Shown here: positions 1 through 41,781 of the stretch, one piece after another
How the letters are laid out: every line of letters begins with the position of its first letter
Position numbering within the stretch: the first letter of the stretch is position 1
From: a virus
Virus record (IMG/VR): IMGVR_UViG_3300045988_112575
Span: 1-41,781 of that record
Length of the DNA stretch: 41,781 bases
Strand: one strand, 5' to 3'
Position numbers and translations under genes: made by a program
Notes under the pieces: model-generated
The model's input: the letters and a program-made list of their open reading frames with translations, nothing else
What the model was told of the DNA's origin: nothing
Database searches by the model: none

Positions 1-119
1 ATTTACATCCTCGTAGAGGGCCACCGAAGAGGCGTCCCCATGAAACCAGGCGGCGGATGCAGCAAAAAGACCGTGGGCAGAGCCAAGAGTGGGAAGTTTA
101 TTCTCACCGACACCCAGAA
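1..119. repeat. Terminal direct repeat copy 1 (contig-end overlap; genome is circular or circularly permuted)
   Basis: Bases 1-119 are identical to 41663-41781; an ORF crosses the junction in frame. Confidence 0.95.
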
Positions 120-306
120 GCAGATCGCTAAAGTCTCCAAGGCTTGGGACTTCGACACAGAAAAAGCCGCCCAGTTTTATGAACTCGGTGACAGTGATAC
201 AGCGATTGCCAACAAACTGAAGTGTCGCAAGCAATCTATCCTGGACTGGCGCAAGGCTACCGGGCGCGTGTCCAACTACATCCGCCGGCGGGAGGGTAAG
301 CTATGA
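1..306 (+). CDS. 3' portion of junction-spanning ORF (starts at ATG 41513; 151 aa once the overlap is collapsed); hypothetical early protein, Cys-containing N-part, HTH-like C-part
   Basis: Frame of ORF 40-306 is open back to base 1 and continues the 41513-41781 frame; stop TGA 304-306 overlaps next start (ATGA). Confidence 0.6.
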   Translation: MYILVEGHRRGVPMKPGGGCSKKTVGRAKSGKFILTDTQKQIAKVSKAWDFDTEKAAQFYELGDSDTAIANKLKCRKQSILDWRKATGRVSNYIRRREGKL

Positions 307-497
307 TTTACCGCATCCGACACGTCCGTCTGAACGACGATGGACATGTCTGCTGGGAAGATCACCGGCGGACAGAGTACAAATCTGACCAGAAGACCCT
401 GTTAGGCCAGATCATCACGCGAAAAATCAGAGGCGGCAAAACCCGGACCTACCGCGTGGAAGCTGCCAAGTTAGAACCAAAGGAGATGCTGAAATGA
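303..497 (+). CDS. hypothetical early protein (64 aa, basic)
   Basis: ATG overlaps upstream stop; part of tightly packed same-strand early operon. Confidence 0.5.
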   Translation: MIYRIRHVRLNDDGHVCWEDHRRTEYKSDQKTLLGQIITRKIRGGKTRTYRVEAAKLEPKEMLK

Positions 498-661
498 ACG
501 CTGTACAAGCCATCAAAGCCAAGCACGATCTTGACGCTCTGCTCAGAGCCATCGCCCCCCGCATGGAGGAAAACGTCAAAGCCCGTCGTGCCAAGGAAGC
601 CAGCCGTCACAAGCTCAACGCCGTCATGGCTAAGGCAGGGATTCCCCTGCGGGTGCTGTGA
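494..661 (+). CDS. hypothetical small protein (55 aa; below ORF-track cutoff)
   Basis: ATG 494 preceded by AAGGAG; translation MNAVQAIKAKHDLDALL...; stop TGA 659-661 overlaps next ATG. Confidence 0.45.
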   Translation: MNAVQAIKAKHDLDALLRAIAPRMEENVKARRAKEASRHKLNAVMAKAGIPLRVL

Positions 662-798
662 TGACCCACGACCATCCCGTGTGTCGGCGCTGTATCCGGT
701 GTTCCAAACACTGGAATGTGAGCGCCATCGAACCAGGCCCGGACGTGTATGTCTGTCCGGTCTGTGCAAACTTTTTGGAAAGGATGCTAAAGAAATGA
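661..798 (+). CDS. small zinc-ribbon protein (45 aa; CxxC...CxxC)
   Basis: MTHDHPVCRRCIRC...VCPVCANF; start and stop both overlap neighbours as ATGA. Confidence 0.45.
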   Translation: MTHDHPVCRRCIRCSKHWNVSAIEPGPDVYVCPVCANFLERMLKK

Positions 799-971
799 AA
801 AAGACCGTAGAGATCACTCGCGAGATCATCCATGACTTCATCATGGATGAACCCAGCGACTTCGTGGATTTCTGCCAGAAGCTTTATGAGGCAGAGGTCA
901 TGGCCTATCTGGACTACCGTCAGCAGGAGTTTGACGAGTGGATTGATAGCCGCATCAGAGGGGAGGGTTAA
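795..971 (+). CDS. hypothetical small acidic protein (58 aa)
   Basis: Internal ATG of ORF 531-971 (MKKTVEITREII...); coupled ATGA start. Confidence 0.45.
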   Translation: MKKTVEITREIIHDFIMDEPSDFVDFCQKLYEAEVMAYLDYRQQEFDEWIDSRIRGEG

Positions 972-973
972 GC

Positions 974-1636
974 ATGGGGATTCCCGTTCTGGTGTACGGC
1001 AAGTCCGGCAGCGGCAAAAGCCGTTCGCTCAAAAACTTCTCTCCCGACGAGCTGGTCCTGATTAACCCCATCGGCAAACCCCTTCCCTTCCGGGGCAAGT
1101 TCAAGTGGACGCTCATCTCGGACAGCTACGCCGATATCAAGAACTGGTTGGCGAACATGCCGGTCGATACCGCAGTCATTGATGATGCCGGTTACCTTCT
1201 GACCAACCACTTCATGCGTGGCCACAGCGGCCCCAAAGGTGGCGGGAATACGTTCGACTTGTTCAACGCTATCGCGGACGAATTCTGGCAGCTCATGTCG
1301 TTCATTCAATACCAGCTCCCTGCCAACAAGATCGTGTATATCATCATGCACGAACAGGCAGACGACTATGGAAACACCAAGCTCCGCACCATCGGCAAGC
1401 TGCTGGACGAGAAAGTCTGCATTGAGGGCATGGTTACTATCTGCCTGCACTGCTTGGCAGACAAAGACCATCACTATTTCCGCACGAACTCAGACGGTGG
1501 CGACATCTGCAAGTCGCCCGAAGACCTCTTCCCTCTTGAGATTGAGAACGACCTCAAGGCGGTGGACACGGCTATCCGCGAATATTGGGGCATCGCCCCG
1601 GAACCCGCACAGGAGGCCCCCAATGGGCAGAGCTGA
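974..1636 (+). CDS. Sak4-like RecA-fold ATPase (AAA_24-type phage recombination/replication ATPase)
   Basis: Walker A VLVYGKSGSGKS, Walker B-like AVIDDAGYL; GGGGAGGG RBS; adjacent to DUF669-type gene as is typical. Confidence 0.75.
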   Translation: MGIPVLVYGKSGSGKSRSLKNFSPDELVLINPIGKPLPFRGKFKWTLISDSYADIKNWLANMPVDTAVIDDAGYLLTNHFMRGHSGPKGGGNTFDLFNAIADEFWQLMSFIQYQLPANKIVYIIMHEQADDYGNTKLRTIGKLLDEKVCIEGMVTICLHCLADKDHHYFRTNSDGGDICKSPEDLFPLEIENDLKAVDTAIREYWGIAPEPAQEAPNGQS

Positions 1637-1871
1637 CAGTGGCGTTGCGCGGTATGTGTTTGCCAGCGCCACGGTGAGAGTGGGGTTCCCGGTAGACTTC
1701 CGGGGGAATGTATCCCTTAGTTGCTACCAGTGCCCCTTCTACCAAAGAAACTATCGCTCTTGTGGGTTAAACAAGAGAATAGTAGCCTATCCCGAACACT
1801 ATGTAGGGGACGAGTGCCCCTTAGAAATCGAAAAGGAGACTGACGAACATGAGAAAGATCAACTGGGATAA
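1623..1871 (+). CDS. Cys-rich small protein (82 aa)
   Basis: ATG 1623 within ORF 1218-1871 frame; SCYQCPFY...SCG...ECP motif; overlaps both neighbours slightly. Confidence 0.4.
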   Translation: MGRADSGVARYVFASATVRVGFPVDFRGNVSLSCYQCPFYQRNYRSCGLNKRIVAYPEHYVGDECPLEIEKETDEHEKDQLG

Positions 1872-2427
1872 CGTGCAGGAATCCACCGGCTTCTCTAACC
1901 CCGAACCCGGCGGCTACATCGCGCAGATCACCGCCGTGGAGGACGTGGAGAGCAAGGAGTATCTGCTCATCGAGTGGGAGTTCGCTTCCGGTGAGTGGAA
2001 AGGTGAGAACGGCAAGACCTACGCCCGTGCCGGGTTCTGGCCTACCCCCTATTTCGCTTCTTACAAGGAGGCTGCGCTTGGCTTCTTCAAGCACTTCAAG
2101 AAGGCTGTGGAAGAGTCCAACCGTGGATATGTATTCACCGAGGACAACGTGCAGGGCCTGCGTGGCCGCTACTTTGGCGTTGTTCTGGGTGAGGAAGAGT
2201 ACCAGAAGAAGGACGGTACCATTGGCACCCGCCTCAAGGCTGTGAACTCTGCCAGTATCCAGGACATCCAGACCGGCAACTTCAAGGTTCCCAAAAAGAA
2301 GCTTCTCGGTGGTGGTGCAGTTACCTCGGCCCATTCCTACGCTTCCCCCGCTCCCGCCGCTGACCCCTTCACCAGTGACAACCCCTTCCAGGACATGACC
2401 GAGGACAAGAGCGAGTTGCCCTTCTAA
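1849..2427 (+). CDS. DUF669-type phage single-stranded DNA-binding protein
   Basis: N-terminal F-x-P-x-P-x-G-x-Y pattern typical of DUF669; acidic C-terminal tail ending ...DKSELPF like SSB tips. Confidence 0.65.
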   Translation: MRKINWDNVQESTGFSNPEPGGYIAQITAVEDVESKEYLLIEWEFASGEWKGENGKTYARAGFWPTPYFASYKEAALGFFKHFKKAVEESNRGYVFTEDNVQGLRGRYFGVVLGEEEYQKKDGTIGTRLKAVNSASIQDIQTGNFKVPKKKLLGGGAVTSAHSYASPAPAADPFTSDNPFQDMTEDKSELPF

Positions 2428-2439
2428 GGAGGTGTTTGT

Positions 2440-2739
2440 ATGAGCGTGAGTATCAGGCAAAGAGAGGGCTTTATCGCTATGCCGAACGACCACCTCTTTG
2501 ACAGTGAGTTATCCCTTGAAGCTAAAGGGCTTCTGAGCCTGTTCTACGAACTTTCTCAGAGCGGAATCCCGTTCAACGATGCAAGAGTATTCGATCTGTC
2601 CAACAGCAAGGCAGGTGAGTTTATCTCTGCTGTCATTGAGCTTAAAGATCGTGGGTACATTGACTTTGATGTAAAACCAGAGGACTTCTTCGCAGAAGCA
2701 AGCCTTTGGATGAAGCGTCGGAGGGAATATCGTGAGTAA
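2440..2739 (+). CDS. winged-helix replication-initiator-like protein (short paralog of next gene N-domain)
   Basis: FIAMPNDHLFDSELSLEAKGLLSLFYEL resembles the N-terminus of 2732-3442. Confidence 0.5.
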   Translation: MSVSIRQREGFIAMPNDHLFDSELSLEAKGLLSLFYELSQSGIPFNDARVFDLSNSKAGEFISAVIELKDRGYIDFDVKPEDFFAEASLWMKRRREYRE

Positions 2740-3442
2740 TATCGTGAGTAATATCGTCCGAGTAGACAGAAACAAAAATTACACGACAATGGGCAACTAT
2801 CACTTGCGAGACAAGAACCTGTCGAACAAGGCGAGGGGTTTGTTGTCTACCGTTCTGTCTCTACCCCCTGAATGGGACTACACTGTTCGCGGCCTTGCGG
2901 CTATTTGCAAGGATGGAGTAGACAGCATCGCTTCTCAACTCAAAGAGTTGGAACGATACGGCTATCTTACCAGAAGTCAGAGGCAGGAAACGGACGGGAA
3001 GTTCTCTGGAATGGAATATACGTTCCGAGAGCGGCCGTGTACGGGTTTCCAGTGTACGGTTAACCCCGCACAAATAAATACTGATAAAGTAAATACTGAA
3101 TATATCCCCCCTGTATCTTTAGATAAATCTAAAGATACCCCCCAGAGGGGGGAACCCACTCCAAAGCGAGAGCGAAAGAGATTTACTCCTCCCAAGCTGG
3201 AAGAGGTCGAAGCTTACTGTCGGGAAAGAAACAACTCTGTCGATGCTTCCCGATTCCTGGACTACTACGAAGCAGTAGGCTGGAAGGTGGGCAAGCAGCC
3301 CATGAAGGACTGGAAAGCAGCTGTCCGAACTTGGGAACGCAGAGACGCAAGCAACGCCTCTTCCCAAGCAAAAAAAGAAGAGGCTTACCGCGCCCCGGTC
3401 TGTGTCGGGTTCGATGAGGAAGGGAGGGGCATTTACAAGTGA
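2732..3442 (+). CDS. phage replication initiator / replisome organizer (DnaD-like C-terminal domain)
   Basis: YTTMGNYHLRDKNLSNKARGLLSTVLSLPPEWDY wHTH N-domain; C-terminal FTPPKLEEVEAYC...FLDYYEAVGWKVGKQPMKDWKAAVRTWERR. Confidence 0.7.
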   Translation: MSNIVSNIVRVDRNKNYTTMGNYHLRDKNLSNKARGLLSTVLSLPPEWDYTVRGLAAICKDGVDSIASQLKELERYGYLTRSQRQETDGKFSGMEYTFRERPCTGFQCTVNPAQINTDKVNTEYIPPVSLDKSKDTPQRGEPTPKRERKRFTPPKLEEVEAYCRERNNSVDASRFLDYYEAVGWKVGKQPMKDWKAAVRTWERRDASNASSQAKKEEAYRAPVCVGFDEEGRGIYK

Positions 3443-4731
3443 TGAACTCAGCCTATTCCCTGGAGGCTGAAAACTCTGTGCTGGGTTCCATTCTCCTGGA
3501 CGCTTCGGTTTTTCCGGGCGTTCGGGAGGCCCTCACAGCAGAGGATTTCAGCAACACCGTAAACAAGGCCATTTATAAGGCCGCTGAGGGCCTTTTCAAC
3601 GCAGGTAAGGTAGTTGACCCGGTAAGCATCAAAAGGGCCGCAGAAGCGATTCTAGGCGGGTCTGAGGATGTGAATCTGAATGACTACATGCTTCAGCTCC
3701 TGGAAATCACACCGACAGCCGCCAATGTGAGCGAATACGTCAAGTTGGCGCGAGACGCTTCTATGCGCCGACAGCTTATCGAGATTGCCCGGAAGATCGA
3801 GACGTATGTAGAGAGCTACTCCCCGCCTAGAGAAGTGATCGCATCCGCTCAGAAAGCCTTGCAAGGCATTGAAAGCAACGAGAGGAACCGGGAAACCATC
3901 AGTTTCTCCGATGCTCTGACTGACTTCCTGGTCCTTCAGGACGAGATTCAGACCGGTGTATGTTTATTCATAAAAACTGAATATAAATACATTGACAGAG
4001 TGCTTGGAGGTGGCTTGCTCAACAGCGGTTTCTACCTGCTGGCAGGCCGTCCGGGTATGGGTAAGACCACGCTGGGCTTGAACATCGTCCGTAAGGTAGC
4101 GAAGAAGGGATTGCCGGTGCTGTTTGTTTCTCTGGAAATGTCCAAAGAACAGATCACGCAGAAGCTTCTAGCTCTGGAAACCGGCCTCTCCACGCAGGAG
4201 CTTGTCGGAAAGATGGACGCCCAAGCCGTGGACAGGGTGACAGAAGCGGTTACGCAGATACACGAGTTACCGCTCACTTTGAACCAAAAGACGGACGCTA
4301 CGGTATCCGATATAGCAAACATGGCTCGCGCTGTGAAGGGGCTAGCTTTAATATGTGTGGACTACGTAGGTCTGATTGAACCAGACGACAAACGTGCAAA
4401 GCCTTATGAAGGTGTGTCTCAGGTATCCCGTGATCTAAAGCGTTTAGCCATGCGTCTGAATATCCCTATTCTGGGTCTAGCACAGTTAAACCGGGAAGTT
4501 ACTGGCCGTAGCGACAAACGTCCTCTGATTTCTGACCTTCGTGATTCCGGCAGGTTGGAACAAGATGCGAACGGGATTATCTTACTGCACAGACCAGATT
4601 ACTACGACCCAAACTACAAGCACGATGGAATCTCTCCTGTGATTCTAGAGGTTGACATTGCTAAGAATAGACACGGCCCCACCGGTAAGGTAACACTGGA
4701 CTACTACCTGACCAACGGCCGGATTCTTTAG
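3439..4731 (+). CDS. dnaB: replicative DNA helicase DnaB
   Basis: N-terminal AENSVLGSILLD, Walker A GRPGMGKTT, LEMS, VDYVGLI, QLNREV, RDSG motifs. Confidence 0.92.
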   Translation: MMNSAYSLEAENSVLGSILLDASVFPGVREALTAEDFSNTVNKAIYKAAEGLFNAGKVVDPVSIKRAAEAILGGSEDVNLNDYMLQLLEITPTAANVSEYVKLARDASMRRQLIEIARKIETYVESYSPPREVIASAQKALQGIESNERNRETISFSDALTDFLVLQDEIQTGVCLFIKTEYKYIDRVLGGGLLNSGFYLLAGRPGMGKTTLGLNIVRKVAKKGLPVLFVSLEMSKEQITQKLLALETGLSTQELVGKMDAQAVDRVTEAVTQIHELPLTLNQKTDATVSDIANMARAVKGLALICVDYVGLIEPDDKRAKPYEGVSQVSRDLKRLAMRLNIPILGLAQLNREVTGRSDKRPLISDLRDSGRLEQDANGIILLHRPDYYDPNYKHDGISPVILEVDIAKNRHGPTGKVTLDYYLTNGRIL

Positions 4732-4739
4732 GAGGTACC

Positions 4740-5171
4740 ATGCTATTTGTCATTCCCCTGCCCCCCGTGACCAAAAAGAACTCGCAACGCATCATCAAGG
4801 TCAACGGGCGGCCTATCATTATCCCGTCGGCTAAATATGTAACCTATGAGCGGGAAGCTATCAAGTGCTTGCAAGCCTATTTCGGCGGCAAAGAGCCGCC
4901 CAAGATCGACTACCCTTGTAACGTAAAGTGTGAGTTCTACATGCCCACCCGCCGCCGGGTAGACCTGAACAACCTGCTCGAAGCTGCGACGGACGTGCTG
5001 GTTCGTGCCGGTATCCTGGACGATGATAACAGCCAGATCGTGGCATCCCACGATGGAAGTCGGGTGTTCTACGACAAAGAGAACCCGCGAACGGTCATCA
5101 ATATCATGAGCCTAGGCGTGGATTTTGTACCCGTCCACACCGTCCGTATCCAGAAGGAGGAAAACCAATGA
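4740..5171 (+). CDS. rusA: RusA-family Holliday junction resolvase
   Basis: PPVTKKNSQR..., DLNNLLEAATDVLVRAGILDDDNSQI catalytic Asp cluster. Confidence 0.8.
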   Translation: MLFVIPLPPVTKKNSQRIIKVNGRPIIIPSAKYVTYEREAIKCLQAYFGGKEPPKIDYPCNVKCEFYMPTRRRVDLNNLLEAATDVLVRAGILDDDNSQIVASHDGSRVFYDKENPRTVINIMSLGVDFVPVHTVRIQKEENQ

Positions 5172-5740
5172 TCAAAATCAAGAAAAACTGCACCCTGCAA
5201 ACTACGTGGGCGGAGTTGAAGGACAATATTGAGTCCGCGTCTAACCCACTGAATGTCGGCGATGAAATCGACATTGTGCTGAAAACTGGCGAAAAAGTCA
5301 CGCTGGTGTGTGAACGTGTAGGGCACAGAAGCGCAACGTTTTTTACCCAAAATCTGCTTGAAGATACTCATTGCATGAATGAGAATTGGAAGGCCAAAAA
5401 CGGTGAGCAGTTGAGTACGATGGAGGCATATCTGGGCAAGCTCTTCCGCTTGTTGCCTGACGATTTGCAAGAAGTTGTAACTGAGCCGCTCCGATTGTTG
5501 CGGGAGAAGGAGGTTTTTGGAGAAAACCAATACGGAAACCCGGAAGAATGCGAGCAGTTGCCTCGATACCGGAAACTAAAAAACCGCGTGAAACGCCTGA
5601 ATGGAGTTCCGTTTTCATACTGGTTGGCGTCCCCGTATGCGAGCAACTCCACGTACTTCCGCTATGTGCGCAGCGACGGCAGCAGCAACTACGCCACCGC
5701 CAGCTACAGCTATGGCGTGTGCTTCGGCTTTGATATTTAA
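5168..5740 (+). CDS. hypothetical protein with DUF6273-like C-terminus
   Basis: C-terminal FSYWLASPYASNSTYFRYVRSDGSSNYATASYSYGVCFGF pattern. Confidence 0.5.
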   Translation: MIKIKKNCTLQTTWAELKDNIESASNPLNVGDEIDIVLKTGEKVTLVCERVGHRSATFFTQNLLEDTHCMNENWKAKNGEQLSTMEAYLGKLFRLLPDDLQEVVTEPLRLLREKEVFGENQYGNPEECEQLPRYRKLKNRVKRLNGVPFSYWLASPYASNSTYFRYVRSDGSSNYATASYSYGVCFGFDI

Positions 5741-5798
5741 TCAAAAATCTAACAATCGCGGGGCCTTTGTGCCCCGCATGGGAGGGAGAGAAAAACAA

Positions 5799-6350
5799 AT
5801 GAATGAACTGAATCAATACGGTATTCTGTCGGGCAACGAAATCCGACAGCGCATGTCCAAAGGGGATATCATCATCCACCCCTACAACGATCAACAGCTT
5901 GGCCCCAACAGCTACAATCTGTGTTTGATGGACCGGATGCTGGTGTACACGGAGGCGGTGTTAGACCCCAAACGGGACAACCGCACGCGAGAGATCATCA
6001 TCCCGCCGGAGGGTTATGTCTTAAAACCTGGGCGCGTGTACATCGCGTCCACAGAGGAATGGACCGAGACTCGAAACCTGGTCCCCATGCTGGTAGGCCG
6101 CTCTTCTGTGGGGCGGTTGGGACTGGCTGTACACGTTACAGCAGGTTTTGGGGATATCGGCTTCCGGGGCCGTTGGACGCTGGAGCTGGCAGCCACAGAG
6201 CCGGTGCGTATCTACCCCGGCATGGAAATTTGCCAAATCTACTACCACACAATTTGCGGCGTGATTCTGGATGAATACGCTGGAAAATACGTCGGCCAGC
6301 AGGCGGCTACCCCGTCCCGGCTGTTTCAGGAGATGGGGGATACAGAATGA
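5799..6350 (+). CDS. dcd: dCTP deaminase (Dcd/dUTPase superfamily)
   Basis: GPNSYNLCL, GRSSVGRLGLAVHVTAGFGDIGFRGRWTLEL, GMEICQI; true start MNELNQYG with GGGAGGGAGAG RBS (ORF-track start 5601 rejected). Confidence 0.85.
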   Translation: MNELNQYGILSGNEIRQRMSKGDIIIHPYNDQQLGPNSYNLCLMDRMLVYTEAVLDPKRDNRTREIIIPPEGYVLKPGRVYIASTEEWTETRNLVPMLVGRSSVGRLGLAVHVTAGFGDIGFRGRWTLELAATEPVRIYPGMEICQIYYHTICGVILDEYAGKYVGQQAATPSRLFQEMGDTE

Positions 6351-6712
6351 AAGATTTACACACCCTGGACAAATACCGCGACCGGAATTTTGAACGCCAA
6401 TACTACGGCACAAACGGAGATGCTGGAAACAGCGTTTTCCGGGTGCCTGCTGGTGGCAGGATGTTCAACATTGTAGCATCCAACGGCGGCGGCTGGGAAC
6501 ATGTTAGCGTGTCACCGGCCAACCGGAAGCGGAAGAGGGCTCCTACATGGGAGGAAATGTGCGAAATTAAGCGCATGTTTTTCTGGGAGGATGAGACGGT
6601 GGTAGAGTACCACCCCGCCAAGGCGGACTATGTGAATCTGCATCCCCTGTGCCTACACCTCTGGCGGCCTACGGGGGTGGAGATGCCTAAGCCGCCGAAA
6701 ATTTTTGTGTGA
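6347..6712 (+). CDS. conserved phage hypothetical protein
   Basis: GGGWEHVSVS...PTWEEMCEIKRMFFWEDETVVEYHP...LHLW, a motif recurrent in phage early regions. Confidence 0.55.
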   Translation: MKDLHTLDKYRDRNFERQYYGTNGDAGNSVFRVPAGGRMFNIVASNGGGWEHVSVSPANRKRKRAPTWEEMCEIKRMFFWEDETVVEYHPAKADYVNLHPLCLHLWRPTGVEMPKPPKIFV

Positions 6713-6726
6713 GGGGGAGAAAACGA

Positions 6727-7026
6727 ATGGATAATAAAATTCGAGAATTTGCACTTCGCGAAGCTGAACGAAACGCAAAATTGGTTTGGAATCGAGCTTG
6801 GGAAGCTGGATACAACAGGGCACGAGAAGAGTATGCAAACATCCGTGATGGTGAAGCTATTATGGAACCGCCAACAAAAGAGCAGCGGGAGGAATACGGA
6901 AACGACCTCGTTGGCTGGTGTTCCCGTTGCTCCAAACCGTTCAACGGGAGCTGGGCTGGATTGATAAATTTCTGCCCATGGTGCGGCAGACCGATTCTGC
7001 GGAAATTAGGTGAGGTAGATGTTTGA
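6727..7026 (+). CDS. hypothetical protein with C-terminal zinc ribbon
   Basis: ATG 6727 after GAGGGGGAG RBS; CSRCSKPF...FCPWCGRP. Confidence 0.55.
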   Translation: MDNKIREFALREAERNAKLVWNRAWEAGYNRAREEYANIRDGEAIMEPPTKEQREEYGNDLVGWCSRCSKPFNGSWAGLINFCPWCGRPILRKLGEVDV

Positions 7027-7035
7027 GTATATAGA

Positions 7036-7068
7036 ATTTCAATCCACCCTCCCCGTGTGGGGAGGGAC
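7036..7068 (-). CRISPR. Solitary type I-C-like CRISPR repeat unit (no array, no cas genes)
   Basis: Minus strand reads GTCCCTCCCCACACGGGGAGGGTGGATTGAAAT: GTC, 8-bp GC stem, 4-nt loop, GTGGATTGAAAT tail. Confidence 0.7.
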
Positions 7069-7074
7069 GTGTCG

Positions 7075-7086
7075 ATTTCAACACGG
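7075..7086 (-). repeat. Partial copy of the repeat 3' end (CCGTGTTGAAAT), 6 nt upstream of the full repeat on the minus strand
   Basis: TTGAAAT shared with the repeat tail; also forms small hairpin CGTGT/ACACG. Confidence 0.35.
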
Positions 7087-7103
7087 TTAAAAAGGAGAGC
7101 AAA

Positions 7104-7409
7104 ATGAATATCCCGGATAAAATGAAATGTTGGGGAGATTTCCCAGCCATGGTAGGCTATGCTGCCTGCTATGAAGCCCTTGCAGAGGAGTGCATGGAGT
7201 TGGCCTACTGCGCCCTGAAACTCGCCAGAGTTTTGCGGGGAGATAACCCGGTTAAAGAGGGCGGAAGGAGCTACCTGGATAAGTTGGACGAAGAATACAC
7301 AGACGTCGTTTCTTGCGCTATTGCCCTGGAACTGAAACCCAATGCGGATATATCCGTTTGGAAGTGGGAGAGACACAAGCAGCGGCTGGAAGAAATGGAG
7401 GGGAAATAA
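7104..7409 (+). CDS. MazG-like nucleotide pyrophosphohydrolase (small all-alpha type)
   Basis: EALAEECMELAYCALKLARV...LDEEYTDVVSCAIALEL acidic helix pattern. Confidence 0.45.
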   Translation: MNIPDKMKCWGDFPAMVGYAACYEALAEECMELAYCALKLARVLRGDNPVKEGGRSYLDKLDEEYTDVVSCAIALELKPNADISVWKWERHKQRLEEMEGK

Positions 7410-8176
7410 TGGAAGTGCAGCACAACACGTGCCCTAAATGTGGGTGTAACCGGCTTGATATCTTTGCGGTTATGGATAAAACCGGAGATCATGTGTGTGT
7501 CGGATGCAAAAAATGCAGATTCAAAGGCCCGTTAGTAAGAACCAAAGCAGAAGCCTGGCTGTCCTGGGATATCGCAATGAGCATTATTAAGCAAATGGAA
7601 AAGGAAGGAGACGCAATGAAGAAGCACGAACCATGCCCCGTTTGTGGCGAAGCGAACGTGGAAGTCAAGGAGGGTGATATTCGCGGAGAGCACGAATTCC
7701 GCGCTGTTTGCGGAAATTGCGGTTGGTCCGGTCCTGCTTACAACAACCTGAACGATGCGTTGTTGCGCTGGGACGACATAGCCAAGCAAATTCGCAGACA
7801 TGCAGATTCAAAAAGGACGCCAGAAAACGTAGATGTGGTCAAGCACATTGATGCAGTTCTTATGATGAACGCTGAAAAGAAGCGTGCAGAAAAGAAAAAC
7901 GCTACGCGCAAGGAAATTTTGGATGCCGCCGCAACCTGCGTCTGCAAAGAGCGAAACGATCAGTATGGGGAACCAGAAGATTGTTTCCAGGATATCGCCA
8001 ACCTCTGGGCAGCTTACAAAGGAACCAACTTCGACTCCTTTGACGTGGCTATGATGATGTCCCTGTTAAAGGTGGCACGAGCCAAAGCGAACCCTCAGCA
8101 CACAGATAACTACATCGACCTCTGCGGCTATGGAAGCATTGCCGGGGAGTTAGCGAACAAGGAGGAAAACGAATGA
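7409..8176 (+). CDS. fusion of two Lar-like zinc ribbons with a DUF6378-like C-terminal domain
   Basis: CPKCGC...CVGCKKC and CPVCG...CGNCGW each followed by A/W-rich helix; C-term ERNDQYGEPEDCFQDIANLW...LLKVARAK...HTDNYIDLCGY; TAATG coupled start. Confidence 0.55.
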   Translation: MEVQHNTCPKCGCNRLDIFAVMDKTGDHVCVGCKKCRFKGPLVRTKAEAWLSWDIAMSIIKQMEKEGDAMKKHEPCPVCGEANVEVKEGDIRGEHEFRAVCGNCGWSGPAYNNLNDALLRWDDIAKQIRRHADSKRTPENVDVVKHIDAVLMMNAEKKRAEKKNATRKEILDAAATCVCKERNDQYGEPEDCFQDIANLWAAYKGTNFDSFDVAMMMSLLKVARAKANPQHTDNYIDLCGYGSIAGELANKEENE

Positions 8177-8487
8177 AAATCTTTATCTCTCAACCCATGC
8201 AAAACAAAACCGACGCCGAAATCCTGGCAGAACGGGAGCGGGCTATTAAGGCTGCTAAAACCAAGTGGGGTGCTGGTGTGGAGGTCCTGGAGAGTTTCTT
8301 CCAGGACGCTCCCGTCGGAGCAAAGCCGTTGTGGTTTCTGGGCGAAAGCCTGAAAGTTATGGCGGACGCGGATGCTGTGATTTTGTGCCCTAATTGGTGC
8401 CTCACAAGGGGATGTATCGTCGAAGCTGCCGCCGCTAACAGGTATAATATTCCGACATTCGTGATGGTGGATGGGGTTTTGCGCTGA
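8173..8487 (+). CDS. DUF4406 / nucleoside 2-deoxyribosyltransferase-like protein
   Basis: MKIFISQPM..., ...ADADAVILCPNWCLTRGCIVEAAAANRYNIP. Confidence 0.5.
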   Translation: MKIFISQPMQNKTDAEILAERERAIKAAKTKWGAGVEVLESFFQDAPVGAKPLWFLGESLKVMADADAVILCPNWCLTRGCIVEAAAANRYNIPTFVMVDGVLR

Positions 8488-8537
8488 TAAAAACGCGGAA
8501 CATGTGCAAAAAATGCACAAGTTGGAAAGGAGAACCA

Positions 8538-9284
8538 ATGATCGAATTTGAACACACAGAGGTAGTGGGCTGGGAAGCCGCTATCCGGGGGATGAGAAAC
8601 CCTCATAACAGCTGGGATAAGTCGGATAGCAAATACCTGCGCCAAGAAGACGGGCATATCATCGCAAGCCGCTACGAAGTCGGCCCCAACGACCACGACT
8701 TAATGATGCGCCTGGTGAAAGCTGGCACCGACCACCGCAAATTTATGCGGATGATCGTGGTGTATGTGGATGTTACTGCGCCGCTGTATTGGTGGAAGGA
8801 GTTCAAAACGTATCGCGCTGGGAAAAGGTGGGGAGATGAAGAACCGGATGCGTTTGTTATCCCATCGGATTACTTGGAGTACGATATTGAAATGAACTCC
8901 TGCTCCACGATGCACAGTATCCACAAGAAACCGTTCTGCTTGAGCGATTTCAGCTGGGAGGACCTCATGGATTACTGGGAGTACCCATTCAGTTTTAATG
9001 CTGATTACCCAACAAAAGTTTTGCTTGATACAATTGATGTGATAAACAAGTGCCGGGAGATGTACCTCGAAACGGGTAAAAAAATCTGGTGGCGACAGAT
9101 GATTCAGCTTCTTCCAAGCAGCTATAATCAGAGAAGAACTCTGATGCTTAACTATGAAGTGCTTTCTAACATCTACCACGCCCGAAAATGGCATAAACTC
9201 ATCGAGTGGAGTGAGTTTTGTCTCTGGATTGAAGACCTCCCCTACTCCGAACTCATCACGGGAAAGGAGAAGCTGAATGACTGA
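8538..9284 (+). CDS. divergent ThyX-like (flavin-dependent thymidylate synthase fold) protein lacking a clear RHR-x7-S motif
   Basis: LMMRLVKAGTDHRKFMRMIVVYVDVTAPLYWWKEFKTYR resembles the ThyX core; start MIEFEH after GGAAAGGAG. Confidence 0.45.
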   Translation: MIEFEHTEVVGWEAAIRGMRNPHNSWDKSDSKYLRQEDGHIIASRYEVGPNDHDLMMRLVKAGTDHRKFMRMIVVYVDVTAPLYWWKEFKTYRAGKRWGDEEPDAFVIPSDYLEYDIEMNSCSTMHSIHKKPFCLSDFSWEDLMDYWEYPFSFNADYPTKVLLDTIDVINKCREMYLETGKKIWWRQMIQLLPSSYNQRRTLMLNYEVLSNIYHARKWHKLIEWSEFCLWIEDLPYSELITGKEKLND

Positions 9285-9678
9285 CGAACGAGTGAGACGG
9301 GAAAGACGCCGTGTTAAGCGTCTGGCTGCTGGACTGTGTGCGAAATGCGGGAAGTTGCCACATAGGCCCGGCGTCCAAACCTGTGTTTCTTGTTTTGAGA
9401 AACAAAAGGAGATGGACAGGAAAAAATACCTGAGAAAGACAGCAGAAAAGGAACTGGCAAGGAGAGAATCAGAAAGACCTAACACTATCTGTATCGACTG
9501 CAAGCATGCAGTCCCCACAGCGGACGGCAAGTATGGCTGTGAGTGGTCACGATCGTTCCAGCCGGTCACTGGTTGGGTGGCTGTGCGGCGTGATCTGAAA
9601 GTACAGGGAGGAGCCGGGAAAGTCCATCTCTCCCTGTCGTACAAAGTGGAAAGCTGTCCCAAGTTCATCGAAGGATAA
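9277..9678 (+). CDS. basic Cys-rich (multiple CxxC) protein, last gene of the early operon; possible late-gene regulator
   Basis: CAKCG...CVSC...CIDCKH...C; position analogous to late regulators. Confidence 0.5.
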   Translation: MTDERVRRERRRVKRLAAGLCAKCGKLPHRPGVQTCVSCFEKQKEMDRKKYLRKTAEKELARRESERPNTICIDCKHAVPTADGKYGCEWSRSFQPVTGWVAVRRDLKVQGGAGKVHLSLSYKVESCPKFIEG

Positions 9679-9682
9679 AAGA

Positions 9683-9709
9683 AAGGGCCGCCCGGTGTGG
9701 GTGGCCCTT
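9683..9709. terminator. Bidirectional intrinsic terminator between convergent early and late operons
   Basis: AAGGGCCGCCC-GGTGT-GGGTGGCCCTT hairpin flanked by T-runs on both strands. Confidence 0.8.
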
Positions 9710-9713
9710 CTTG

Positions 9714-12700
9714 TTATTTTCCGCTCTTTCTTTCCTTTTCAACCTTTGCTTTGGCTTCTGCCCAAGATTTCTTCCAGGGATTCGACCGTCTAGAGTTGAT
9801 ATAGTTGTAGTAGGCTTCACGTTCTGCGTCTGTGGCATCCACAGACATAACGGTGTCATAGATGCCATTATAAGAGTTCGTGTTGTACTGTTCCCCGGCA
9901 GATGCAAAAGCCTGTTTCTTGTCATCAGAGAGACTATTAAGGGCCTGTTCGCCCTTCTGTCTCTGGGGTTCCTTGGCCGCCTGTTCTTTAGCAACTTCGC
10001 TCCAAGTTTTATCCATGTTTGCGTTTTTAGTCGCGTTCCACATTTTTTCCTGTTCGGCAGGGTCACTGGTAGCTTTCTTGATTCCTTCGTACAGCTCAGC
10101 TGCGGAGTAACTTCCGTTTCCGTCAGTATCAAAGCCCTTCTTGGCTTCCAGCAACGCCTGAATTTCTTGTGGGGTATCGTATCCGGCACTTTTTGCTTTC
10201 TGGTATGCGCCGGAATCTGCCGGAATCATGCTCCAGAATTTCACCTGGTCAAGCACATAATCCTTCTGATCTTGTGAAAGGTCAGAACGACCATTGACAT
10301 AATCTTCCCACATGCCTTGCTTAATGCTTGCTTTAGCATCGTCGCCAGCTTCATCCTCAATGGCAGACTTGTAAGCATACAAAGAAAGGAAGCGTTCCTT
10401 AGAAAGTCCTGCCTCACTTTGGGCGTTGTTCGCCGCTTCATACCACTTTGCAAAGTCAGAGGTATCGCCGCCAGCAGCCGCTTTGCCGCTGTTCTTGGCA
10501 TACTCATACGCTTTATCAATGAACTTGGCTTTCTGGTCGTCCGTCAAGTTCTGGTATTCCTGGGTGCCGATAAAGTTCTGCATGATCTCATAGGCAGTGC
10601 TGCCCTGTTCCTTCTGCCGCTTCATCCACTGTTCAGCGGTCATGCGGTTGCCGTCGAGCTTTCCGGATTTCTGGACTGCGCCGGGAAGCATGCCCTCATA
10701 GCCTGCGTCGTTCAGGCGCTGAAGCTCCTGCTCTACGTTGCCACCACTCTTTTTGGCAATGTAGCCAGGAGAGACGAAGTTCTCCAGAGCACGCAGAAGA
10801 ACGTTGTCGCTCCCTACATCGTTGTGGCCCCATACGTCCAGATACTCCGGCATCTTCTGCGACAGGCCGGGGATTTTGGCTCCCTGCCGCTGTAAGAACT
10901 GCTGGATTTCTTTCGGTACCTTGCTGTTGGCATCAGCGAAGGTGGTGCGGCGGATGGGGTCGATGGTTCGTGCCACCTGCCCCAATGCTGTTGGAACAAA
11001 CTGACCTGCATAGTTCGTTGCCACGTTTGCCAGGACGCCGTAAATCGGGTCTTGCTGGTTGTAAGCAGCGGATTTGATGGTAGAGGATACACCGGAGAGC
11101 ATCGTCATTTGCATGAGCGGCTCAAACATCCGGCCTACCGCGTTCATCGCCGCCTTGGTGAAGCTAGCTTCCTCATCCTTGGTCTTAATCGCGTTCCAGA
11201 ACTCTGCGCCAATGAACATAGGGACAACAGCAGGGGCCGCCCAGTCAATGGTATAGCTGTAGTCTCCGATGTTGATGGCGTAGTTCTGGCTGCCCATGGC
11301 AGCGTCAAACCCGGCCTGTTTATCATCGTCATCGCCGCCGACGGTCAAGATGCCGTTGGCAAACAGAAAAGCACCAAGAACAGCCAAACCGGAGCCGTTC
11401 AAACCGGCACCCAAGTTGTCACAGAAATCAGCAGCTGTGATATCACCGTTTCGCAGTTTTTTTGCGTCGGAAGTGATGGTCTTAACCAGTCCAGCAGGAG
11501 AAAACTTCACAGCGGTCTTGGCAATGTTGATGGGTACACGCTTGAAGGGGAACGTGCCGCCGATAAGGAACTGACCGACTTTGTTGGAAGCTTCCATCTG
11601 TGCCAGTTTGCTTGCCAGTTCGGAATACTGCTGGAAGGTGGCTTCCAGGGCATCGTCAATGGCGTGGGTGCGCGCCTCTTGCAGCACATTTTCCGGAACG
11701 CTGTCCAGGTTCTTGCCGTAGCCCCGCGCGGTCAGGAAGTTTGCCATGCTGTCGATGTAGGTGCTGCGCTTAAAAAGCATGTCTTCCAAATCCAGGGCTT
11801 TGGTGTTGAAGTTGGACAGCTTGTGCATCGGCTTCATAGCGGTGTCTACAGCACGCCAAAAAGCGTTCTTCTCCCGCTTGTTCGCGTCCACAGTGAACGC
11901 TTTCTCCCGCACCCTCTGCATGATTTGGCCGGTTTCAGAGGTTGTGTAGGGGTTGCCGGTCAAGAGGTCTTTGTTTTTATTGAAGTCCTCTTTGGCAAAA
12001 CGGTGGGCTTCCATCGTTCCCACGCCGGTTCTCGTGCGCTTGGCTGCGTCCTTGATGAAGATGTTCTGCAACAAGGCGGAAGTTGCGTTGCTGCTGCGAG
12101 ATACGCCCTGCATCAGAATGTTGCCAGCCACGTTTCTGATGTGCGTTCTGGGGTTGCCCAGCATAGCGAAGTAACGCCAAGCGTCCATACGCATCACGGT
12201 GTCTTTCGGGACCCGGTCTGCCACATAGTCATATATGGCGTCAATGGCAGCGTCCTGCTCTTCCTGCGTCTCGGCGTTGACTAGTTGCTGTGCCAGATCG
12301 TCCGGCACGGTGATATCCTGATAAGACAGGTCTGACAAGTCGGACGGATTCTTTCCCTTGGTTGCTGTTTTGTTGTTCTTGTTCCGCTTCTGCATGTTCT
12401 GGTTCAGCTTGTCAACGGACTTTCGGATGTAGAACAACTTGCCTTCCGGGGTGGCTTTTTTCAGCAGGCGCAGAGCGTTGACGCCGCGGCCCAATTCGGT
12501 GCCGAAAGCAGCAATTTCACCGGCAAGCTGGCTTGCGGTGCGGCTGTCCCCGGCTTGTTCTGCCGCTTTCATCATCATAATGCCGAGAGCAATGTCATCA
12601 TCTGTGACGGCTCTGTCTCCGTTGACGACCTCTTCCCACAGAGCCATAGACTTGGCAGCGTTTTGCGGGGTGCTTAAAGCGTCGATGGCGTGCCCAGCCA

Positions 12701-15700
12701 GTTCGTCCATCTTCTTGGGGGTGTAGGAAAATTCGCCGTCTACCACGGCCTTTTGCAGCAGCTCCACGGTCTTATCACTCGTGACGCCTGCTTCCATGGC
12801 GGTTCTGGCAAACTTGCGGACGCGGTCACTGCCGGTCATGCTTTGTGGCACGTCCACCAGGCGGGCAGGGTTCTCGCCCGGTTCAATGGTTCCGTAACGG
12901 TTCATAGCCTGGGAGTAGGGGTCAAACCCGGCTCTCGCAGAACCCAAGCTGTCGCGTAAGCCAGGGTCTGTATACTGCGGTTCGATTCGAGCGCTGCGAA
13001 TTGGTTCCCCTCTTCGTTGCAGTCGTTCGTTTCTGCGTCTGATAGCGTTGTACTCGTCGAGAAGCTGACCTTCCGTCATTTCCCTGCTGTCGATCACATC
13101 CTGGAACTGTGCCTTGTATTCGTCAAAAGTCGCAGGGATTTCATCTGTACTTTGCTGAACTTGCGTATCTTGCGTTTGAGCCTGAGATTGAGCTTGAGAT
13201 TGAGGTTCAAATTGAGCCTGAGATTGAGCTTCCGGTTCTGTATCCAATATAGCTTGAAGATTTTCACGTTCTTCTTTGATCTCTTGCAGATTGTTAAGAA
13301 GATTTTCTTGTTCATTGGAAAGCCGAACTGCATTTTCCATGTTACGCTCTTCAAACATTGCTTCCATGTTTCGCTTGAGCATAGCTCTTACGTTGTTTTC
13401 CATATCGTCCAGATAAGGAAGCAACCGTTCAGCGTCAGCACGTGTACGTTTCACTCTTTCAGGTTGGTTTTGTACAAGATCACCGGTATTTTGAGTTTGC
13501 CCATTCTGTTCTTGTTCCTGAGCAACAGGAGTTGGGTTTTCATTTTCCCGTAAAAGCTGTTCTTGCTGTGCCTGGACTTGTTGCCGGTAAGCCTGTTGTG
13601 CGGCTTCCAATCGCTCTTTTGCGCTCCGTGTAGGTTCCTGCACGGGTTCCGCCTCTTGCGTTCTTGTTTGCAGGTCGGGGTGGAACGGAACATTCAAACG
13701 TGCTTCTAGTTCTTCACGTTCGTTTGAGATTCTTGCTCTTTCCGCAGTGATCTCATTTTGCTCATTGATAGCTTCTTGCATTTCTGCGTCTGTTTTCGCA
13801 GAAAATGCGCGTTTGTTTGCGCTTTTGAAACGTTCGTTCAATTCCTGCTCTTGTTCGTTGAGTTCCAAAAGCCGTTTGCGCTGCCACCTTTTCTCTGCAA
13901 CTTGTTCTTTTACGGTTGGTTTCTGTTCCTGCACCTGAGAAGCGCGAATCAGCGGGTTCGCAGATTCCTGTGTGGACTGCTCCTGAATGGGTCTAGGAGC
14001 TTCTCCGACCGTTGGGGTGGGTGTAGTGTCTTCCGTGGGAGAGGGGATGCTTTCGGGCGTTCTACCTGTACCAATGGCGCTGCCGATCACATGACCGCCT
14101 GCACCAAACGCGGCGCCGGAAATCGCACCAATGGCGGCGTTTTCAGCCAAGTCGGAAAGGCTGAACTTCGCTTTGGGGTCTCTGGCTGCTTTGTCTGCCA
14201 ACCAATTCATGGTGTAGGAAGCGGATTCTTCTGTTGCTTCAATGCCTGCCTGCTTTGCCACCGCCTTGATAAAGTTGGTGCCACCGCCCCCCTTGACCAA
14301 CTTGAGCAAGCTATCCATGGGGATTTTCTCGGTGAACGCTTCGATACCACCGGAGACAAGGCCACGAGCAAACGCTTCCTGTGCAGAAACCCTGTTGTCC
14401 TGCTGCAGTTCACCAGCCTTTTGACCAGCAGCCAGAGCGCCCATGCCGCCCAAGGAGATTGCTTGTCCTGCACCCGGAATGACATTAGCGGCCAGGAAGG
14501 GAGCCATTTGCAGCATGGAGATACCGGCCTTGGTCAGCAACTTGCCGCCACCGGTCTTGGCGTTGTTCACCAGGTCTTCGGTTGCCTCAGAACTGGCGCG
14601 AAGGGCCTGCATACCGGGTGTATCTGCGCCGATGTTCTCTTTCGCTTTGGCATCGTTGGCCTCGCCCCGCATCTTGGCTGCCTTTGCGTTCAGACGGATT
14701 TTCTCCCGTTCGTCCTGTTCCTTGTTTGCTTCATGTTGAAGGTATTCAGCGGTGTATTTCTTGGACTGGTATTCCGGGTCATAGCGGTTCTTAATGGCGT
14801 TCTGGGTGGATTTTCGTGCTGTTTCCAGCAGGGTCAAAAAACCGCCCTTCAAGCCCTGCCCGACAGCGGTTCCCCACTTCTTGTTCTGCTCTTGTTCCCA
14901 TTCGTTTGGAGTATAGATCGGACGTCCGTAGGCGTCCGTGTTTGGGTTTGTTACGGGTCTATCTTCGGCGAATTTGTGGTACGCTTCTGACCGTTTATAG
15001 TCATAGCTACTTGGTTCCAAGCGCACTTGTTGGCCCATCTGGGCGGCTTGCTTCATCAGCTCTTCGTCTCCGGTTTTCTGCCCGAATTCATAGAGTGATT
15101 TGGCAACTCGCAGATTTTTGCGTCCACTGTCGGACATACCCGCATATTCATCTTGCCTTATTTCGGGCGTGGTGAAGTCAGAGCCGCTTTCACCGCCGGA
15201 ATAGCCCTCAGTCATGCGGATACGTTCCGCCTGCGCATGGGCCTCCGCCTGCATCTGTTTGCCTTTCTGGGTGTATCCTTGGTCGATCAGGCGCTGTCCC
15301 TTGTCCCAGGCGTCCTTCCAGACTTGCACGTCGTTTTGGTCTTCCTCAGAGAGGTTCTTTGTGTCAGCGCCAGAAAGCAGAGTTTTAGAACCTCCGGTAT
15401 AGCGGTTCTCTTCAAAGGCTTTCTTGTAGTTCTTCTCTGCTCTCCGGGCGCTGGAAAGCGTCTCAGAAAACAAACGCTTGTCTGCGTCCTCTCTGGAATA
15501 GTTGTCAGCTTGACCGGTCTGTGCCTTCCGTGAGCGACGGCGAAGCGCTCCCATGGGGGAGTTGTTGCGGTCATTCTCGGCTTCCAGTTCCCTCTTGGCC
15601 TGGTCTGTTGCCATGATAGCAGGCCGTTTGTGGCTGTCGCTGAGTGTGGCGGACATGATTCGCGCATCCCGGTTCATGGGTTTGGGCTGGTTCCCGGATT

Positions 15701-15989
15701 TGCTCCCCTTATTCCCGGATTTACCACCATTGCGATTCCAAGAGGATTGCACGGTTTTTGTCTTGTTCTTCCCCTTCCCGGAATACATCTGCGTATAGGT
15801 AGGAGTTTCTTTCCGCAAATGGTCCATTGGGGAAGAAAGAACGGTGTTTTTGTCTGCCTTTTTGTTCCTCCGGGCCATTATACCGAAATTTTTGTTTTCC
15901 AAAGACGCAGTGCGAGAAGGGTCCGACTTAATGTGATAGGCGGGACCTAGCTTTTGCCCGTCCCTTGTTCTGTCTTTTCTCTTCGCCAT
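9714..15989 (-). CDS. 2091-aa multidomain virion protein (internal/ejection or polyvalent-type protein)
   Basis: Basic N-terminus, glycine-zipper hydrophobic segments, Q/E coiled coil, SQAQ repeats, large helical core, C-terminal EF-hand-like loop DTDGNGSYSAAEL; last gene of the structural operon. Confidence 0.8.
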   Translation of the reverse strand: MAKRKDRTRDGQKLGPAYHIKSDPSRTASLENKNFGIMARRNKKADKNTVLSSPMDHLRKETPTYTQMYSGKGKNKTKTVQSSWNRNGGKSGNKGSKSGNQPKPMNRDARIMSATLSDSHKRPAIMATDQAKRELEAENDRNNSPMGALRRRSRKAQTGQADNYSREDADKRLFSETLSSARRAEKNYKKAFEENRYTGGSKTLLSGADTKNLSEEDQNDVQVWKDAWDKGQRLIDQGYTQKGKQMQAEAHAQAERIRMTEGYSGGESGSDFTTPEIRQDEYAGMSDSGRKNLRVAKSLYEFGQKTGDEELMKQAAQMGQQVRLEPSSYDYKRSEAYHKFAEDRPVTNPNTDAYGRPIYTPNEWEQEQNKKWGTAVGQGLKGGFLTLLETARKSTQNAIKNRYDPEYQSKKYTAEYLQHEANKEQDEREKIRLNAKAAKMRGEANDAKAKENIGADTPGMQALRASSEATEDLVNNAKTGGGKLLTKAGISMLQMAPFLAANVIPGAGQAISLGGMGALAAGQKAGELQQDNRVSAQEAFARGLVSGGIEAFTEKIPMDSLLKLVKGGGGTNFIKAVAKQAGIEATEESASYTMNWLADKAARDPKAKFSLSDLAENAAIGAISGAAFGAGGHVIGSAIGTGRTPESIPSPTEDTTPTPTVGEAPRPIQEQSTQESANPLIRASQVQEQKPTVKEQVAEKRWQRKRLLELNEQEQELNERFKSANKRAFSAKTDAEMQEAINEQNEITAERARISNEREELEARLNVPFHPDLQTRTQEAEPVQEPTRSAKERLEAAQQAYRQQVQAQQEQLLRENENPTPVAQEQEQNGQTQNTGDLVQNQPERVKRTRADAERLLPYLDDMENNVRAMLKRNMEAMFEERNMENAVRLSNEQENLLNNLQEIKEERENLQAILDTEPEAQSQAQFEPQSQAQSQAQTQDTQVQQSTDEIPATFDEYKAQFQDVIDSREMTEGQLLDEYNAIRRRNERLQRRGEPIRSARIEPQYTDPGLRDSLGSARAGFDPYSQAMNRYGTIEPGENPARLVDVPQSMTGSDRVRKFARTAMEAGVTSDKTVELLQKAVVDGEFSYTPKKMDELAGHAIDALSTPQNAAKSMALWEEVVNGDRAVTDDDIALGIMMMKAAEQAGDSRTASQLAGEIAAFGTELGRGVNALRLLKKATPEGKLFYIRKSVDKLNQNMQKRNKNNKTATKGKNPSDLSDLSYQDITVPDDLAQQLVNAETQEEQDAAIDAIYDYVADRVPKDTVMRMDAWRYFAMLGNPRTHIRNVAGNILMQGVSRSSNATSALLQNIFIKDAAKRTRTGVGTMEAHRFAKEDFNKNKDLLTGNPYTTSETGQIMQRVREKAFTVDANKREKNAFWRAVDTAMKPMHKLSNFNTKALDLEDMLFKRSTYIDSMANFLTARGYGKNLDSVPENVLQEARTHAIDDALEATFQQYSELASKLAQMEASNKVGQFLIGGTFPFKRVPINIAKTAVKFSPAGLVKTITSDAKKLRNGDITAADFCDNLGAGLNGSGLAVLGAFLFANGILTVGGDDDDKQAGFDAAMGSQNYAINIGDYSYTIDWAAPAVVPMFIGAEFWNAIKTKDEEASFTKAAMNAVGRMFEPLMQMTMLSGVSSTIKSAAYNQQDPIYGVLANVATNYAGQFVPTALGQVARTIDPIRRTTFADANSKVPKEIQQFLQRQGAKIPGLSQKMPEYLDVWGHNDVGSDNVLLRALENFVSPGYIAKKSGGNVEQELQRLNDAGYEGMLPGAVQKSGKLDGNRMTAEQWMKRQKEQGSTAYEIMQNFIGTQEYQNLTDDQKAKFIDKAYEYAKNSGKAAAGGDTSDFAKWYEAANNAQSEAGLSKERFLSLYAYKSAIEDEAGDDAKASIKQGMWEDYVNGRSDLSQDQKDYVLDQVKFWSMIPADSGAYQKAKSAGYDTPQEIQALLEAKKGFDTDGNGSYSAAELYEGIKKATSDPAEQEKMWNATKNANMDKTWSEVAKEQAAKEPQRQKGEQALNSLSDDKKQAFASAGEQYNTNSYNGIYDTVMSVDATDAEREAYYNYINSRRSNPWKKSWAEAKAKVEKERKSGK
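13176..13230 (-). repeat. In-frame tandem repeat inside the 2091-aa gene (encodes QSQAQ low-complexity)
   Basis: 19-nt TTGAGCCTGAGATTGAGCT occurs at 13176-13194 and 13212-13230 (36-nt period). Confidence 0.85.
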
Positions 15990-16004
15990 GGATAAGCCCC
16001 CTTC

Positions 16005-17528
16005 TTAGTGATACTGCATATACAGTGCTGCGTTGGGATTCAAAGCCAACCAGCCGCGGCGCATGTTGTTGACCTGGTCAGAGCTGAAGCCAAGCTTCAA
16101 ATACCCGGAAAAGTCTCCGTACTTTGCCATGTCCTGTGCCTTTTGCAGGGTCATTTCCTGGTTGTACTGGTGGGTGTCCTTGTTGAAGCCTGCAATGTCC
16201 ACGTTCAAGTTAGCCTGGTCTTTTGCCACGTTCACCAGGCTCTCAGCGGCTTTCTGGTACTCCTGAAGCAGGGCGGCAGCACGCTCGTACTCATTGTTTG
16301 CAATGGCCTCCGCAATGCTGTTCTGATACTCCACGTACAGGCTGGAAAGCTGCTGCTGGACTTTGGTCAGGGCGTTGGCTTCGTTCGTGCGCAGGGTACT
16401 CATGTTGCTCTGAAGCTGGTTCCCCATGGCAAGTGCCGCCTGAGAGCCGTTTCCTGCGTTCATGCCGGTGTAGGCCGCGCTCTCGTTGAAGTTCTGCTGC
16501 TGTTTCAGTGCCTCTGCCGCGATTTGGTTCGCCTGCGCCTGGTAGGTGCCGGGAATCTCTTTCATCGCGTTTTCCAGCTCCATGCGGCTTTTATCGTAGG
16601 AGGATTGCAGAGCGGCAAGAGCTTTGTCTTTCTGCGCTTCGTAGAGGTTGTTTACATAGTCCACCTGGGGCTGATAAGTGGGTAGGCCGATCTTGTTTAG
16701 TGTGTCCTCTTCCTGCTTCAAGGGAAGATACTGGGAGCCGTCGTTGCCGCCGGAGTAGCCATAGGCGGAACGGATTTCTTCTGCCGCCGTGTGAACTCTG
16801 TCCATAGTGGTCTTGTCGCCCCGTGCTTTGGCAAGCTCGTACTGCTGCTGCAACGACTTAATGATGTCAGTATCAGAGGCAGAGACGTTTGCATCGTGAT
16901 AGCTGCCGATGGAGTTGTAGGAGCCGTAAGGGCCGGTGCTGATACGCAGAGACCAAAGGCCTGTTGCCGGGTTATAGGTTGCCCCAGCCGTGCCGGGGCG
17001 AACCACCTTATAGTTGCCGCCAGCAGTGACAACAGTATCCCCGATCTTTGTCCCGGCGGGTGCGTTCCCGTCTGCTCCGACATTCCAGGTCTTGTTTCCA
17101 CCTGCGTTCCCACTGTTGATTTTCGTAGACCACAAGCCGCTTGCCGGGTTGTAAGTGGCCCCGGCGGTGCCGGGGGCGACTACTCTGTAATCGCCGCCTG
17201 CCGTGTGGACGGTGTCACCGATTTTCGTCCCGGCAGGGGCGTTTCCGTTCTGCCCAACGTTGACGACCCGATTTCCACCGGAAGAACTGCCGCCGGAAGA
17301 ACTGCCGCCACCGGTGGAACCGCCGGAGCTGCTAAAACTGCCGGGAACCGTGTAAATTCTACCGCCCTGGTTGATCGTTGTGGAGCCGTCCTTGTTTTTC
17401 GTCCAGGTGGAACCATCCCCGCCGGTCATGGTGCTTCCAGCGGAAGCTCCACTGATAAAGTTTTTGCCCTTATCGGAGCCAATGTTATAGGTTCCTCCAT
17501 TCGAGGAAGTACCGGTAATGTTTGCCAT
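16005..17528 (-). CDS. virion structural protein with Gly/Ser-rich N-part, tandem ~50-aa repeat and coiled-coil C-half
   Basis: Duplicated GNAPAGTKIGDTV.TAGG.Y.VV.PGTAGATYNPA.GLWS units (about 16940-17275). Confidence 0.7.
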   Translation of the reverse strand: MANITGTSSNGGTYNIGSDKGKNFISGASAGSTMTGGDGSTWTKNKDGSTTINQGGRIYTVPGSFSSSGGSTGGGSSSGGSSSGGNRVVNVGQNGNAPAGTKIGDTVHTAGGDYRVVAPGTAGATYNPASGLWSTKINSGNAGGNKTWNVGADGNAPAGTKIGDTVVTAGGNYKVVRPGTAGATYNPATGLWSLRISTGPYGSYNSIGSYHDANVSASDTDIIKSLQQQYELAKARGDKTTMDRVHTAAEEIRSAYGYSGGNDGSQYLPLKQEEDTLNKIGLPTYQPQVDYVNNLYEAQKDKALAALQSSYDKSRMELENAMKEIPGTYQAQANQIAAEALKQQQNFNESAAYTGMNAGNGSQAALAMGNQLQSNMSTLRTNEANALTKVQQQLSSLYVEYQNSIAEAIANNEYERAAALLQEYQKAAESLVNVAKDQANLNVDIAGFNKDTHQYNQEMTLQKAQDMAKYGDFSGYLKLGFSSDQVNNMRRGWLALNPNAALYMQYH

Positions 17529-17597
17529 ACTCGTTCCCCTTTCTCTTTCCTGTGTTCAAGTAGGCCCCCGTCCGGCTTTGGGCGGGGGCCTTTGCGT

Positions 17598-17915
17598 TCA
17601 TCTGTTTCGTTCCACGCGGTCGATTTTTTCTCGAACCTCCATGCTCCATGCGTCGATGTGTGCTTTCATCTCGTCCCACACCGTTCTGGTTCCTCGCACG
17701 TGTTCCGCGTCGTCGGTGTCCAGGATGATGTCAGCGATGCGGCATAGGTTCTTTGCGTGGGAAAGCTCCTGCTTTGCCATGGACAGGTAAAGGTCTTTTG
17801 CTTCCCCGTTCTTGGCGTAGATCGCTTCCTTGGCATACTTCTGCGCGTCCGAGACTTCGTCCAGAGCCGCGTCATACTTTGCCATGATTTTAGTTAAGTG
17901 TTCCAGATGTTCCAT
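17598..17915 (-). CDS. hypothetical helical protein (105 aa)
   Basis: ORF with coupled neighbours on the late strand. Confidence 0.55.
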   Translation of the reverse strand: MEHLEHLTKIMAKYDAALDEVSDAQKYAKEAIYAKNGEAKDLYLSMAKQELSHAKNLCRIADIILDTDDAEHVRGTRTVWDEMKAHIDAWSMEVREKIDRVERNR

Positions 17916-17917
17916 GT

Positions 17918-18232
17918 CTAAGCCTCCTTGATATAGCGGTACAGCTTGTCCAGGTCTTCCTCAGAACACTTGAAACCAGCGATGCTGACCGGCCACTTGC
18001 CCTGCGCGTGGTTCTTGACGGCGGTGTACGCTTTGTCCACGTCCACCTGCTCCCCATCCACCAGACAGAGCATAGCGCCCAAGGGGTGCTTGAGCATTGC
18101 CTCGCTCTTCCCTTCCAGGAACAGAGCGGCACCGGCACCGAATAAAATGCCTTGCCATTTAGGAAGGGTAGGAACCAGCTCCCGATCCACGAACGCCGCT
18201 ACACCGCGCTTTACTTTCTCGATAGATTCCAT
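17918..18232 (-). CDS. hypothetical protein (104 aa)
   Basis: ORF on the late strand, 2 nt from the next gene. Confidence 0.55.
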   Translation of the reverse strand: MESIEKVKRGVAAFVDRELVPTLPKWQGILFGAGAALFLEGKSEAMLKHPLGAMLCLVDGEQVDVDKAYTAVKNHAQGKWPVSIAGFKCSEEDLDKLYRYIKEA

Positions 18233-18285
18233 GTCAGTACCTCACAGAAAAGAGAAAGGGGGGCGATTGCCCCCCATAGTCGTTG

Positions 18286-18795
18286 TTACGCGCCAGCAGC
18301 TGCCGCCGCAGTGGGAGCAGTCCAGGAATTCTTTGCAGGCATCGGCTCAGGACAGACACTGGTAGCCGGAATCACCAGCTTGGTCAGGCCCTGGAGCTGG
18401 GCAACCTGCGCCTGCAAGCAGGAAATGGTTGCGCCGGTGGTGCCGTTCAGAACTGCCTGGTTCATGTTGATGGCGTACTGCTCATCCTTGTTCTTGCCGA
18501 TCAGGTCGCGCAACTCACGGTCACGCCGGTCAAGAGTGGTGTAAACATCGACCATCTTCTGGTCGATGTAGGCGTTTGCCTTGAGCAGGGAGATTTCGGC
18601 GTCCTTCGCCCCGATCTCCTGGGTCAGGTTCAGCTCATAGCGGTTGACAGCGGTGTTCTCGCTGCAAGTACAGTTGCCAGCACCAGCCATTCTGGCCACG
18701 CCCCAGCCGCCATTGAGCAGGCCCAGAGCGGTGCCAGCGATGCCAAGGCCCAAGCCGGAACCAGCCACACCTTTAGAAGCATATTCGCGTTCCAT
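18286..18795 (-). CDS. Gly-rich putative membrane-associated protein with coiled coil
   Basis: GVAGSGLGLGIAGTALGLLNGGWG N-terminus; AAGGAG RBS; own promoter upstream. Confidence 0.6.
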   Translation of the reverse strand: MEREYASKGVAGSGLGLGIAGTALGLLNGGWGVARMAGAGNCTCSENTAVNRYELNLTQEIGAKDAEISLLKANAYIDQKMVDVYTTLDRRDRELRDLIGKNKDEQYAINMNQAVLNGTTGATISCLQAQVAQLQGLTKLVIPATSVCPEPMPAKNSWTAPTAAAAAGA

Positions 18796-18867
18796 GTTAT
18801 TTTTCTCCTTCGCAGTTTATTTAGCTCGCCCAAGTCCGCGCGTCAACCTAGGTCTGCCATTACTCAC

Positions 18868-18896
18868 AGTATACACCATATACAAAAAGTATACAA
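18868..18896 (-). promoter_or_regulatory. sigma70-type promoter inside the tail module (TTGTAT-N17-TATACT)
   Basis: Minus strand TTGTATACTTTTTGTATATGGTGTATACT; same -10 hexamer as the terS and cro promoters. Confidence 0.55.
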
Positions 18897-18965
18897 GTCT
18901 TTATTGTGCGTATTTCTCGACATTTCTTGCAGAGTGTTGGCCACCGAATGAACGGGGGCCTTTGT

Positions 18966-19403
18966 TTATTCCTGGTAGGCTTCCCACCCCGCCGGGTAGG
19001 CATCCGGTGCCCACACGTTGCTGTCGATGGTCGAACGATACAGCTTGCCTTTGTAGCTTACGATATCGCCCTTGCTGTAGGCATCGGTAGCACCCAACGG
19101 CTGAACCCACTCAGGATAGCCGCCGGACGTTACCCCGATTTTTTTATACAGGCTGGTTGCCGTATCAGGGGGCCACTGTTCAGCGGATGTGTGGGCCTGT
19201 AATACCTGGTAAAGTTGGGGGTCTCCTACGGCGTTGGTGCCGTAGGAAAACACATCCTTGATTTTGTAGGCGTGACCTACCTCGTAGACGGGGAACACAG
19301 TTGGAACCTCTAATAAGGTCTGGGCGTGTTCCTCCGGGTCGAGCGTGGACAGGAAAAGCTGAATAGCCCGTCTCAGCTCCCGCACCGCTTGCAGTTTATC
19401 CAT
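18966..19403 (-). CDS. protein with CBM5/12-like carbohydrate-binding C-terminus
   Basis: WVQPLGATDAYSKGDIVSYKGKLYRSTIDSNVWAPDAYPAGWEAY. Confidence 0.55.
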   Translation of the reverse strand: MDKLQAVRELRRAIQLFLSTLDPEEHAQTLLEVPTVFPVYEVGHAYKIKDVFSYGTNAVGDPQLYQVLQAHTSAEQWPPDTATSLYKKIGVTSGGYPEWVQPLGATDAYSKGDIVSYKGKLYRSTIDSNVWAPDAYPAGWEAYQE

Positions 19404-19677
19404 TTTTGTTCGCCTCCTCCCCGAGCAGAGCAGCTAGCAGCTCCTCAACAGTCACAGGCTTCTCCGGCTCCACATCCGGGTGCTCTGCGTTGTAGGCGTC
19501 CAGCGCCTCCTGATCCACCGCCAGCGCCGTCACAGTGCCGTCCTCAACGGTCAGGGTGCAGAATCCCATGGTGTCCAGGTAGTCGGATAGCAGGGTGTCG
19601 GGCAGGGTGATGCAGTTGGGGAATGGTTGCCCCATTGGGTTGCCGTGGTTGGGGCCGGTTGGGTTGATGTAGTACAT
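19396..19677 (-). CDS. hypothetical tail-fibre-associated protein (93 aa)
   Basis: ATG 19677 after AGGAGG (ORF-track start 19701 rejected); MYYINPTGPNHGNP... Confidence 0.5.
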   Translation of the reverse strand: MYYINPTGPNHGNPMGQPFPNCITLPDTLLSDYLDTMGFCTLTVEDGTVTALAVDQEALDAYNAEHPDVEPEKPVTVEELLAALLGEEANKNG

Positions 19678-19693
19678 GATTGACCTCCTTTCT

Positions 19694-22507
19694 TTATCCA
19701 ATGACCAAAACCGAATATTTCACGCCCTTCGCATTACATACATAGTCATTTGCGGCATCGGTGTTGTACCAGGAATAGGAGCAACCGTCTTCGCTTATTT
19801 TTCCGAACGTACTAACACCGTATGATTGTGACGAATACGCGCCGTTTCTATAAAATGCCGCATAGTTTGTATACTCCGTTTTTAGGTCAGCGGCGTTAAC
19901 CATCAGATTGCTATTATCAGCATAATACGCACCGGAGTACAGCATAATCATAGCTTTTATTCTAAACGGTGCGGTTATCGTTATTGGATTTGCGGCCCCA
20001 TATACCCCGACTCCAATATAGCTCACAACCTGCACCCTCGCTTTATCCCCCAGCTTTCCCAGGTACTCGATAGTGGTGGCAGCGGGGATAGCGGGGTAGC
20101 CGGTGACGGGTTGGTAGCGGTCGATGGTGACCCATCTCGACGAGCTACTGATAGCGCTTATTATCTCCACGCCTGTTTCGGCAGACGCGGGGATATAAAC
20201 AATTTGGTCCGGCAACCTGTACGCAGACCCAGCGCTACTGGAAACGCCATATCTAGTCAATAAGACGAATTTTCCGAGGAGTTCAGTTGCGGCAGAATTA
20301 AAACTCTGGTTGGTCTGCGGGGAACTCAACGATACGCTGCCTGTATCGGAAACAGAGAGAGAACTTGAAACGTTGAGCGCCGTGTCGGTGTTTCCACTGC
20401 TGCCACGCCCAACGATAAACTTTCCCGTCACCATATCCCCCAACGTATACCCCGCCTCCTTCGCATCATCTCCCTCCTGATACGCATTGGGGTTTGTTGA
20501 TACAGGGTAGGTGGTGGTTGTTCCGGCGGGGATTTCGGGAGTTACAGGATAACCGACCACTTTCTGTGCGGCGTTGAAATAGCTAGGGGTTCCGCTGGAT
20601 AATATGCCATAGGTAAATGTAGTTCCAGATGCTACATAGTAAACAACATTACGTTCAATGTTAATTGTTCCTCGATTTGCATACGAATCATCTGTTACGG
20701 AGAAAAACCTATTTCCGCTTCCGATAATATTATCAACGGATATAGTTCCATTACCAGAGACAATGACATCCTTGGTTTCAGGGGATACCATGGAAACATT
20801 GCCAGCTGAATCAACAGATACCGTCTTGCTAACGCTTAACCTGTATATCCACGCCGAATTACTACTATCGGTTGGTGTCAAAAACGCTGTTTTTGTGGCA
20901 GTTCCTAGATTATACCCAGCAGGCACCTCCGGCGTTGGTTCCGTCGTCACCACCGTCTTCCTCCACACATGCAAATCCCCCGCATGTGCCAAAGCGTTGA
21001 ACATGTCATTGGGGGTGGCGGAAGAGGGAAGGCCGATGATGGGAGGGGTGGTGGGTTTGAGGATGTCTCCTACTTTGCTGTTGAGCAAACTCAGAGGAAC
21101 AGGATGGTTGCTCGCTGTGGGCGACAGGATGGAGAGAGGACCGGTCATTGTTCCGCCTGCGAGAGCAAGGTAGTTTTTCAGTAGTTCTGCATGGGCGTCG
21201 GTGGCGGTGTCGTGGGCGCTGACTGCTGTGGTGGCGGTTCCCTTGGGGTCTGCACCGGTTTGTTCGGCGGTGACTTTATGGGGGTTGCTGTGATTAACGA
21301 TATGGCTGGGGACGTTGGAGAGGGCGGCGTTGAAGGCGGTCTCCGTGCCGGTGTAGCCTGCTTCTACGGCAGCGGTAAAGGCACTTTTTCCGTTTTGGCC
21401 GCTCACACCTGCCGGGCCTTGGGGCCCTTCCGGGCCGGTCTCGCCTTGGGGGCCTTGCACACCTTGGATACCTTGGGGGCCTTGCTTGCCCTGTTTGCCC
21501 TCCGGGCCGGTCTCACCCTGCACACCCTGGGGGCCTTGGGGACCTTGGGGGCCGGTGGGGCCTTGGAGCTTGCCAACGGAAGTCCAGTCGCCCTGTGTCT
21601 CCGACCAGATGTAGCACTCCCCGTCGGCTTTGACCATGTACATTTTGTCGTTGCCGTTGGGAATGGCGTTTTTCAGCGCGGCAAGGGTGCTGTAAATGTC
21701 CTCGATGTAGAGGCTGGTGCCGTCCTTACCGGGGGCACCGGCAGGACCTTGGGCACCGGTGGGGCCTTGTGTCCCTGCTTTCCCCTGCGGACCCTGGGGG
21801 CCGGTAGGGCCTTGTTCGCCCTGTTCTCCCTGCACACCCTGTACGCCGGGGATGCCCTGGATACCCTGCGGGCCTCTGGCACCCTGTGCGCCCTGTTCGC
21901 CCTGGACCCCCTGCGGACCCTGCGGCCCACGGACAGACACGGCCTGGGGCGCAATGGCGCTGTCCTGGATGGTGAAGGACATGACGCCGTTTGTGTCGAT
22001 GTTGGGAACGATGCTGGGGCCGGTGGCTCCTCGGTCTCCCTTGTCGCCCTTCACGCCCTGGATACCCTGTTCTCCCTGGGGGCCGGTGTCACCCTTCACG
22101 CCGTGGACGATGGTCTTGGTGCCGTCGTCGGAGACTTCGCAGTTGTCAAACTGCATCCGTCCGCGCTGGGGCAGGGTCTCCCCAGCGGGGTTCATAATGA
22201 TGTGACCGGCAGAACCGGATGCCTGCCAAGTCACGCCGTCCTGGCTGGTTTCCAGTACGCGATCTGCGTTCAGGCGGATGTACTTGAAACCTGCCCCTTC
22301 AGGGAGCTGTACGCTCGTCTCCACGCCCAGCGTTTCCAGAGCGGGAAGCAAGGTGGTGTTGATATACTCCTGGATGGTCAAAGCCCCTTCGTCGAACTTC
22401 TTCTTCAGTTCGGCAGCAGACAGACCGCCTACGTCGTTGGGTTCGTCGTCCAGCTTCTGAACGATGTTTAAGTCCTTGGTCAGCTTTTCTAAACTCATAG
22501 GTATCAC
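19694..22507 (-). CDS. tail fibre with collagen-like triple-helix repeats
   Basis: Three G-X-Y runs (aa 136-164, 193-263, 315-373), long beta-rich C-terminal part. Confidence 0.85.
21389..22102 (-). repeat. Collagen-like G-X-Y coding repeats within the tail fibre gene
   Basis: [19 protein letters not shown]..., [22 protein letters not shown]... Confidence 0.9.
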
Positions 22508-24606
22508 CTCGCATAGCCCGTGAATCGTACCCGCATGTCAGCGGACAGGATGGTCACGGTAGTATTGATGGATTCCGTTCGGAAAATCAGCTTGTAAAAC
22601 ACGAACTTCTTCGCCTTGATCTTCAGGCGCTTCATGTGCGGTTTTCGGTTCGGGTTGAAGCTCCACTTCCGAAAATCCGCCCCGGAAAACGAAATCAGGG
22701 ACGAGACCACGACCTTGTTGGTGTAGGCCGATTTTCGGTCTGTCTGGACGGTCACATAGACTTCACCGTGGGTCTCCGGTTTGATGCCAACCCACAGCAT
22801 GGCGCTGTACTTTCGCATGAAGTCCTGAGAAAAACTCTCTGCGCCGCTTTCCCAATAGCTTTCGATTTTCTCCCCGTTGTCCGTCCGGTTGGTGTAAGCG
22901 ATGAGATTCAAGCGTCCCTTGCTGTCTCCGCTATATAGCTTCCCCCGGAAGTTTACGAAGCACGTCACGTCAAAGGCTGTGTAGCAGTACCAGGCGTCGG
23001 CAGCGTAGTTGTGTACTAGCGCCCTGTTGTCCGTATTGATGATGTAATACTCTTGGTTGTCGTTGTCATCCCAACAGCGGCAGTGTTCCAGGTCGAAGCC
23101 TGCCAGCGTCCCTATGATGCGGTCAGAGATACGCCGTGCCTGCCGCTCGTCAATGGTCATGTTGGCAGAGTAAGAAGAGCTGTTCTTCCACTCATACAAG
23201 TCATGCCCGAAGAGCGTTCTCGGAGAGTTCAGCACCAGTTGTGCTTGCCCCGGTGCCACGTTCCCAATGGCCCGGTTCACGGGCGTTGCGTAGAAGGTCG
23301 CCGCCGTGGTGTTGTCCACCATCGTGGTCACGCCGTACTGCACGGAATACGTGGAAGTAGACTTGTAGACGATCAACCGGGAGTAGTGCCGAATGAGTGC
23401 CGTGATGGGAGTGTTGGCGTCCCCCACTTTCAGGACGTTCATGTCCGGGAAGTAGTCTGCCCTTGGCTTTCCGTCGTTGTCCAGGCCGGAGTAATATGCC
23501 TCGTTCGTGCCGTCTCCGTAGAGAAACACGCGGTTGTCGTTGGCTCCGTTGAAGGTCTCTGCATACTTCATGGCAAGCGCCTTGTCCCGGAAGTTCTTCT
23601 TGACTTCCCACGCGATTTCAATGGTGTTGATTCCCTTCTCCGGGGCTGTGCTGAAGGTCACAGTCCCCTTTTCCAGGTCAACGGTGTACTTGCTCTTCTC
23701 GATCTCAGGCTCATTCTCTGCCGCCTTGTTCTTTACCCAGTCTACAGACTTCAAGTCCTTCTCCGGCAGGGTGAAGGTGGTAGCAGTGCCGTCTGGGGAG
23801 AACCAGCAGCGGCGCTTCCCGTTGAGCTTGTTCACCTGCTCATAAGTGGTGCCGCCGCCGCTCGGAACGACGGTAATGGTCACGATAGGCCGGTACCCGT
23901 CCACATCCTGAAGTGTTTTTCCGTCCCACTCTTTGTACTGGTTTTTCGCCATGATATAGAGCTTTTCAGAGTAGCCGAAGAAAAACACCGGTTCCGTGGT
24001 GTCCAGATCACCAATGGCTTCCCGCTTCCATGCCCCGTCATGGAGTTTCCAGAGCTTTCCGTCGGCAGCGCCGACCAGGTACTCTTTTCCCTTCACGTTG
24101 CCAGCCCATAGACCAGCGACTTTCTGGTTCACAGAAGAGGATACCGCCCGGCAGCGCTTCATCTTCCAGGTGTATTCATCCCGTTCTGCGTCATAGGTGC
24201 AGGAAACAAGCTGATAGGTGAAGTTCTCGTCATAGCGCCAATAGTATCCTGCGTACTGTTCCGCGTTCTCATAGCTCACAGAGGCCTCGTCCCCGGAGAC
24301 TTCCAGAAAGCCGTCTGTCGTCACGGTACAGGTTGGGTGCATCCGAAGCTTGCCGGAGACATGTTCATCAACGCGAACTTCTTGCGTGTTGTTGTCCACC
24401 TGCAAGGTATAGGCTTGTAGTAAGCCCTTCACCATCTGCTGTCCCGGTCTTCTCTGCAAGTTCCGGTCACGGGTGACTTTGAAGTTCCGAATGACCGATG
24501 CTTCCCCCATTTTCAGTTTGGTGTCGCCGTCCGGGTTTTCGTTCAAGCCAAGAAATTCCTGGATACGAAAGACCTTCTCGTCGGCTCCGGTCGTAATTCT
24601 CGCCAT
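22504..24606 (-). CDS. 700-aa tail structural protein (tail tube/nozzle-like; podovirus-style module)
   Basis: Position between head-completion gene and fibre; no tape-measure/tube/chaperone set present. Confidence 0.55.
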   Translation of the reverse strand: MARITTGADEKVFRIQEFLGLNENPDGDTKLKMGEASVIRNFKVTRDRNLQRRPGQQMVKGLLQAYTLQVDNNTQEVRVDEHVSGKLRMHPTCTVTTDGFLEVSGDEASVSYENAEQYAGYYWRYDENFTYQLVSCTYDAERDEYTWKMKRCRAVSSSVNQKVAGLWAGNVKGKEYLVGAADGKLWKLHDGAWKREAIGDLDTTEPVFFFGYSEKLYIMAKNQYKEWDGKTLQDVDGYRPIVTITVVPSGGGTTYEQVNKLNGKRRCWFSPDGTATTFTLPEKDLKSVDWVKNKAAENEPEIEKSKYTVDLEKGTVTFSTAPEKGINTIEIAWEVKKNFRDKALAMKYAETFNGANDNRVFLYGDGTNEAYYSGLDNDGKPRADYFPDMNVLKVGDANTPITALIRHYSRLIVYKSTSTYSVQYGVTTMVDNTTAATFYATPVNRAIGNVAPGQAQLVLNSPRTLFGHDLYEWKNSSSYSANMTIDERQARRISDRIIGTLAGFDLEHCRCWDDNDNQEYYIINTDNRALVHNYAADAWYCYTAFDVTCFVNFRGKLYSGDSKGRLNLIAYTNRTDNGEKIESYWESGAESFSQDFMRKYSAMLWVGIKPETHGEVYVTVQTDRKSAYTNKVVVSSLISFSGADFRKWSFNPNRKPHMKRLKIKAKKFVFYKLIFRTESINTTVTILSADMRVRFTGYAR

Positions 24607-24612
24607 AGAACA

Positions 24613-25065
24613 TCAACTCCAACGGGAAAAGTAGTTGTATTCGGTGCTTACGCCGTATACGTCGGTGATGCTTTCCGAAGAGCGTGGGAAACCTGCGGAC
24701 AGTTTATCCCGAAGCTCTTCGTATCTCTGCTGGAAGAACGCCGCTGCCGAAGGGTTCTCATCCAGCAAGAGTTGTGCCGCCAACCCGTAGGGAAGGACGG
24801 TCTGACAAATGTAGTCGTCCAGTTGAATGAAATCCGTGAAGTTCTGAATTACATCCACAATGGGGCGCTTTCCTTCCTCTACCTGCTCATAGGTGTCTGA
24901 GTAAGGAAACAGCTCCCCACGCAGGGCGTTCAGAATCAGCAGCGTTCTCACCTTGTATTCTCTGGTGTCAGAGGTGTCCGTCTCGCCGCTGGATTCATTC
25001 ACTTCGTCAATAAGGCCCATAGCAATGTCAAAAACACGCTGGGCGGTGGTGCTGGGCGCAGGCAT
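24613..25065 (-). CDS. head-tail adaptor/head completion protein (putative)
   Basis: 150-aa ORF immediately after the capsid gene; AGGAGGG RBS. Confidence 0.45.
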   Translation of the reverse strand: MPAPSTTAQRVFDIAMGLIDEVNESSGETDTSDTREYKVRTLLILNALRGELFPYSDTYEQVEEGKRPIVDVIQNFTDFIQLDDYICQTVLPYGLAAQLLLDENPSAAAFFQQRYEELRDKLSAGFPRSSESITDVYGVSTEYNYFSRWS

Positions 25066-25082
25066 CGTGTTCCCTCCTTTGG

Positions 25083-25108
25083 AAAAAGGGGAGGCGCTGG
25101 GCCTCCCC
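25083..25108 (-). terminator. Intrinsic terminator/attenuator after the major capsid gene
   Basis: Minus strand GGGGAGGC-CCAGC-GCCTCCCC followed by TTTTT. Confidence 0.75.
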
Positions 25109-25122
25109 CTTGTTTTGTTGAA

Positions 25123-25974
25123 TCAGGCAGTTGCCGTGGAGGACACATAGATGCCCTTGCACTTGGTGTCCAGCACAAAGCTGTCGTAGATATAGCGGCC
25201 CTCGACCACGTCACCATCCACGCCCATGGGGTTCTTGTGAACGCGGTAGTTCTTCAGCTTCATCACGTCCACGGTCGCACCCTTGTACTTCAGGATGAAG
25301 TTGGTAGCGGCAGGGAAGATGGAGGAAGGAACGGTCACCACGTCCACGCCGTCGATGGTGCCGCGGTAGCCGCGCCGGATGTTCTCAGCAGTCAGAGTGT
25401 CAGAGCCGCCCATGACCACGTCAGCCAGCTTGAACTTGAGGAAGGTCAGCTCCGGAATGAACAGGACGCGGCCCGTGGTGGGGACTTTCTCGTCGGACAT
25501 GGTGGCGTTGGCAGTGAAGATTTTCTCCACGATGTTGGCCTTGGTCAGTACGCCGTCCTTAGAGGACAGAACAGCCTTGCCGGTGGTCAGACCGTTGCCA
25601 GCGATCCACTTCTCGAAGCGGTACTTGTCGATTTCGGGGGTGATGACCTCATCGATCTCACGCTTGAGGCACTTGTTGGCCTGCTTGATGTTGAACTGCT
25701 CGGAGGCGTTACCGGCGTCGATGGAGAAGGTGAACGCCTTGTCCACCGCCAGGGTCATTTCCTGGGTGGTGTCGCCCAGCTCGGTCAGAGTGCCGAAACG
25801 GGCGGTGCCGGTGCGGGTGTAGTTGGTGGTCGGCACGGTGTCCACGGAGTAGATTTTGATCGTCTTGACGCCCGTGAATTCGTAGTCGTGTCCGCAGTAG
25901 CGGTCGGTCTTGGAGCCGATGGTGAAGCGCTCCTGAACTTTCTGGGAATACTTCTCAGCAAGATTGATAGCCAT
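25123..25974 (-). CDS. major capsid protein
   Basis: 283 aa after scaffold gene, followed by strong terminator; MAINLAEKYSQKVQERF... typical of small capsid proteins of this gene order. Confidence 0.7.
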   Translation of the reverse strand: MAINLAEKYSQKVQERFTIGSKTDRYCGHDYEFTGVKTIKIYSVDTVPTTNYTRTGTARFGTLTELGDTTQEMTLAVDKAFTFSIDAGNASEQFNIKQANKCLKREIDEVITPEIDKYRFEKWIAGNGLTTGKAVLSSKDGVLTKANIVEKIFTANATMSDEKVPTTGRVLFIPELTFLKFKLADVVMGGSDTLTAENIRRGYRGTIDGVDVVTVPSSIFPAATNFILKYKGATVDVMKLKNYRVHKNPMGVDGDVVEGRYIYDSFVLDTKCKGIYVSSTATA

Positions 25975-26016
25975 AGGGGTTCCTTATCCTTTCCGGCCCC
26001 TATGAATCGGGGCCTG

Positions 26017-26934
26017 TCAGTCGTCCCCGGAATACCAGTCATCGTCAATGGGGTCAGCCTTTTTCTGGGCGTTCCCAGCAGACTTCTGGCTGCCGGTGGA
26101 ACGTTGTTTGTTGTCCAGATTCTTCTTGGCAGTCTCCAACTCGCTTTTCAGCTGCTCGTTTTCTGCTGCCAAGTTTTTGGCTGTGAATCGTGCGTAGGAA
26201 GAAACCAAACTTTCCCCTTCTCGAAGCATCGTCTCCCAAACCTCCTTGGGAATATCGCTCATCTTCACATCGGGGAACGCACGCTGAAACGCGGCGTTGT
26301 CCGCGTCAATGCGCTGTCTCTCTTCCAATTGTGCCTGCTGTTCTCTCTGCGCGTTCTGCCTCTGTGCGTCAAATGCCTGCCGCTCTCTGTCCAGTTTCAC
26401 GCGCTGAAGGGCAACGCTCTTGTCGATGCCCTCTCTGCCTGCCAGCAGTTCCGCTCTTGTGGCGTCTATCAGGTCTTCAATGCTCATGTTGCTGGGCGCT
26501 GCCAGCTCAGTCAGGAAGCCTTCCAGTTCTGCCACGCGCTCTTTTGCCGTGTCGCGTTCGCCGCGCACATGGTCATAGTCCAAGCCCTTCTGTGCCAGGA
26601 CAGTAGCTTCTTCACGATTCACCTTCGTGATCTCGCCGAATCGCTTGAGTTCCATGAAGGGCTGGTCTTCCCCTTCCTTCGTCTCTTCGCTCTTCTGCTC
26701 GTCCGAAGTGCCTTGTTCCCCTTCCTGCGGTTCCTCTTCCTTCGGCTGGTCTGCTTCCGGTTCGGGTTCCTCGGCAGGGGGTTCCTGCGTTCCTTCGCCC
26801 GTTTCGTCTGCCTGCACGTCGCTCAGATCGATATCATCAAAGAAAGCGTCGTCGTCATAGTTTGACGTGGTACCCTCGCTCAAAGCGGTGGTATCCACGG
26901 CCTCAGGGGCGTTGTTCATTGCAGTTTCGTTCAT
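26017..26934 (-). CDS. scaffolding protein
   Basis: Highly acidic N-part, coiled coil; ATG 26934 after AAGGAG (ORF-track TTG 26967 rejected); directly upstream of the capsid gene. Confidence 0.65.
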   Translation of the reverse strand: MNETAMNNAPEAVDTTALSEGTTSNYDDDAFFDDIDLSDVQADETGEGTQEPPAEEPEPEADQPKEEEPQEGEQGTSDEQKSEETKEGEDQPFMELKRFGEITKVNREEATVLAQKGLDYDHVRGERDTAKERVAELEGFLTELAAPSNMSIEDLIDATRAELLAGREGIDKSVALQRVKLDRERQAFDAQRQNAQREQQAQLEERQRIDADNAAFQRAFPDVKMSDIPKEVWETMLREGESLVSSYARFTAKNLAAENEQLKSELETAKKNLDNKQRSTGSQKSAGNAQKKADPIDDDWYSGDD

Positions 26935-27012
26935 GGTTTTATCTCCTTCTTGGCTATGGTCGGCCAAATATAAGTTGTTTCTTACAGGTATCTAAACCCG
27001 GTTCAGCCGGGG

Positions 27013-27792
27013 TTAGAGCAGATTCAAGCGGCCCAGGATGGTCACGACCTCGTCTCGCTTCATGGGTCGTTCCGGCCCTTCGCCGTTGATGATGCCTTTT
27101 TCCGTTGCCTTGGCCCAGTGGCCGTCTGTTCGGCTCCACACGGGTTCCAGCATCGTGTCAGCGTAGTTCATAGCCTCAGTTAAGATGCCGTAGCACATCT
27201 CAGGCGTTAGCTGCTTCAGGAGCTTTTCAATGTCCATTTCCTCTTCCTCCTTCCCTGCCAGAATCTCGTTGACTGCACTTGCAATCTTTGGGTGTAGGTT
27301 ATACAAGAAGTCGCCGGGACAAGCCTTGTTCGCTGTCCATCGGTGGACGACCATGTTCTGCTTGTCCCACTGCCCCATTAAGGACTTATCGCCCTTCCAG
27401 AGCAGTTTAGGAATCCCGTTGCGCTGGCAAATGTCAGCCAGCAGTTTTACAAGGGCTTCGATTGCCGCCGTGTTCACCAGGTAGGGAGCCACATTGTCAC
27501 TCGCAACTTCGATGGTCACAAGCTGGTGGTCGATTTTGTTTGATGTACACCAGGCGCGGTTCTCTTCGCCGCACACTTGAGCAATAGAACCATCGCCGCC
27601 AACGACGTAGTGACAGGAAGCGCCGTTCTTAGGGTCGCGCTTGATAAAGCGGCTCATATCCGCAAAGCGTTCTGCCGGGAGGTCTTTGCCGCCTGCGGTG
27701 CAGTGAATGGCTACACCTTTGATAGTGCCTCGTCTCGGCTTTGTCACGTTGGGCGAAAGTCGGACGTAGGTGGGAAGTCTGGAATTACTCAT
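27013..27792 (-). CDS. N-acetylmuramoyl-L-alanine amidase endolysin (Amidase_2/PGRP type) with SLH-like C-terminal motif
   Basis: GVAIHCTAGG, SCHYVVGGDG, VHRWTANKACPG; C-term HWAKATEKGIINGEGPERPMKRDEVVTILGRL. Confidence 0.8.
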   Translation of the reverse strand: MSNSRLPTYVRLSPNVTKPRRGTIKGVAIHCTAGGKDLPAERFADMSRFIKRDPKNGASCHYVVGGDGSIAQVCGEENRAWCTSNKIDHQLVTIEVASDNVAPYLVNTAAIEALVKLLADICQRNGIPKLLWKGDKSLMGQWDKQNMVVHRWTANKACPGDFLYNLHPKIASAVNEILAGKEEEEMDIEKLLKQLTPEMCYGILTEAMNYADTMLEPVWSRTDGHWAKATEKGIINGEGPERPMKRDEVVTILGRLNLL

Positions 27793-27988
27793 TCTGCTTT
27801 ACCTCCGGCAGACCTGCGATTGAGGTCAGAATAGACACGATACCGGCTAAGACAGCGGCAGAAGCCACCATCGGCCAGGAAACGTCACTCAGCACAACAC
27901 CGGCACCGATACAGCCGATTGCCGTCTGTGCAATGGTTTTCACGGCACGAACCGCCGCCGCACAAGCCCACGCTTTCCAATTTCTCAT
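27785..27988 (-). CDS. holin (LL-H-like family)
   Basis: 67 aa, two hydrophobic segments, VRAVKTIAQTAIG...SILTSIAGLPE; overlaps amidase start by 8 nt. Confidence 0.75.
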   Translation of the reverse strand: MRNWKAWACAAAVRAVKTIAQTAIGCIGAGVVLSDVSWPMVASAAVLAGIVSILTSIAGLPEVKQNE

Positions 27989-27999
27989 TTCCTCACCTC

Positions 28000-28323
28000 C
28001 TAACCGGTTACAATGGGCAACCGCTCCACCTCGTCCATGATGGTGTCCAGGTGTCCGTTGCCACCGAGTGCTTTATAGGTTCTGTGCATCTCCTGGATGT
28101 TCTCTTTGTCTTCCAGAGTGATGCCGCCGGCATCGACATACCGTCTGCCAAGAGAACGCACCCGGTCTATCATCAAGACTTTCTGTGCTGCTGCTAGTGC
28201 ATTCAATTTGTCATCTTCTTTGTCTTTCTTCATCCAATGCCGGTTCAGAAGGGCTACCACAATGGCAGAAAATCCGCTCGAACCAAGCACGATGCCGATG
28301 ATTTTCAGAATGGGTTCCATCAC
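28000..28323 (-). CDS. N-terminally membrane-anchored protein of unknown function next to the lysis genes
   Basis: ILKIIGIVLGSSGFSAIVVALL TM segment. Confidence 0.5.
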   Translation of the reverse strand: MMEPILKIIGIVLGSSGFSAIVVALLNRHWMKKDKEDDKLNALAAAQKVLMIDRVRSLGRRYVDAGGITLEDKENIQEMHRTYKALGGNGHLDTIMDEVERLPIVTG

Positions 28324-30083
28324 ACCATCCCCTCTGTCGTCCCGGTTGCGTTCACCTTGCGCTGTAAGGCAGAGTATCCGCCGCCGGTGGGAATGTCAGG
28401 CTTCTCTTCTGGAGCCGCTACGGGCGCATTTCCTGGGTCTTGCACACCCTGCATAGCCTGCTGTGCCTGCAACTGTGCCGCCTCCTGCTGCTTCATCTCC
28501 TGCACCAGCTCACGTCTGGCAGGAATGTAGCCGTCCGGGATTCGTTCCAGATACTGCGTGGTGCTGATTCGTCCCATCTTGAGCAGATTGTCCAGCGTCT
28601 GGATGGAAGCGATCTCCGAGTAGTAGGAGCTTGCACCAACGTCAAGCCGCATTGCCATCGGAATCTTTTTCAGCACGGAAAAGTCAAACGGCAATGGCAC
28701 TTCGGGAGGCGGCTGCTGTCCAACGAACTGAAACGCCTGCTCCACCTGCTGTGGGGTATCCACGTCTACAAAACGCTTTCCGTAGTAGGCACCCATGAAG
28801 TCGATATAGATGCGGTACAAGTCCTCAATGCTCTTGTAAAGGTTCTGCTTCGTCAGCTCAGAGGGCGTGGAAGCCGCTCTCTGCAAGGCGATGATTGCCG
28901 ACGTATTGTCCGGTCTGGTATCACCCAGCGCCACGGACGTCGCACCCAAACTTTCCTCTGTCTGATTTACTGCCAGTTCGATGAATTGGGAAATCTGGGG
29001 GGAAATGGTCGCCGGGTCGATGATTCGTGCCACGTTGTTCACGTCGCCGCCGTTGATGCCAATGGCCGCCCCAATGCGGTTGTCCCACTTGGAGACCCGC
29101 GTCTTGTCGTAGACGATCTTCGGGAACGCTGTTGTCATCAGGGACAGCATGGACATGGCGTAGGTCTTGTTGATAAAAATCTGGTTGGGAATCAGACCGG
29201 TAATCATGGCTTGCCCGTGATAGCAGTCCTGCACATAGTCCCAGTTCAGCCAGGTAATGGGATATCGGGACAGCTTCAAATCCCACGCTTCCCGCACCAG
29301 AGAAGTCCTGGTACTCTCACAGCCCCAGATGTGGCCTGTCTCTTCATCTCGCCACAGCAGCAGAAGAACCGTCACTTTGTCGTCAGTTTGTTTTACGTCG
29401 TCCAGGTAGGTGTCAGAGCTGTCCGGCTGAATCAAGTCCCACGTCTCAATGCCGTTGGCTTTAGCCTTGCGCTTTGTGTGGCCCACGATCTCACGTTTGG
29501 AAATCAGGATATAGGGCTGATTCTGAACGAGACGGTCATTGGGGTTCCCAAAGAAAACCTGCGTGTTTTCCAGAATCTCCGTGACGATCTTCCCCTTGGC
29601 CTGCTGGCCTGTCTCTGCGTCCGGGTCCCAATAGGTGTAAGTACACCCATCCCCATCCACAGCGGCGTTTCTCGCGTACTCTCGCATGAGGGAAGAGATA
29701 TTCAAATGCTCGGTCAGACTGTCCAGTTCCTCATTGACAATGCGGACCGGCGTGGCAAGCTCTTCCGTGGCAGGGGTGGCCGCCAGCGGGGTCGCATTGA
29801 CCTTGATGTTGTCCGACGTGATAGAAGCCACAGTGAACAGCGCTACTCGCTTGAGGATGTTGAACACAGGGGTAGGCAAGCCGTTCGAGATAACACCTTC
29901 CCACTGCTTGCCGATGAAGAAGTTCTCGTTCACGCGGACGGTCTCATTGAGGTTGATGTTGCTGTTGAAGAGCATCCCGCGCTCATACATCTTCCACACG
30001 GCGTCCGGGGTCAGGGTGATTCCTTTTGCGCCGAATAGGTCAAGCCCCGCTGTGTTCGGGGTCTCAGTCTTCGCTTTCTTCAA
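28320..30083 (-). CDS. portal protein
   Basis: 587 aa downstream of terL; size, position and NENFFIGKQW region; TTG start with GGTGA RBS. Confidence 0.8.
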   Translation of the reverse strand: MKKAKTETPNTAGLDLFGAKGITLTPDAVWKMYERGMLFNSNINLNETVRVNENFFIGKQWEGVISNGLPTPVFNILKRVALFTVASITSDNIKVNATPLAATPATEELATPVRIVNEELDSLTEHLNISSLMREYARNAAVDGDGCTYTYWDPDAETGQQAKGKIVTEILENTQVFFGNPNDRLVQNQPYILISKREIVGHTKRKAKANGIETWDLIQPDSSDTYLDDVKQTDDKVTVLLLLWRDEETGHIWGCESTRTSLVREAWDLKLSRYPITWLNWDYVQDCYHGQAMITGLIPNQIFINKTYAMSMLSLMTTAFPKIVYDKTRVSKWDNRIGAAIGINGGDVNNVARIIDPATISPQISQFIELAVNQTEESLGATSVALGDTRPDNTSAIIALQRAASTPSELTKQNLYKSIEDLYRIYIDFMGAYYGKRFVDVDTPQQVEQAFQFVGQQPPPEVPLPFDFSVLKKIPMAMRLDVGASSYYSEIASIQTLDNLLKMGRISTTQYLERIPDGYIPARRELVQEMKQQEAAQLQAQQAMQGVQDPGNAPVAAPEEKPDIPTGGGYSALQRKVNATGTTEGMV

Positions 30084-30465
30084 GGTTCTTCACCGCCTCC
30101 CGTGCTACGCTCGCGTCGTAAGACATAATGTTGTTGATGCCGCTGAGCATCCGCTCTTCTCGCTGGTCCAGCGCCTTGCGGTCTTCCATGTACTCTTCCA
30201 GCTTTTCCAGATCGAGAACGAGCTTGTTCACAAGTTCAACATTTCCGTCAACATCCGCCGTAAGAGAACGAAGCCGCCGGAAAAGCTCGTCAATTTTCTT
30301 GTCCGCTTTGGACTTAGAAAGCAACAAAACAGCCACTTTGTCGGTTAACTTACCGATCATCAGTTCCAGCTGTCTGATTTTCAGCTCAAGCAACTTCTTC
30401 AAATTCAGAGCGGTTGCCATGAAAGCAAAGAACACGACCAGTAAGCAGACATAATACAGCTCCAT
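30064..30465 (-). CDS. membrane-anchored coiled-coil protein between terL and portal
   Basis: N-terminal TM (YYVCLLVVFFAFMATAL) plus heptad-rich remainder; AAGGAGG RBS. Confidence 0.55.
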   Translation of the reverse strand: MELYYVCLLVVFFAFMATALNLKKLLELKIRQLELMIGKLTDKVAVLLLSKSKADKKIDELFRRLRSLTADVDGNVELVNKLVLDLEKLEEYMEDRKALDQREERMLSGINNIMSYDASVAREAVKNLEESED

Positions 30466-30475
30466 TGTTTCCTCC

Positions 30476-31725
30476 TTATCCAGCGCCGAGATACCCGGCA
30501 GTCACTTCCCCGCCGGTCATGTATCCTGCGTAGTCTTCCGGCGCATCGTCCTCTTCGTCGTCCCAGAAGACAGGCTCCTTCTCTTGAATGGCTTCTGCCG
30601 GTAACACACGACTTACGCAGTAGTAGCGCACACCGTCGACCGTGTGGGTCACCTCGTGCGGGTCTTTGGCGCAGTCGTTCGGGTTCTTCTCGTCCGCCTG
30701 AATGTCCTGAATATCCCCGATAGCACCCTTGCAGGTGTTGAAGAACAGCAGGCCAGGCAGCTTATCAGGAACCGTGCCGTCATCCCGGCGGAACATAGCC
30801 TGCACATGTGGGTCACGCAAAGGATAGGGAGCCATAGCTTCCTTCATCATCATGTGGCCCTGAACGCGGTTGTTATCCGCTTTGATAAGACCAACCTGGT
30901 TCAGCATGAACACCTCCGCCATGGTCTTGCCGGTGTCCTTCTGCCTGCTCCACATATCCGGTGGCGCATAGGTGGCCGCGATATGCTCACCCGGAAGGGT
31001 CAGTTCATGTATTTTGTCTGCTGCTTCCTTGACGATCAGGCCCTTGTGAGTGAACTCCCGGTAGCACCAGGAACGTCCATCCTCATCCACCGCCCACCAG
31101 TAACACGCGAACATGTCAAGGCCGTAGTCGAAGCTCCGGTATCTCTGCCAATGGTCAGGAATCTTGAAGGGCTTTACCACATGGGTAGCTGCCGAAAACT
31201 CCGGGAAGTAGTTGCCGCCAATTGCGTTCCAATCGCCATAGCGGTAAGCCTTTCGCTTGTCTTCCGGCATATTTGCCAGCATCCGAACATAGCCGGGAGA
31301 AGAAGCCATCAGGTGATAGTTGTCTTCCACCGTGGCAGGAATGAAGCTGTAATCATCCGGGTTCTCATTCTCTTCCGGGTTGTCCGAGTTGAGCTTGAAG
31401 TCCCGGTCAACGAAGAGCCGCTTCACCCATCTGTGTCCAACACCACCAGGGTTACAAGTTAGGTACATCCGCTTCGGGAACTCATTGACACCACGAAGAC
31501 AGCCGCCCAGGAAGTTGAACGCTCTCTCAGAAAACTGCGTTGCCTCGTCAATGAAAATCCAGTCGTATTCCAGACCGTTGTATTCGTCCTCAGAAGCATC
31601 TCCGGCCCAGTGGCCGAACTTGATGGTCGAGCCGTTGTGGAAGGTCATAAGGTGCGTTGTGGCGTTGTAAGAAGCTGCTTCACGCGGCACCATCTTCACG
31701 ATAGGTCTGATATGGTTTTCTTCTA
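30476..31725 (-). CDS. terL: terminase large subunit, exon 2 (Walker B and nuclease domain)
   Basis: DWIFIDEATQF Walker B, TCNPGG; frame open upstream of listed GTG to ..EENHIRPIV; joins exon 1 in frame (229+1250=1479 nt). Confidence 0.85.
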
Positions 31726-32528
31726 CAATTTTGTTATCGCAAAGGCTTTTTATCCTCTGCTTCTAGCCCTTTCGGGTAGTTCGGCATATCTCTCTCCCCC
31801 TCTGGGGACCCGCTCTCGTGGGTGTGTCACCTGTTCTAGGTCCTCACCTATGCTCTGCGGCTGGACGGCATCCCTGCCGGCCTTCACCTCTGATTAGCCT
31901 GTCTGTAAATCGTTTGCGTAGATTGGCGTCGCAGCTAATCCACTGGCAATTCTCCGGGCAGTAATCACCATCCGGGTCGATGCGGTCAATGGAAAGAATC
32001 TCCTTGTGTGGAGTGTCCTTCGGCTGCTCGTAGTACCCATGTTCATAAGCCCAGGCCCGGAACGCAGCGTAATCGTCTTTCCACTCGTCACAGACCTTGA
32101 TTCCCTTCATGGAGTAGTTCTTTCTGTGCTGCGCCTTGTTGTAGTAACAGCGTTGCTTCATGGCGTACCAAATCGTATAGAGCCGTTCCTTCTTGGAGTA
32201 GCCGTGCTTCGTGTTTCGTTCCCTGGTACACTCAGCTTTCAAGCACCCGCAAGAACGTGTCTTCCCTTTCACAAGGTCAGTACCGACTACCAGCGTCGTC
32301 ATGCCGCAATCGCAGGAACACAGCCACTTACCAACAGCCTTTCTCTTCCCGTTGGGAAGGACCTTGTGCTGCAACTGATACTCAATGACGGTCAAGCGCC
32401 CAAAACGCTGGCCTGTCAGCTCGTGTCTACGCATATATGAACCCCCTCTGGCGTTATTTACAGATTTAGCTTCCCAGCTTTTTAGCAGGTTTCTAACGTG
32501 TATTCCTACACGCCGGAGCAAGAAGTTT
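31726..32528 (-). mobile_element. Group I intron (803 nt) carrying an HNH homing endonuclease ORF, inserted in terL
   Basis: P1 exon CCUGAGU with intron GCUCCGG (U-G at the splice site); P10 CUUCU with exon-2 AGAAG; terminal G before UAGAAG; GNRA hairpins in the 3' part. Confidence 0.75.
31844..32434 (-). CDS. HNH-type homing endonuclease (zinc-ribbon N-part, IDRID...N..W motif)
   Basis: LTGQRFGRLTV, WLCSCDCG...SCGC, YTIWYAMKQRC, LSIDRIDPDGDYCPENCQWIS; ATG 32434 after AGAGGGGG RBS. Confidence 0.8.
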   Translation of the reverse strand: MRRHELTGQRFGRLTVIEYQLQHKVLPNGKRKAVGKWLCSCDCGMTTLVVGTDLVKGKTRSCGCLKAECTRERNTKHGYSKKERLYTIWYAMKQRCYYNKAQHRKNYSMKGIKVCDEWKDDYAAFRAWAYEHGYYEQPKDTPHKEILSIDRIDPDGDYCPENCQWISCDANLRKRFTDRLIRGEGRQGCRPAAEHR

Positions 32529-32757
32529 ACTCAGGATAAGTGCGACGCATAATCAGAATCCTGATTCCCGGATTCGTAAAAGCGCCTCCGACAGCTTTGA
32601 TTCTGACGCTGTGTGTTTTGCCACCGCCCTTAGCACCGCCGTAAGCTGTATAGGTTGTTCTCGATAGGTAAAACAACCTCTGCTTTGCATTTGCTTCCCC
32701 AGGGTCCCAGACGATTTCCTTCTTCCCCTGCCCCCGGTACATTCTTCTCTTTGCCAC
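32529..32757 (-). CDS. terL: terminase large subunit, exon 1 (Walker A)
   Basis: YGGAKGGGKTH Walker A, ...LIMRRTYPE then in-frame stop that is the first intron codon. Confidence 0.85.
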
Positions 32758-32780
32758 GAACTCACCCCATTTCAGGCAAC

Positions 32781-32827
32781 AAAAAAAGGGCCAGCCACCT
32801 AGAAATTTCTTTCTAGGTAACTGACCC
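32781..32827 (-). terminator. Very strong unidirectional intrinsic terminator about 25 nt upstream of the terL start
   Basis: Minus strand 18-bp stem GGGUCAGUUACCUAGAAA-GAAA-UUUCUAGGUGGCUGGCCC followed by U7; three G-U pairs make it minus-strand specific. Confidence 0.85.
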
Positions 32828-32866
32828 CATTCGGCCCATCCTACCCACCACTTAGAGTAGGGTTAT

Positions 32867-33019
32867 TCACTTCTCTGTGGTGCAAACAACCTTTCTGTGT
32901 GTCTGCACCACCTTGACACTGTTGTTCTTTCCCGGAATGACCTCTACCCGGTCTCCCCTGGAAAGTGCTGCCTCAATGGCAGCGATCACCTTTGCATTAA
33001 GAGAAACCAAGTAGAGCAT
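32867..33019 (-). CDS. possible 50-aa ORF between tRNA-Ser and the terminator
   Basis: MLYLVSLNAKVIAAIEAALSRGDRVEVIPGKNNSVKVVQTHRKVVCTTEK; RBS spacing is poor. Confidence 0.25.
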   Translation of the reverse strand: MLYLVSLNAKVIAAIEAALSRGDRVEVIPGKNNSVKVVQTHRKVVCTTEK

Positions 33020-33035
33020 CCCCTTTCTTATTCGG

Positions 33036-33125
33036 CGCGAGGAGGAGGATTTGAACCCCCGCAGGCTATATAGCCCCTAGCGCATTTCAAGTGCACCCTC
33101 TTCAACCAGCCTTGAGTATCCCCGC
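33036..33125 (-). tRNA. tRNA-Ser (anticodon UGA), class II with long variable arm
   Basis: GCGGGGA acceptor, TGGTTGAA D-loop, anticodon loop CTTGAAA, variable arm GGCT-ATAT-AGCC, T-arm GGGGGTTCAAATCCTCC, discriminator G; CCA not encoded. Confidence 0.85.
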
Positions 33126-33477
33126 ATATAAATGCCCTACCAGAATTGCACTGGCGCTCTTGTCCCAAAGAAAGCTGCTATTTACGGGCCGCAGCTTATC
33201 ACATAGGAGGGCGGTAGAAACCAATGAAAAGACCGCACCGAAAGGAGCCAAACTCTAGGTCATGCCCTAAAGCCCAGCACATGGCCCGTCTTTCCGGGCT
33301 GTCAGCCTGCTTCTGGTCGTGGCATGATTTTGTACCTGCTATCCAAGAGTGTGCCCAAACCGAATAGCAAACCACGCTCGCATATCGCAGACAGCTGAAA
33401 AACAGAGATAAGAATGGAAGCGAATTTCACTTCCTTTCTGTTCTGTATTTTCGCCCTCCCTGGTGAAGAAGGGCTGC

Positions 33478-33547
33478 TGGTACCCAGTAGAGGAATTGAA
33501 CCTCTAAACACAACATGCCATATCGTGTCCGTAACCTTACACTAGGT
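33478..33547 (-). tRNA. tRNA-like element with canonical acceptor/T-arm and encoded CCA but no proper D-arm (anticodon GGC if read canonically)
   Basis: ACCTAGT/ACTGGGT acceptor, AGAGGTTCAATTCCTCT T-arm, ACCA end; middle folds as one 10-bp hairpin. Confidence 0.4.
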
Positions 33548-33780
33548 ATAGTTGTTTATAATCTGTATATGTGTCGAGTTCCCTGTTCTATATTTCAGAG
33601 TGGCTTTTCTGAAATGGTGTCCCCCGTTTTTCTGGGGTATGGTTTTCGTGAGAGGTATGTTTGGAGGGTTGCTCTCAAGAGTGTGTGTAGTCTATACAGG
33701 GGCCGGCCGCCAGAGGAGCCGCCCTTTTTCTGCCACACCCTCACTGTTTGGTAGGGGGGTGGTAGGGGTCCCCCCTATAT

Positions 33781-33900
33781 AGTAGGCACGCACACCCCCG
33801 CGCGGGCGCGGGGCCACGCGCCCCCCGGCCCCCACCCCCCAGGCCCAGGCCCGCGCCCGTGCTGGTGGTGGTGTGCCTGCTGTGCTGGTGTGTGATAGCC
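33781..33900. other. Extremely GC-rich, strand-asymmetric block (C-rich on plus, G-runs on minus)
   Basis: cccccgcgcgggcgcggggccacgcgccccccggcccccaccccccaggcccaggcccgcgcccg; minus strand GGGCCTGGGCCTGGGGGGTGGGGGCCGGGGGG. Confidence 0.9.
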
Positions 33901-33923
33901 TGTCAAATTCCTGTCAAATCAGG
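33898..33923 (+). repeat. Iteron pair GCCTGTCAAATTCCTGTCAAATCAGG (CTGTCAAA twice, 11-bp period), copy A
   Basis: Near-identical to reverse complement of 37546-37570. Confidence 0.85.
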
Positions 33924-34007
33924 AGAAAACCCTTATATATCAATGTGTTAGCTATGCCATAATAGCAGAGAAGCACAGATACATACATATATAATGTACC
34001 TGTGCTA

Positions 34008-34406
34008 TCACTTGAACGCATCCGCGCCACCCACACCCTGAATCTTCAGAGTAATGGTTGCGCCCTGATCTCCTGTATTAATTGGGCTATCGGTATAGCC
34101 GCCGTTTTTGCTTTGTTTGAGTTGGAATATAGCAGCCGTGCCGGCTTTGGGATCGTGTTCCAACATAGTAAGAAGCCGGTGCTCCCGGAATTGCTGCAGC
34201 CTTTTTAGTGGTGCATCGTATCCGTGATATGTGTCCCCCTTCTCCCCACCCCGTCCATACCTTTCCAGCGTTGCGGGGCTTACCTGAAGGAATTTACACA
34301 ACTCAAAATCAGTGGGGATAAGCTCTTCTTTTTGGCACTTTTCAATAAATTGTGTAATGAAAAGGTCCAATTTTTGTGGAGAATCAATCTTTTTCTTGTT
34401 TGCCAT
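34008..34406 (-). CDS. terS: terminase small subunit
   Basis: HTH CKFLQVSPATLERY, AAIFQLKQSKNGGYTD motif; ATG 34406 (MANKKK) after AAGGAG. Confidence 0.8.
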   Translation of the reverse strand: MANKKKIDSPQKLDLFITQFIEKCQKEELIPTDFELCKFLQVSPATLERYGRGGEKGDTYHGYDAPLKRLQQFREHRLLTMLEHDPKAGTAAIFQLKQSKNGGYTDSPINTGDQGATITLKIQGVGGADAFK

Positions 34407-34480
34407 TGATTTCATCTCCTTGCTTAAAATGTTTTATATATTTGAAAGTATACAAATCTTAATCCTGCTTTGGTAAGTCA

Positions 34481-34509
34481 AGTATACCACATGTAATCAA
34501 AATAATCAA
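34481..34509 (-). promoter_or_regulatory. Late/packaging promoter (TTGATT-N17-TATACT)
   Basis: Minus strand TTGATTATTTTGATTACATGTGGTATACT about 70 nt upstream of terS. Confidence 0.65.
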
Positions 34510-34548
34510 GAGGAATACGAAAGGTATTATTAGAGAATTTAATGGAAA

Positions 34549-34596
34549 GGGCCTGTTACCATCAGGGAATTTGATGGATTGAAACAGGCCCTTTTC
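34549..34596. terminator. Bidirectional terminator hairpin enclosing the second repeat-like element
   Basis: GGGCCTGTT...AACAGGCCC outer stem, CCATCA/TGATGG inner stem, T-runs on both sides. Confidence 0.75.
34555..34585 (+). CRISPR. Degenerate type I-C-like solitary repeat (GTTACCATCAGGGAATTTGATGGATTGAAAC)
   Basis: GT start, 6-bp hairpin, then TGGATTGAAAC, the 11-nt I-C 5'-handle sequence. Confidence 0.45.
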
Positions 34597-34613
34597 TATA
34601 CTCTTATATATAC

Positions 34614-34838
34614 TTATATGCTCTCTGTGCCCTCTGGTGTGGGCTGTGCGGCGTCCTGGTGCTGTGCCATAAAATCATCTACTGCTGCCCGGAAAACCGC
34701 GTTGGGCGTGGTTCCTGCGGCTTTGCAGGCCGCCTTGAATTCGTCCGCTGCATCCCGCCGCATTTTACAGCCTAATACCGTGGTGGCCTTGGCTATGTAT
34801 TTGTTGTTTGCCCGTCGCTTTGCGTCCGTAAGCGTCAT
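34614..34838 (-). CDS. ribbon-helix-helix (Arc/CopG-like) DNA-binding protein; likely regulator of the divergent accessory operon
   Basis: KRRANNKYIAKATTVLGCKMRRDAADEFKAACKAAGTTPNAVFRAAVDDF pattern. Confidence 0.65.
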   Translation of the reverse strand: MTLTDAKRRANNKYIAKATTVLGCKMRRDAADEFKAACKAAGTTPNAVFRAAVDDFMAQHQDAAQPTPEGTESI

Positions 34839-34883
34839 TGGTTCACCCCCTAGATTCAGTATTTATATTGTACCATACCCCGT

Positions 34884-34967
34884 CAAGGTTTAACCATGTA
34901 CAAATTGCCTAAATACATGGTTTAACCTTTGTCTATTCCGTCTATTGCAATCCATGGTTAAACCATG
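34884..34967. promoter_or_regulatory. Three operator-like palindromes CATGGTT-N-AACCATG
   Basis: 34884-34898 CAAGGTTTAACCATG, 34916-34930 CATGGTTTAACCTTT, 34953-34967 CATGGTTAAACCATG. Confidence 0.65.
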
Positions 34968-34973
34968 TATTAT
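34945..34973 (+). promoter_or_regulatory. Promoter of the ArdA/accessory operon (TTGCAA-N17-TATTAT)
   Basis: The 17-nt spacer is exactly operator copy 3. Confidence 0.6.
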
Positions 34974-35033
34974 AAAGCCATCAAAGGGAAACACCCCAAC
35001 GGACAGCCCGACAGGGCGGAAAGGACAAACACC

Positions 35034-35204
35034 ATGAAAAAGATCATCGCTTGCATCTGCATCGCACTCGCGGCCTTCGCCGCCGGACACCTCGCCACGA
35101 TCTACACGCTGGAGATCGAGACAGACGGCGACGGAGACAGCGCCATTGTTACCAGCTTCGGCCAGGAGCACTTCTACGGCATCAACGGCTACGAGATCGG
35201 CTAA
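35034..35204 (+). CDS. small membrane-anchored/secreted protein (56 aa)
   Basis: MKKIIACICIALAAFAAG signal/TM; ATG 35034 after GGAAAGGA. Confidence 0.5.
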   Translation: MKKIIACICIALAAFAAGHLATIYTLEIETDGDGDSAIVTSFGQEHFYGINGYEIG

Positions 35205-35278
35205 CTCTCTTCCGGGCCTGGGCGGTGTCCCACAAAACGCCGCACCCCATAAATCTAAAAACACAGGAGGAAATAATC

Positions 35279-35782
35279 ATGTTAAAAATCTTTGTGAATA
35301 CCTGGGGCAACTACAACAGGAACGGCGCAGAAGGCGGAGAGTGGCTCACTCTCCCGATGGAAGAAGAAGAACTCGATGCTAACCTCTCCCGCATCGCTCA
35401 GAAAATGGGCGATAACTCCCCTGAGTGGGCCATCCACGATTACGAATGGGACAGAGGCTTTTACTCTCCCATCGGTGAGTATGAGAGCATCTCCCGCCTC
35501 AACGATATGGCTCGCGACCTCGCAGACATGGACGAGTACGATTTAGAGAAGTTGGACGCGATGATTGAGGCGTTCAGCTACGACCCAGCGGAAGCTCTTT
35601 ATCGGTTCGACGAATACACCTACTACAACGGCCAGACACTCCGAGAGGTAGCGGAAGAGCTTGTAGAGGAGTGCTACGACATCCCAGAAATCGCACTTCG
35701 CTACTTTGATTACGACGCTTTTGCAAGAGATTTGGAATTTGACGGATACACAGAAACCAAAAACGGTGTCCTTGCTTGTTAA
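35279..35782 (+). CDS. ardA: ArdA antirestriction protein
   Basis: MLKIFVNTWGNYNRNG..GEWLTLPM, EWAIHDYE, very acidic, RYFDYDAFARDLEFDGY; ATG 35279 after AGGAGG. Confidence 0.8.
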   Translation: MLKIFVNTWGNYNRNGAEGGEWLTLPMEEEELDANLSRIAQKMGDNSPEWAIHDYEWDRGFYSPIGEYESISRLNDMARDLADMDEYDLEKLDAMIEAFSYDPAEALYRFDEYTYYNGQTLREVAEELVEECYDIPEIALRYFDYDAFARDLEFDGYTETKNGVLAC

Positions 35783-35872
35783 TAGCCGAAACGCCCCTTC
35801 CGGGCGTCTGCCGGAAATAGCCTACCGGCACTGATGAGGCAGGCTAAACACAAGATCAGGAGGATAAATACC

Positions 35873-36064
35873 ATGAAAACCTATTATTTCCCCGACAATG
35901 AACACTACGACGCCTTCTTCGGCGCTTATACCCCTATCTGCGTAGACCTAGCCGAGTTGGAGCGTCTGGCCCGTGACTGGGAGATCGACCTCGACGAACT
36001 GCTAGAGCAAATGCACGAGGCCGGAGACGGCGAGATCGCCGAGTACGGCGTTTTTGATAGCTGA
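35873..36064 (+). CDS. small acidic protein (63 aa), anti-defence candidate
   Basis: ATG 35873 after AGGAGG; strongly acidic. Confidence 0.5.
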   Translation: MKTYYFPDNEHYDAFFGAYTPICVDLAELERLARDWEIDLDELLEQMHEAGDGEIAEYGVFDS

Positions 36065-36140
36065 AACATCCTTCAGGATGTCCGCCGGGATTGCAAAACC
36101 AAGAAATCCCTGGTAAGATTAAAAAACGGAGGTAACAGAA

Positions 36141-36473
36141 ATGAAAAAGAATATTGAAAGAATTGTCGTGACAGACCGGTCCGACTATGACCCCAACCTT
36201 TGCTGTACCGGCGGCAGGTACGCATACTACACGGAGTACACAAAACAGGATGACGGTCTGTGGACCGTTAGCTATGCAACAAGTGCAGATTTCGAGTTCT
36301 GTTCTTGTTGCGGCAGGTTCGGCTGCGACGAGTGCGACGAGTACGAGCGCATCTCGACGAGCGAGATGCTAGAGCGTCTCGCAGAGGACGCGGCCCAGGA
36401 TGGTGTTACTATCGAGTGCTACGACTCCTACCCGGAGCAGGATGATAAACTCATCATCCGGGTTGACGAATAA
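36141..36473 (+). CDS. acidic Cys-cluster protein (110 aa)
   Basis: CSCCGRFGCDECDEYE cluster; GGAGG RBS. Confidence 0.55.
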   Translation: MKKNIERIVVTDRSDYDPNLCCTGGRYAYYTEYTKQDDGLWTVSYATSADFEFCSCCGRFGCDECDEYERISTSEMLERLAEDAAQDGVTIECYDSYPEQDDKLIIRVDE

Positions 36474-36491
36474 AAAACGGAGGTTTCTACC

Positions 36492-37007
36492 ATGAAAAAA
36501 GTAAATGAGTTTTTCTCCAACATCGACCATCTTCCGCTGAGCAAGCGCAACGCGCTGCGGGATGAAGCAAAAAGCACCTTCTTGCAGGTCGAGCACCCTA
36601 GCACCTACGCCCACTTCTTTAGTTGCTTGCCCGAAGCTATCCCGGAAGAGTTAGAAAGCCGCTGCTATTTCGCAGCCTGCCTCCACTGCTTGTGGCCGGT
36701 TGGCACCACCAACCGCCTGCCGGTAGAAGAAATCCTGTGGAATATAGCAAGGAAAGATGCGCAGAAGCAGAAGAAGCTGGAGCACGATTTGAAAATCCTG
36801 CTTGATTACCAGTGGGGAACCGGCGACATCCTGCCTGGTAAAATCTATCACCTTGCCAAGATTTTCAAAAATGAGGGCTATGCTATCGACTGCGCCGCTC
36901 TGCTGGACGATCTGATAAACTGGGACGACATGAAACAAACCGTGCAACTTAAATGGTCTCGCGCTGTTTACATGAAACCGGGCACAGACGGAATTTTATA
37001 TTGCTGA
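36492..37007 (+). CDS. orphan Cse2/CasB (Cas11, type I-E small subunit)-like protein
   Basis: Length 171 aa, helical; C-terminal IDCAALLDDLINW..(7)..VQLKWSRAVY resembles the Cse2 family signature as recalled from memory; no other cas genes. Confidence 0.4.
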   Translation: MKKVNEFFSNIDHLPLSKRNALRDEAKSTFLQVEHPSTYAHFFSCLPEAIPEELESRCYFAACLHCLWPVGTTNRLPVEEILWNIARKDAQKQKKLEHDLKILLDYQWGTGDILPGKIYHLAKIFKNEGYAIDCAALLDDLINWDDMKQTVQLKWSRAVYMKPGTDGILYC

Positions 37008-37050
37008 CGCCCCTAGACAGCCCAGGAAGGATATGTTGAAGAATGAGGCC

Positions 37051-37104
37051 GGGCCGGGTACTGGTTTTACCCGGCCCGATCATTTTCGTGGCCCCACGAA
37101 AATG
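37051..37104 (+). terminator. Two consecutive 10-bp hairpins ending the accessory operon
   Basis: GGGCCGGGTA-CTGGTTT-TACCCGGCCC then CATTTTCGTG-GCCC-CACGAAAATG. Confidence 0.6.
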
Positions 37105-37126
37105 GTAATGAAAAGGAGGATGCTTT

Positions 37127-37435
37127 ATGTACTATTATCCATTTAAGTACGACCAGATTAAACATCGTTGGCTCTGCATACGTTCCGCTATGCGTATAAA
37201 CGTGGAGACCTGCGAGAGAGCCCTTTCAAGAGCACACGGGCGCAAACGTGATTACATAGTGCGTGCATATAACAATGCAAACGATAAAATAGATGGGTGC
37301 ATTGATGGTTTCATCGATTTCTTTTTCCGCTACGTACACCCCGATTTTTGGAAGGGCGAACCATGGGAAGAGGATATGAAAAATTTTTATAGCATATACG
37401 CAGGCATTGATGAAGATGAACCCGAGTTGTTTTAA
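37127..37435 (+). CDS. hypothetical protein (102 aa), AT-richer moron-like gene
   Basis: AAAGGAGG RBS; follows terminator. Confidence 0.5.
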   Translation: MYYYPFKYDQIKHRWLCIRSAMRINVETCERALSRAHGRKRDYIVRAYNNANDKIDGCIDGFIDFFFRYVHPDFWKGEPWEEDMKNFYSIYAGIDEDEPELF

Positions 37436-37444
37436 TTCGCCCAC

Positions 37445-37473
37445 TAGACAAACCACGAAACTTGTCGTATAAT
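37445..37473 (+). promoter_or_regulatory. Orphan promoter TAGACA-N17-TATAAT
   Basis: Perfect -10 hexamer, 17-nt spacer, no ORF downstream. Confidence 0.5.
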
Positions 37474-37479
37474 GTGGCT

Positions 37480-37552
37480 GTAATCCTTCGCAGGATTCAG
37501 CGCGACAATCCCCCTTCCCGGTTATCAGGACCGAGAGGGGGGATACCTTTTT
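37480..37552 (+). ncRNA. Candidate ~73-nt small RNA (two hairpins, second is an intrinsic terminator)
   Basis: AATCCT-TCGC-AGGATT; then 14-bp ATCCCCCTTCCCGG/CCGAGAGGGGGGAT stem followed by ACCTTTTT. Confidence 0.4.
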
Positions 37553-37570
37553 GACAGAAATTTGACAGGC
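37546..37570 (-). repeat. Iteron pair copy B (reverse complement GCCTGTCAAATTTCTGTCAAAAAGG)
   Basis: 20 of 21 core positions identical to 33898-33918, inverted orientation. Confidence 0.85.
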
Positions 37571-37748
37571 CGGAATAGGTTATTATGGGTAAAAATAGGG
37601 CATTTTAAGGCACAGAAACAGCTCAAAAACGGCCCATAAATAGGCATAGAAAAACCCGCAAACCGTTGGCATTCAATGGCTTGCGGGTTTTCGGTTGTTT
37701 GGATTCAGAGTTTCGCCTAATCAAGACACGACGACATATTAAAACCCC
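37571..37748. other. Probable attP region downstream of int
   Basis: Non-coding; direct repeats AAATAGGGCAT (37593-37603) and AAATAGGCAT (37638-37647) as possible arm-type sites. Confidence 0.3.
37654..37688. terminator. Bidirectional terminator after int
   Basis: ACCCGCAA...TTGCGGGT stem with T-runs on both strands. Confidence 0.65.
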
Positions 37749-38876
37749 TTATTTATCAACGCTTTCCTCGTTTTCTACATCATCCTGACAGAGAAATTGA
37801 TTCAGCCTCTCCGTTGCCGCTTTCTTCTGCCGTTTCCGAATATGCGTATACACGTTAAGCGTGGTTTGTATATCCGCATGTCCGAGAAGATCTTGCATAT
37901 CCTTCATTCCAACGCCAGCTTCATATAAAATCGTGGCGTAATAGTGGCGAAGTTGGTGAGATGTAACAGTCACTCTCCATTTGTCCAACCCGCGCAGTTT
38001 CTTTTTCCCCTCCGGCTGTTCTTTCTCTTCTGCCAACCCCGCAGAGATGCACCACCGTTTCCATGCGCGGTGATACTCATTTGCTGTCATATAGCCGTTT
38101 TTCCCCTTAAATATCATCCCGCTTTTGTTGCGTGGAAGCCTTTGCTTCAGTGGTTCCAACAGGGATATTTCCCGTTCTCCTGCATCCGTTTTCGGCGTTT
38201 TCACGCGCGGGATACCATTGATAAATTCAACGGAATGTTTCACACTGATCAAATTTTTCTTCCAGTCGAAATCTTCCCAGCGCAGGGCCAGCAGTTCGGC
38301 GCGGCGCATCCCAGTAAACGCCTGGAGCAGCGGAAACAGCCCAAATCCTTCACCACCAAATGCCGCCCGCACCTTATCCATTTGTTCGTCTTCCGGCGGC
38401 TCCCTAGTCCCTTTTGGCAGGTTTCCGGGTAGCTTTGCAGATCGCGCTGGGTTGTATTTAATCATACGCTTCAAAATAGCGTAATCAAAAATCCCGTTCA
38501 TCACGTTCTTCCGCTTAGACACAGCACTAAACCCCAACCCCTTCGCCGCTGCGCTCTTTAAAAAGTCCATGATCTCATCAGCGTAAATGTCACCAATGTT
38601 TCGCCCGGAAAACCAGTCCTTCGCTTCGCGCAGAGAGGGCATGTACCCGTGTTCCGTGTTCCAGCCGACCTTATCCACTTCTATCTTAAAATTGAGCCAT
38701 TCGTCCGCCACCGTCTCAAACAGCACAGCCTTCTCCTTGGCTTCCTCTTCGGCCCGGCTCCACTCCGCCATTTTCCGCCTAACTTCCTTTTGAGTTTTTC
38801 CGTAGAAGTATTTGGGTTTCGCCATCCCCGGCAGCTTCACTTGCTCCTGCCACCGTCCGTCTTTTCGTTTGATCAT
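37749..38876 (-). CDS. int: tyrosine recombinase / phage integrase
   Basis: N-terminal SAM-like domain, GMRRAELLAL, HQLRHYYAT, LLGHADIQTTLNVYTH catalytic R..HxxR..H..Y. Confidence 0.92.
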   Translation of the reverse strand: MIKRKDGRWQEQVKLPGMAKPKYFYGKTQKEVRRKMAEWSRAEEEAKEKAVLFETVADEWLNFKIEVDKVGWNTEHGYMPSLREAKDWFSGRNIGDIYADEIMDFLKSAAAKGLGFSAVSKRKNVMNGIFDYAILKRMIKYNPARSAKLPGNLPKGTREPPEDEQMDKVRAAFGGEGFGLFPLLQAFTGMRRAELLALRWEDFDWKKNLISVKHSVEFINGIPRVKTPKTDAGEREISLLEPLKQRLPRNKSGMIFKGKNGYMTANEYHRAWKRWCISAGLAEEKEQPEGKKKLRGLDKWRVTVTSHQLRHYYATILYEAGVGMKDMQDLLGHADIQTTLNVYTHIRKRQKKAATERLNQFLCQDDVENEESVDK

Positions 38877-39164
38877 TGCATTTACCTCCTAGTTGTGATA
38901 CACTAGAGGGGTATCCATACCAGATACAACCCCCATAGAACCGTCCAGACCTGCGTCAACTCCTGGGCGGTTCTTCCCTTTTGTCTATCAGCTCCCAGTT
39001 TCTACCTTTTCTGTTGTTCCTGCGTGGTATCCTATCCCTGGTGACTGTATCACAGCCTCCGCAGGAAGGACCGCGTATAATGGAAGCAGAAATGGAGGGA
39101 ACCAATGAACCTTGATCTAGTCGCACGGCATTTAGATGCCACCAACAACCCGCGAGAGGTGCGT

Positions 39165-39542
39165 TCACTTCTCGCTCTGGCTATCCCAAAACGCATCCAT
39201 CATGGTAGCAAGGCCGACCAAAAATTTAGCCTGGGCGGGAGTGATATCCTCTCCCCGCCGTATCCACCCCCGTTCTACAAGTAAGTCTTCCAGCCACTCC
39301 CTCGTGCTCTTTTCGGGCACGGGGGAATTTCTTTTGTACACGTCCGTTTCTTCGTCTATGAAGTCGTGGATGTCGATTCCAAAATGAGAACAGATTGCTT
39401 GTATATACTTTATCCTCGGTGTTTTCTCTCCTTTCTCCCATGTGGAGACAGCTTTGTTCGATGCCCCAGCTATCTTTCCAAGTTCTTCTTGTGTTAGATC
39501 ATATTCGCTTCGTAAGCGAATGATCTTCTCTGCTATTTTCAT
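39165..39542 (-). CDS. cI-like XRE-family HTH repressor
   Basis: IIRLRSEYDLTQEELGKIAGASNKAVSTWEKGEKTP; divergent from the cro-like gene. Confidence 0.8.
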   Translation of the reverse strand: MKIAEKIIRLRSEYDLTQEELGKIAGASNKAVSTWEKGEKTPRIKYIQAICSHFGIDIHDFIDEETDVYKRNSPVPEKSTREWLEDLLVERGWIRRGEDITPAQAKFLVGLATMMDAFWDSQSEK

Positions 39543-39562
39543 TGGTTTTTCACCTCGCCTAT

Positions 39563-39591
39563 ACTATACCACTATTGATTCTACTTTTCAA
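39563..39591 (-). promoter_or_regulatory. Repressor promoter (TTGAAA-N17-TATAGT)
   Basis: Minus strand TTGAAAAGTAGAATCAATAGTGGTATAGT; contains ATTCTACTTT repeat (39578-39587). Confidence 0.6.
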
Positions 39592-39622
39592 CAAAAAAAT
39601 CTTCTTTTTCTTCATTTTGTAC

Positions 39623-39651
39623 TTGACATTCTACTTTGGTGGAGTTATACT
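39623..39651 (+). promoter_or_regulatory. Early lytic promoter (TTGACA-N17-TATACT)
   Basis: TTGACATTCTACTTTGGTGGAGTTATACT; second ATTCTACTTT copy (39628-39637) in the spacer. Confidence 0.7.
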
Positions 39652-39677
39652 AGACACAACAAAGGAGGTGAGCAACC

Positions 39678-39911
39678 TTGCAATTCACCGTAAAACAGGC
39701 CAGAAACCATGCGGGTCTGACCCAGGCATATATGGCGAAAGTCCTTGGAGTTAATAGAGGAACCTACTCCAAGCTAGAGAAAGACTTGTCGCTTATCACT
39801 GTGGGCCAGCTCTGCAAAATCTCACAAGAAACCGGCATCCCCATCCACGATATTTTTGTACCTTGTGATTCCACTTTAGTGGATTCTGCGGAACGAAAGG
39901 AGAACTTATGA
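39678..39911 (+). CDS. Cro-like XRE-family HTH protein (TTG start)
   Basis: AAGGAGGTGA RBS; GLTQAYMAKVLGVNRGTYSKLEKD. Confidence 0.75.
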   Translation: MQFTVKQARNHAGLTQAYMAKVLGVNRGTYSKLEKDLSLITVGQLCKISQETGIPIHDIFVPCDSTLVDSAERKENL

Positions 39912-40645
39912 CAGACCTGCAAACCTTTAACAGTCCTGAGTTTGGACTGATTCGCACCACAGAGGTAGACAACGAGCCTTGGTTCGTTGGAAAAGACGTG
40001 GCGGCCGCTCTTGGCTACAGTGACACCTCTGATGCCTTGAGGCGACACGTTGACGGAGAAGACAAGCTGACCCGGTGTTTCACCGTGTCAGGTCAAAGCC
40101 GCGAGATGTACATCATCAACGAAAGCGGCCTGTACAGCTTGATCCTGTCGAGCAAGCTGCCGACGGCTAAGAAGTTCAAGCGCTGGGTGACTGCCGAGGT
40201 CCTTCCGGCCATCCGCAAGAACGGCGGGTATATCGCCGGGCAGGAGGCCATGACCCCCGAAGAACTCATGGCAAAGGCCCTTCTCATGGCGCAGAAGACC
40301 ATTGCGGACCGTGATGCACGAATCTCAGCCTTGCAAGTTGAGGTTGCCGTCGCACAGCCCAAGGCCGCCTACTTCGACGAGCTGGTTGACCGCAACCTGC
40401 TTACCGGCATCCGCGAGACGGCGAAGGAGCTTGGTATCAATCAGAAAGTCTTTGTAGATTTCCTGCTGAACAAGAAGTACCTGCACCGGAGCAAGAGCGG
40501 CAAGCTGACCCCCACTGCTGGCAGAGGGGACGGCCTCTTCGAGATGAAGGAGTGCTTCAATGAAAAGACCAGTTGGGCCGGCACTCAGGTCATGGTCACG
40601 CCCAAGGGCCGTGAGACGTTCCGTCTGCTGTGTCAAGGCATGTAA
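39908..40645 (+). CDS. antirepressor (Bro-N domain plus KilAC/ANT-like C-domain)
   Basis: FGLIRTTEVDNEPWFVGKDVAAALGY, FKRWVTAEVLPAIRKNGGY, C-terminal AKELGINQKVFVDFLLNKKYL. Confidence 0.8.
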   Translation: MTDLQTFNSPEFGLIRTTEVDNEPWFVGKDVAAALGYSDTSDALRRHVDGEDKLTRCFTVSGQSREMYIINESGLYSLILSSKLPTAKKFKRWVTAEVLPAIRKNGGYIAGQEAMTPEELMAKALLMAQKTIADRDARISALQVEVAVAQPKAAYFDELVDRNLLTGIRETAKELGINQKVFVDFLLNKKYLHRSKSGKLTPTAGRGDGLFEMKECFNEKTSWAGTQVMVTPKGRETFRLLCQGM

Positions 40646-40688
40646 AAGGAAGACCGCCCAGGTTTCCCTAGACGGCCTCCTACGGTGG

Positions 40689-41252
40689 TTATTCGGTTGG
40701 CGGGTGACAGCGGCTACAAGGCGTGTAACCGTCCTCTACGGCCTCTGAGAGTGTTGTCTCTATCTTGCTTTGTCTCAGGTAAGAGCAACTCTCTCTGTGG
40801 TACTTCTCCCCTGTCCTGGTCACGTAGACGATGATCTCATCACTGGCACTTGATGAGGTTTCAGTTTCGTCCAGGTCTCCGGCGGAGCAGGTGTCCTTCG
40901 CGTTGGTGTCGTAGCTCGGTTCTGGTTCCGGTTCTGGTTCCTCTTTTGGTTCCGGTTCCGTCTCCGGTTTCTCTGTTTCCTGGTTGCCAAGAAGAGCGTT
41001 CTTCTCTTCCGTGAGTTCCTGGACCTGTGCTTTCAGGTTTGCAACAGCGGTTCCGTATCGCTCTAGTTCGGTTTGCTTTTCTTCGAGTTTAGCAAAGTAA
41101 ACATCTTGGTTATTCTCGCCGACATACTCACCGGCAGCGAATCCAGCCCAAACCGCGATAACCATCGCGACGACGATCACAATGACATGCCACGCTTCCC
41201 AAACTCTCTTGGGTTTCTCTGGTGTTTCAACAGACTTGTTTTCGTCTTCCAT
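40689..41252 (-). CDS. single-pass membrane protein with coiled coil, PE-rich linker and C-terminal Cys/His metal-binding motif
   Basis: ATG 41252 after AAGGGGGTG; TM WHVIVIVVAMVIAVWAGFAAG; YHRESCSYL...PCSRC; opposite strand to the early operon. Confidence 0.6.
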   Translation of the reverse strand: MEDENKSVETPEKPKRVWEAWHVIVIVVAMVIAVWAGFAAGEYVGENNQDVYFAKLEEKQTELERYGTAVANLKAQVQELTEEKNALLGNQETEKPETEPEPKEEPEPEPEPSYDTNAKDTCSAGDLDETETSSSASDEIIVYVTRTGEKYHRESCSYLRQSKIETTLSEAVEDGYTPCSRCHPPTE

Positions 41253-41321
41253 ACCTATCCACCCCCTTCCTGAACCCATGATACCAGATTCAGGGCCGAC
41301 ATGCAAGAAAGGAGGGCCAAC

Positions 41322-41516
41322 ATGCCCAGAGAATTGCCCGGTTTCCGGGACCAGCTGGAAGACATTCTGTCCTTCAGTAACGGGAGCAGAATCTTGACAA
41401 AAGAGGAAGTCCAAATCTACACCGGCAAAAGTAGAAACTGGTGTGAGAAGTATCTCTCCGTTGGAAAAGGCGGCATCACCGCCCACGTACTTGCCAGAAA
41501 GTTGGTGAGCTTATGA
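41322..41516 (+). CDS. small HTH-like DNA-binding protein (Xis/AlpA-like candidate)
   Basis: ATG 41322 after AAAGGAGGG; ILTKEEVQIYTGKSRNWCEKYL. Confidence 0.5.
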   Translation: MPRELPGFRDQLEDILSFSNGSRILTKEEVQIYTGKSRNWCEKYLSVGKGGITAHVLARKLVSL

Positions 41517-41781
41517 GCGATTCCGGGCACACTTCCCGAAAACCTGGGCGAAATCAGCGCTGGGACGTGAACGCGATCCGCTGGAACGCTGTTGCAGGTA
41601 CCGACCGCAAGCACACCAAGGGCTGTGAGGGATGCCGCTATCATGACTATTACGGGGATTGTATTTACATCCTCGTAGAGGGCCACCGAAGAGGCGTCCC
41701 CATGAAACCAGGCGGCGGATGCAGCAAAAAGACCGTGGGCAGAGCCAAGAGTGGGAAGTTTATTCTCACCGACACCCAGAA
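41513..41781 (+). CDS. 5' portion of junction-spanning ORF (continues at base 120 after collapsing the overlap, ends 306)
   Basis: ATG 41513 overlaps upstream stop (ATGA); 41702 equals base 40 and is in frame (189 nt). Confidence 0.6.
   Translation, partial: MSDSGHTSRKPGRNQRWDVNAIRWNAVAGTDRKHTKGCEGCRYHDYYGDCIYILVEGHRRGVPMKPGGGCSKKTVGRAKSGKFILTDTQ
41663..41781. repeat. Terminal direct repeat copy 2
   Basis: Identical to bases 1-119. Confidence 0.95.

Follow-up and report, generated by a model that had tools for sequence, protein, structure and literature searches.

A solitary type I-C CRISPR repeat marking an exact deletion junction in a phage early operon

A single 33-nt type I-C CRISPR repeat lies between two early genes of the phage genome analysed here (a stretch of 41,781 nt, hereafter the window). 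It is a genuine phage-borne solitary repeat unit (SRU), since it matches a host I-C repeat at 33/33 positions and arrays of exactly this variant target the phage. The identity of the unit, its link to these hosts and its membership of the SRU class are firm. What is unusual for an SRU is its antisense, promoter-less placement and the nucleotide-exact, scar-like junction in which it sits. We tentatively favour the reading that the unit is the footprint of a recombination between a phage and a CRISPR array that gave the phage escape from CRISPR, and not a dedicated RNA gene.

The unit and its cognate type I-C hosts

Read on the minus strand from 7068 to 7036, the unit is GTCCCTCCCCACACGGGGAGGGTGGATTGAAAT. 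In its RNA, a 2-nt 5' overhang (GU) leads into a G/C stem of 8 bp capped by a 4-nt loop, and 11 nt follow as a 3' tail; the hairpin energy is about -17.6 kcal/mol. This reproduces the sequence and the hairpin-and-tail architecture described in the original prediction. As had also been proposed, it is a single unit: no second copy of the 33-mer was found in the window with up to 3 mismatches allowed (0 matches in 100 shuffles), and the tail motif taken alone showed no enrichment there. The coordinates of the unit and of the features around it are collected in Table 1.

Table 1. Features of the window discussed in the text
Feature	Position	Strand	Remarks
99-aa zinc-ribbon-like gene (CxxC...CxxC), upstream of the unit	6727..7026	+	homology to the related contig L035 ends at 7035
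TTC PAM and protospacer	6940-6942 (PAM), 6943-6977 (protospacer)	+	32/35 match to a spacer in array L066; distance to the unit 58 nt
23-codon remnant ORF, MFEYIEFQSTLPVWGGTCRFQHG	7020..7091	+	crosses the antisense repeat; 12 nt separate its stop from the next ATG
Solitary type I-C CRISPR repeat unit	7036..7068	-	from sequence, single copy, fold and array identity
11-nt tail of the unit, crRNA 5' handle, UGGAUUGAAAU	7046-7036	-	
Stem arms of the unit	7047-7054 and 7059-7066		
Remnant of the family-native palindrome (ancestral TAACCGTGTCGATTTCAACACGGTTA)	7069..7088		left arm cut by the repeat
101-aa downstream gene	7104..7409	+	no assigned function; 76-98% aa identity in 20 related viral contigs
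Bidirectional terminator-like hairpin	9683..9709		stem of ~11-12 bp, T-rich on both sides
Protospacer cluster	36685..40990		matched by identical-repeat arrays; mostly 5'-TTC PAMs; 20058-20094 lies outside

Type I-C repeats span 32-33 nt and consist of a 5' overhang of 2 nt, a G/C stem of 7-8 bp closed by a loop of 4-5 nt, and a 3' tail of 11 nt that opens with UGG (UGGAUUGAAAY), the architecture given for Cas5c substrates (PMC8524198); the unit fits this description. The whole 33-mer, loop included, proved to be the consensus repeat of 25/70 recovered arrays, at 33/33 identity. A scan of one genome per species, with the stem and tail as query and the loop left free, returned 11 loci, all of them arrays with a period of 66-69 nt in Oscillospiraceae, Faecousia or unnamed Clostridiales MAGs from rumen and gut. 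A metagenome scan added a further 67 repeat loci, among them a mini-array with the same repeat (L094) and a leader followed by one repeat (L105). Array orientation was set by the leader end, …TTGTGC-N3-TTT-N-GCT directly 5' of GTCCC, together with degenerate terminal repeats. In one Faecousia sp. MAG (L011), the genes cas3-cas5c-cas8c-cas7c-cas4-cas1c-cas2 are immediately followed by an array of the identical 33-mer, and of the encoded proteins Cas5c, Cas7/Csd2, Cas4, Cas1c and Cas2 exceed the NCBIfam cut-offs, with Cas8c/Csd1 slightly under its own (215.3 vs 218.65 bits). The original assignment to type I-C is borne out by the match to these arrays, one of which adjoins an I-C cas operon, and the search in candidate hosts that had been suggested thus led to identical I-C array repeats in Oscillospiraceae/Faecousia MAGs.

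These hosts also target the phage. In all, 72 arrays yielded 1,044 unique spacers, 32-38 nt long except for one with 40 nt. Consecutive spacers of array L101 match the window at 36685-36720 (34/36), 37490-37525 (34/36), 38388-38422 (35/35) and 40990-40956 (32/35), a spacer of L084 matches 38509-38543 (33/35), one of L058 matches 20058-20094 (32/37), and one of L066, whose repeat is identical to the unit, matches the protospacer in the gene upstream of the unit (Table 1). Further spacers match relatives of the phage. The I-C PAM, 5'-TTC, stands at 15/20 well-matched protospacers in the window and its relatives, and every array that matches the window carries exactly the 33-mer with the ACAC loop. 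The window and the Oscillospiraceae I-C arrays therefore share an identical repeat in the same leader-defined sense, a TTC PAM and spacers against the phage, whereas the phage has no leader, spacer, second repeat or I-C cas genes. Together they provide a natural example that joins a phage-borne solitary repeat, the exact host I-C variant and host spacers against the same phage.

SRUs and the candidate RNA anti-CRISPRs (Racrs) among them have already been catalogued as a class, with over 2,000 examples in viruses (Camara-Wilpert et al. 2023, PMC10651486); there, a GCAC loop variant of the present repeat, GTCCCTCCCCGCACGGGGAGGGTGGATTGAAAT, was typed as I-C and listed as an SRU in an IMG/VR contig. 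By the criteria of SRUFinder the unit is a strong match to a known repeat on a viral sequence (33/33). It is intergenic, overlapped by the 23-codon remnant ORF, and has no full or partial repeat in its 100-nt flanks; the sole local repeat similarity, 10/12 nt, falls inside a native palindrome. Nor is it associated with cas genes, the one cas-like gene being a divergent type I-E cse2 homologue 29 kb off. No I-C Cas homologue was found in the window by tblastn, and the original statement that the genome has no cas gene holds for type I-C, though not for ORF 36492..37007, which encodes this divergent Cse2/Cas11e homologue. Phage SRUs and Racr candidates were reportedly treated by Faure et al. in 2019 as well. 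Viral mini-CRISPR arrays are similar in bringing a host-identical repeat onto a virus, and L094 carries this very repeat; they are defined by a spacer bounded by a full repeat and a full or partial one, whereas the window contains neither a spacer nor a further repeat, whole or truncated. An Rfam scan of 6500-7600 gave chance matches only, with nothing for the unit, and INPHARED held no relative of the region and no meaningful match to the 33-mer.

The deletion junction in the early operon

The window was assembled as a circle, its ends overlapping by 119 nt. It is the genome of a temperate gut phage, with genes for a tyrosine integrase, a Bro/ANT antirepressor, ArdA, RusA and DnaB. Plus-strand early and nucleotide-metabolism genes, including those for a dCTP deaminase, a DUF7694 protein and a Lar-like/DUF6378 protein, extend to ~9680, where the terminator-like hairpin separates them from convergent minus-strand structural genes. 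The unit occupies a 77-nt gap between two plus-strand ORFs of this early block and is antisense to the operon, a layout that agrees with the one first described, except that the gap is partly coding, as the 23-codon remnant ORF crosses the unit. No match to known Acrs was found among the neighbours of the unit in Pfam, PHROG or PDB.

The unit is present in one genome and absent from ~25 relatives, and therefore shows no sign of long-term maintenance; we count its acquisition as a probably recent event. In the closest relative, the place of the repeat between the same flanking genes is taken by ~1 kb with three small accessory genes. The upstream gene of L035 is 96% identical at the amino acid level to that of the window, and blastn homology between the two ends at 7035 (…GTATATAGA|); homology resumes at 7069 in L030 and at 7068 in L110/L111, so that the novel DNA is the 33-nt repeat alone, with a 1-nt ambiguity at its right end. 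Beyond the junction L035 carries a 97-aa gene (MFEYIEKV…) and two more small genes, at 3310-4288, all of which are missing from the window. The window retains the first 17 nt of the lost 97-aa gene, fused through the antisense repeat into the 23-codon ORF, whose first 5-6 codons are the start of the gene that is intact in L035.

The lost segment is itself a target. Spacer L058_8162, from an identical-repeat array, matches it at L035 3834-3867 (33/34) and at 34/34 in three other relatives, and its neighbours in the same array match the adjacent dCTP-deaminase region. On the strand of the repeat, L035 reads …CACTTTC|TCTATATACTC…, which puts TTC, the I-C PAM, as the ancestral triplet next to the retained flank on its 5' side; the chance expectation for TTC at the junction is 0.029, for a single observation. 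The PAM on the opposite side is ambiguous, being TTT if the spacer had 33 nt and TTC only if it was a rare 37-nt spacer.

The same comparison settles the nature of a short motif beside the unit, CCGTGTTGAAAT, which had been taken for the 3' end of a further repeat, so that the locus would read as handle, 6 nt and full repeat. None of the 20 viral contigs that encode the 101-aa downstream protein has the repeat (0/20), and in most of them TAACCGTGTTGAAATCGACACGGTTA stands directly before the ribosome-binding site, with a second similar palindrome in some. This native palindrome, TAACCGTGT-N8-ACACGGTTA, precedes the downstream gene in most repeat-less relatives, and the Logan contigs L110/L111 have it with its centre oriented as in the window, where its remnant occurs once. 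Since repeat-less relatives carry the whole palindrome, CCGTGTTGAAAT is its right half and belongs to the phage family; we rejected it as a repeat-derived handle, and the handle-plus-repeat description of the locus falls with it.

Expression signals and other solitary copies

A consensus scan near the unit found no promoter-like or terminator-like site on either strand. With a position weight matrix (PWM), the minus strand scored at best 5.9 bits within 380 nt upstream of the unit and 7.7 bits anywhere up to 9700, whereas the evident promoters of the phage, around 34.5 kb and 39.6 kb, reach 13-17 bits with the same PWM. Scans that peak at 5-8 bits agree with the original remark that no convincing minus-strand promoter is present. 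Sense expression of the kind asked of Racrs, from a promoter within ~250 bp or by co-transcription, was thus not seen in silico. Read-through from the late operon was considered as a source of sense RNA and set aside as unlikely, because the bidirectional terminator-like hairpin should keep late transcripts from reaching the unit.

Cas5c reads the cut site and the downstream UGG/5' handle and not the loop (PMC8524198), and all of these determinants are kept on the minus strand only. The plus-strand RNA, in which a hairpin with the same stem is followed by ACGUGU, is predicted not to be a Cas5c substrate. Given that the sense repeat runs against the early operon and that no promoter for it can be recognised, we infer that the unit probably makes little or no Cas5c-binding RNA in this genome.

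A solitary copy of the same repeat family occurs in another phage lineage, where L002, L042 and the published 3300021400_001747 represent one element. There the unit is in sense orientation, with a tRNA-Gln ending 16 nt ahead of it and the ribosome-binding site for a 52-aa gene following after 4 nt, and it is conserved at 33/33 across assemblies despite differing flanks. A relative of this element, L237, has neither the unit nor the 52-aa gene; it was too diverged to serve as a test of TTC at the junction in the L042 lineage and was dropped. L001 was rejected as a second solitary copy, being a cas7c-cas4-cas1-cas2-leader-repeat stretch fused to a truncated terminase gene.

Solitary units were also surveyed more widely. 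Among I-C-like solitary units between co-directional ORFs in IMG/VR, 12 were sense and 5 antisense, a crude count that is indicative only because it rests on greedy ORF calling, which is unreliable in G+C-rich contigs, and includes some duplicated loci. An antisense SRU lineage, L238/L239, compared with L242, also replaces a variable intergenic segment; there the junctions hold a few extra bases, the boundaries are inexact and the ancestral triplet differs from TTC. Applied upstream of 45 I-C-like solitary units, the promoter PWM failed to tell sense flanks from antisense ones (medians 7.9 vs 8.4 bits) and therefore cannot calibrate Racr expression. Some solitary units placed against the direction of the neighbouring genes carry their own strong promoter, as in L153 (15.4 bits).

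Possible origins and roles of the unit

Our tentative explanation of the unit, as a footprint of recombination, draws on the exact boundaries, the lost targeted segment, the ancestral PAM and the restriction to one genome with no signal of sense expression. A phage targeted by the I-C system would cross over with a spacer-repeat-spacer stretch of an array; alternatively, such a stretch might enter when used for the repair of Cas3 damage. The recombination would delete the targeted DNA, and the tail of the repeat would take the place of the TTC PAM of the left-hand protospacer, with escape from CRISPR as the immediate gain for the phage. The deletion would be tolerated because the fused 23-codon ORF would keep the upstream and downstream genes translationally linked. 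That the unit is identical to the repeat of hosts that target the phage is as expected of such an event.

Spacer-mediated recombination between phage and CRISPR loci has reportedly been seen in staphylococci by Varble et al. in 2019, with single crossovers mobilising CRISPR loci. Homology between spacer and protospacer could in the same way join phage to array at exact repeat boundaries, and L001, a second join of array and phage, may be a single join of this kind or an assembly chimera; it lends the footprint weak support, the two being indistinguishable. A double event that leaves one repeat in a viable phage and deletes the targeted DNA would go beyond those cases and is proposed here. Several observations weigh against it. 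The TTC coincidence (p ~0.03) did not recur in L238/L239, and no spacer among the 1,044 from 72 arrays matches either flank of the unit, similarities being at chance level, so that the postulated spacer pair is unobserved. The copies of the same family in L002/L042 look purposeful, lying in sense between a tRNA and a small gene, and Racr RNAs, including a type I-C one, are experimentally active (PMC10651486). An origin by recombination is, moreover, compatible with later use as a decoy, and absence of a promoter in silico is not absence of transcription.

If the footprint explanation is true, some catalogued SRU/Racr candidates are by-products of CRISPR escape and not RNA genes, the orientation and expression of SRUs need checking before they count as anti-CRISPRs, and arrays can serve as recombination partners that reshape phage genomes. 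SRUs in general may be scars of spacer-guided recombination between phage and array that simultaneously deletes the targeted DNA.

The reading first put forward, that the unit is an RNA anti-CRISPR decoy, is plausible, though we consider it rather doubtful for this genome. A minus-strand RNA would be bound and cleaved by Cas5c, and a guide-less assembly of Cas5c, Cas7c and Cas8c would titrate the subunits of the host I-C Cascade, as has been shown for RacrIF1 and RacrIC1 (PMC10651486). Like other members of the SRU/Racr class, the unit is a single intergenic repeat on a virus, with no I-C cas genes or second repeat, and its subtype fits the host; to this extent the original proposal stands. 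The decoy keeps its plausibility because the RNA would carry all the Cas5c determinants and I-C Racrs do work, RacrIC1 inhibiting I-C interference. The match to the cognate host repeat is 33/33, including UGG and the 11-nt handle, the hosts actively target the phage, the repeat family is already catalogued as an I-C SRU, and a sense-oriented copy in another lineage is conserved while the assembly flanks differ. The phage, moreover, is temperate and has other anti-defence genes (for ArdA, Lar-like and Cse2-like proteins), and in the crude survey some antisense-placed solitary units have their own strong promoter, as in L153.

What the sequence does not reveal is the expression that such a decoy demands. 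Racr action is dose-dependent and requires strong expression, and in validated Racrs the sense strand is transcribed, driven by a promoter of their own or as part of an acr operon, whereas the unit here is antisense to a tightly packed early operon, is crossed by a coupled mini-ORF and has no above-background promoter within 380 nt or up to the terminator 2.6 kb upstream. It also differs from validated Racrs in being found in only one genome among ~25 relatives and in sitting at an exact deletion junction. Racrs often, though not always, lie beside acr genes, and none of the neighbours here is recognisable as acr by Pfam, PHROG or PDB.

The opposite strand was the basis of a further suggestion, that the early polycistronic mRNA carries a perfect anti-repeat. 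This mRNA would pair with pre-crRNA repeats from the 11-nt tail onwards and block Cas5c processing or make double-stranded RNA for RNase III. From the gene layout the plus strand is expected to be transcribed, and the pairing is thermodynamically possible, the duplex being strongly favoured at -72.4 kcal/mol against -17.6 and -18.0 kcal/mol for the hairpins (ddG with flanks ~ -22 kcal/mol). It would be kinetically poor, however, as each partner is folded into a stable hairpin with an 8-bp G/C stem and a 4-nt loop, and ribosomes on the mini-ORF would cover the site. Cas5c binds repeats as they are made, and mature Cascade buries the handles, which also counts against pairing. Antisense I-C-like units between co-directional genes are not rare (5 vs 12 sense, in the crude survey), but the 12:5 split fits random orientation and the underlying ORF calls are rough. 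The comparative data give no support either, the clean solitary copy in the other lineage (L002/L042) being in sense, and no precedent was found in the literature. We therefore regard an anti-repeat as very unlikely. Such an antisense RNA anti-CRISPR would be a mechanism distinct from Racr decoys, and we give it equally little credence. The tracrRNA anti-repeats of types II and V likewise have a transcribed strand complementary to the repeat, whereas the complementarity in the window is perfect, full-length, within an mRNA and owned by the phage; to our knowledge, type I-C uses no tracrRNA. If either strand of the unit does work as an RNA, a direct test is straightforward, because the cognate host system and the protospacers it targets have been identified.

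The junction is probably not an assembly artefact, and a chimera seems to us as improbable as the anti-repeat. The assembler would have jumped through one spacer into an array and back through the adjacent spacer, skipping ~1 kb, a spacer-repeat-spacer path for which exact repeat boundaries and an ancestral TTC are the expectation; L001 may be such a join, and the genome is known from one sample only. However, an ENA scaffold (BioSample SAMN02333946) of 41,717 nt, equal to the unique length of the window plus 55, is 100% identical over 5104-9409 and hence across the repeat junction. The same junction is thus found in two assemblies with terminal overlaps of 119 and 55 nt, both of which exceed the 33-37-nt spacer length. 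As both k values exceed the length of a spacer, k-mers spanning the repeat and phage DNA past the spacer should exist. A double mis-join in a circularly closed 41.7-kb contig is in any case unlikely, and the matching spacer pair was not found among the 1,044 spacers. Exact-protein look-ups returned only the same phage, from one ENA sample, and so add no independent population evidence for the junction.

Least probable of all is a role of the DNA itself or in cis, as a homology patch for recombining into and interrupting arrays or as a plus-strand hairpin acting as an intercistronic element of RNA stability or processing: SRU-mediated integration has been proposed in the literature, the phage is temperate and the hairpin takes over part of the native intergenic palindrome at the same spot, but window-like prophage DNA lies beyond the repeat in 0/78 array-bearing loci, 33 bp is a poor substrate for recombination, no U-tract follows the hairpin, and a generic hairpin leaves the 33/33 identity, unpaired tail included, unexplained.

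The Cse2-like ORF at 36492..37007 deserves mention in its own right. Its relation to Cse2/Cas11e is divergent (Pfam E=3e-4), and three Cse2 structures top a PDB search. A representative search returned 135 relatives, including bona fide Cse2 proteins and Cse1-Cse2 fusions, and a relative with 68% identity lies on a different mobile element, one that lacks cas genes. The Cas11-like AcrIB4 offers an analogy, by which the protein is a candidate subunit-poisoning anti-CRISPR against type I-E.

A Cse2-like protein and other candidate anti-defence genes

Cse2/CasB, also termed Cas11e, is the small subunit of type I-E systems. Judging from sequence comparisons, the phage encodes a divergent homologue of it, an ORF of 171 aa whose best three sequence matches in the PDB are Cse2 structures and whose match to the Pfam family CRISPR_Cse2 (E=3e-4) is below the cut-off. 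A search of representative proteins gave 135 relatives, among them bona fide Cse2 proteins as well as Cse1-Cse2 fusions. This ORF is the solitary cas-like gene on the phage and has ArdA and integrase genes as neighbours, and a spacer of the host type I-C system matches inside it (protospacer 36685-36720). A relative with 68% identity is carried by another mobile element that lacks cas genes. By analogy with AcrIB4, we suggest the Cse2-like protein as a candidate anti-CRISPR protein (Acr) that would act by poisoning Cascade. Two further anti-defence candidates are listed with it in the table.

Features of the phage genome (window) and of other sequences carrying the repeat
Feature	Location	Strand or orientation	Remarks
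Divergent Cse2/CasB (Cas11e) homologue, 171 aa	window 36492-37007	+	Pfam, PDB and representative-relative searches
ArdA antirestriction protein	window 35051-35782	+	further anti-defence candidate
Lar-like restriction-alleviation zinc-ribbon fused to DUF6378	window 7412-8176	+	further anti-defence candidate
Conserved palindrome TAACCGTGT-N8-ACACGGTTA	window 7069-7088		just upstream of 101-aa gene
tRNA-Gln, repeat (GCAC loop), 52-aa gene	L002 1-160 / L042 111-410	co-oriented	
I-C cas7c-cas4-cas1-cas2-leader-first repeat joined to phage terminase gene	L001 5171-9366 (IMGVR_UViG_3300035512_000648)		
Mini-array with identical repeat	L094 1102-1181 (JAEEGL010225677.1)		

A conserved palindrome, promoter matches and genome ends

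The palindrome that precedes the 101-aa gene also stands just upstream of that gene in the phage relatives L015, L018-L022, L025-L031 and L110-L112, often followed by a second palindrome, AAACTGGCCGAAATCGACCAGTTT. The site is a mosaic boundary, with the genes upstream of it varying among the relatives, and the 8-nt centre of the palindrome is found both ways round (TGAAATCG and CGATTTCA). It could serve as an operator or a recombination hotspot, or form an RNA hairpin.

Among sigma-70-like promoter matches, those that score highest in the genome (13-17 bits) lie near 34.5 kb on the minus strand, where one stands at the head of the minus-strand late/structural block, and near 39.6 kb, where two close-set matches, only one of them assigned to a strand, adjoin the integrase and antirepressor genes. 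This pair may represent a divergent lysis-lysogeny switch.

A terminal direct repeat of 119 nt (window 1-119 = 41663-41781) indicates that the assembly is circularly closed and that 41,662 nt of it are unique. In the ENA scaffold of this phage, 41,717 nt long, the overlap amounts to 55 nt.

The repeat in other contigs and in host arrays

In the phage sequences L002 and L042, the repeat stands between a phage tRNA-Gln gene, which ends 16 nt before it, and a 52-aa gene, whose ribosome-binding site follows after 4 nt. In their relative L237 both repeat unit and 52-aa gene are missing and the tRNA gene abuts the next gene. Repeat and gene may form a module of an RNA anti-CRISPR (racr) plus a small protein, the RNA's 5' end being set by tRNA processing. 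L001, catalogued as a viral contig, has a terminase large-subunit gene, antisense and C-terminally truncated, fused directly to the first repeat of an array. Either phage and array truly recombined here, or the contig is chimeric, misassembled through a spacer. On the short contig L094, a full repeat and a 33-nt spacer precede a second repeat that breaks off after 14 nt.

In the host arrays of this repeat family (L003-L013), the leader ends in a common motif, …(A/T)TTGTGC-N3-TTT-N-GCT, that abuts the first repeat, and a leader of this type is kept in L105, which has a single repeat only.

Follow-up and report, generated by a model that had tools for sequence, protein, structure and literature searches.

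Independent non-coding modules between the terminase genes of an uncultured temperate phage: a candidate packaging site and a putative cassette of small RNAs

The terS–terL gap

The window analysed here is a 41,781-nt stretch of viral DNA (IMG/VR record IMGVR_UViG_3300045988_112575). The phage belongs to an abundant, uncultured, temperate family that metagenome bins link mostly to Oscillospiraceae. Its portal protein is P22-like, and its terL shares only 23–36% identity with those of named phages of known packaging mode, which is too remote for a cos or pac mechanism to be inferred from terL relatives. The terS-like ORF (34415..34008, minus strand) and the first terL segment, which starts at 32757 (minus strand) and carries a Walker A motif, are separated by 1,250 nt, in agreement with the ~1.25 kb estimated in an earlier sequence-only reading of this DNA. 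From the terS side to the terL side, the following features are found.

34008–34415, minus strand: terS-like ORF of 135 aa, a helical HTH-type protein
33972–34006, minus strand: 13-bp hairpin with a weak terminator-like U-rich tail, directly 3' of the terS stop codon
33585–33969, minus strand: module A, a family-wide non-coding module of ~385 nt
33478–33547, minus strand: tRNA-like gene with a 7-bp acceptor stem, a 3-bp mini D arm and an anticodon-type arm (loop AUGGCAU)
33416–33474, minus strand: two hairpins following the CCA of the tRNA-like gene
33220–33410, minus strand: clade-specific conserved non-coding stretch (mean pairwise identity 97%, 1-nt indels)
33127–33219, minus strand: pseudoknotted tRNA-spacer RNA motif of 93 nt with a covarying fold
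33034–33125, minus strand: canonical tRNA-Ser (UGA anticodon), 42.7 bits
32867–33019, minus strand: 50-aa ORF, a real small gene (phrog_29211, E = 3.7e-7) that is kept in the 84% clade
32817–32864, minus strand: gut-2 RNA, overlapping a 19-bp intrinsic terminator at 32828–32787

The name terS is plausible for the 135-aa ORF but unproven. The ORF has no sequence match in Pfam, PHROG, NCBIfam or the PDB, its AF2 model has a pLDDT of 69, and its best fold match, a weak resemblance, is to the P22 small terminase gp3 (3p9a; TM 0.56, E = 3). It adjoins terL in most, not all, relatives. The hairpin behind its stop codon retains its stem in relatives, with a compensatory A-U to G-C change, and appears in a shortened version in L004 and L005.

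No ORF inside 33126–34007 exceeds 79 aa, in keeping with the proposal that this part of the gap is ORF-free, and the three small frames discounted there (33515–33754 on the plus strand, 33302–33511 and 33199–33375 on the minus strand) have no Pfam or PHROG match. The gap is 88–95% identical across six full-length close relatives, which are circularly permuted assemblies. Several 1–2-nt indels distinguish the region in these relatives from the window and break its reading frames, and we conclude that 33126–34007 is not protein-coding. A peptide of 30–42 aa within 33430–33302 was considered and rejected, as it has no usable ribosome-binding site and loses its frame and stop codon in L001, L003 and L004. 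About 270 nt of the gap fall outside 33126–34007 and contain the phrog_29211 gene, the gut-2 RNA and then the terminator, which ends 30 nt upstream of the terL start. The gut-2 RNA (RF02990; gathering threshold 39.8 bits) scores 41.5 bits in the window and 47–49 bits at the same position upstream of terL in six relatives; this leader and the strong terminator would together gate read-through into terL.

A blastn search of the gap against 50,697 annotated phage records gave no meaningful match. In distant relatives terS and terL lie 27–98 nt apart, and in other relatives gaps of 0.4–1.9 kb have differing contents: a tRNA gene for Ser, Met, Ile, Lys, Gln or Thr, an array of eight tRNA genes, or a 263-aa ORF. 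The terS–terL gap is clearly an insertion hot spot with rapid turnover of cassettes. Its association with tRNA genes, noticed from the window alone, holds, but the description of the region as bracketed by tRNA genes was wrong, there being a single canonical tRNA, Ser-UGA (33125–33034), on the 3' side only. An attP site was rejected as a further candidate, since the integrase gene is 4 kb away (37749–38876) and the acceptor stem of the tRNA-like element is complete.

One large RNA or several products

The same sequence-only reading took the whole 880 nt for one large structured RNA of the GOLLD, ROOL or HEARO type, transcribed from the late promoter. In its favour, the region lacks ORFs, is conserved in close relatives and is associated with tRNAs, its overall fold has a z-score of −3.5, and some of its helices, owing to G.U pairs, can form on the minus strand only. 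All five stems that had been singled out are present, at 33172–33197, 33284–33299, 33593–33614, 33752–33777 and 33796–33813, and the poor conservation in close relatives that was named as a sign against such an RNA is not seen, given the 88–95% identity in six of them. The hairpin density, however, is only moderately above chance and is not specific to one strand: based on 20 shuffles for each strand, z is −3.5 for the minus strand and −4.7 for the plus strand, which folds equally well or better.

Searches with covariance models tell against a single RNA. The cmscan run that had been called for, covering the whole window at gathering thresholds and 31500–34600 at E ≤ 10 on both strands, found no match to GOLLD, ROOL or HEARO and returned only tRNA-Ser, gut-2, a sub-threshold tRNA match and noise. 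In Rfam searches of 22 loci that are related or bear the 93-nt motif, no large-RNA family was matched, and the positions of the motif had no hit. Furthermore, the widely conserved part of the region has no consensus structure, its segments are found independently of each other in other phages, and the internal terminator-like hairpins and encoded CCA end argue for several separate products. One ornate RNA spanning the region is very improbable and largely refuted. Structured minus-strand RNAs are nevertheless represented, by the tRNA-like gene and the 93-nt motif, within what we regard as a mosaic of modules.

Module A

Module A was found by iterative nhmmer in 72 of 87 loci, that is, in 66 of 81 distinct related contigs. 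It is invariably on the terL strand and upstream of terL, and it lies after or before terS according to clade: after terS in the clade of the window, and before it in the 63% clade, in L078/79 and in L084. Its parts are as follows.

33899–33919: two 10-nt direct repeats, ATTTGACAGG on the minus strand, at 11-nt spacing; candidate TerS-binding iterons
33796–33890: GC block (G+C reaching 80% in 100-nt windows) with minus-strand G-runs and the CCCCGCG/CGCGGGG stem
33749–33777, minus strand: C-rich tract with CCCCTACCA twice at 11-nt spacing, including the TAGGGGGG/CCCCCCTA stem
33718–33740, minus strand: core block GGGTGTGGC(A/G)GAAAAAGGGCGGC, the best-conserved sequence of module A
33656–33698, minus strand: downstream blocks (TATA-like, CACAC, TTGAGA(G/C)C and CCAAACATA), placed on anchored sequences

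Conservation of the core block was judged among relatives with 60–99% terL identity, and its columns G..G...C.GAAAA are invariant in 26 of 26 diverse sequences. Counted on anchored sequences, the downstream blocks stand at a fixed 50–53 nt from the GAAAAA block. The blocks remain invariant while the flanking terS proteins fall to 27–40% identity. The GC block differs in length and sequence by clade, and in the 63% clade a poly-C tract replaces the C-rich tract. Other clades have different repeats in the same 11-nt phase, CTGACAGG being present twice in L029 and an 11-nt array in seven copies in L055; GATTGAC is found three times in L025 (by eye).

RNAalifold assigns 0 pairs to 26 diverse module A sequences, with no consensus RNA structure and no covarying helix. 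In L047 the genes upstream of module A are on the opposite strand and a sigma-70-like promoter, TTGCGA-17-TATACT, is located between module A and terS, so that no promoter is seen that would transcribe module A there. We infer from these sequence comparisons that module A acts as DNA and not as RNA, and that it is most likely a packaging site of the cos/pac type or a late-control DNA site.

Like a cos or pac site, module A is a non-coding cis element that adjoins the terminase genes, is co-oriented with them and is conserved (66 of the 81 contigs). Its most likely role is in packaging initiation, with the core GGGGGTGGCGGAAAAAGGGCGG followed at fixed spacing by TATA, CACAC, TTGAGAC and CCAAACAT. 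The clade-specific direct repeats that flank the core, one helical turn apart, would be bound by the small terminase, and the target of the large terminase would be the conserved core, by analogy with cosB/cosN or pac. Such a role suits an element that adjoins the terminase genes and may stand on either side of terS. In headful phages of the P22 type pac is usually located within terS, which, given the P22-like portal of this phage, counts against a packaging site here.

Several contigs break in module A. Contigs L046, L048 and L052 start in the poly-C tract, the partial contig L006 ends inside the GC block (window position 33809), and only 2 of 13 further contigs end in the homopolymer tract. 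These ends fall at differing nucleotides of the C/G homopolymer tract and look like assembly failure and not like a defined cos end.

A role in late transcription has also to be weighed. Module A could be a promoter or UAS that depends on an activator or an alternative sigma factor, or it could give rise to a put-like antitermination RNA, with which RNA polymerase would pass the terminators at 33434–33416 and 32828–32787 and continue into terL. Its constant location upstream of terL and in the same orientation suits such a role, as do the terminator-like hairpins downstream, which would require read-through, and the promoter-like layout of most clades, in which a TATA-like block and then CACAC follow at a fixed distance from the A-tract. 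A hairpin between the C-tract and the G-run is possible in most members directly 5' of GCGGAAAAA, and candidate structured RNAs upstream of psiM2_ORF9-type terminases are listed in a published catalogue (PMC10690425). However, module A contains no recognisable −35/−10 pair and no covarying helix, and in the 63% clade the TATA block is missing and a sigma-70-like promoter is found separately, downstream of module A. A TerS-binding array is, moreover, a better fit for repeats phased at 11 nt that differ from one terS clade to another. We regard late control, by promoter or by antitermination, as unlikely but worth keeping in view. A sigma-54 promoter (TGGC-N-GC) was rejected because the GG position varies between clades.

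The tRNA-like gene and the clade-specific stretch

The tRNA-like element that had been noticed within the gap is well founded. At 33547–33478 the 7-bp acceptor stem is accompanied by a canonical, perfect T arm, a discriminator A and an encoded CCA. The sequence folds as a cloverleaf (z = −2.3), and the four substitutions found in relatives (mean pairwise identity 97%) all keep pairs. Its score of 16.5 bits with the Rfam tRNA model (RF00005) is below the gathering score of 29, which places it outside that family, and ARAGORN calls it solely in D-armless mode, as Ala-GGC, the canonical D arm being absent.

The first of the two hairpins after the CCA (33474–33453) is swapped for a different hairpin in L002 and L004, and the second (33434–33416) is terminator-like. 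A theta/HDV fold for the post-CCA hairpin was rejected for lack of P1/P1' complementarity. The stretch that follows, 33410–33220, holds GCCCG-GAAAGA-CGGGC and a 13-bp hairpin whose five G.U pairs mean that it can form on the minus-strand RNA only. No homologues of this stretch were found outside the close clade, and the 290-nt sub-region 33415–33126 has a fold z-score of −0.58.

A pseudoknotted motif next to tRNA genes

The 93-nt motif is arranged, in 5' to 3' order on the minus strand, as follows.

5' end: CCUCCU tract
33197–33172: hairpin P1
33171–33158: hairpin P2
33154–33140: hairpin P3, with a T-loop-like UGCAAUU
33189–33186 with 33137–33134: pseudoknot between the P1 loop and the 3' tail

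P1 is the AAGCTGC/GCAGCTT stem of the sequence-only reading. An 8-nt AU-rich linker follows the motif and leads to tRNA-Ser. The motif was found in 55 distinct copies on phage and metagenome contigs, unrelated phages included. An alignment of 27 copies made with MAFFT only recovers P1–P3, with 11 of 14 pairs compensatory. When the pseudoknot is included, 93.5% of structure cells are paired, compared with 68% in shuffles and 27–44% with slid partners, and 0 of 500 shuffles reach the observed pairing. An alignment-free test of the pseudoknot on the 55 copies gives a paired fraction of 0.891 as against 0.575 ± 0.032; all four pairs are present in 38 copies, with many complementary pair types. Compensatory changes are seen in four helices, and this covariation argues strongly for the predicted fold. 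A first model, in which the CCUCC tract paired with a 3' GGG to close the motif (helix P0), was superseded by the better-supported pseudoknot between P1 loop and 3' tail.

Unpaired nucleotides are invariant in the P1 loop (GUAAAA), the T-loop (UGCAAUU) and a UU linker, and a CCUCCUUU-like 5' tract is present in 25 of 27 copies. Rfam 15 contains no match to the motif, and a blastn search with one copy against the 50,697 phage records gave no meaningful match. We conclude that the motif is a real, small, new structured RNA that is widespread and apparently undescribed.

The neighbourhood of 40 copies was checked. A same-strand tRNA is called upstream of 25, in most cases 3–41 nt away, and a tRNA starts −3 to +12 nt downstream of the motif in 14; 11 copies are in loci with no ARAGORN tRNA call. 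Where tRNAs are called, the usual place of the motif is between two co-oriented tRNAs, with its 3' end a few nucleotides short of the second. The pseudoknot helix, being directly 3' of the T-arm-like hairpin P3, would stack on it, and the stacked helices would imitate the acceptor/T-arm minihelix of a tRNA. Such an element would serve the maturation of a polycistronic tRNA transcript, by giving enzymes of the RNase P/Z type a place to land or a boundary, or by cleaving itself, a processing model in which the conserved 5' tract is unaccounted for.

A mosaic of independent modules

Module A is found in 66 of 81 related contigs, the stretch 33410–33220 in the close clade only, and the 93-nt motif in unrelated phages. 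Segments with such different phylogenetic ranges point to independent modules. The reading that we prefer, with a probability of about 0.6, is that the gap is a hot spot of independent non-coding modules, comprising a DNA packaging site (module A) and an RNA cassette (module B, 33547–33034). Module B would be an RNA-gene cassette co-transcribed with the late operon and made up of a CCA-ending tRNA-like RNA, the clade-specific stretch, a 93-nt pseudoknotted tRNA-mimic and tRNA-Ser. The mosaic leaves the stretch 33410–33220 without an explanation.

The tRNA-like elements and the conserved stretch might instead be decaying, functionless remnants of captured tRNA genes and morons, their conservation reflecting recent ancestry. 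An insertion hot spot with rapid cassette turnover is a setting in which this could be expected; the tRNA-like gene is below the Rfam threshold, and the stretch 33410–33220 is clade-restricted and not unusually stable. Decay is, however, difficult to reconcile with a 93-nt motif that occurs in at least 55 distinct copies on unrelated contigs with compensatory changes in four helices, or with a tRNA-like gene in which substitutions keep pairs and the CCA is intact. These segments of module B also show greater conservation than tRNA-Ser and than the coding DNA on either side, at 95–97% identity among close relatives compared with 86–89% for terS and terL, a difference that is confounded by allele mosaicism in those two genes. 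We consider decay improbable and prefer the mosaic of independent modules.

A bolder proposal, which we regard as tentative, would make the motif a member of a new class of pseudoknotted RNAs that mostly occupy the spacers of tRNA arrays in uncultured phages of the gut, the rumen and elsewhere, its invariant unpaired nucleotides forming an active site or a recognition surface. It would be either a new ribozyme that cuts tRNA arrays or a mimic that recruits or diverts host enzymes of tRNA processing or targeting. Separately, module A would be the packaging site throughout a large family of Oscillospiraceae phages.

For annotators, the locus is a caution that a long, ORF-free, hairpin-rich gap beside phage tRNAs need not be GOLLD- or ROOL-like; the gap here resolves into a DNA-level site and small RNA genes. 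Module A is a concrete candidate for a packaging or late-control site that explains the contig breaks there and could help to orient and circularise assemblies. Support for the motif, in 55 copies with four covarying helices, is sufficient for its entry as an RNA family and, together with theta and hammerhead ribozymes, the motif suggests that phage tRNA arrays bear RNA devices of their own, for maturation or for manipulation of the host.

Comparison with known systems

The cos region of lambda-like phages consists of cosN and cosB, and phages of the SPP1 and P1 types have pac regions. Module A resembles these in being a non-coding, multi-block site of ~200–400 bp beside the terminase genes, in having short repeated motifs, phased by roughly a helical turn, beside a conserved core rich in G+C, and in being oriented as the packaging genes are. 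In the 63% clade the order of core, repeats, promoter and terS matches that of cosN, cosB and Nu1 in lambda, and the core weakly resembles the P2 cohesive end (10 of 14 bases). Module A differs from lambda cos in lying, in the clade of the window, between terS and terL and not upstream of terS. Its core has no evident rotational symmetry and no sequence homology to any characterised site, the phage has a P22-like portal, and module A is known from assembled contigs alone.

GOLLD (RF01998) and ROOL (RF03087) reside in phages and prophages near tRNA genes (PMC5737381). The gap shares this location, but in place of a single conserved large fold spanning several hundred nucleotides it has small independent modules.

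Theta ribozymes are minimal HDV-like ribozymes from the tRNA arrays of gut phages with a proposed role in tRNA end processing; they are defined by cleavage no more than ~5 nt from the 3' end of a tRNA, by the HDV fold with its nested double pseudoknot and by a catalytic C in J4/2 (PMC10879173). The 93-nt motif is likewise small, pseudoknotted, highly conserved and located between tRNA genes of uncultured gut Caudoviricetes. It differs in placement, starting 3–41 nt after a tRNA in most copies and, in about a third of all copies, abutting the 5' end of the next tRNA. Its topology, P1, P2 and P3 with a loop-to-tail pseudoknot, is not the nested double pseudoknot of HDV, and no HDV-family Rfam model matches it, so that it belongs with neither theta nor HDV ribozymes.

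In tRNA-like structures of the TYMV type, the equivalent of the acceptor arm is a 3' strand paired with a hairpin loop, forming a pseudoknot beside a T-arm-like hairpin. The motif has the same loop-to-3'-strand pseudoknot directly beside a T-arm-like hairpin, and its hairpin in the anticodon position is non-decoding and variable. Unlike the viral structures, which form the 3' terminus of an RNA genome, it is internal to a DNA-phage transcript, its T-loop, UGCAAUU, has G in place of U55, and its pseudoknot strand is followed not by CCA but by a linker and then tRNA-Ser. It sits between tRNA genes, where no aminoacylation role is plausible.

The tRNA cluster of phage T4 encodes two stable RNAs of 120–140 nt, called C and D or species 1 and 2. 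Likened by description, these and the 93-nt motif are non-decoding RNAs inside a phage tRNA cluster, those of T4 being stable and matured together with the tRNAs.

Organisation of the terS–terL gap

The window carries genes for an integrase, a cI-type repressor, an antirepressor, DnaB, RusA, ArdA, a P22-like portal and an amidase, and is the genome of a temperate phage. In this part of the genome the minus strand is the coding strand. Between its terS-like ORF and the first segment of terL stretch 1,250 nt that hold no long ORF. No sequence-based family match was obtained for the terS-like protein; its putative label comes from its position and from a weak resemblance of its predicted fold to the P22 small terminase (TM 0.56, E = 3).

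Features of the gap and its surroundings
35784-35848, plus strand: type II hammerhead ribozyme, 49.8 bits
34415-34008, minus strand: terS-like ORF, 135 aa
33969-33585, minus strand: module A, ~385 nt
33547-33478, minus strand: tRNA-like element 1
33219-33127, minus strand: pseudoknot motif
33125-33034, minus strand: tRNA-Ser (UGA)
32867-33019, minus strand: 50-aa ORF between tRNA-Ser and gut-2 (phrog_29211, E = 3.7e-7)
32864-32817, minus strand: gut-2 RNA (RF02990), 41.5 bits
32757-32527, minus strand: first segment of terL, a 76-aa ORF with the large-terminase Walker A motif (phrog_979)
31699-30476, minus strand: remainder of terL (Terminase_3 / Terminase_6N)

The sequence-only reading had proposed 33126-34007 as a candidate large structured RNA, free of credible ORFs, rich in stems on the minus strand and bracketed by tRNA genes. 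ORFs there are indeed no longer than 79 aa, the three tested gave no family match, and alignment with six close IMG/VR relatives shows several indels of 1-2 nt relative to the window; we conclude that the region is non-coding. All five of the named stems are present, and the minus strand folds better than shuffled sequence (z = -3.5), but so does the plus strand (z = -4.7; 20 shuffles per strand). Inverted repeats account for the excess stability, which does not indicate a strand. The tRNA bracket did not survive, the sole canonical tRNA being tRNA-Ser. Searches with cmscan against Rfam 15, on the window at gathering thresholds and on 31500-34600 at E ≤ 10, matched none of GOLLD, ROOL and HEARO. 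At gathering thresholds they returned tRNA-Ser, gut-2 and the hammerhead, and the only further relevant match at E ≤ 10 was a sub-threshold tRNA (33547-33481, 16.5 bits).

Comparison with 87 loci on 81 distinct IMG/VR contigs carrying terS or terL relatives (terL identity 60-99%) identifies the gap as an insertion hot spot. The two genes lie 27-98 nt apart in the most distant relatives, and other relatives have gaps of 0.4-1.9 kb with differing contents, among them tRNA-Met, Ile, Ser, Lys, Gln or Thr, an eight-tRNA array and, in the "63% clade", a 263-aa ORF; in some the terS-like gene is downstream of terL. These short or differently filled gaps imply that the 1.25 kb of the window is no ancestral unit. 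With no Rfam large-RNA match and a mosaic gap, a single large RNA is unsupported; what stands of the earlier observation is a structured, tRNA-associated minus-strand RNA in two sub-elements. The evidence best supports a mosaic that would comprise, in order, a terS-end hairpin, a family-wide DNA module that is probably a packaging site, a tRNA/tRNA-mimic cassette, a small gene, a gut-2 leader with its terminator, and terL.

The metagenome bins that contain terL relatives are mainly those of Oscillospiraceae and related Clostridia. One contig (L094, CAKUYO010000154.1), whose terL is 99% identical to the window's at the amino acid level, has a bin labelled Bacteroidales; since it is only 3.1 kb long and most terL relatives fall in Oscillospiraceae or other Clostridia bins, it is probably mis-binned. 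tRNAs with a CUA anticodon (ARAGORN "Pyl", amber-suppressor type) directly follow the terS-like gene in L035-L040 (e.g. L037 6465-6548), and a UUA-anticodon tRNA is found in one contig bearing the pseudoknot motif (L170 347-428). Parts of this phage group may recode stop codons.

Elements near terL

An insertion of 803 nt (31726-32528, minus strand) splits terL and contains an HNH endonuclease ORF (32521-31844; phrog_374, E = 6e-51). Five of six full-length close relatives lack it, L002 has it, and its exact excision restores the frame (...RTYPE|VEENHIRP...). The insertion is probably a mobile intron, although Rfam group I models gave no match to it.

Directly 3' of the gut-2 RNA comes a 19-bp intrinsic terminator (z = -5.7), 30 nt ahead of the terL start, with GGGGUC common to both; the pair spans 32787-32864 on the minus strand. 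The gut-2 RNA occupies the same site upstream of terL in L014, L016, L019, L020, L047 and L062, and the arrangement resembles attenuator- or riboswitch-type control of terL. The neighbouring 50-aa ORF retains 42-52% identity across the 84% clade, a conservation that marks it as a real small late gene. The hammerhead lies after the ArdA gene, which ends at 35782, and before the following ORF (35834); in relatives, type II hammerheads (L019, L087) or twister-P5 (L029) occur a few kb upstream of terL and on the other strand.

Module A

Iterative nhmmer searches seeded with the window found module A in 72 loci on 66 distinct contigs, in every case upstream of terL and on its strand. Its place relative to terS varies. 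The module separates terS from terL in the window's clade, the 84% clade and the 81% clade; in the 63% clade, L078/79 and L084 it precedes terS, and where terS is elsewhere it precedes tRNAs and terL. What is conserved is a series of sequence blocks, which run from a GC/GT-rich stretch through a C-rich tract, GGGGGT(G/A)GCGGAAAAA(G/C)GGGCGG and ~25 variable nt to TATA-like, CACAC, TTTGAGAC and CC..CCAAACAT blocks, with a constant 50-53 nt from GAAAAA to TTGAGA. RNAalifold on 26 diverse sequences gave a consensus RNA structure of zero pairs, and the only common feature of single-sequence folds is a possible C-tract/G-run hairpin. Direct repeats at 11-nt spacing, whose sequence depends on the clade, flank the core.

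Direct repeats flanking the module A core
Window, 33919-33899: ATTTGACAGG, two copies
L029: CTGACAGG, two copies at 11-nt spacing
63% clade: GCAAGTTCAAC, up to seven 11-nt units
L025: GATTGAC, three copies, by eye

In the 63% clade (L055 2181-2279, L047 2700-2760 and others) a tandem array of 11-nt GCAAGTTCAAC / GCAAGTTACTC units separates the conserved core from the terS promoter, and its copy number ranges from ~2 to 8 among otherwise similar phages. The core tracks terL, the phased repeats change with terS, and the module can lie on either side of terS, which suggests that it is probably a cis-acting DNA site, a cos- or pac-like packaging-recognition region. The main rival is a late-transcription control region. 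The module of L047 has oppositely oriented genes upstream and a sigma-70-like promoter (TTGCGA-17-TATACT) between its repeats and terS; no promoter that would transcribe the module was seen in that clade. As regards the packaging site, the C/G homopolymer tract of the module is where three contigs of the 63% clade begin, and L006 stops in the GC block; these ends fall at different nucleotides and so look like assembly failure. Of 14 positions compared, 10 agree between the core and the P2 cohesive end, a likeness we treat as a lead only.

tRNA-like element 1 and the adjoining conserved stretch

tRNA-like element 1 forms a cloverleaf in which the acceptor stem has 7-8 bp and the D arm 3 bp. The anticodon-type arm is long, the T arm (GAGGUUCAAUUCCUC) is canonical, and discriminator A and CCA are present; ARAGORN calls the element in D-armless mode only. 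All four substitutions in relatives retain pairing (G-C to G.U or A-U to G.U). Just 3' of the CCA is a hairpin, whose place is taken by an unrelated one in L002 and L004, and next a terminator-like hairpin (33434-33416). Where the window has tRNA-like element 1, the 84% clade carries a pair of elements (coordinates from L016): a mini tRNA-like element of ~50 nt with acceptor stem, 5-bp hairpin and T arm (2375-2425), and a diverged version of the pseudoknot motif whose T-loop is canonical (2427-2532).

The stretch 33410-33220 is 97% identical among seven close relatives, compared with 95% for tRNA-Ser, 88.5% for terS and 86% for the terL 5' end, a contrast inflated by allele mosaicism in the coding genes. 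It was not found outside the close clade, within which it shows 1-nt indels. Its fold stability is ordinary (z = -0.58), and a 13-bp hairpin with five G.U pairs is possible on the minus-strand RNA only.

A pseudoknotted RNA motif beside tRNAs

The most valuable result of the analysis is the pseudoknot motif. In a sensitive search with 33480-33126, the last ~80 nt showed 73-75% similarity to unrelated relatives (L101-103, L041/43), beside tRNAs. Four distinct versions already displayed compensatory changes, and a covariance model (R1) then matched further clades. A pattern scan of IMG/VR followed by the covariance model located the motif in ~30 unrelated viral contigs of 4-480 kb, and 34 more stretches came from a scan of metagenomes, human gut and fermentation samples among them.

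The consensus begins with a CCUCCUUU-like tract, AUAU and P1 (6 bp) with loop N-PK-GUAAAA, and continues with a variable P2 hairpin, P3 (CC(A/G)G-UGCAAUU-C(U/C)GG), UU and PK'. RNAalifold on a MAFFT-only alignment of 27 sequences recovered P1, P2 and P3, with 11 of 14 pairs compensatory. The pseudoknot pairing, first spotted by eye, joins the four nt 5' of the invariant GUAAAA to the four nt after P3 and UU; on the same structure-blind alignment 93% of it is paired, and two of the pairs show 7 and 10 double changes. The entire structure is 93.5% paired, against 68% for shuffles (0/500 reaching the observed value) and 27-44% with slid partners. Independently of alignment, 38 of 55 distinct copies form four of four PK pairs and 13 form three (paired fraction 0.891, against 0.575 ± 0.032 with shuffled tails), using GCCC/GGGC, GGGC/GCCC, GCUC/GAGC, CCCC/GGGG, CGGC/GCCG, CCAC/GUGG and ACCC/GGGU among others. 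We regard the fold as shown by this covariation.

The 5' tract precedes 25 of 27 copies (window 33202-33212, minus strand). In L043 (3890-3905) it reads AUCACCUCCUUUCUAA, which we take to be essentially the 3' end of 16S rRNA, the anti-Shine-Dalgarno region. An opposite-strand ribosome-binding site was rejected for this tract, as tRNAs occupy that side. P3 resembles a T arm with G at the U55 position, and in the divergent 84%-clade copies the loop is a canonical UUCGAUU.

By ARAGORN, 25 of 40 checked copies have a tRNA upstream on the same strand, mostly at 3-41 nt; 14 are followed by a tRNA whose start falls -3 to +12 nt from the motif, and 11 copies are in loci without any tRNA call. The window's copy ends 1 nt ahead of tRNA-Ser. 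Just after the motif copy in L103 (4410-4560), a tRNA-Ser-like 5' half is separated by ~60 additional nt from a canonical terminal T arm (GGCGGTTCGATACCGCC), and ARAGORN makes no call. We infer that the motif may serve as a tRNA minihelix mimic in the maturation of tRNA transcripts, or as a self-cleaving element.

Rfam 15 has no match at the motif positions in the window or in related and motif-bearing loci, nor was the motif itself matched in annotated phage genomes. A theta ribozyme was considered and rejected, theta ribozymes being HDV-folded and abutting tRNA 3' ends (PMC10879173). The motif is apparently a new RNA family, although its general kind is known: small structured RNAs embedded in phage tRNA arrays.

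Follow-up and report, generated by a model that had tools for sequence, protein, structure and literature searches.

An orphan Cas11e (Cse2) homolog on a temperate phage has aspartate at both Cas7-docking positions and is a candidate Cascade-derived anti-CRISPR

Cas11e (Cse2, CasB), the small subunit of type I-E Cascade, is normally encoded between cas8e (cse1) and cas7e. Why, then, would a phage carry a gene for such a subunit alone? The window analyzed here, the whole 41,781-nucleotide stretch of IMG/VR record IMGVR_UViG_3300045988_112575, is a complete circular temperate phage genome of 41.7 kb with a terminal overlap of 119 nt. At positions 36492..37007 (+ strand) it contains an ORF with an ATG start whose translation is a 171-aa protein, hereafter Cas11L, and a ribosome-binding site, GGAGG (36479..36483, +), can be read from the sequence 8 nt 5' of the ATG. 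The original prediction, made from the letters and family motifs, described the ORF as a helical, orphan Cse2/CasB-like protein within an anti-defence operon. The ORF is real, and translation and an AF2 model in which the protein is all-helical (nine helices) agree with that description. Both motif strings are present in Cas11L exactly as they had been quoted, YFAACLHCLW at residues 59-68 and the C-terminal stretch IDCAALLDDLINWDDMKQTVQLKWSRAVY at residues 132-160.

Cas11L is a true Cas11e homolog with a Cse2 fold; its function, as we infer it, is taken up below. A tblastn comparison aligned Cas11L with the operon-encoded Cas11e of locus L010 at 45% identity over 163 aa (E 3.8e-43), and Pfam resolved the L010 operon as Cas3-Cse1-Cse2-Cas7e-Cas5e-Cas6e. 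The PADLOC models of Cas11e, for which no curated cut-off exists, matched Cas11L with a best E of 7e-7. Searches with the Pfam and TIGRFAM profiles, which the original prediction had named as a check, gave a divided answer: PF09485 and TIGR02548 both matched Cas11L, but at 21.6 and 21.3 bits, respectively, both fell under their curated cut-offs (24.6 and 28.5). PF09485 matched 89 of 90 sampled relatives, and a profile built from four sequences of the Cas11L clade retrieved 161 representatives. When the PDB was searched by sequence, the best three matches were all Cse2 proteins aligned at the C-terminal motif, indicating that the motif is a genuine signature of the Cse2 family.

Structural comparison gave the same result. 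An AF2 prediction based on four close homologs only was unusable (pLDDT 44.5), and a deeper, 90-sequence alignment was used instead, yielding a model with a pLDDT of 92.4 and a pTM of 0.88. Foldseek placed Cse2/CasB structures in all of the best 14 PDB matches (TM 0.53-0.75), with the next matches at a probability of 0.07 or less; this fold match depends on sequence homology, since the alignment given to AF2 consisted mostly of true Cas11e. Cas11L thus shares common descent with Cas11e/Cse2/CasB (PDB 2zca, 4h7a, 3wa8, 5u07 and 4qyz), is 35-45% identical to the operon-encoded members from Clostridia, and has in common with the family a length of ~170 aa, an all-helical two-lobed fold (TM 0.65-0.75), the signature ID-x3-LL-x-DL-x2-W ... 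VQ-x2-W-x-R-x2-Y and the central CLHCLW helix. It differs from the family in being encoded alone on a phage, in scoring under the curated family cut-offs, in having Asp rather than Arg at both Cas7-docking positions, and in belonging to a clade of its own. Existing annotation passes it by: Cas11L has no precomputed Pfam match and is named in no source, searches of GenBank phages and PLSDB plasmids (by tblastn), BFVD viral structures and PHROGs returned no match to it, and no close relative turned up in an initial scan of GTDB species genomes.

The claim that the phage has no other cas gene holds for type I-E. Queries with Cas3, Cas8e, Cas7e, Cas5e and Cas6e against the whole phage genome all gave E > 0.08, and other type I-E cas genes were not found on any of 12 related contigs, whereas all 19 control loci have such genes. 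The precomputed Pfam labels, which cover about half of the genome, include no cas gene of another type. The phage genome contains neither a CRISPR array nor a solitary I-E repeat (up to three mismatches allowed), on which grounds a reading of this locus as an RNA anti-CRISPR or mini-array was rejected. Cas11L is carried by four IMG/VR UViGs; close relatives of two further orphans, P0004 and P0027, were not found in IMG/VR, nor was ordinary Clostridial-type Cas11e by two peptide patterns of limited sensitivity. Exact-protein look-ups with the integrase and the portal returned only phage-sized metagenome contigs, and in the part of the 78.6-kb contig L021 that was examined the phage genes follow the same order, with no flanking host DNA.

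The gene is maintained by selection. dN/dS lies between 0.03 and 0.15 across many pairs, indicating strong purifying selection, and the ORF is intact in 12 phage genomes, with identity as low as 68% in a different element. In a neighbor-joining tree, the only kind built and one that long branches may distort, the window clade has 100% support and its grouping with P0004 has 85% bootstrap support, with Clostridial operon-encoded Cas11e as the sister group. The orphan P0027 falls apart from the window clade, with the operon-encoded P0044 as its sister; judged from this placement, P0027 represents a second orphan lineage, captured independently. The orphan sample is small, comprising three lineages of about two independent origins.

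The original prediction had ArdA opening the operon, Cas11L closing it and small acidic proteins among its members. The last position and the acidic proteins are borne out, but the unit begins upstream of ArdA with a 79-aa ORF, orf79 (34965..35204, +), which has a hydrophobic, signal-like segment, is conserved in related phages and lies near promoter-like sites identified by sequence scan (34842-34869 and 34945-34973). ArdA itself (35279..35782, +) is securely identified as an anti-restriction protein (PF07275, E 1.6e-31; phrog_2059, E 3.7e-23). It is followed by a type II hammerhead ribozyme (35784..35848, +; Rfam RF02276 at 49.8 bits, above its gathering score of 37), by the small acidic protein orf63 (35873..36064, +; 76 aa if translation starts at 35834; pI 4.05-4.5), which has no family match, and by orf110 (36141..36473, +), a facultative acidic protein with a pI of 4.15, eight cysteines and likewise no family match. 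Downstream of Cas11L a consensus scan found a terminator-like hairpin of 11 pairs, nine of them G-C (37050..37078, +). Past the hairpin lie orf102 (37127..37435, +), a facultative ORF that outside the window is confined to L006 and L032/L033, and a tyrosine integrase on the opposite strand (37749..38876, -; precomputed PF00589) that flanks the accessory island and is a conserved neighbor in related phages.

Comparison of these phages showed that Cas11L is kept in all of them, while the accessory island around it, adjoining the integrase, is variable. Only 4 of the 12 related phage genomes, the window included, carry ArdA (window, L020 and L032/L033); it is a facultative cassette, and its link to Cas11L is facultative too. 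By contrast, orf63/76 accompanies Cas11L at every related locus with sufficient upstream sequence, which the 1.2-kb fragment L003 is too short to include. The hammerhead ribozyme is in the same place in seven related phage loci, and in L002 a twister-P5 ribozyme substitutes for it. Sequence, profile, structure and context thus concur with an orphan Cse2/CasB (Cas11e) protein encoded on a phage within an accessory or anti-defence operon. The location among anti-defence genes, in the style of Cas-derived anti-CRISPRs and with ArdA on the same strand of the unit in the window, L020 and L032, is moderate support, since the cassettes in most of the related phages have no known anti-defence role.

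If the fold is that of Cas11e, is the Cascade interface intact? In E. coli, Cse2 residues R27 and R101 form salt bridges with Cas7 D22 that hold Cse2 on the backbone and, after target binding, hold flipped-out bases of the target strand; immunity is lost in R101A mutants, and Cascade with the R27A/R101A changes contains no Cse2 (PMC4787809). Three alignments (hhalign, a 129-sequence MAFFT alignment and profile-profile hhalign at 97.2% probability) assign E. coli R27 to Asp24 of Cas11L (codon 36561..36563, +) and E. coli R101, the essential docking and flipped-base-holding arginine, to Asp99 (codon 36786..36788, +). The mapping was re-derived profile against profile because one small MAFFT alignment had misplaced E. 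coli R101. Arg occupies both positions in all 16 operon-encoded proteins at 28-45% identity, position 24 is Arg in 15 of 15 close operon-encoded Cas11e, and neither R27 nor R101 varies among 30 E. coli-type CasB; at positions 24/99 the orphans show D/D, E/D, K/D or H/E, with D or E at position 24 throughout the window clade and Glu at position 99 in P0027. Column 99 is basic in 93% of 85 relatives, and it is acidic in ten of 129 sequences, all ten of them orphans. A basic residue at this position is not universally required, since three distant operon-encoded Cas11e proteins have Met (L016/L017) or Leu (L018).

The docking positions are part of a wider pattern of loss and retention. Five basic residues that never vary in the nearest operon-encoded relatives of Cas11L are missing from it: the R27 and R101 equivalents, Arg40, Arg120 and Lys128. 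In its lineage, the invariant Gly27 is replaced by Lys or Arg and the invariant Asn145 by Asp. Cas11L keeps 45 of 75 near-invariant Cas11e positions, among them the entire C-terminal signature, as well as the hydrophobic core and K123 (the R119 equivalent), and Cas7e of related systems keeps the partner acidic residue and the aromatic residue. The pI and net charge of the whole protein do not separate orphans from operon proteins; only the analysis by column does.

We propose that Cas11L is a phage-captured, diverged Cascade small subunit that most likely serves as an anti-CRISPR by acting as a dominant-negative small subunit, a reading that we hold with moderate confidence. Cas11L would still engage a partner of Cas11e, be it host Cas11e head-to-tail, the C-terminal bundle of Cas8e, or Cas7 in its post-binding register through K123, and it would be unable to form the Arg-Asp docking or base-holding contacts. 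Lacking these contacts, a Cascade that contained Cas11L, or was titrated by it, would fail to stabilize and lock the R-loop and to license Cas3. The Asp residues at the R27 and R101 positions lend specific support to the subunit mimic that the original prediction had suggested, and they make Cas11L a strong candidate for a "sabotaged-subunit" anti-CRISPR. The expected targets would be the type I-E systems of gut Clostridia, since the Cas11e proteins there are the nearest to Cas11L; a type I-E target is likely, and nothing points to type I-C. Systems close to these relatives include that of Butyricicoccus pullicaecorum DSM 23266 (L013) and that of the Bacillota MAG JAUNCL01 (L010). Among the 181 spacers of related I-E arrays none matches the phage family, which counts against the proposal. 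Extending the proposal beyond the window is more tentative: possibly, mobile elements have at least twice independently made the I-E small subunit into an inhibitor by keeping its fold and partner surfaces while reversing the charge at the Cas7-docking and base-holding arginines.

The missing docking arginines could just as well signify that Cas11L has left Cascade altogether. According to this explanation, which we consider rather unlikely but which survives best among the alternatives, Cas11L has been exapted for a role outside CRISPR (as a helical adaptor, a nucleic-acid-binding accessory or an inhibitor of another defence), with the arginine loss reflecting release from Cascade. The five lost basic residues fit this explanation as well, as do the spacer result (0/181) and the heterogeneity of neighboring cassettes, such as that of the J-domain protein in L006; there is also precedent in AcrVIA2, a Cas3 homolog that inhibits type VI (Katz et al.). 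However, the 45 retained near-invariant positions seemingly go beyond what the fold alone would need, Cas11L sits in an accessory unit with ArdA, and an acidic anchor residue has been reached by two independent orphan lineages, a convergence that looks like selection on the Cascade interface and not drift.

Alternatively, Cas11L could be a working small subunit that the phage, to its own advantage, lends to host Cascade or to a partial CRISPR system of its own. Compact or partial CRISPR-Cas systems on phages are described in PMC10161043, and the fold and much of the sequence of Cas11L are conserved; yet the complete genome has no other cas gene, array or solitary repeat, both arginines that hold Cse2 on Cas7 are charge-reversed (PMC4787809), and the invariant Gly27 and Asn145 are replaced, making this explanation very improbable. 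That Cas11L is a functionless remnant of a cas operon decaying after imprecise excision, or a chance helical look-alike, is hardly tenable: its scores under the Pfam and TIGRFAM cut-offs would fit, but the match to bona fide Cas11e and the good ribosome-binding site stand against this, and the selection analysis, with its low dN/dS and an ORF intact in 12 genomes, in effect refutes it.

To our knowledge, anti-CRISPRs derived from Cas proteins are a recent discovery, with demonstrated cases confined to Listeria and to types I-B and VI. In type I-B, AcrIB3, a homolog of Cas5, and AcrIB4, a homolog of the Cas8b C-terminal domain, inhibit the system from within Cascade (Katz et al., 10.1101/2023.06.24.545427; PMC13131331). 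Listeria AcrIB4 is homologous to the last 90 residues of Cas8b, which form the type I-B counterpart of Cas11 (Katz et al., 10.1101/2023.06.24.545427), and PMC11899642 describes this C-terminus as separately translated as Cas11b. AcrIB4 blocks target DNA binding and does not prevent Cascade assembly (Katz et al.), by a mechanism that PMC13131331 calls still unclear. Cas11L resembles AcrIB4 in that each is carried by a mobile element and derives from the small-subunit module of type I Cascade, and AcrIB4 too is diverged from its Cas parent (about 38% identity), makes up a separate clade and sits within an anti-defence locus. The two differ in subtype (I-E versus I-B) and size (171 versus 88 aa), their similarity is undetectable (hhalign probability 0.3%, E 0.2; BLASTP E 0.19), and AcrIB4 is experimentally validated, while Cas11L is a candidate.

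The other close analog is AcrIB3, which co-purifies with Cascade (Katz et al.) and replaces Cas5 in the type I-B complex but lacks the 18-residue hook that binds Cas8b (PMC13131331). Both proteins fit the idea of a "defective subunit" whose fold is mostly kept and in which one interface element is lost, for Cas11L the two docking arginines, although Cas11L corresponds to a different subunit and a different subtype. Since Cas11L has lost the very element by which the subunit is held to the backbone, its incorporation into Cascade is uncertain.

As a Cas11e-derived candidate, Cas11L would carry the principle of Cas-derived inhibition to gut-Clostridia phages and to type I-E, which has been studied more than any other class 1 system, and it brings a residue-level hypothesis, Asp in place of two Cas7-docking arginines, that two point mutations could address. 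If the charge-reversal recipe is true, Cas11L would found a family of Cas11e-derived anti-CRISPRs (an "AcrIE" from Cas11e), and the small subunits of class 1 effector complexes could in general be redesigned as dominant-negative inhibitors of those complexes; tools built on type I-E Cascade would benefit from an off-switch that is genetically encoded. Should Cas11L turn out not to be an inhibitor of CRISPR, it would remain a clear example of a phage-exapted Cas subunit under strong selection. Current annotation overlooks the family, and a profile of the clade would reveal further candidates.

Orphan viral cas genes have been surveyed before: Table S3 of Katz et al. holds 358 such loci in IMG/VR, with cas3 and cse1 among the type I-E entries. 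Like Cas11L, these lie on viral contigs that lack arrays and operons, in some cases beside anti-defence genes; cse2, cas11 and casB are absent from the 358 loci, as are the four Cas11L-carrying UViGs. Type I-E Cascade is also attacked at this position by an inhibitor of another kind, AcrIE8.1, which PMC12883894 reports to bind Cas11. Cas11L presumably shares this target complex, in which the Cas11e position is, by the account in PMC12883894, a vulnerable point. AcrIE8.1 and the other AcrIE proteins differ from Cas11L in being small proteins with no described relation to Cas proteins, and they act by binding rather than subunit mimicry. Among the gene neighborhoods compared, the cassettes at L006 include a J-domain protein, and the element of P0003 also carries an AcrVA2-like gene.

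The Cas11L gene (36492-37007, + strand) is intact, with an ATG start, 171 codons, a GGAGG motif read from the sequence 8 nt 5' of the ATG, and a strong terminator-like hairpin located 3' by a consensus scan (37050-37078). The motifs quoted in the original prediction are all present, letter for letter, in its translation, and the resemblance to Cse2 (Cas11e, the small subunit of type I-E Cascade) is real, with matches to six PADLOC Cas11e models (best E 7e-7). Cse2 profiles from Pfam and TIGRFAM match as well, with scores under the curated cut-offs (PF09485, 21.6 bits, cut-off 24.6, E 3e-4; TIGR02548, 21.3, cut-off 28.5, residues 38-158), and no competing family emerged from profile searches. 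In a sequence search of the PDB, the best three hits were crystal structures of Cse2, each aligning over the C-terminal motif. Although a word-indexed search returned only three close relatives (92%, 92%, and 68% identity), which carry neither a name nor a precomputed Pfam domain, an exhaustive profile search with Cas11L and these relatives yielded 161 representatives (E <= 1e-3), and PF09485 matched 89 of the 90 sampled (best E 3e-27). The Cas11e of a Bacillota MAG, encoded in a verified operon (L010), is 45% identical to Cas11L over 163 aa (tblastn, E 3.8e-43). Given these intermediate sequences, homology to Cas11e is unambiguous at the sequence level. An AlphaFold model built from a 90-sequence alignment (pLDDT 92.4, pTM 0.88) agrees: the top 14 Foldseek matches in the PDB were all Cse2/CasB chains, either free or in T. 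fusca, E. coli, and I-E-HNH Cascades (TM up to 0.71/0.75), with all lower matches at probability <= 0.07. This fold match depends on the alignment supplied, and the sequence evidence is separate and sufficient alone. Three long representatives, P0048 (691 aa), P0075 (674 aa), and P0080 (690 aa), have a C-terminal Cas11e-like region (match at ~520-672) and may be Cas8e-Cas11e fusions.

The window comprises the entire metagenome contig ERZ27229654 k119_346175, and positions 1-119 and 41663-41781 are identical. Because the length of this terminal overlap, 119 nt, equals the assembler's k, the window represents a circularly closed, complete genome of ~41.66 kb. It encodes a terminase, portal, holin, amidase, DnaB, RusA, cI/Cro-like repressors, an antirepressor, and a tyrosine integrase, and near-identical phages are represented by four IMG/VR UViGs of ~41 kb and several ENA gut-metagenome contigs. 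Cas3, Cas8e, Cas7e, Cas5e, and Cas6e, searched by tblastn with queries from four verified operons, were absent from the window and 12 related contigs (E > 0.08), while the same queries were positive in 19/19 control loci. The assertion that no other cas gene is present therefore holds for type I-E genes, and the identification of Cas11L as an orphan Cse2/CasB homolog was right. Neither a CRISPR array nor a solitary I-E repeat (<= 3 mismatches) was found in the window. A related contig, L021 (ERZ1034917 NODE_114; 78,580 bp, almost twice the phage length, 1011x coverage), encodes a 93% identical Cas11L in the same gene order, but its integrase shares only 79% identity; the contig may represent a concatemer or else a larger relative that integrates at another site. 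Elsewhere in the window, a gut-2 RNA (Rfam RF02990; 32817-32864, - strand) and a tRNA-Ser(TGA) (33034-33125, - strand) adjoin each other, a pairing kept in several related phages, and a 937-aa ORF (19694-22507, - strand) with long, G+C-rich, 9-nt-periodic collagen-like (Gly-X-Y type) repeats at 21399-22107 is probably a tail fibre.

Among GTDB genomes, Cas11L relatives were identified at five loci, in the Bacillota MAG, a Lachnospiraceae MAG, Pseudoflavonifractor, and two Butyricicoccus pullicaecorum genomes. In all five, the relative lies within the canonical Cas3-Cse1-Cse2-Cas7e-Cas5e-Cas6e order, which was verified with Pfam in two loci and confirmed by tblastn in the others. In the four loci examined for them, CRISPR arrays with typical I-E repeats adjoin the operon: L010 (17 repeats), L014 (39), and L012 and L013 (only two or three each).

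Using 75 positions that are near-invariant among 15 close operon-encoded Cas11e proteins as a reference, we found that the phage clade retains the scaffold, with 45 positions kept, including the hydrophobic core, CLHCLW, and the C-terminal signature, and differs at the other 30. Five conserved basic residues are altered (R24 to D/E, R40 to A/G, R99 to D, R120 to H, and K128 to E/D), as are G27 (K/R) and N145 (D). Three alignments (sequence versus profile; MAFFT with 129 sequences; and profile versus profile with 30 E. coli-type CasB proteins, 97.2% probability, E 4e-11) agree that D24 and D99 correspond to R27 and R101 of E. coli Cse2, for which the sequence used was identical to 4qyz_B at 160/160 positions. 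Cas11L K123 corresponds to R119, so a basic residue is kept there. Before target binding, R27 and R101 form a salt bridge with Cas7 D22; once the target is bound, they hold its flipped-out bases. The R101A substitution eliminates immunity in E. coli, and Cascade carrying R27A/R101A lacks Cse2 after purification (van Erp et al. 2015, PMC4787809). Related Clostridial Cas7e proteins retain NLNRD[D/E] (D21-D22) and an aromatic residue at W199, and the docking logic should therefore hold in these systems. Arginine occupies both position 24 and position 99 in 16/16 operon proteins (28-45% identity). In the orphans these docking arginines are lost or reversed: D/D in the window clade, E/D in P0003 (the 68% identical relative), K/D in P0004, and H/E in P0027. 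Across the 129-sequence set, the ten proteins with an acidic residue 99 are all orphans; Met or Leu stands there in three distant operon proteins, so the correlation with orphan status is not absolute for non-acidic changes.

Cas11L is the constant element of a variable accessory island, bounded on one side by a small divergent gene whose match to ribbon-helix-helix proteins is weak, and on the other by the integrase. The unit consists of orf79, a variable slot, a self-cleaving ribozyme, orf63/76, an optional orf110, Cas11L, the hairpin, and an optional orf102. Cas11L is present in all copies, and orf63/76 in every locus reaching far enough upstream. The slot holds ArdA (PF07275, E 1.6e-31) in the window, L020, and L032, a J-domain protein and a 151-aa ORF in L006, and a cassette of similar size (~1.1 kb) in L007, L009, L019, and L021. 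The proposed operon of ArdA and small acidic proteins (pI 4.05-4.5, no family match) is present, but orf79, not ArdA, comes first. Directly 5' of Cas11L, orf110 (36141-36473, + strand; pI 4.15), found only in the window, L002/L003, and L032 among related phages, matched no family in profile searches; its eight cysteines lie in CC/CxCC/CxxC-like clusters, and it is therefore possibly a zinc-binding protein. Upstream of the unit, a 74-aa ORF (34614-34838, - strand) with weak ribbon-helix-helix/ParG similarity (E 0.13) differs strongly among otherwise near-identical phages (33-99% identity) and might regulate the island in the manner of an Aca protein.

A type II hammerhead ribozyme (35784-35848, + strand) lies between the ArdA cassette and orf63/76, and hammerheads occupy this junction in seven further loci (L006, L007, L008, L009, L019, L020, and L021). 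L002 has a twister-P5 ribozyme in its place (9289-9343), and L008 has both classes (9114-9168 and 9641-9705). That two unrelated self-cleaving classes share one site suggests selection for cleaving the polycistronic RNA immediately 5' of the orf63-Cas11L block.

Selection also acts on Cas11L: pairwise dN/dS among ten phage copies is 0.03-0.15, and the gene is functional. Its original proposed role, as a subunit mimic that poisons Cascade, is strengthened as a candidate function, and we modestly favor an anti-CRISPR acting as a dominant-negative small subunit of type I-E Cascade. Cas11L might enter the Cascade belly by contacting Cas11 or Cas8e, or through K123 in the post-binding register, and would present acidic residues where arginines should hold flipped-out bases, thereby blocking target binding and R-loop locking. 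Alternatively, it might sequester free Cas11e or Cas8e in complexes that could not dock on Cas7. Both variants fit the data. As a precedent, AcrIB3 and AcrIB4 let type I-B Cascade assemble but inhibit its binding to DNA (10.1101/2023.06.24.545427; PMC13131331); Cas11L has no sequence similarity to AcrIB4. The main rival, exaptation to a role unrelated to CRISPR, is unlikely though it deserves serious weight, and readings outside those named here have a small share of the probability. Hijacking for a pro-CRISPR role is poorly supported and very improbable, and absence of function, equally poorly supported, is hardly credible.

By descent Cas11L is a Cas11e, yet it departs from that family in three of the defining features tested: curated score, operon context, and docking arginines. 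As a putative inhibitor it sits well among the Cas-derived anti-CRISPRs and orphan viral cas genes defined by Katz et al., whose 358 orphan viral cas genes include no cse2/cas11 entry and none of the Cas11L-bearing UViGs. We found no report of a phage-borne Cas11e in the literature searched, which was not exhaustive. Cas11L offers a sharp, testable hypothesis at the level of individual residues.

In a neighbor-joining tree, the window clade (100% bootstrap) joins P0004 (85%), which is encoded on a 75-kb phage-like contig, and this orphan clade is sister to Clostridial operon Cas11e. P0027, whose contig contains a phage-type helicase, falls apart from this clade beside the operon-encoded P0044, and all orphans unite in only 2% of bootstraps. 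With the orphans on long branches, this topology tentatively suggests at least two captures, both of which would have arrived at an acidic residue in the R101 position. L001, which encodes P0003, is a distinct mobile element and carries anti-CRISPR content of its own: an AcrVA2-like protein (PF26125; 2622-3659, - strand), alongside a PIN/PhdYeFM toxin-antitoxin pair, a Y1 transposase, and an integrase. On L004, the P0004 contig, an anaerobic ribonucleotide reductase gene (NrdD; 212-3485) is in three pieces, between which lies an HNH homing-endonuclease ORF, and a reverse transcriptase gene is close by.
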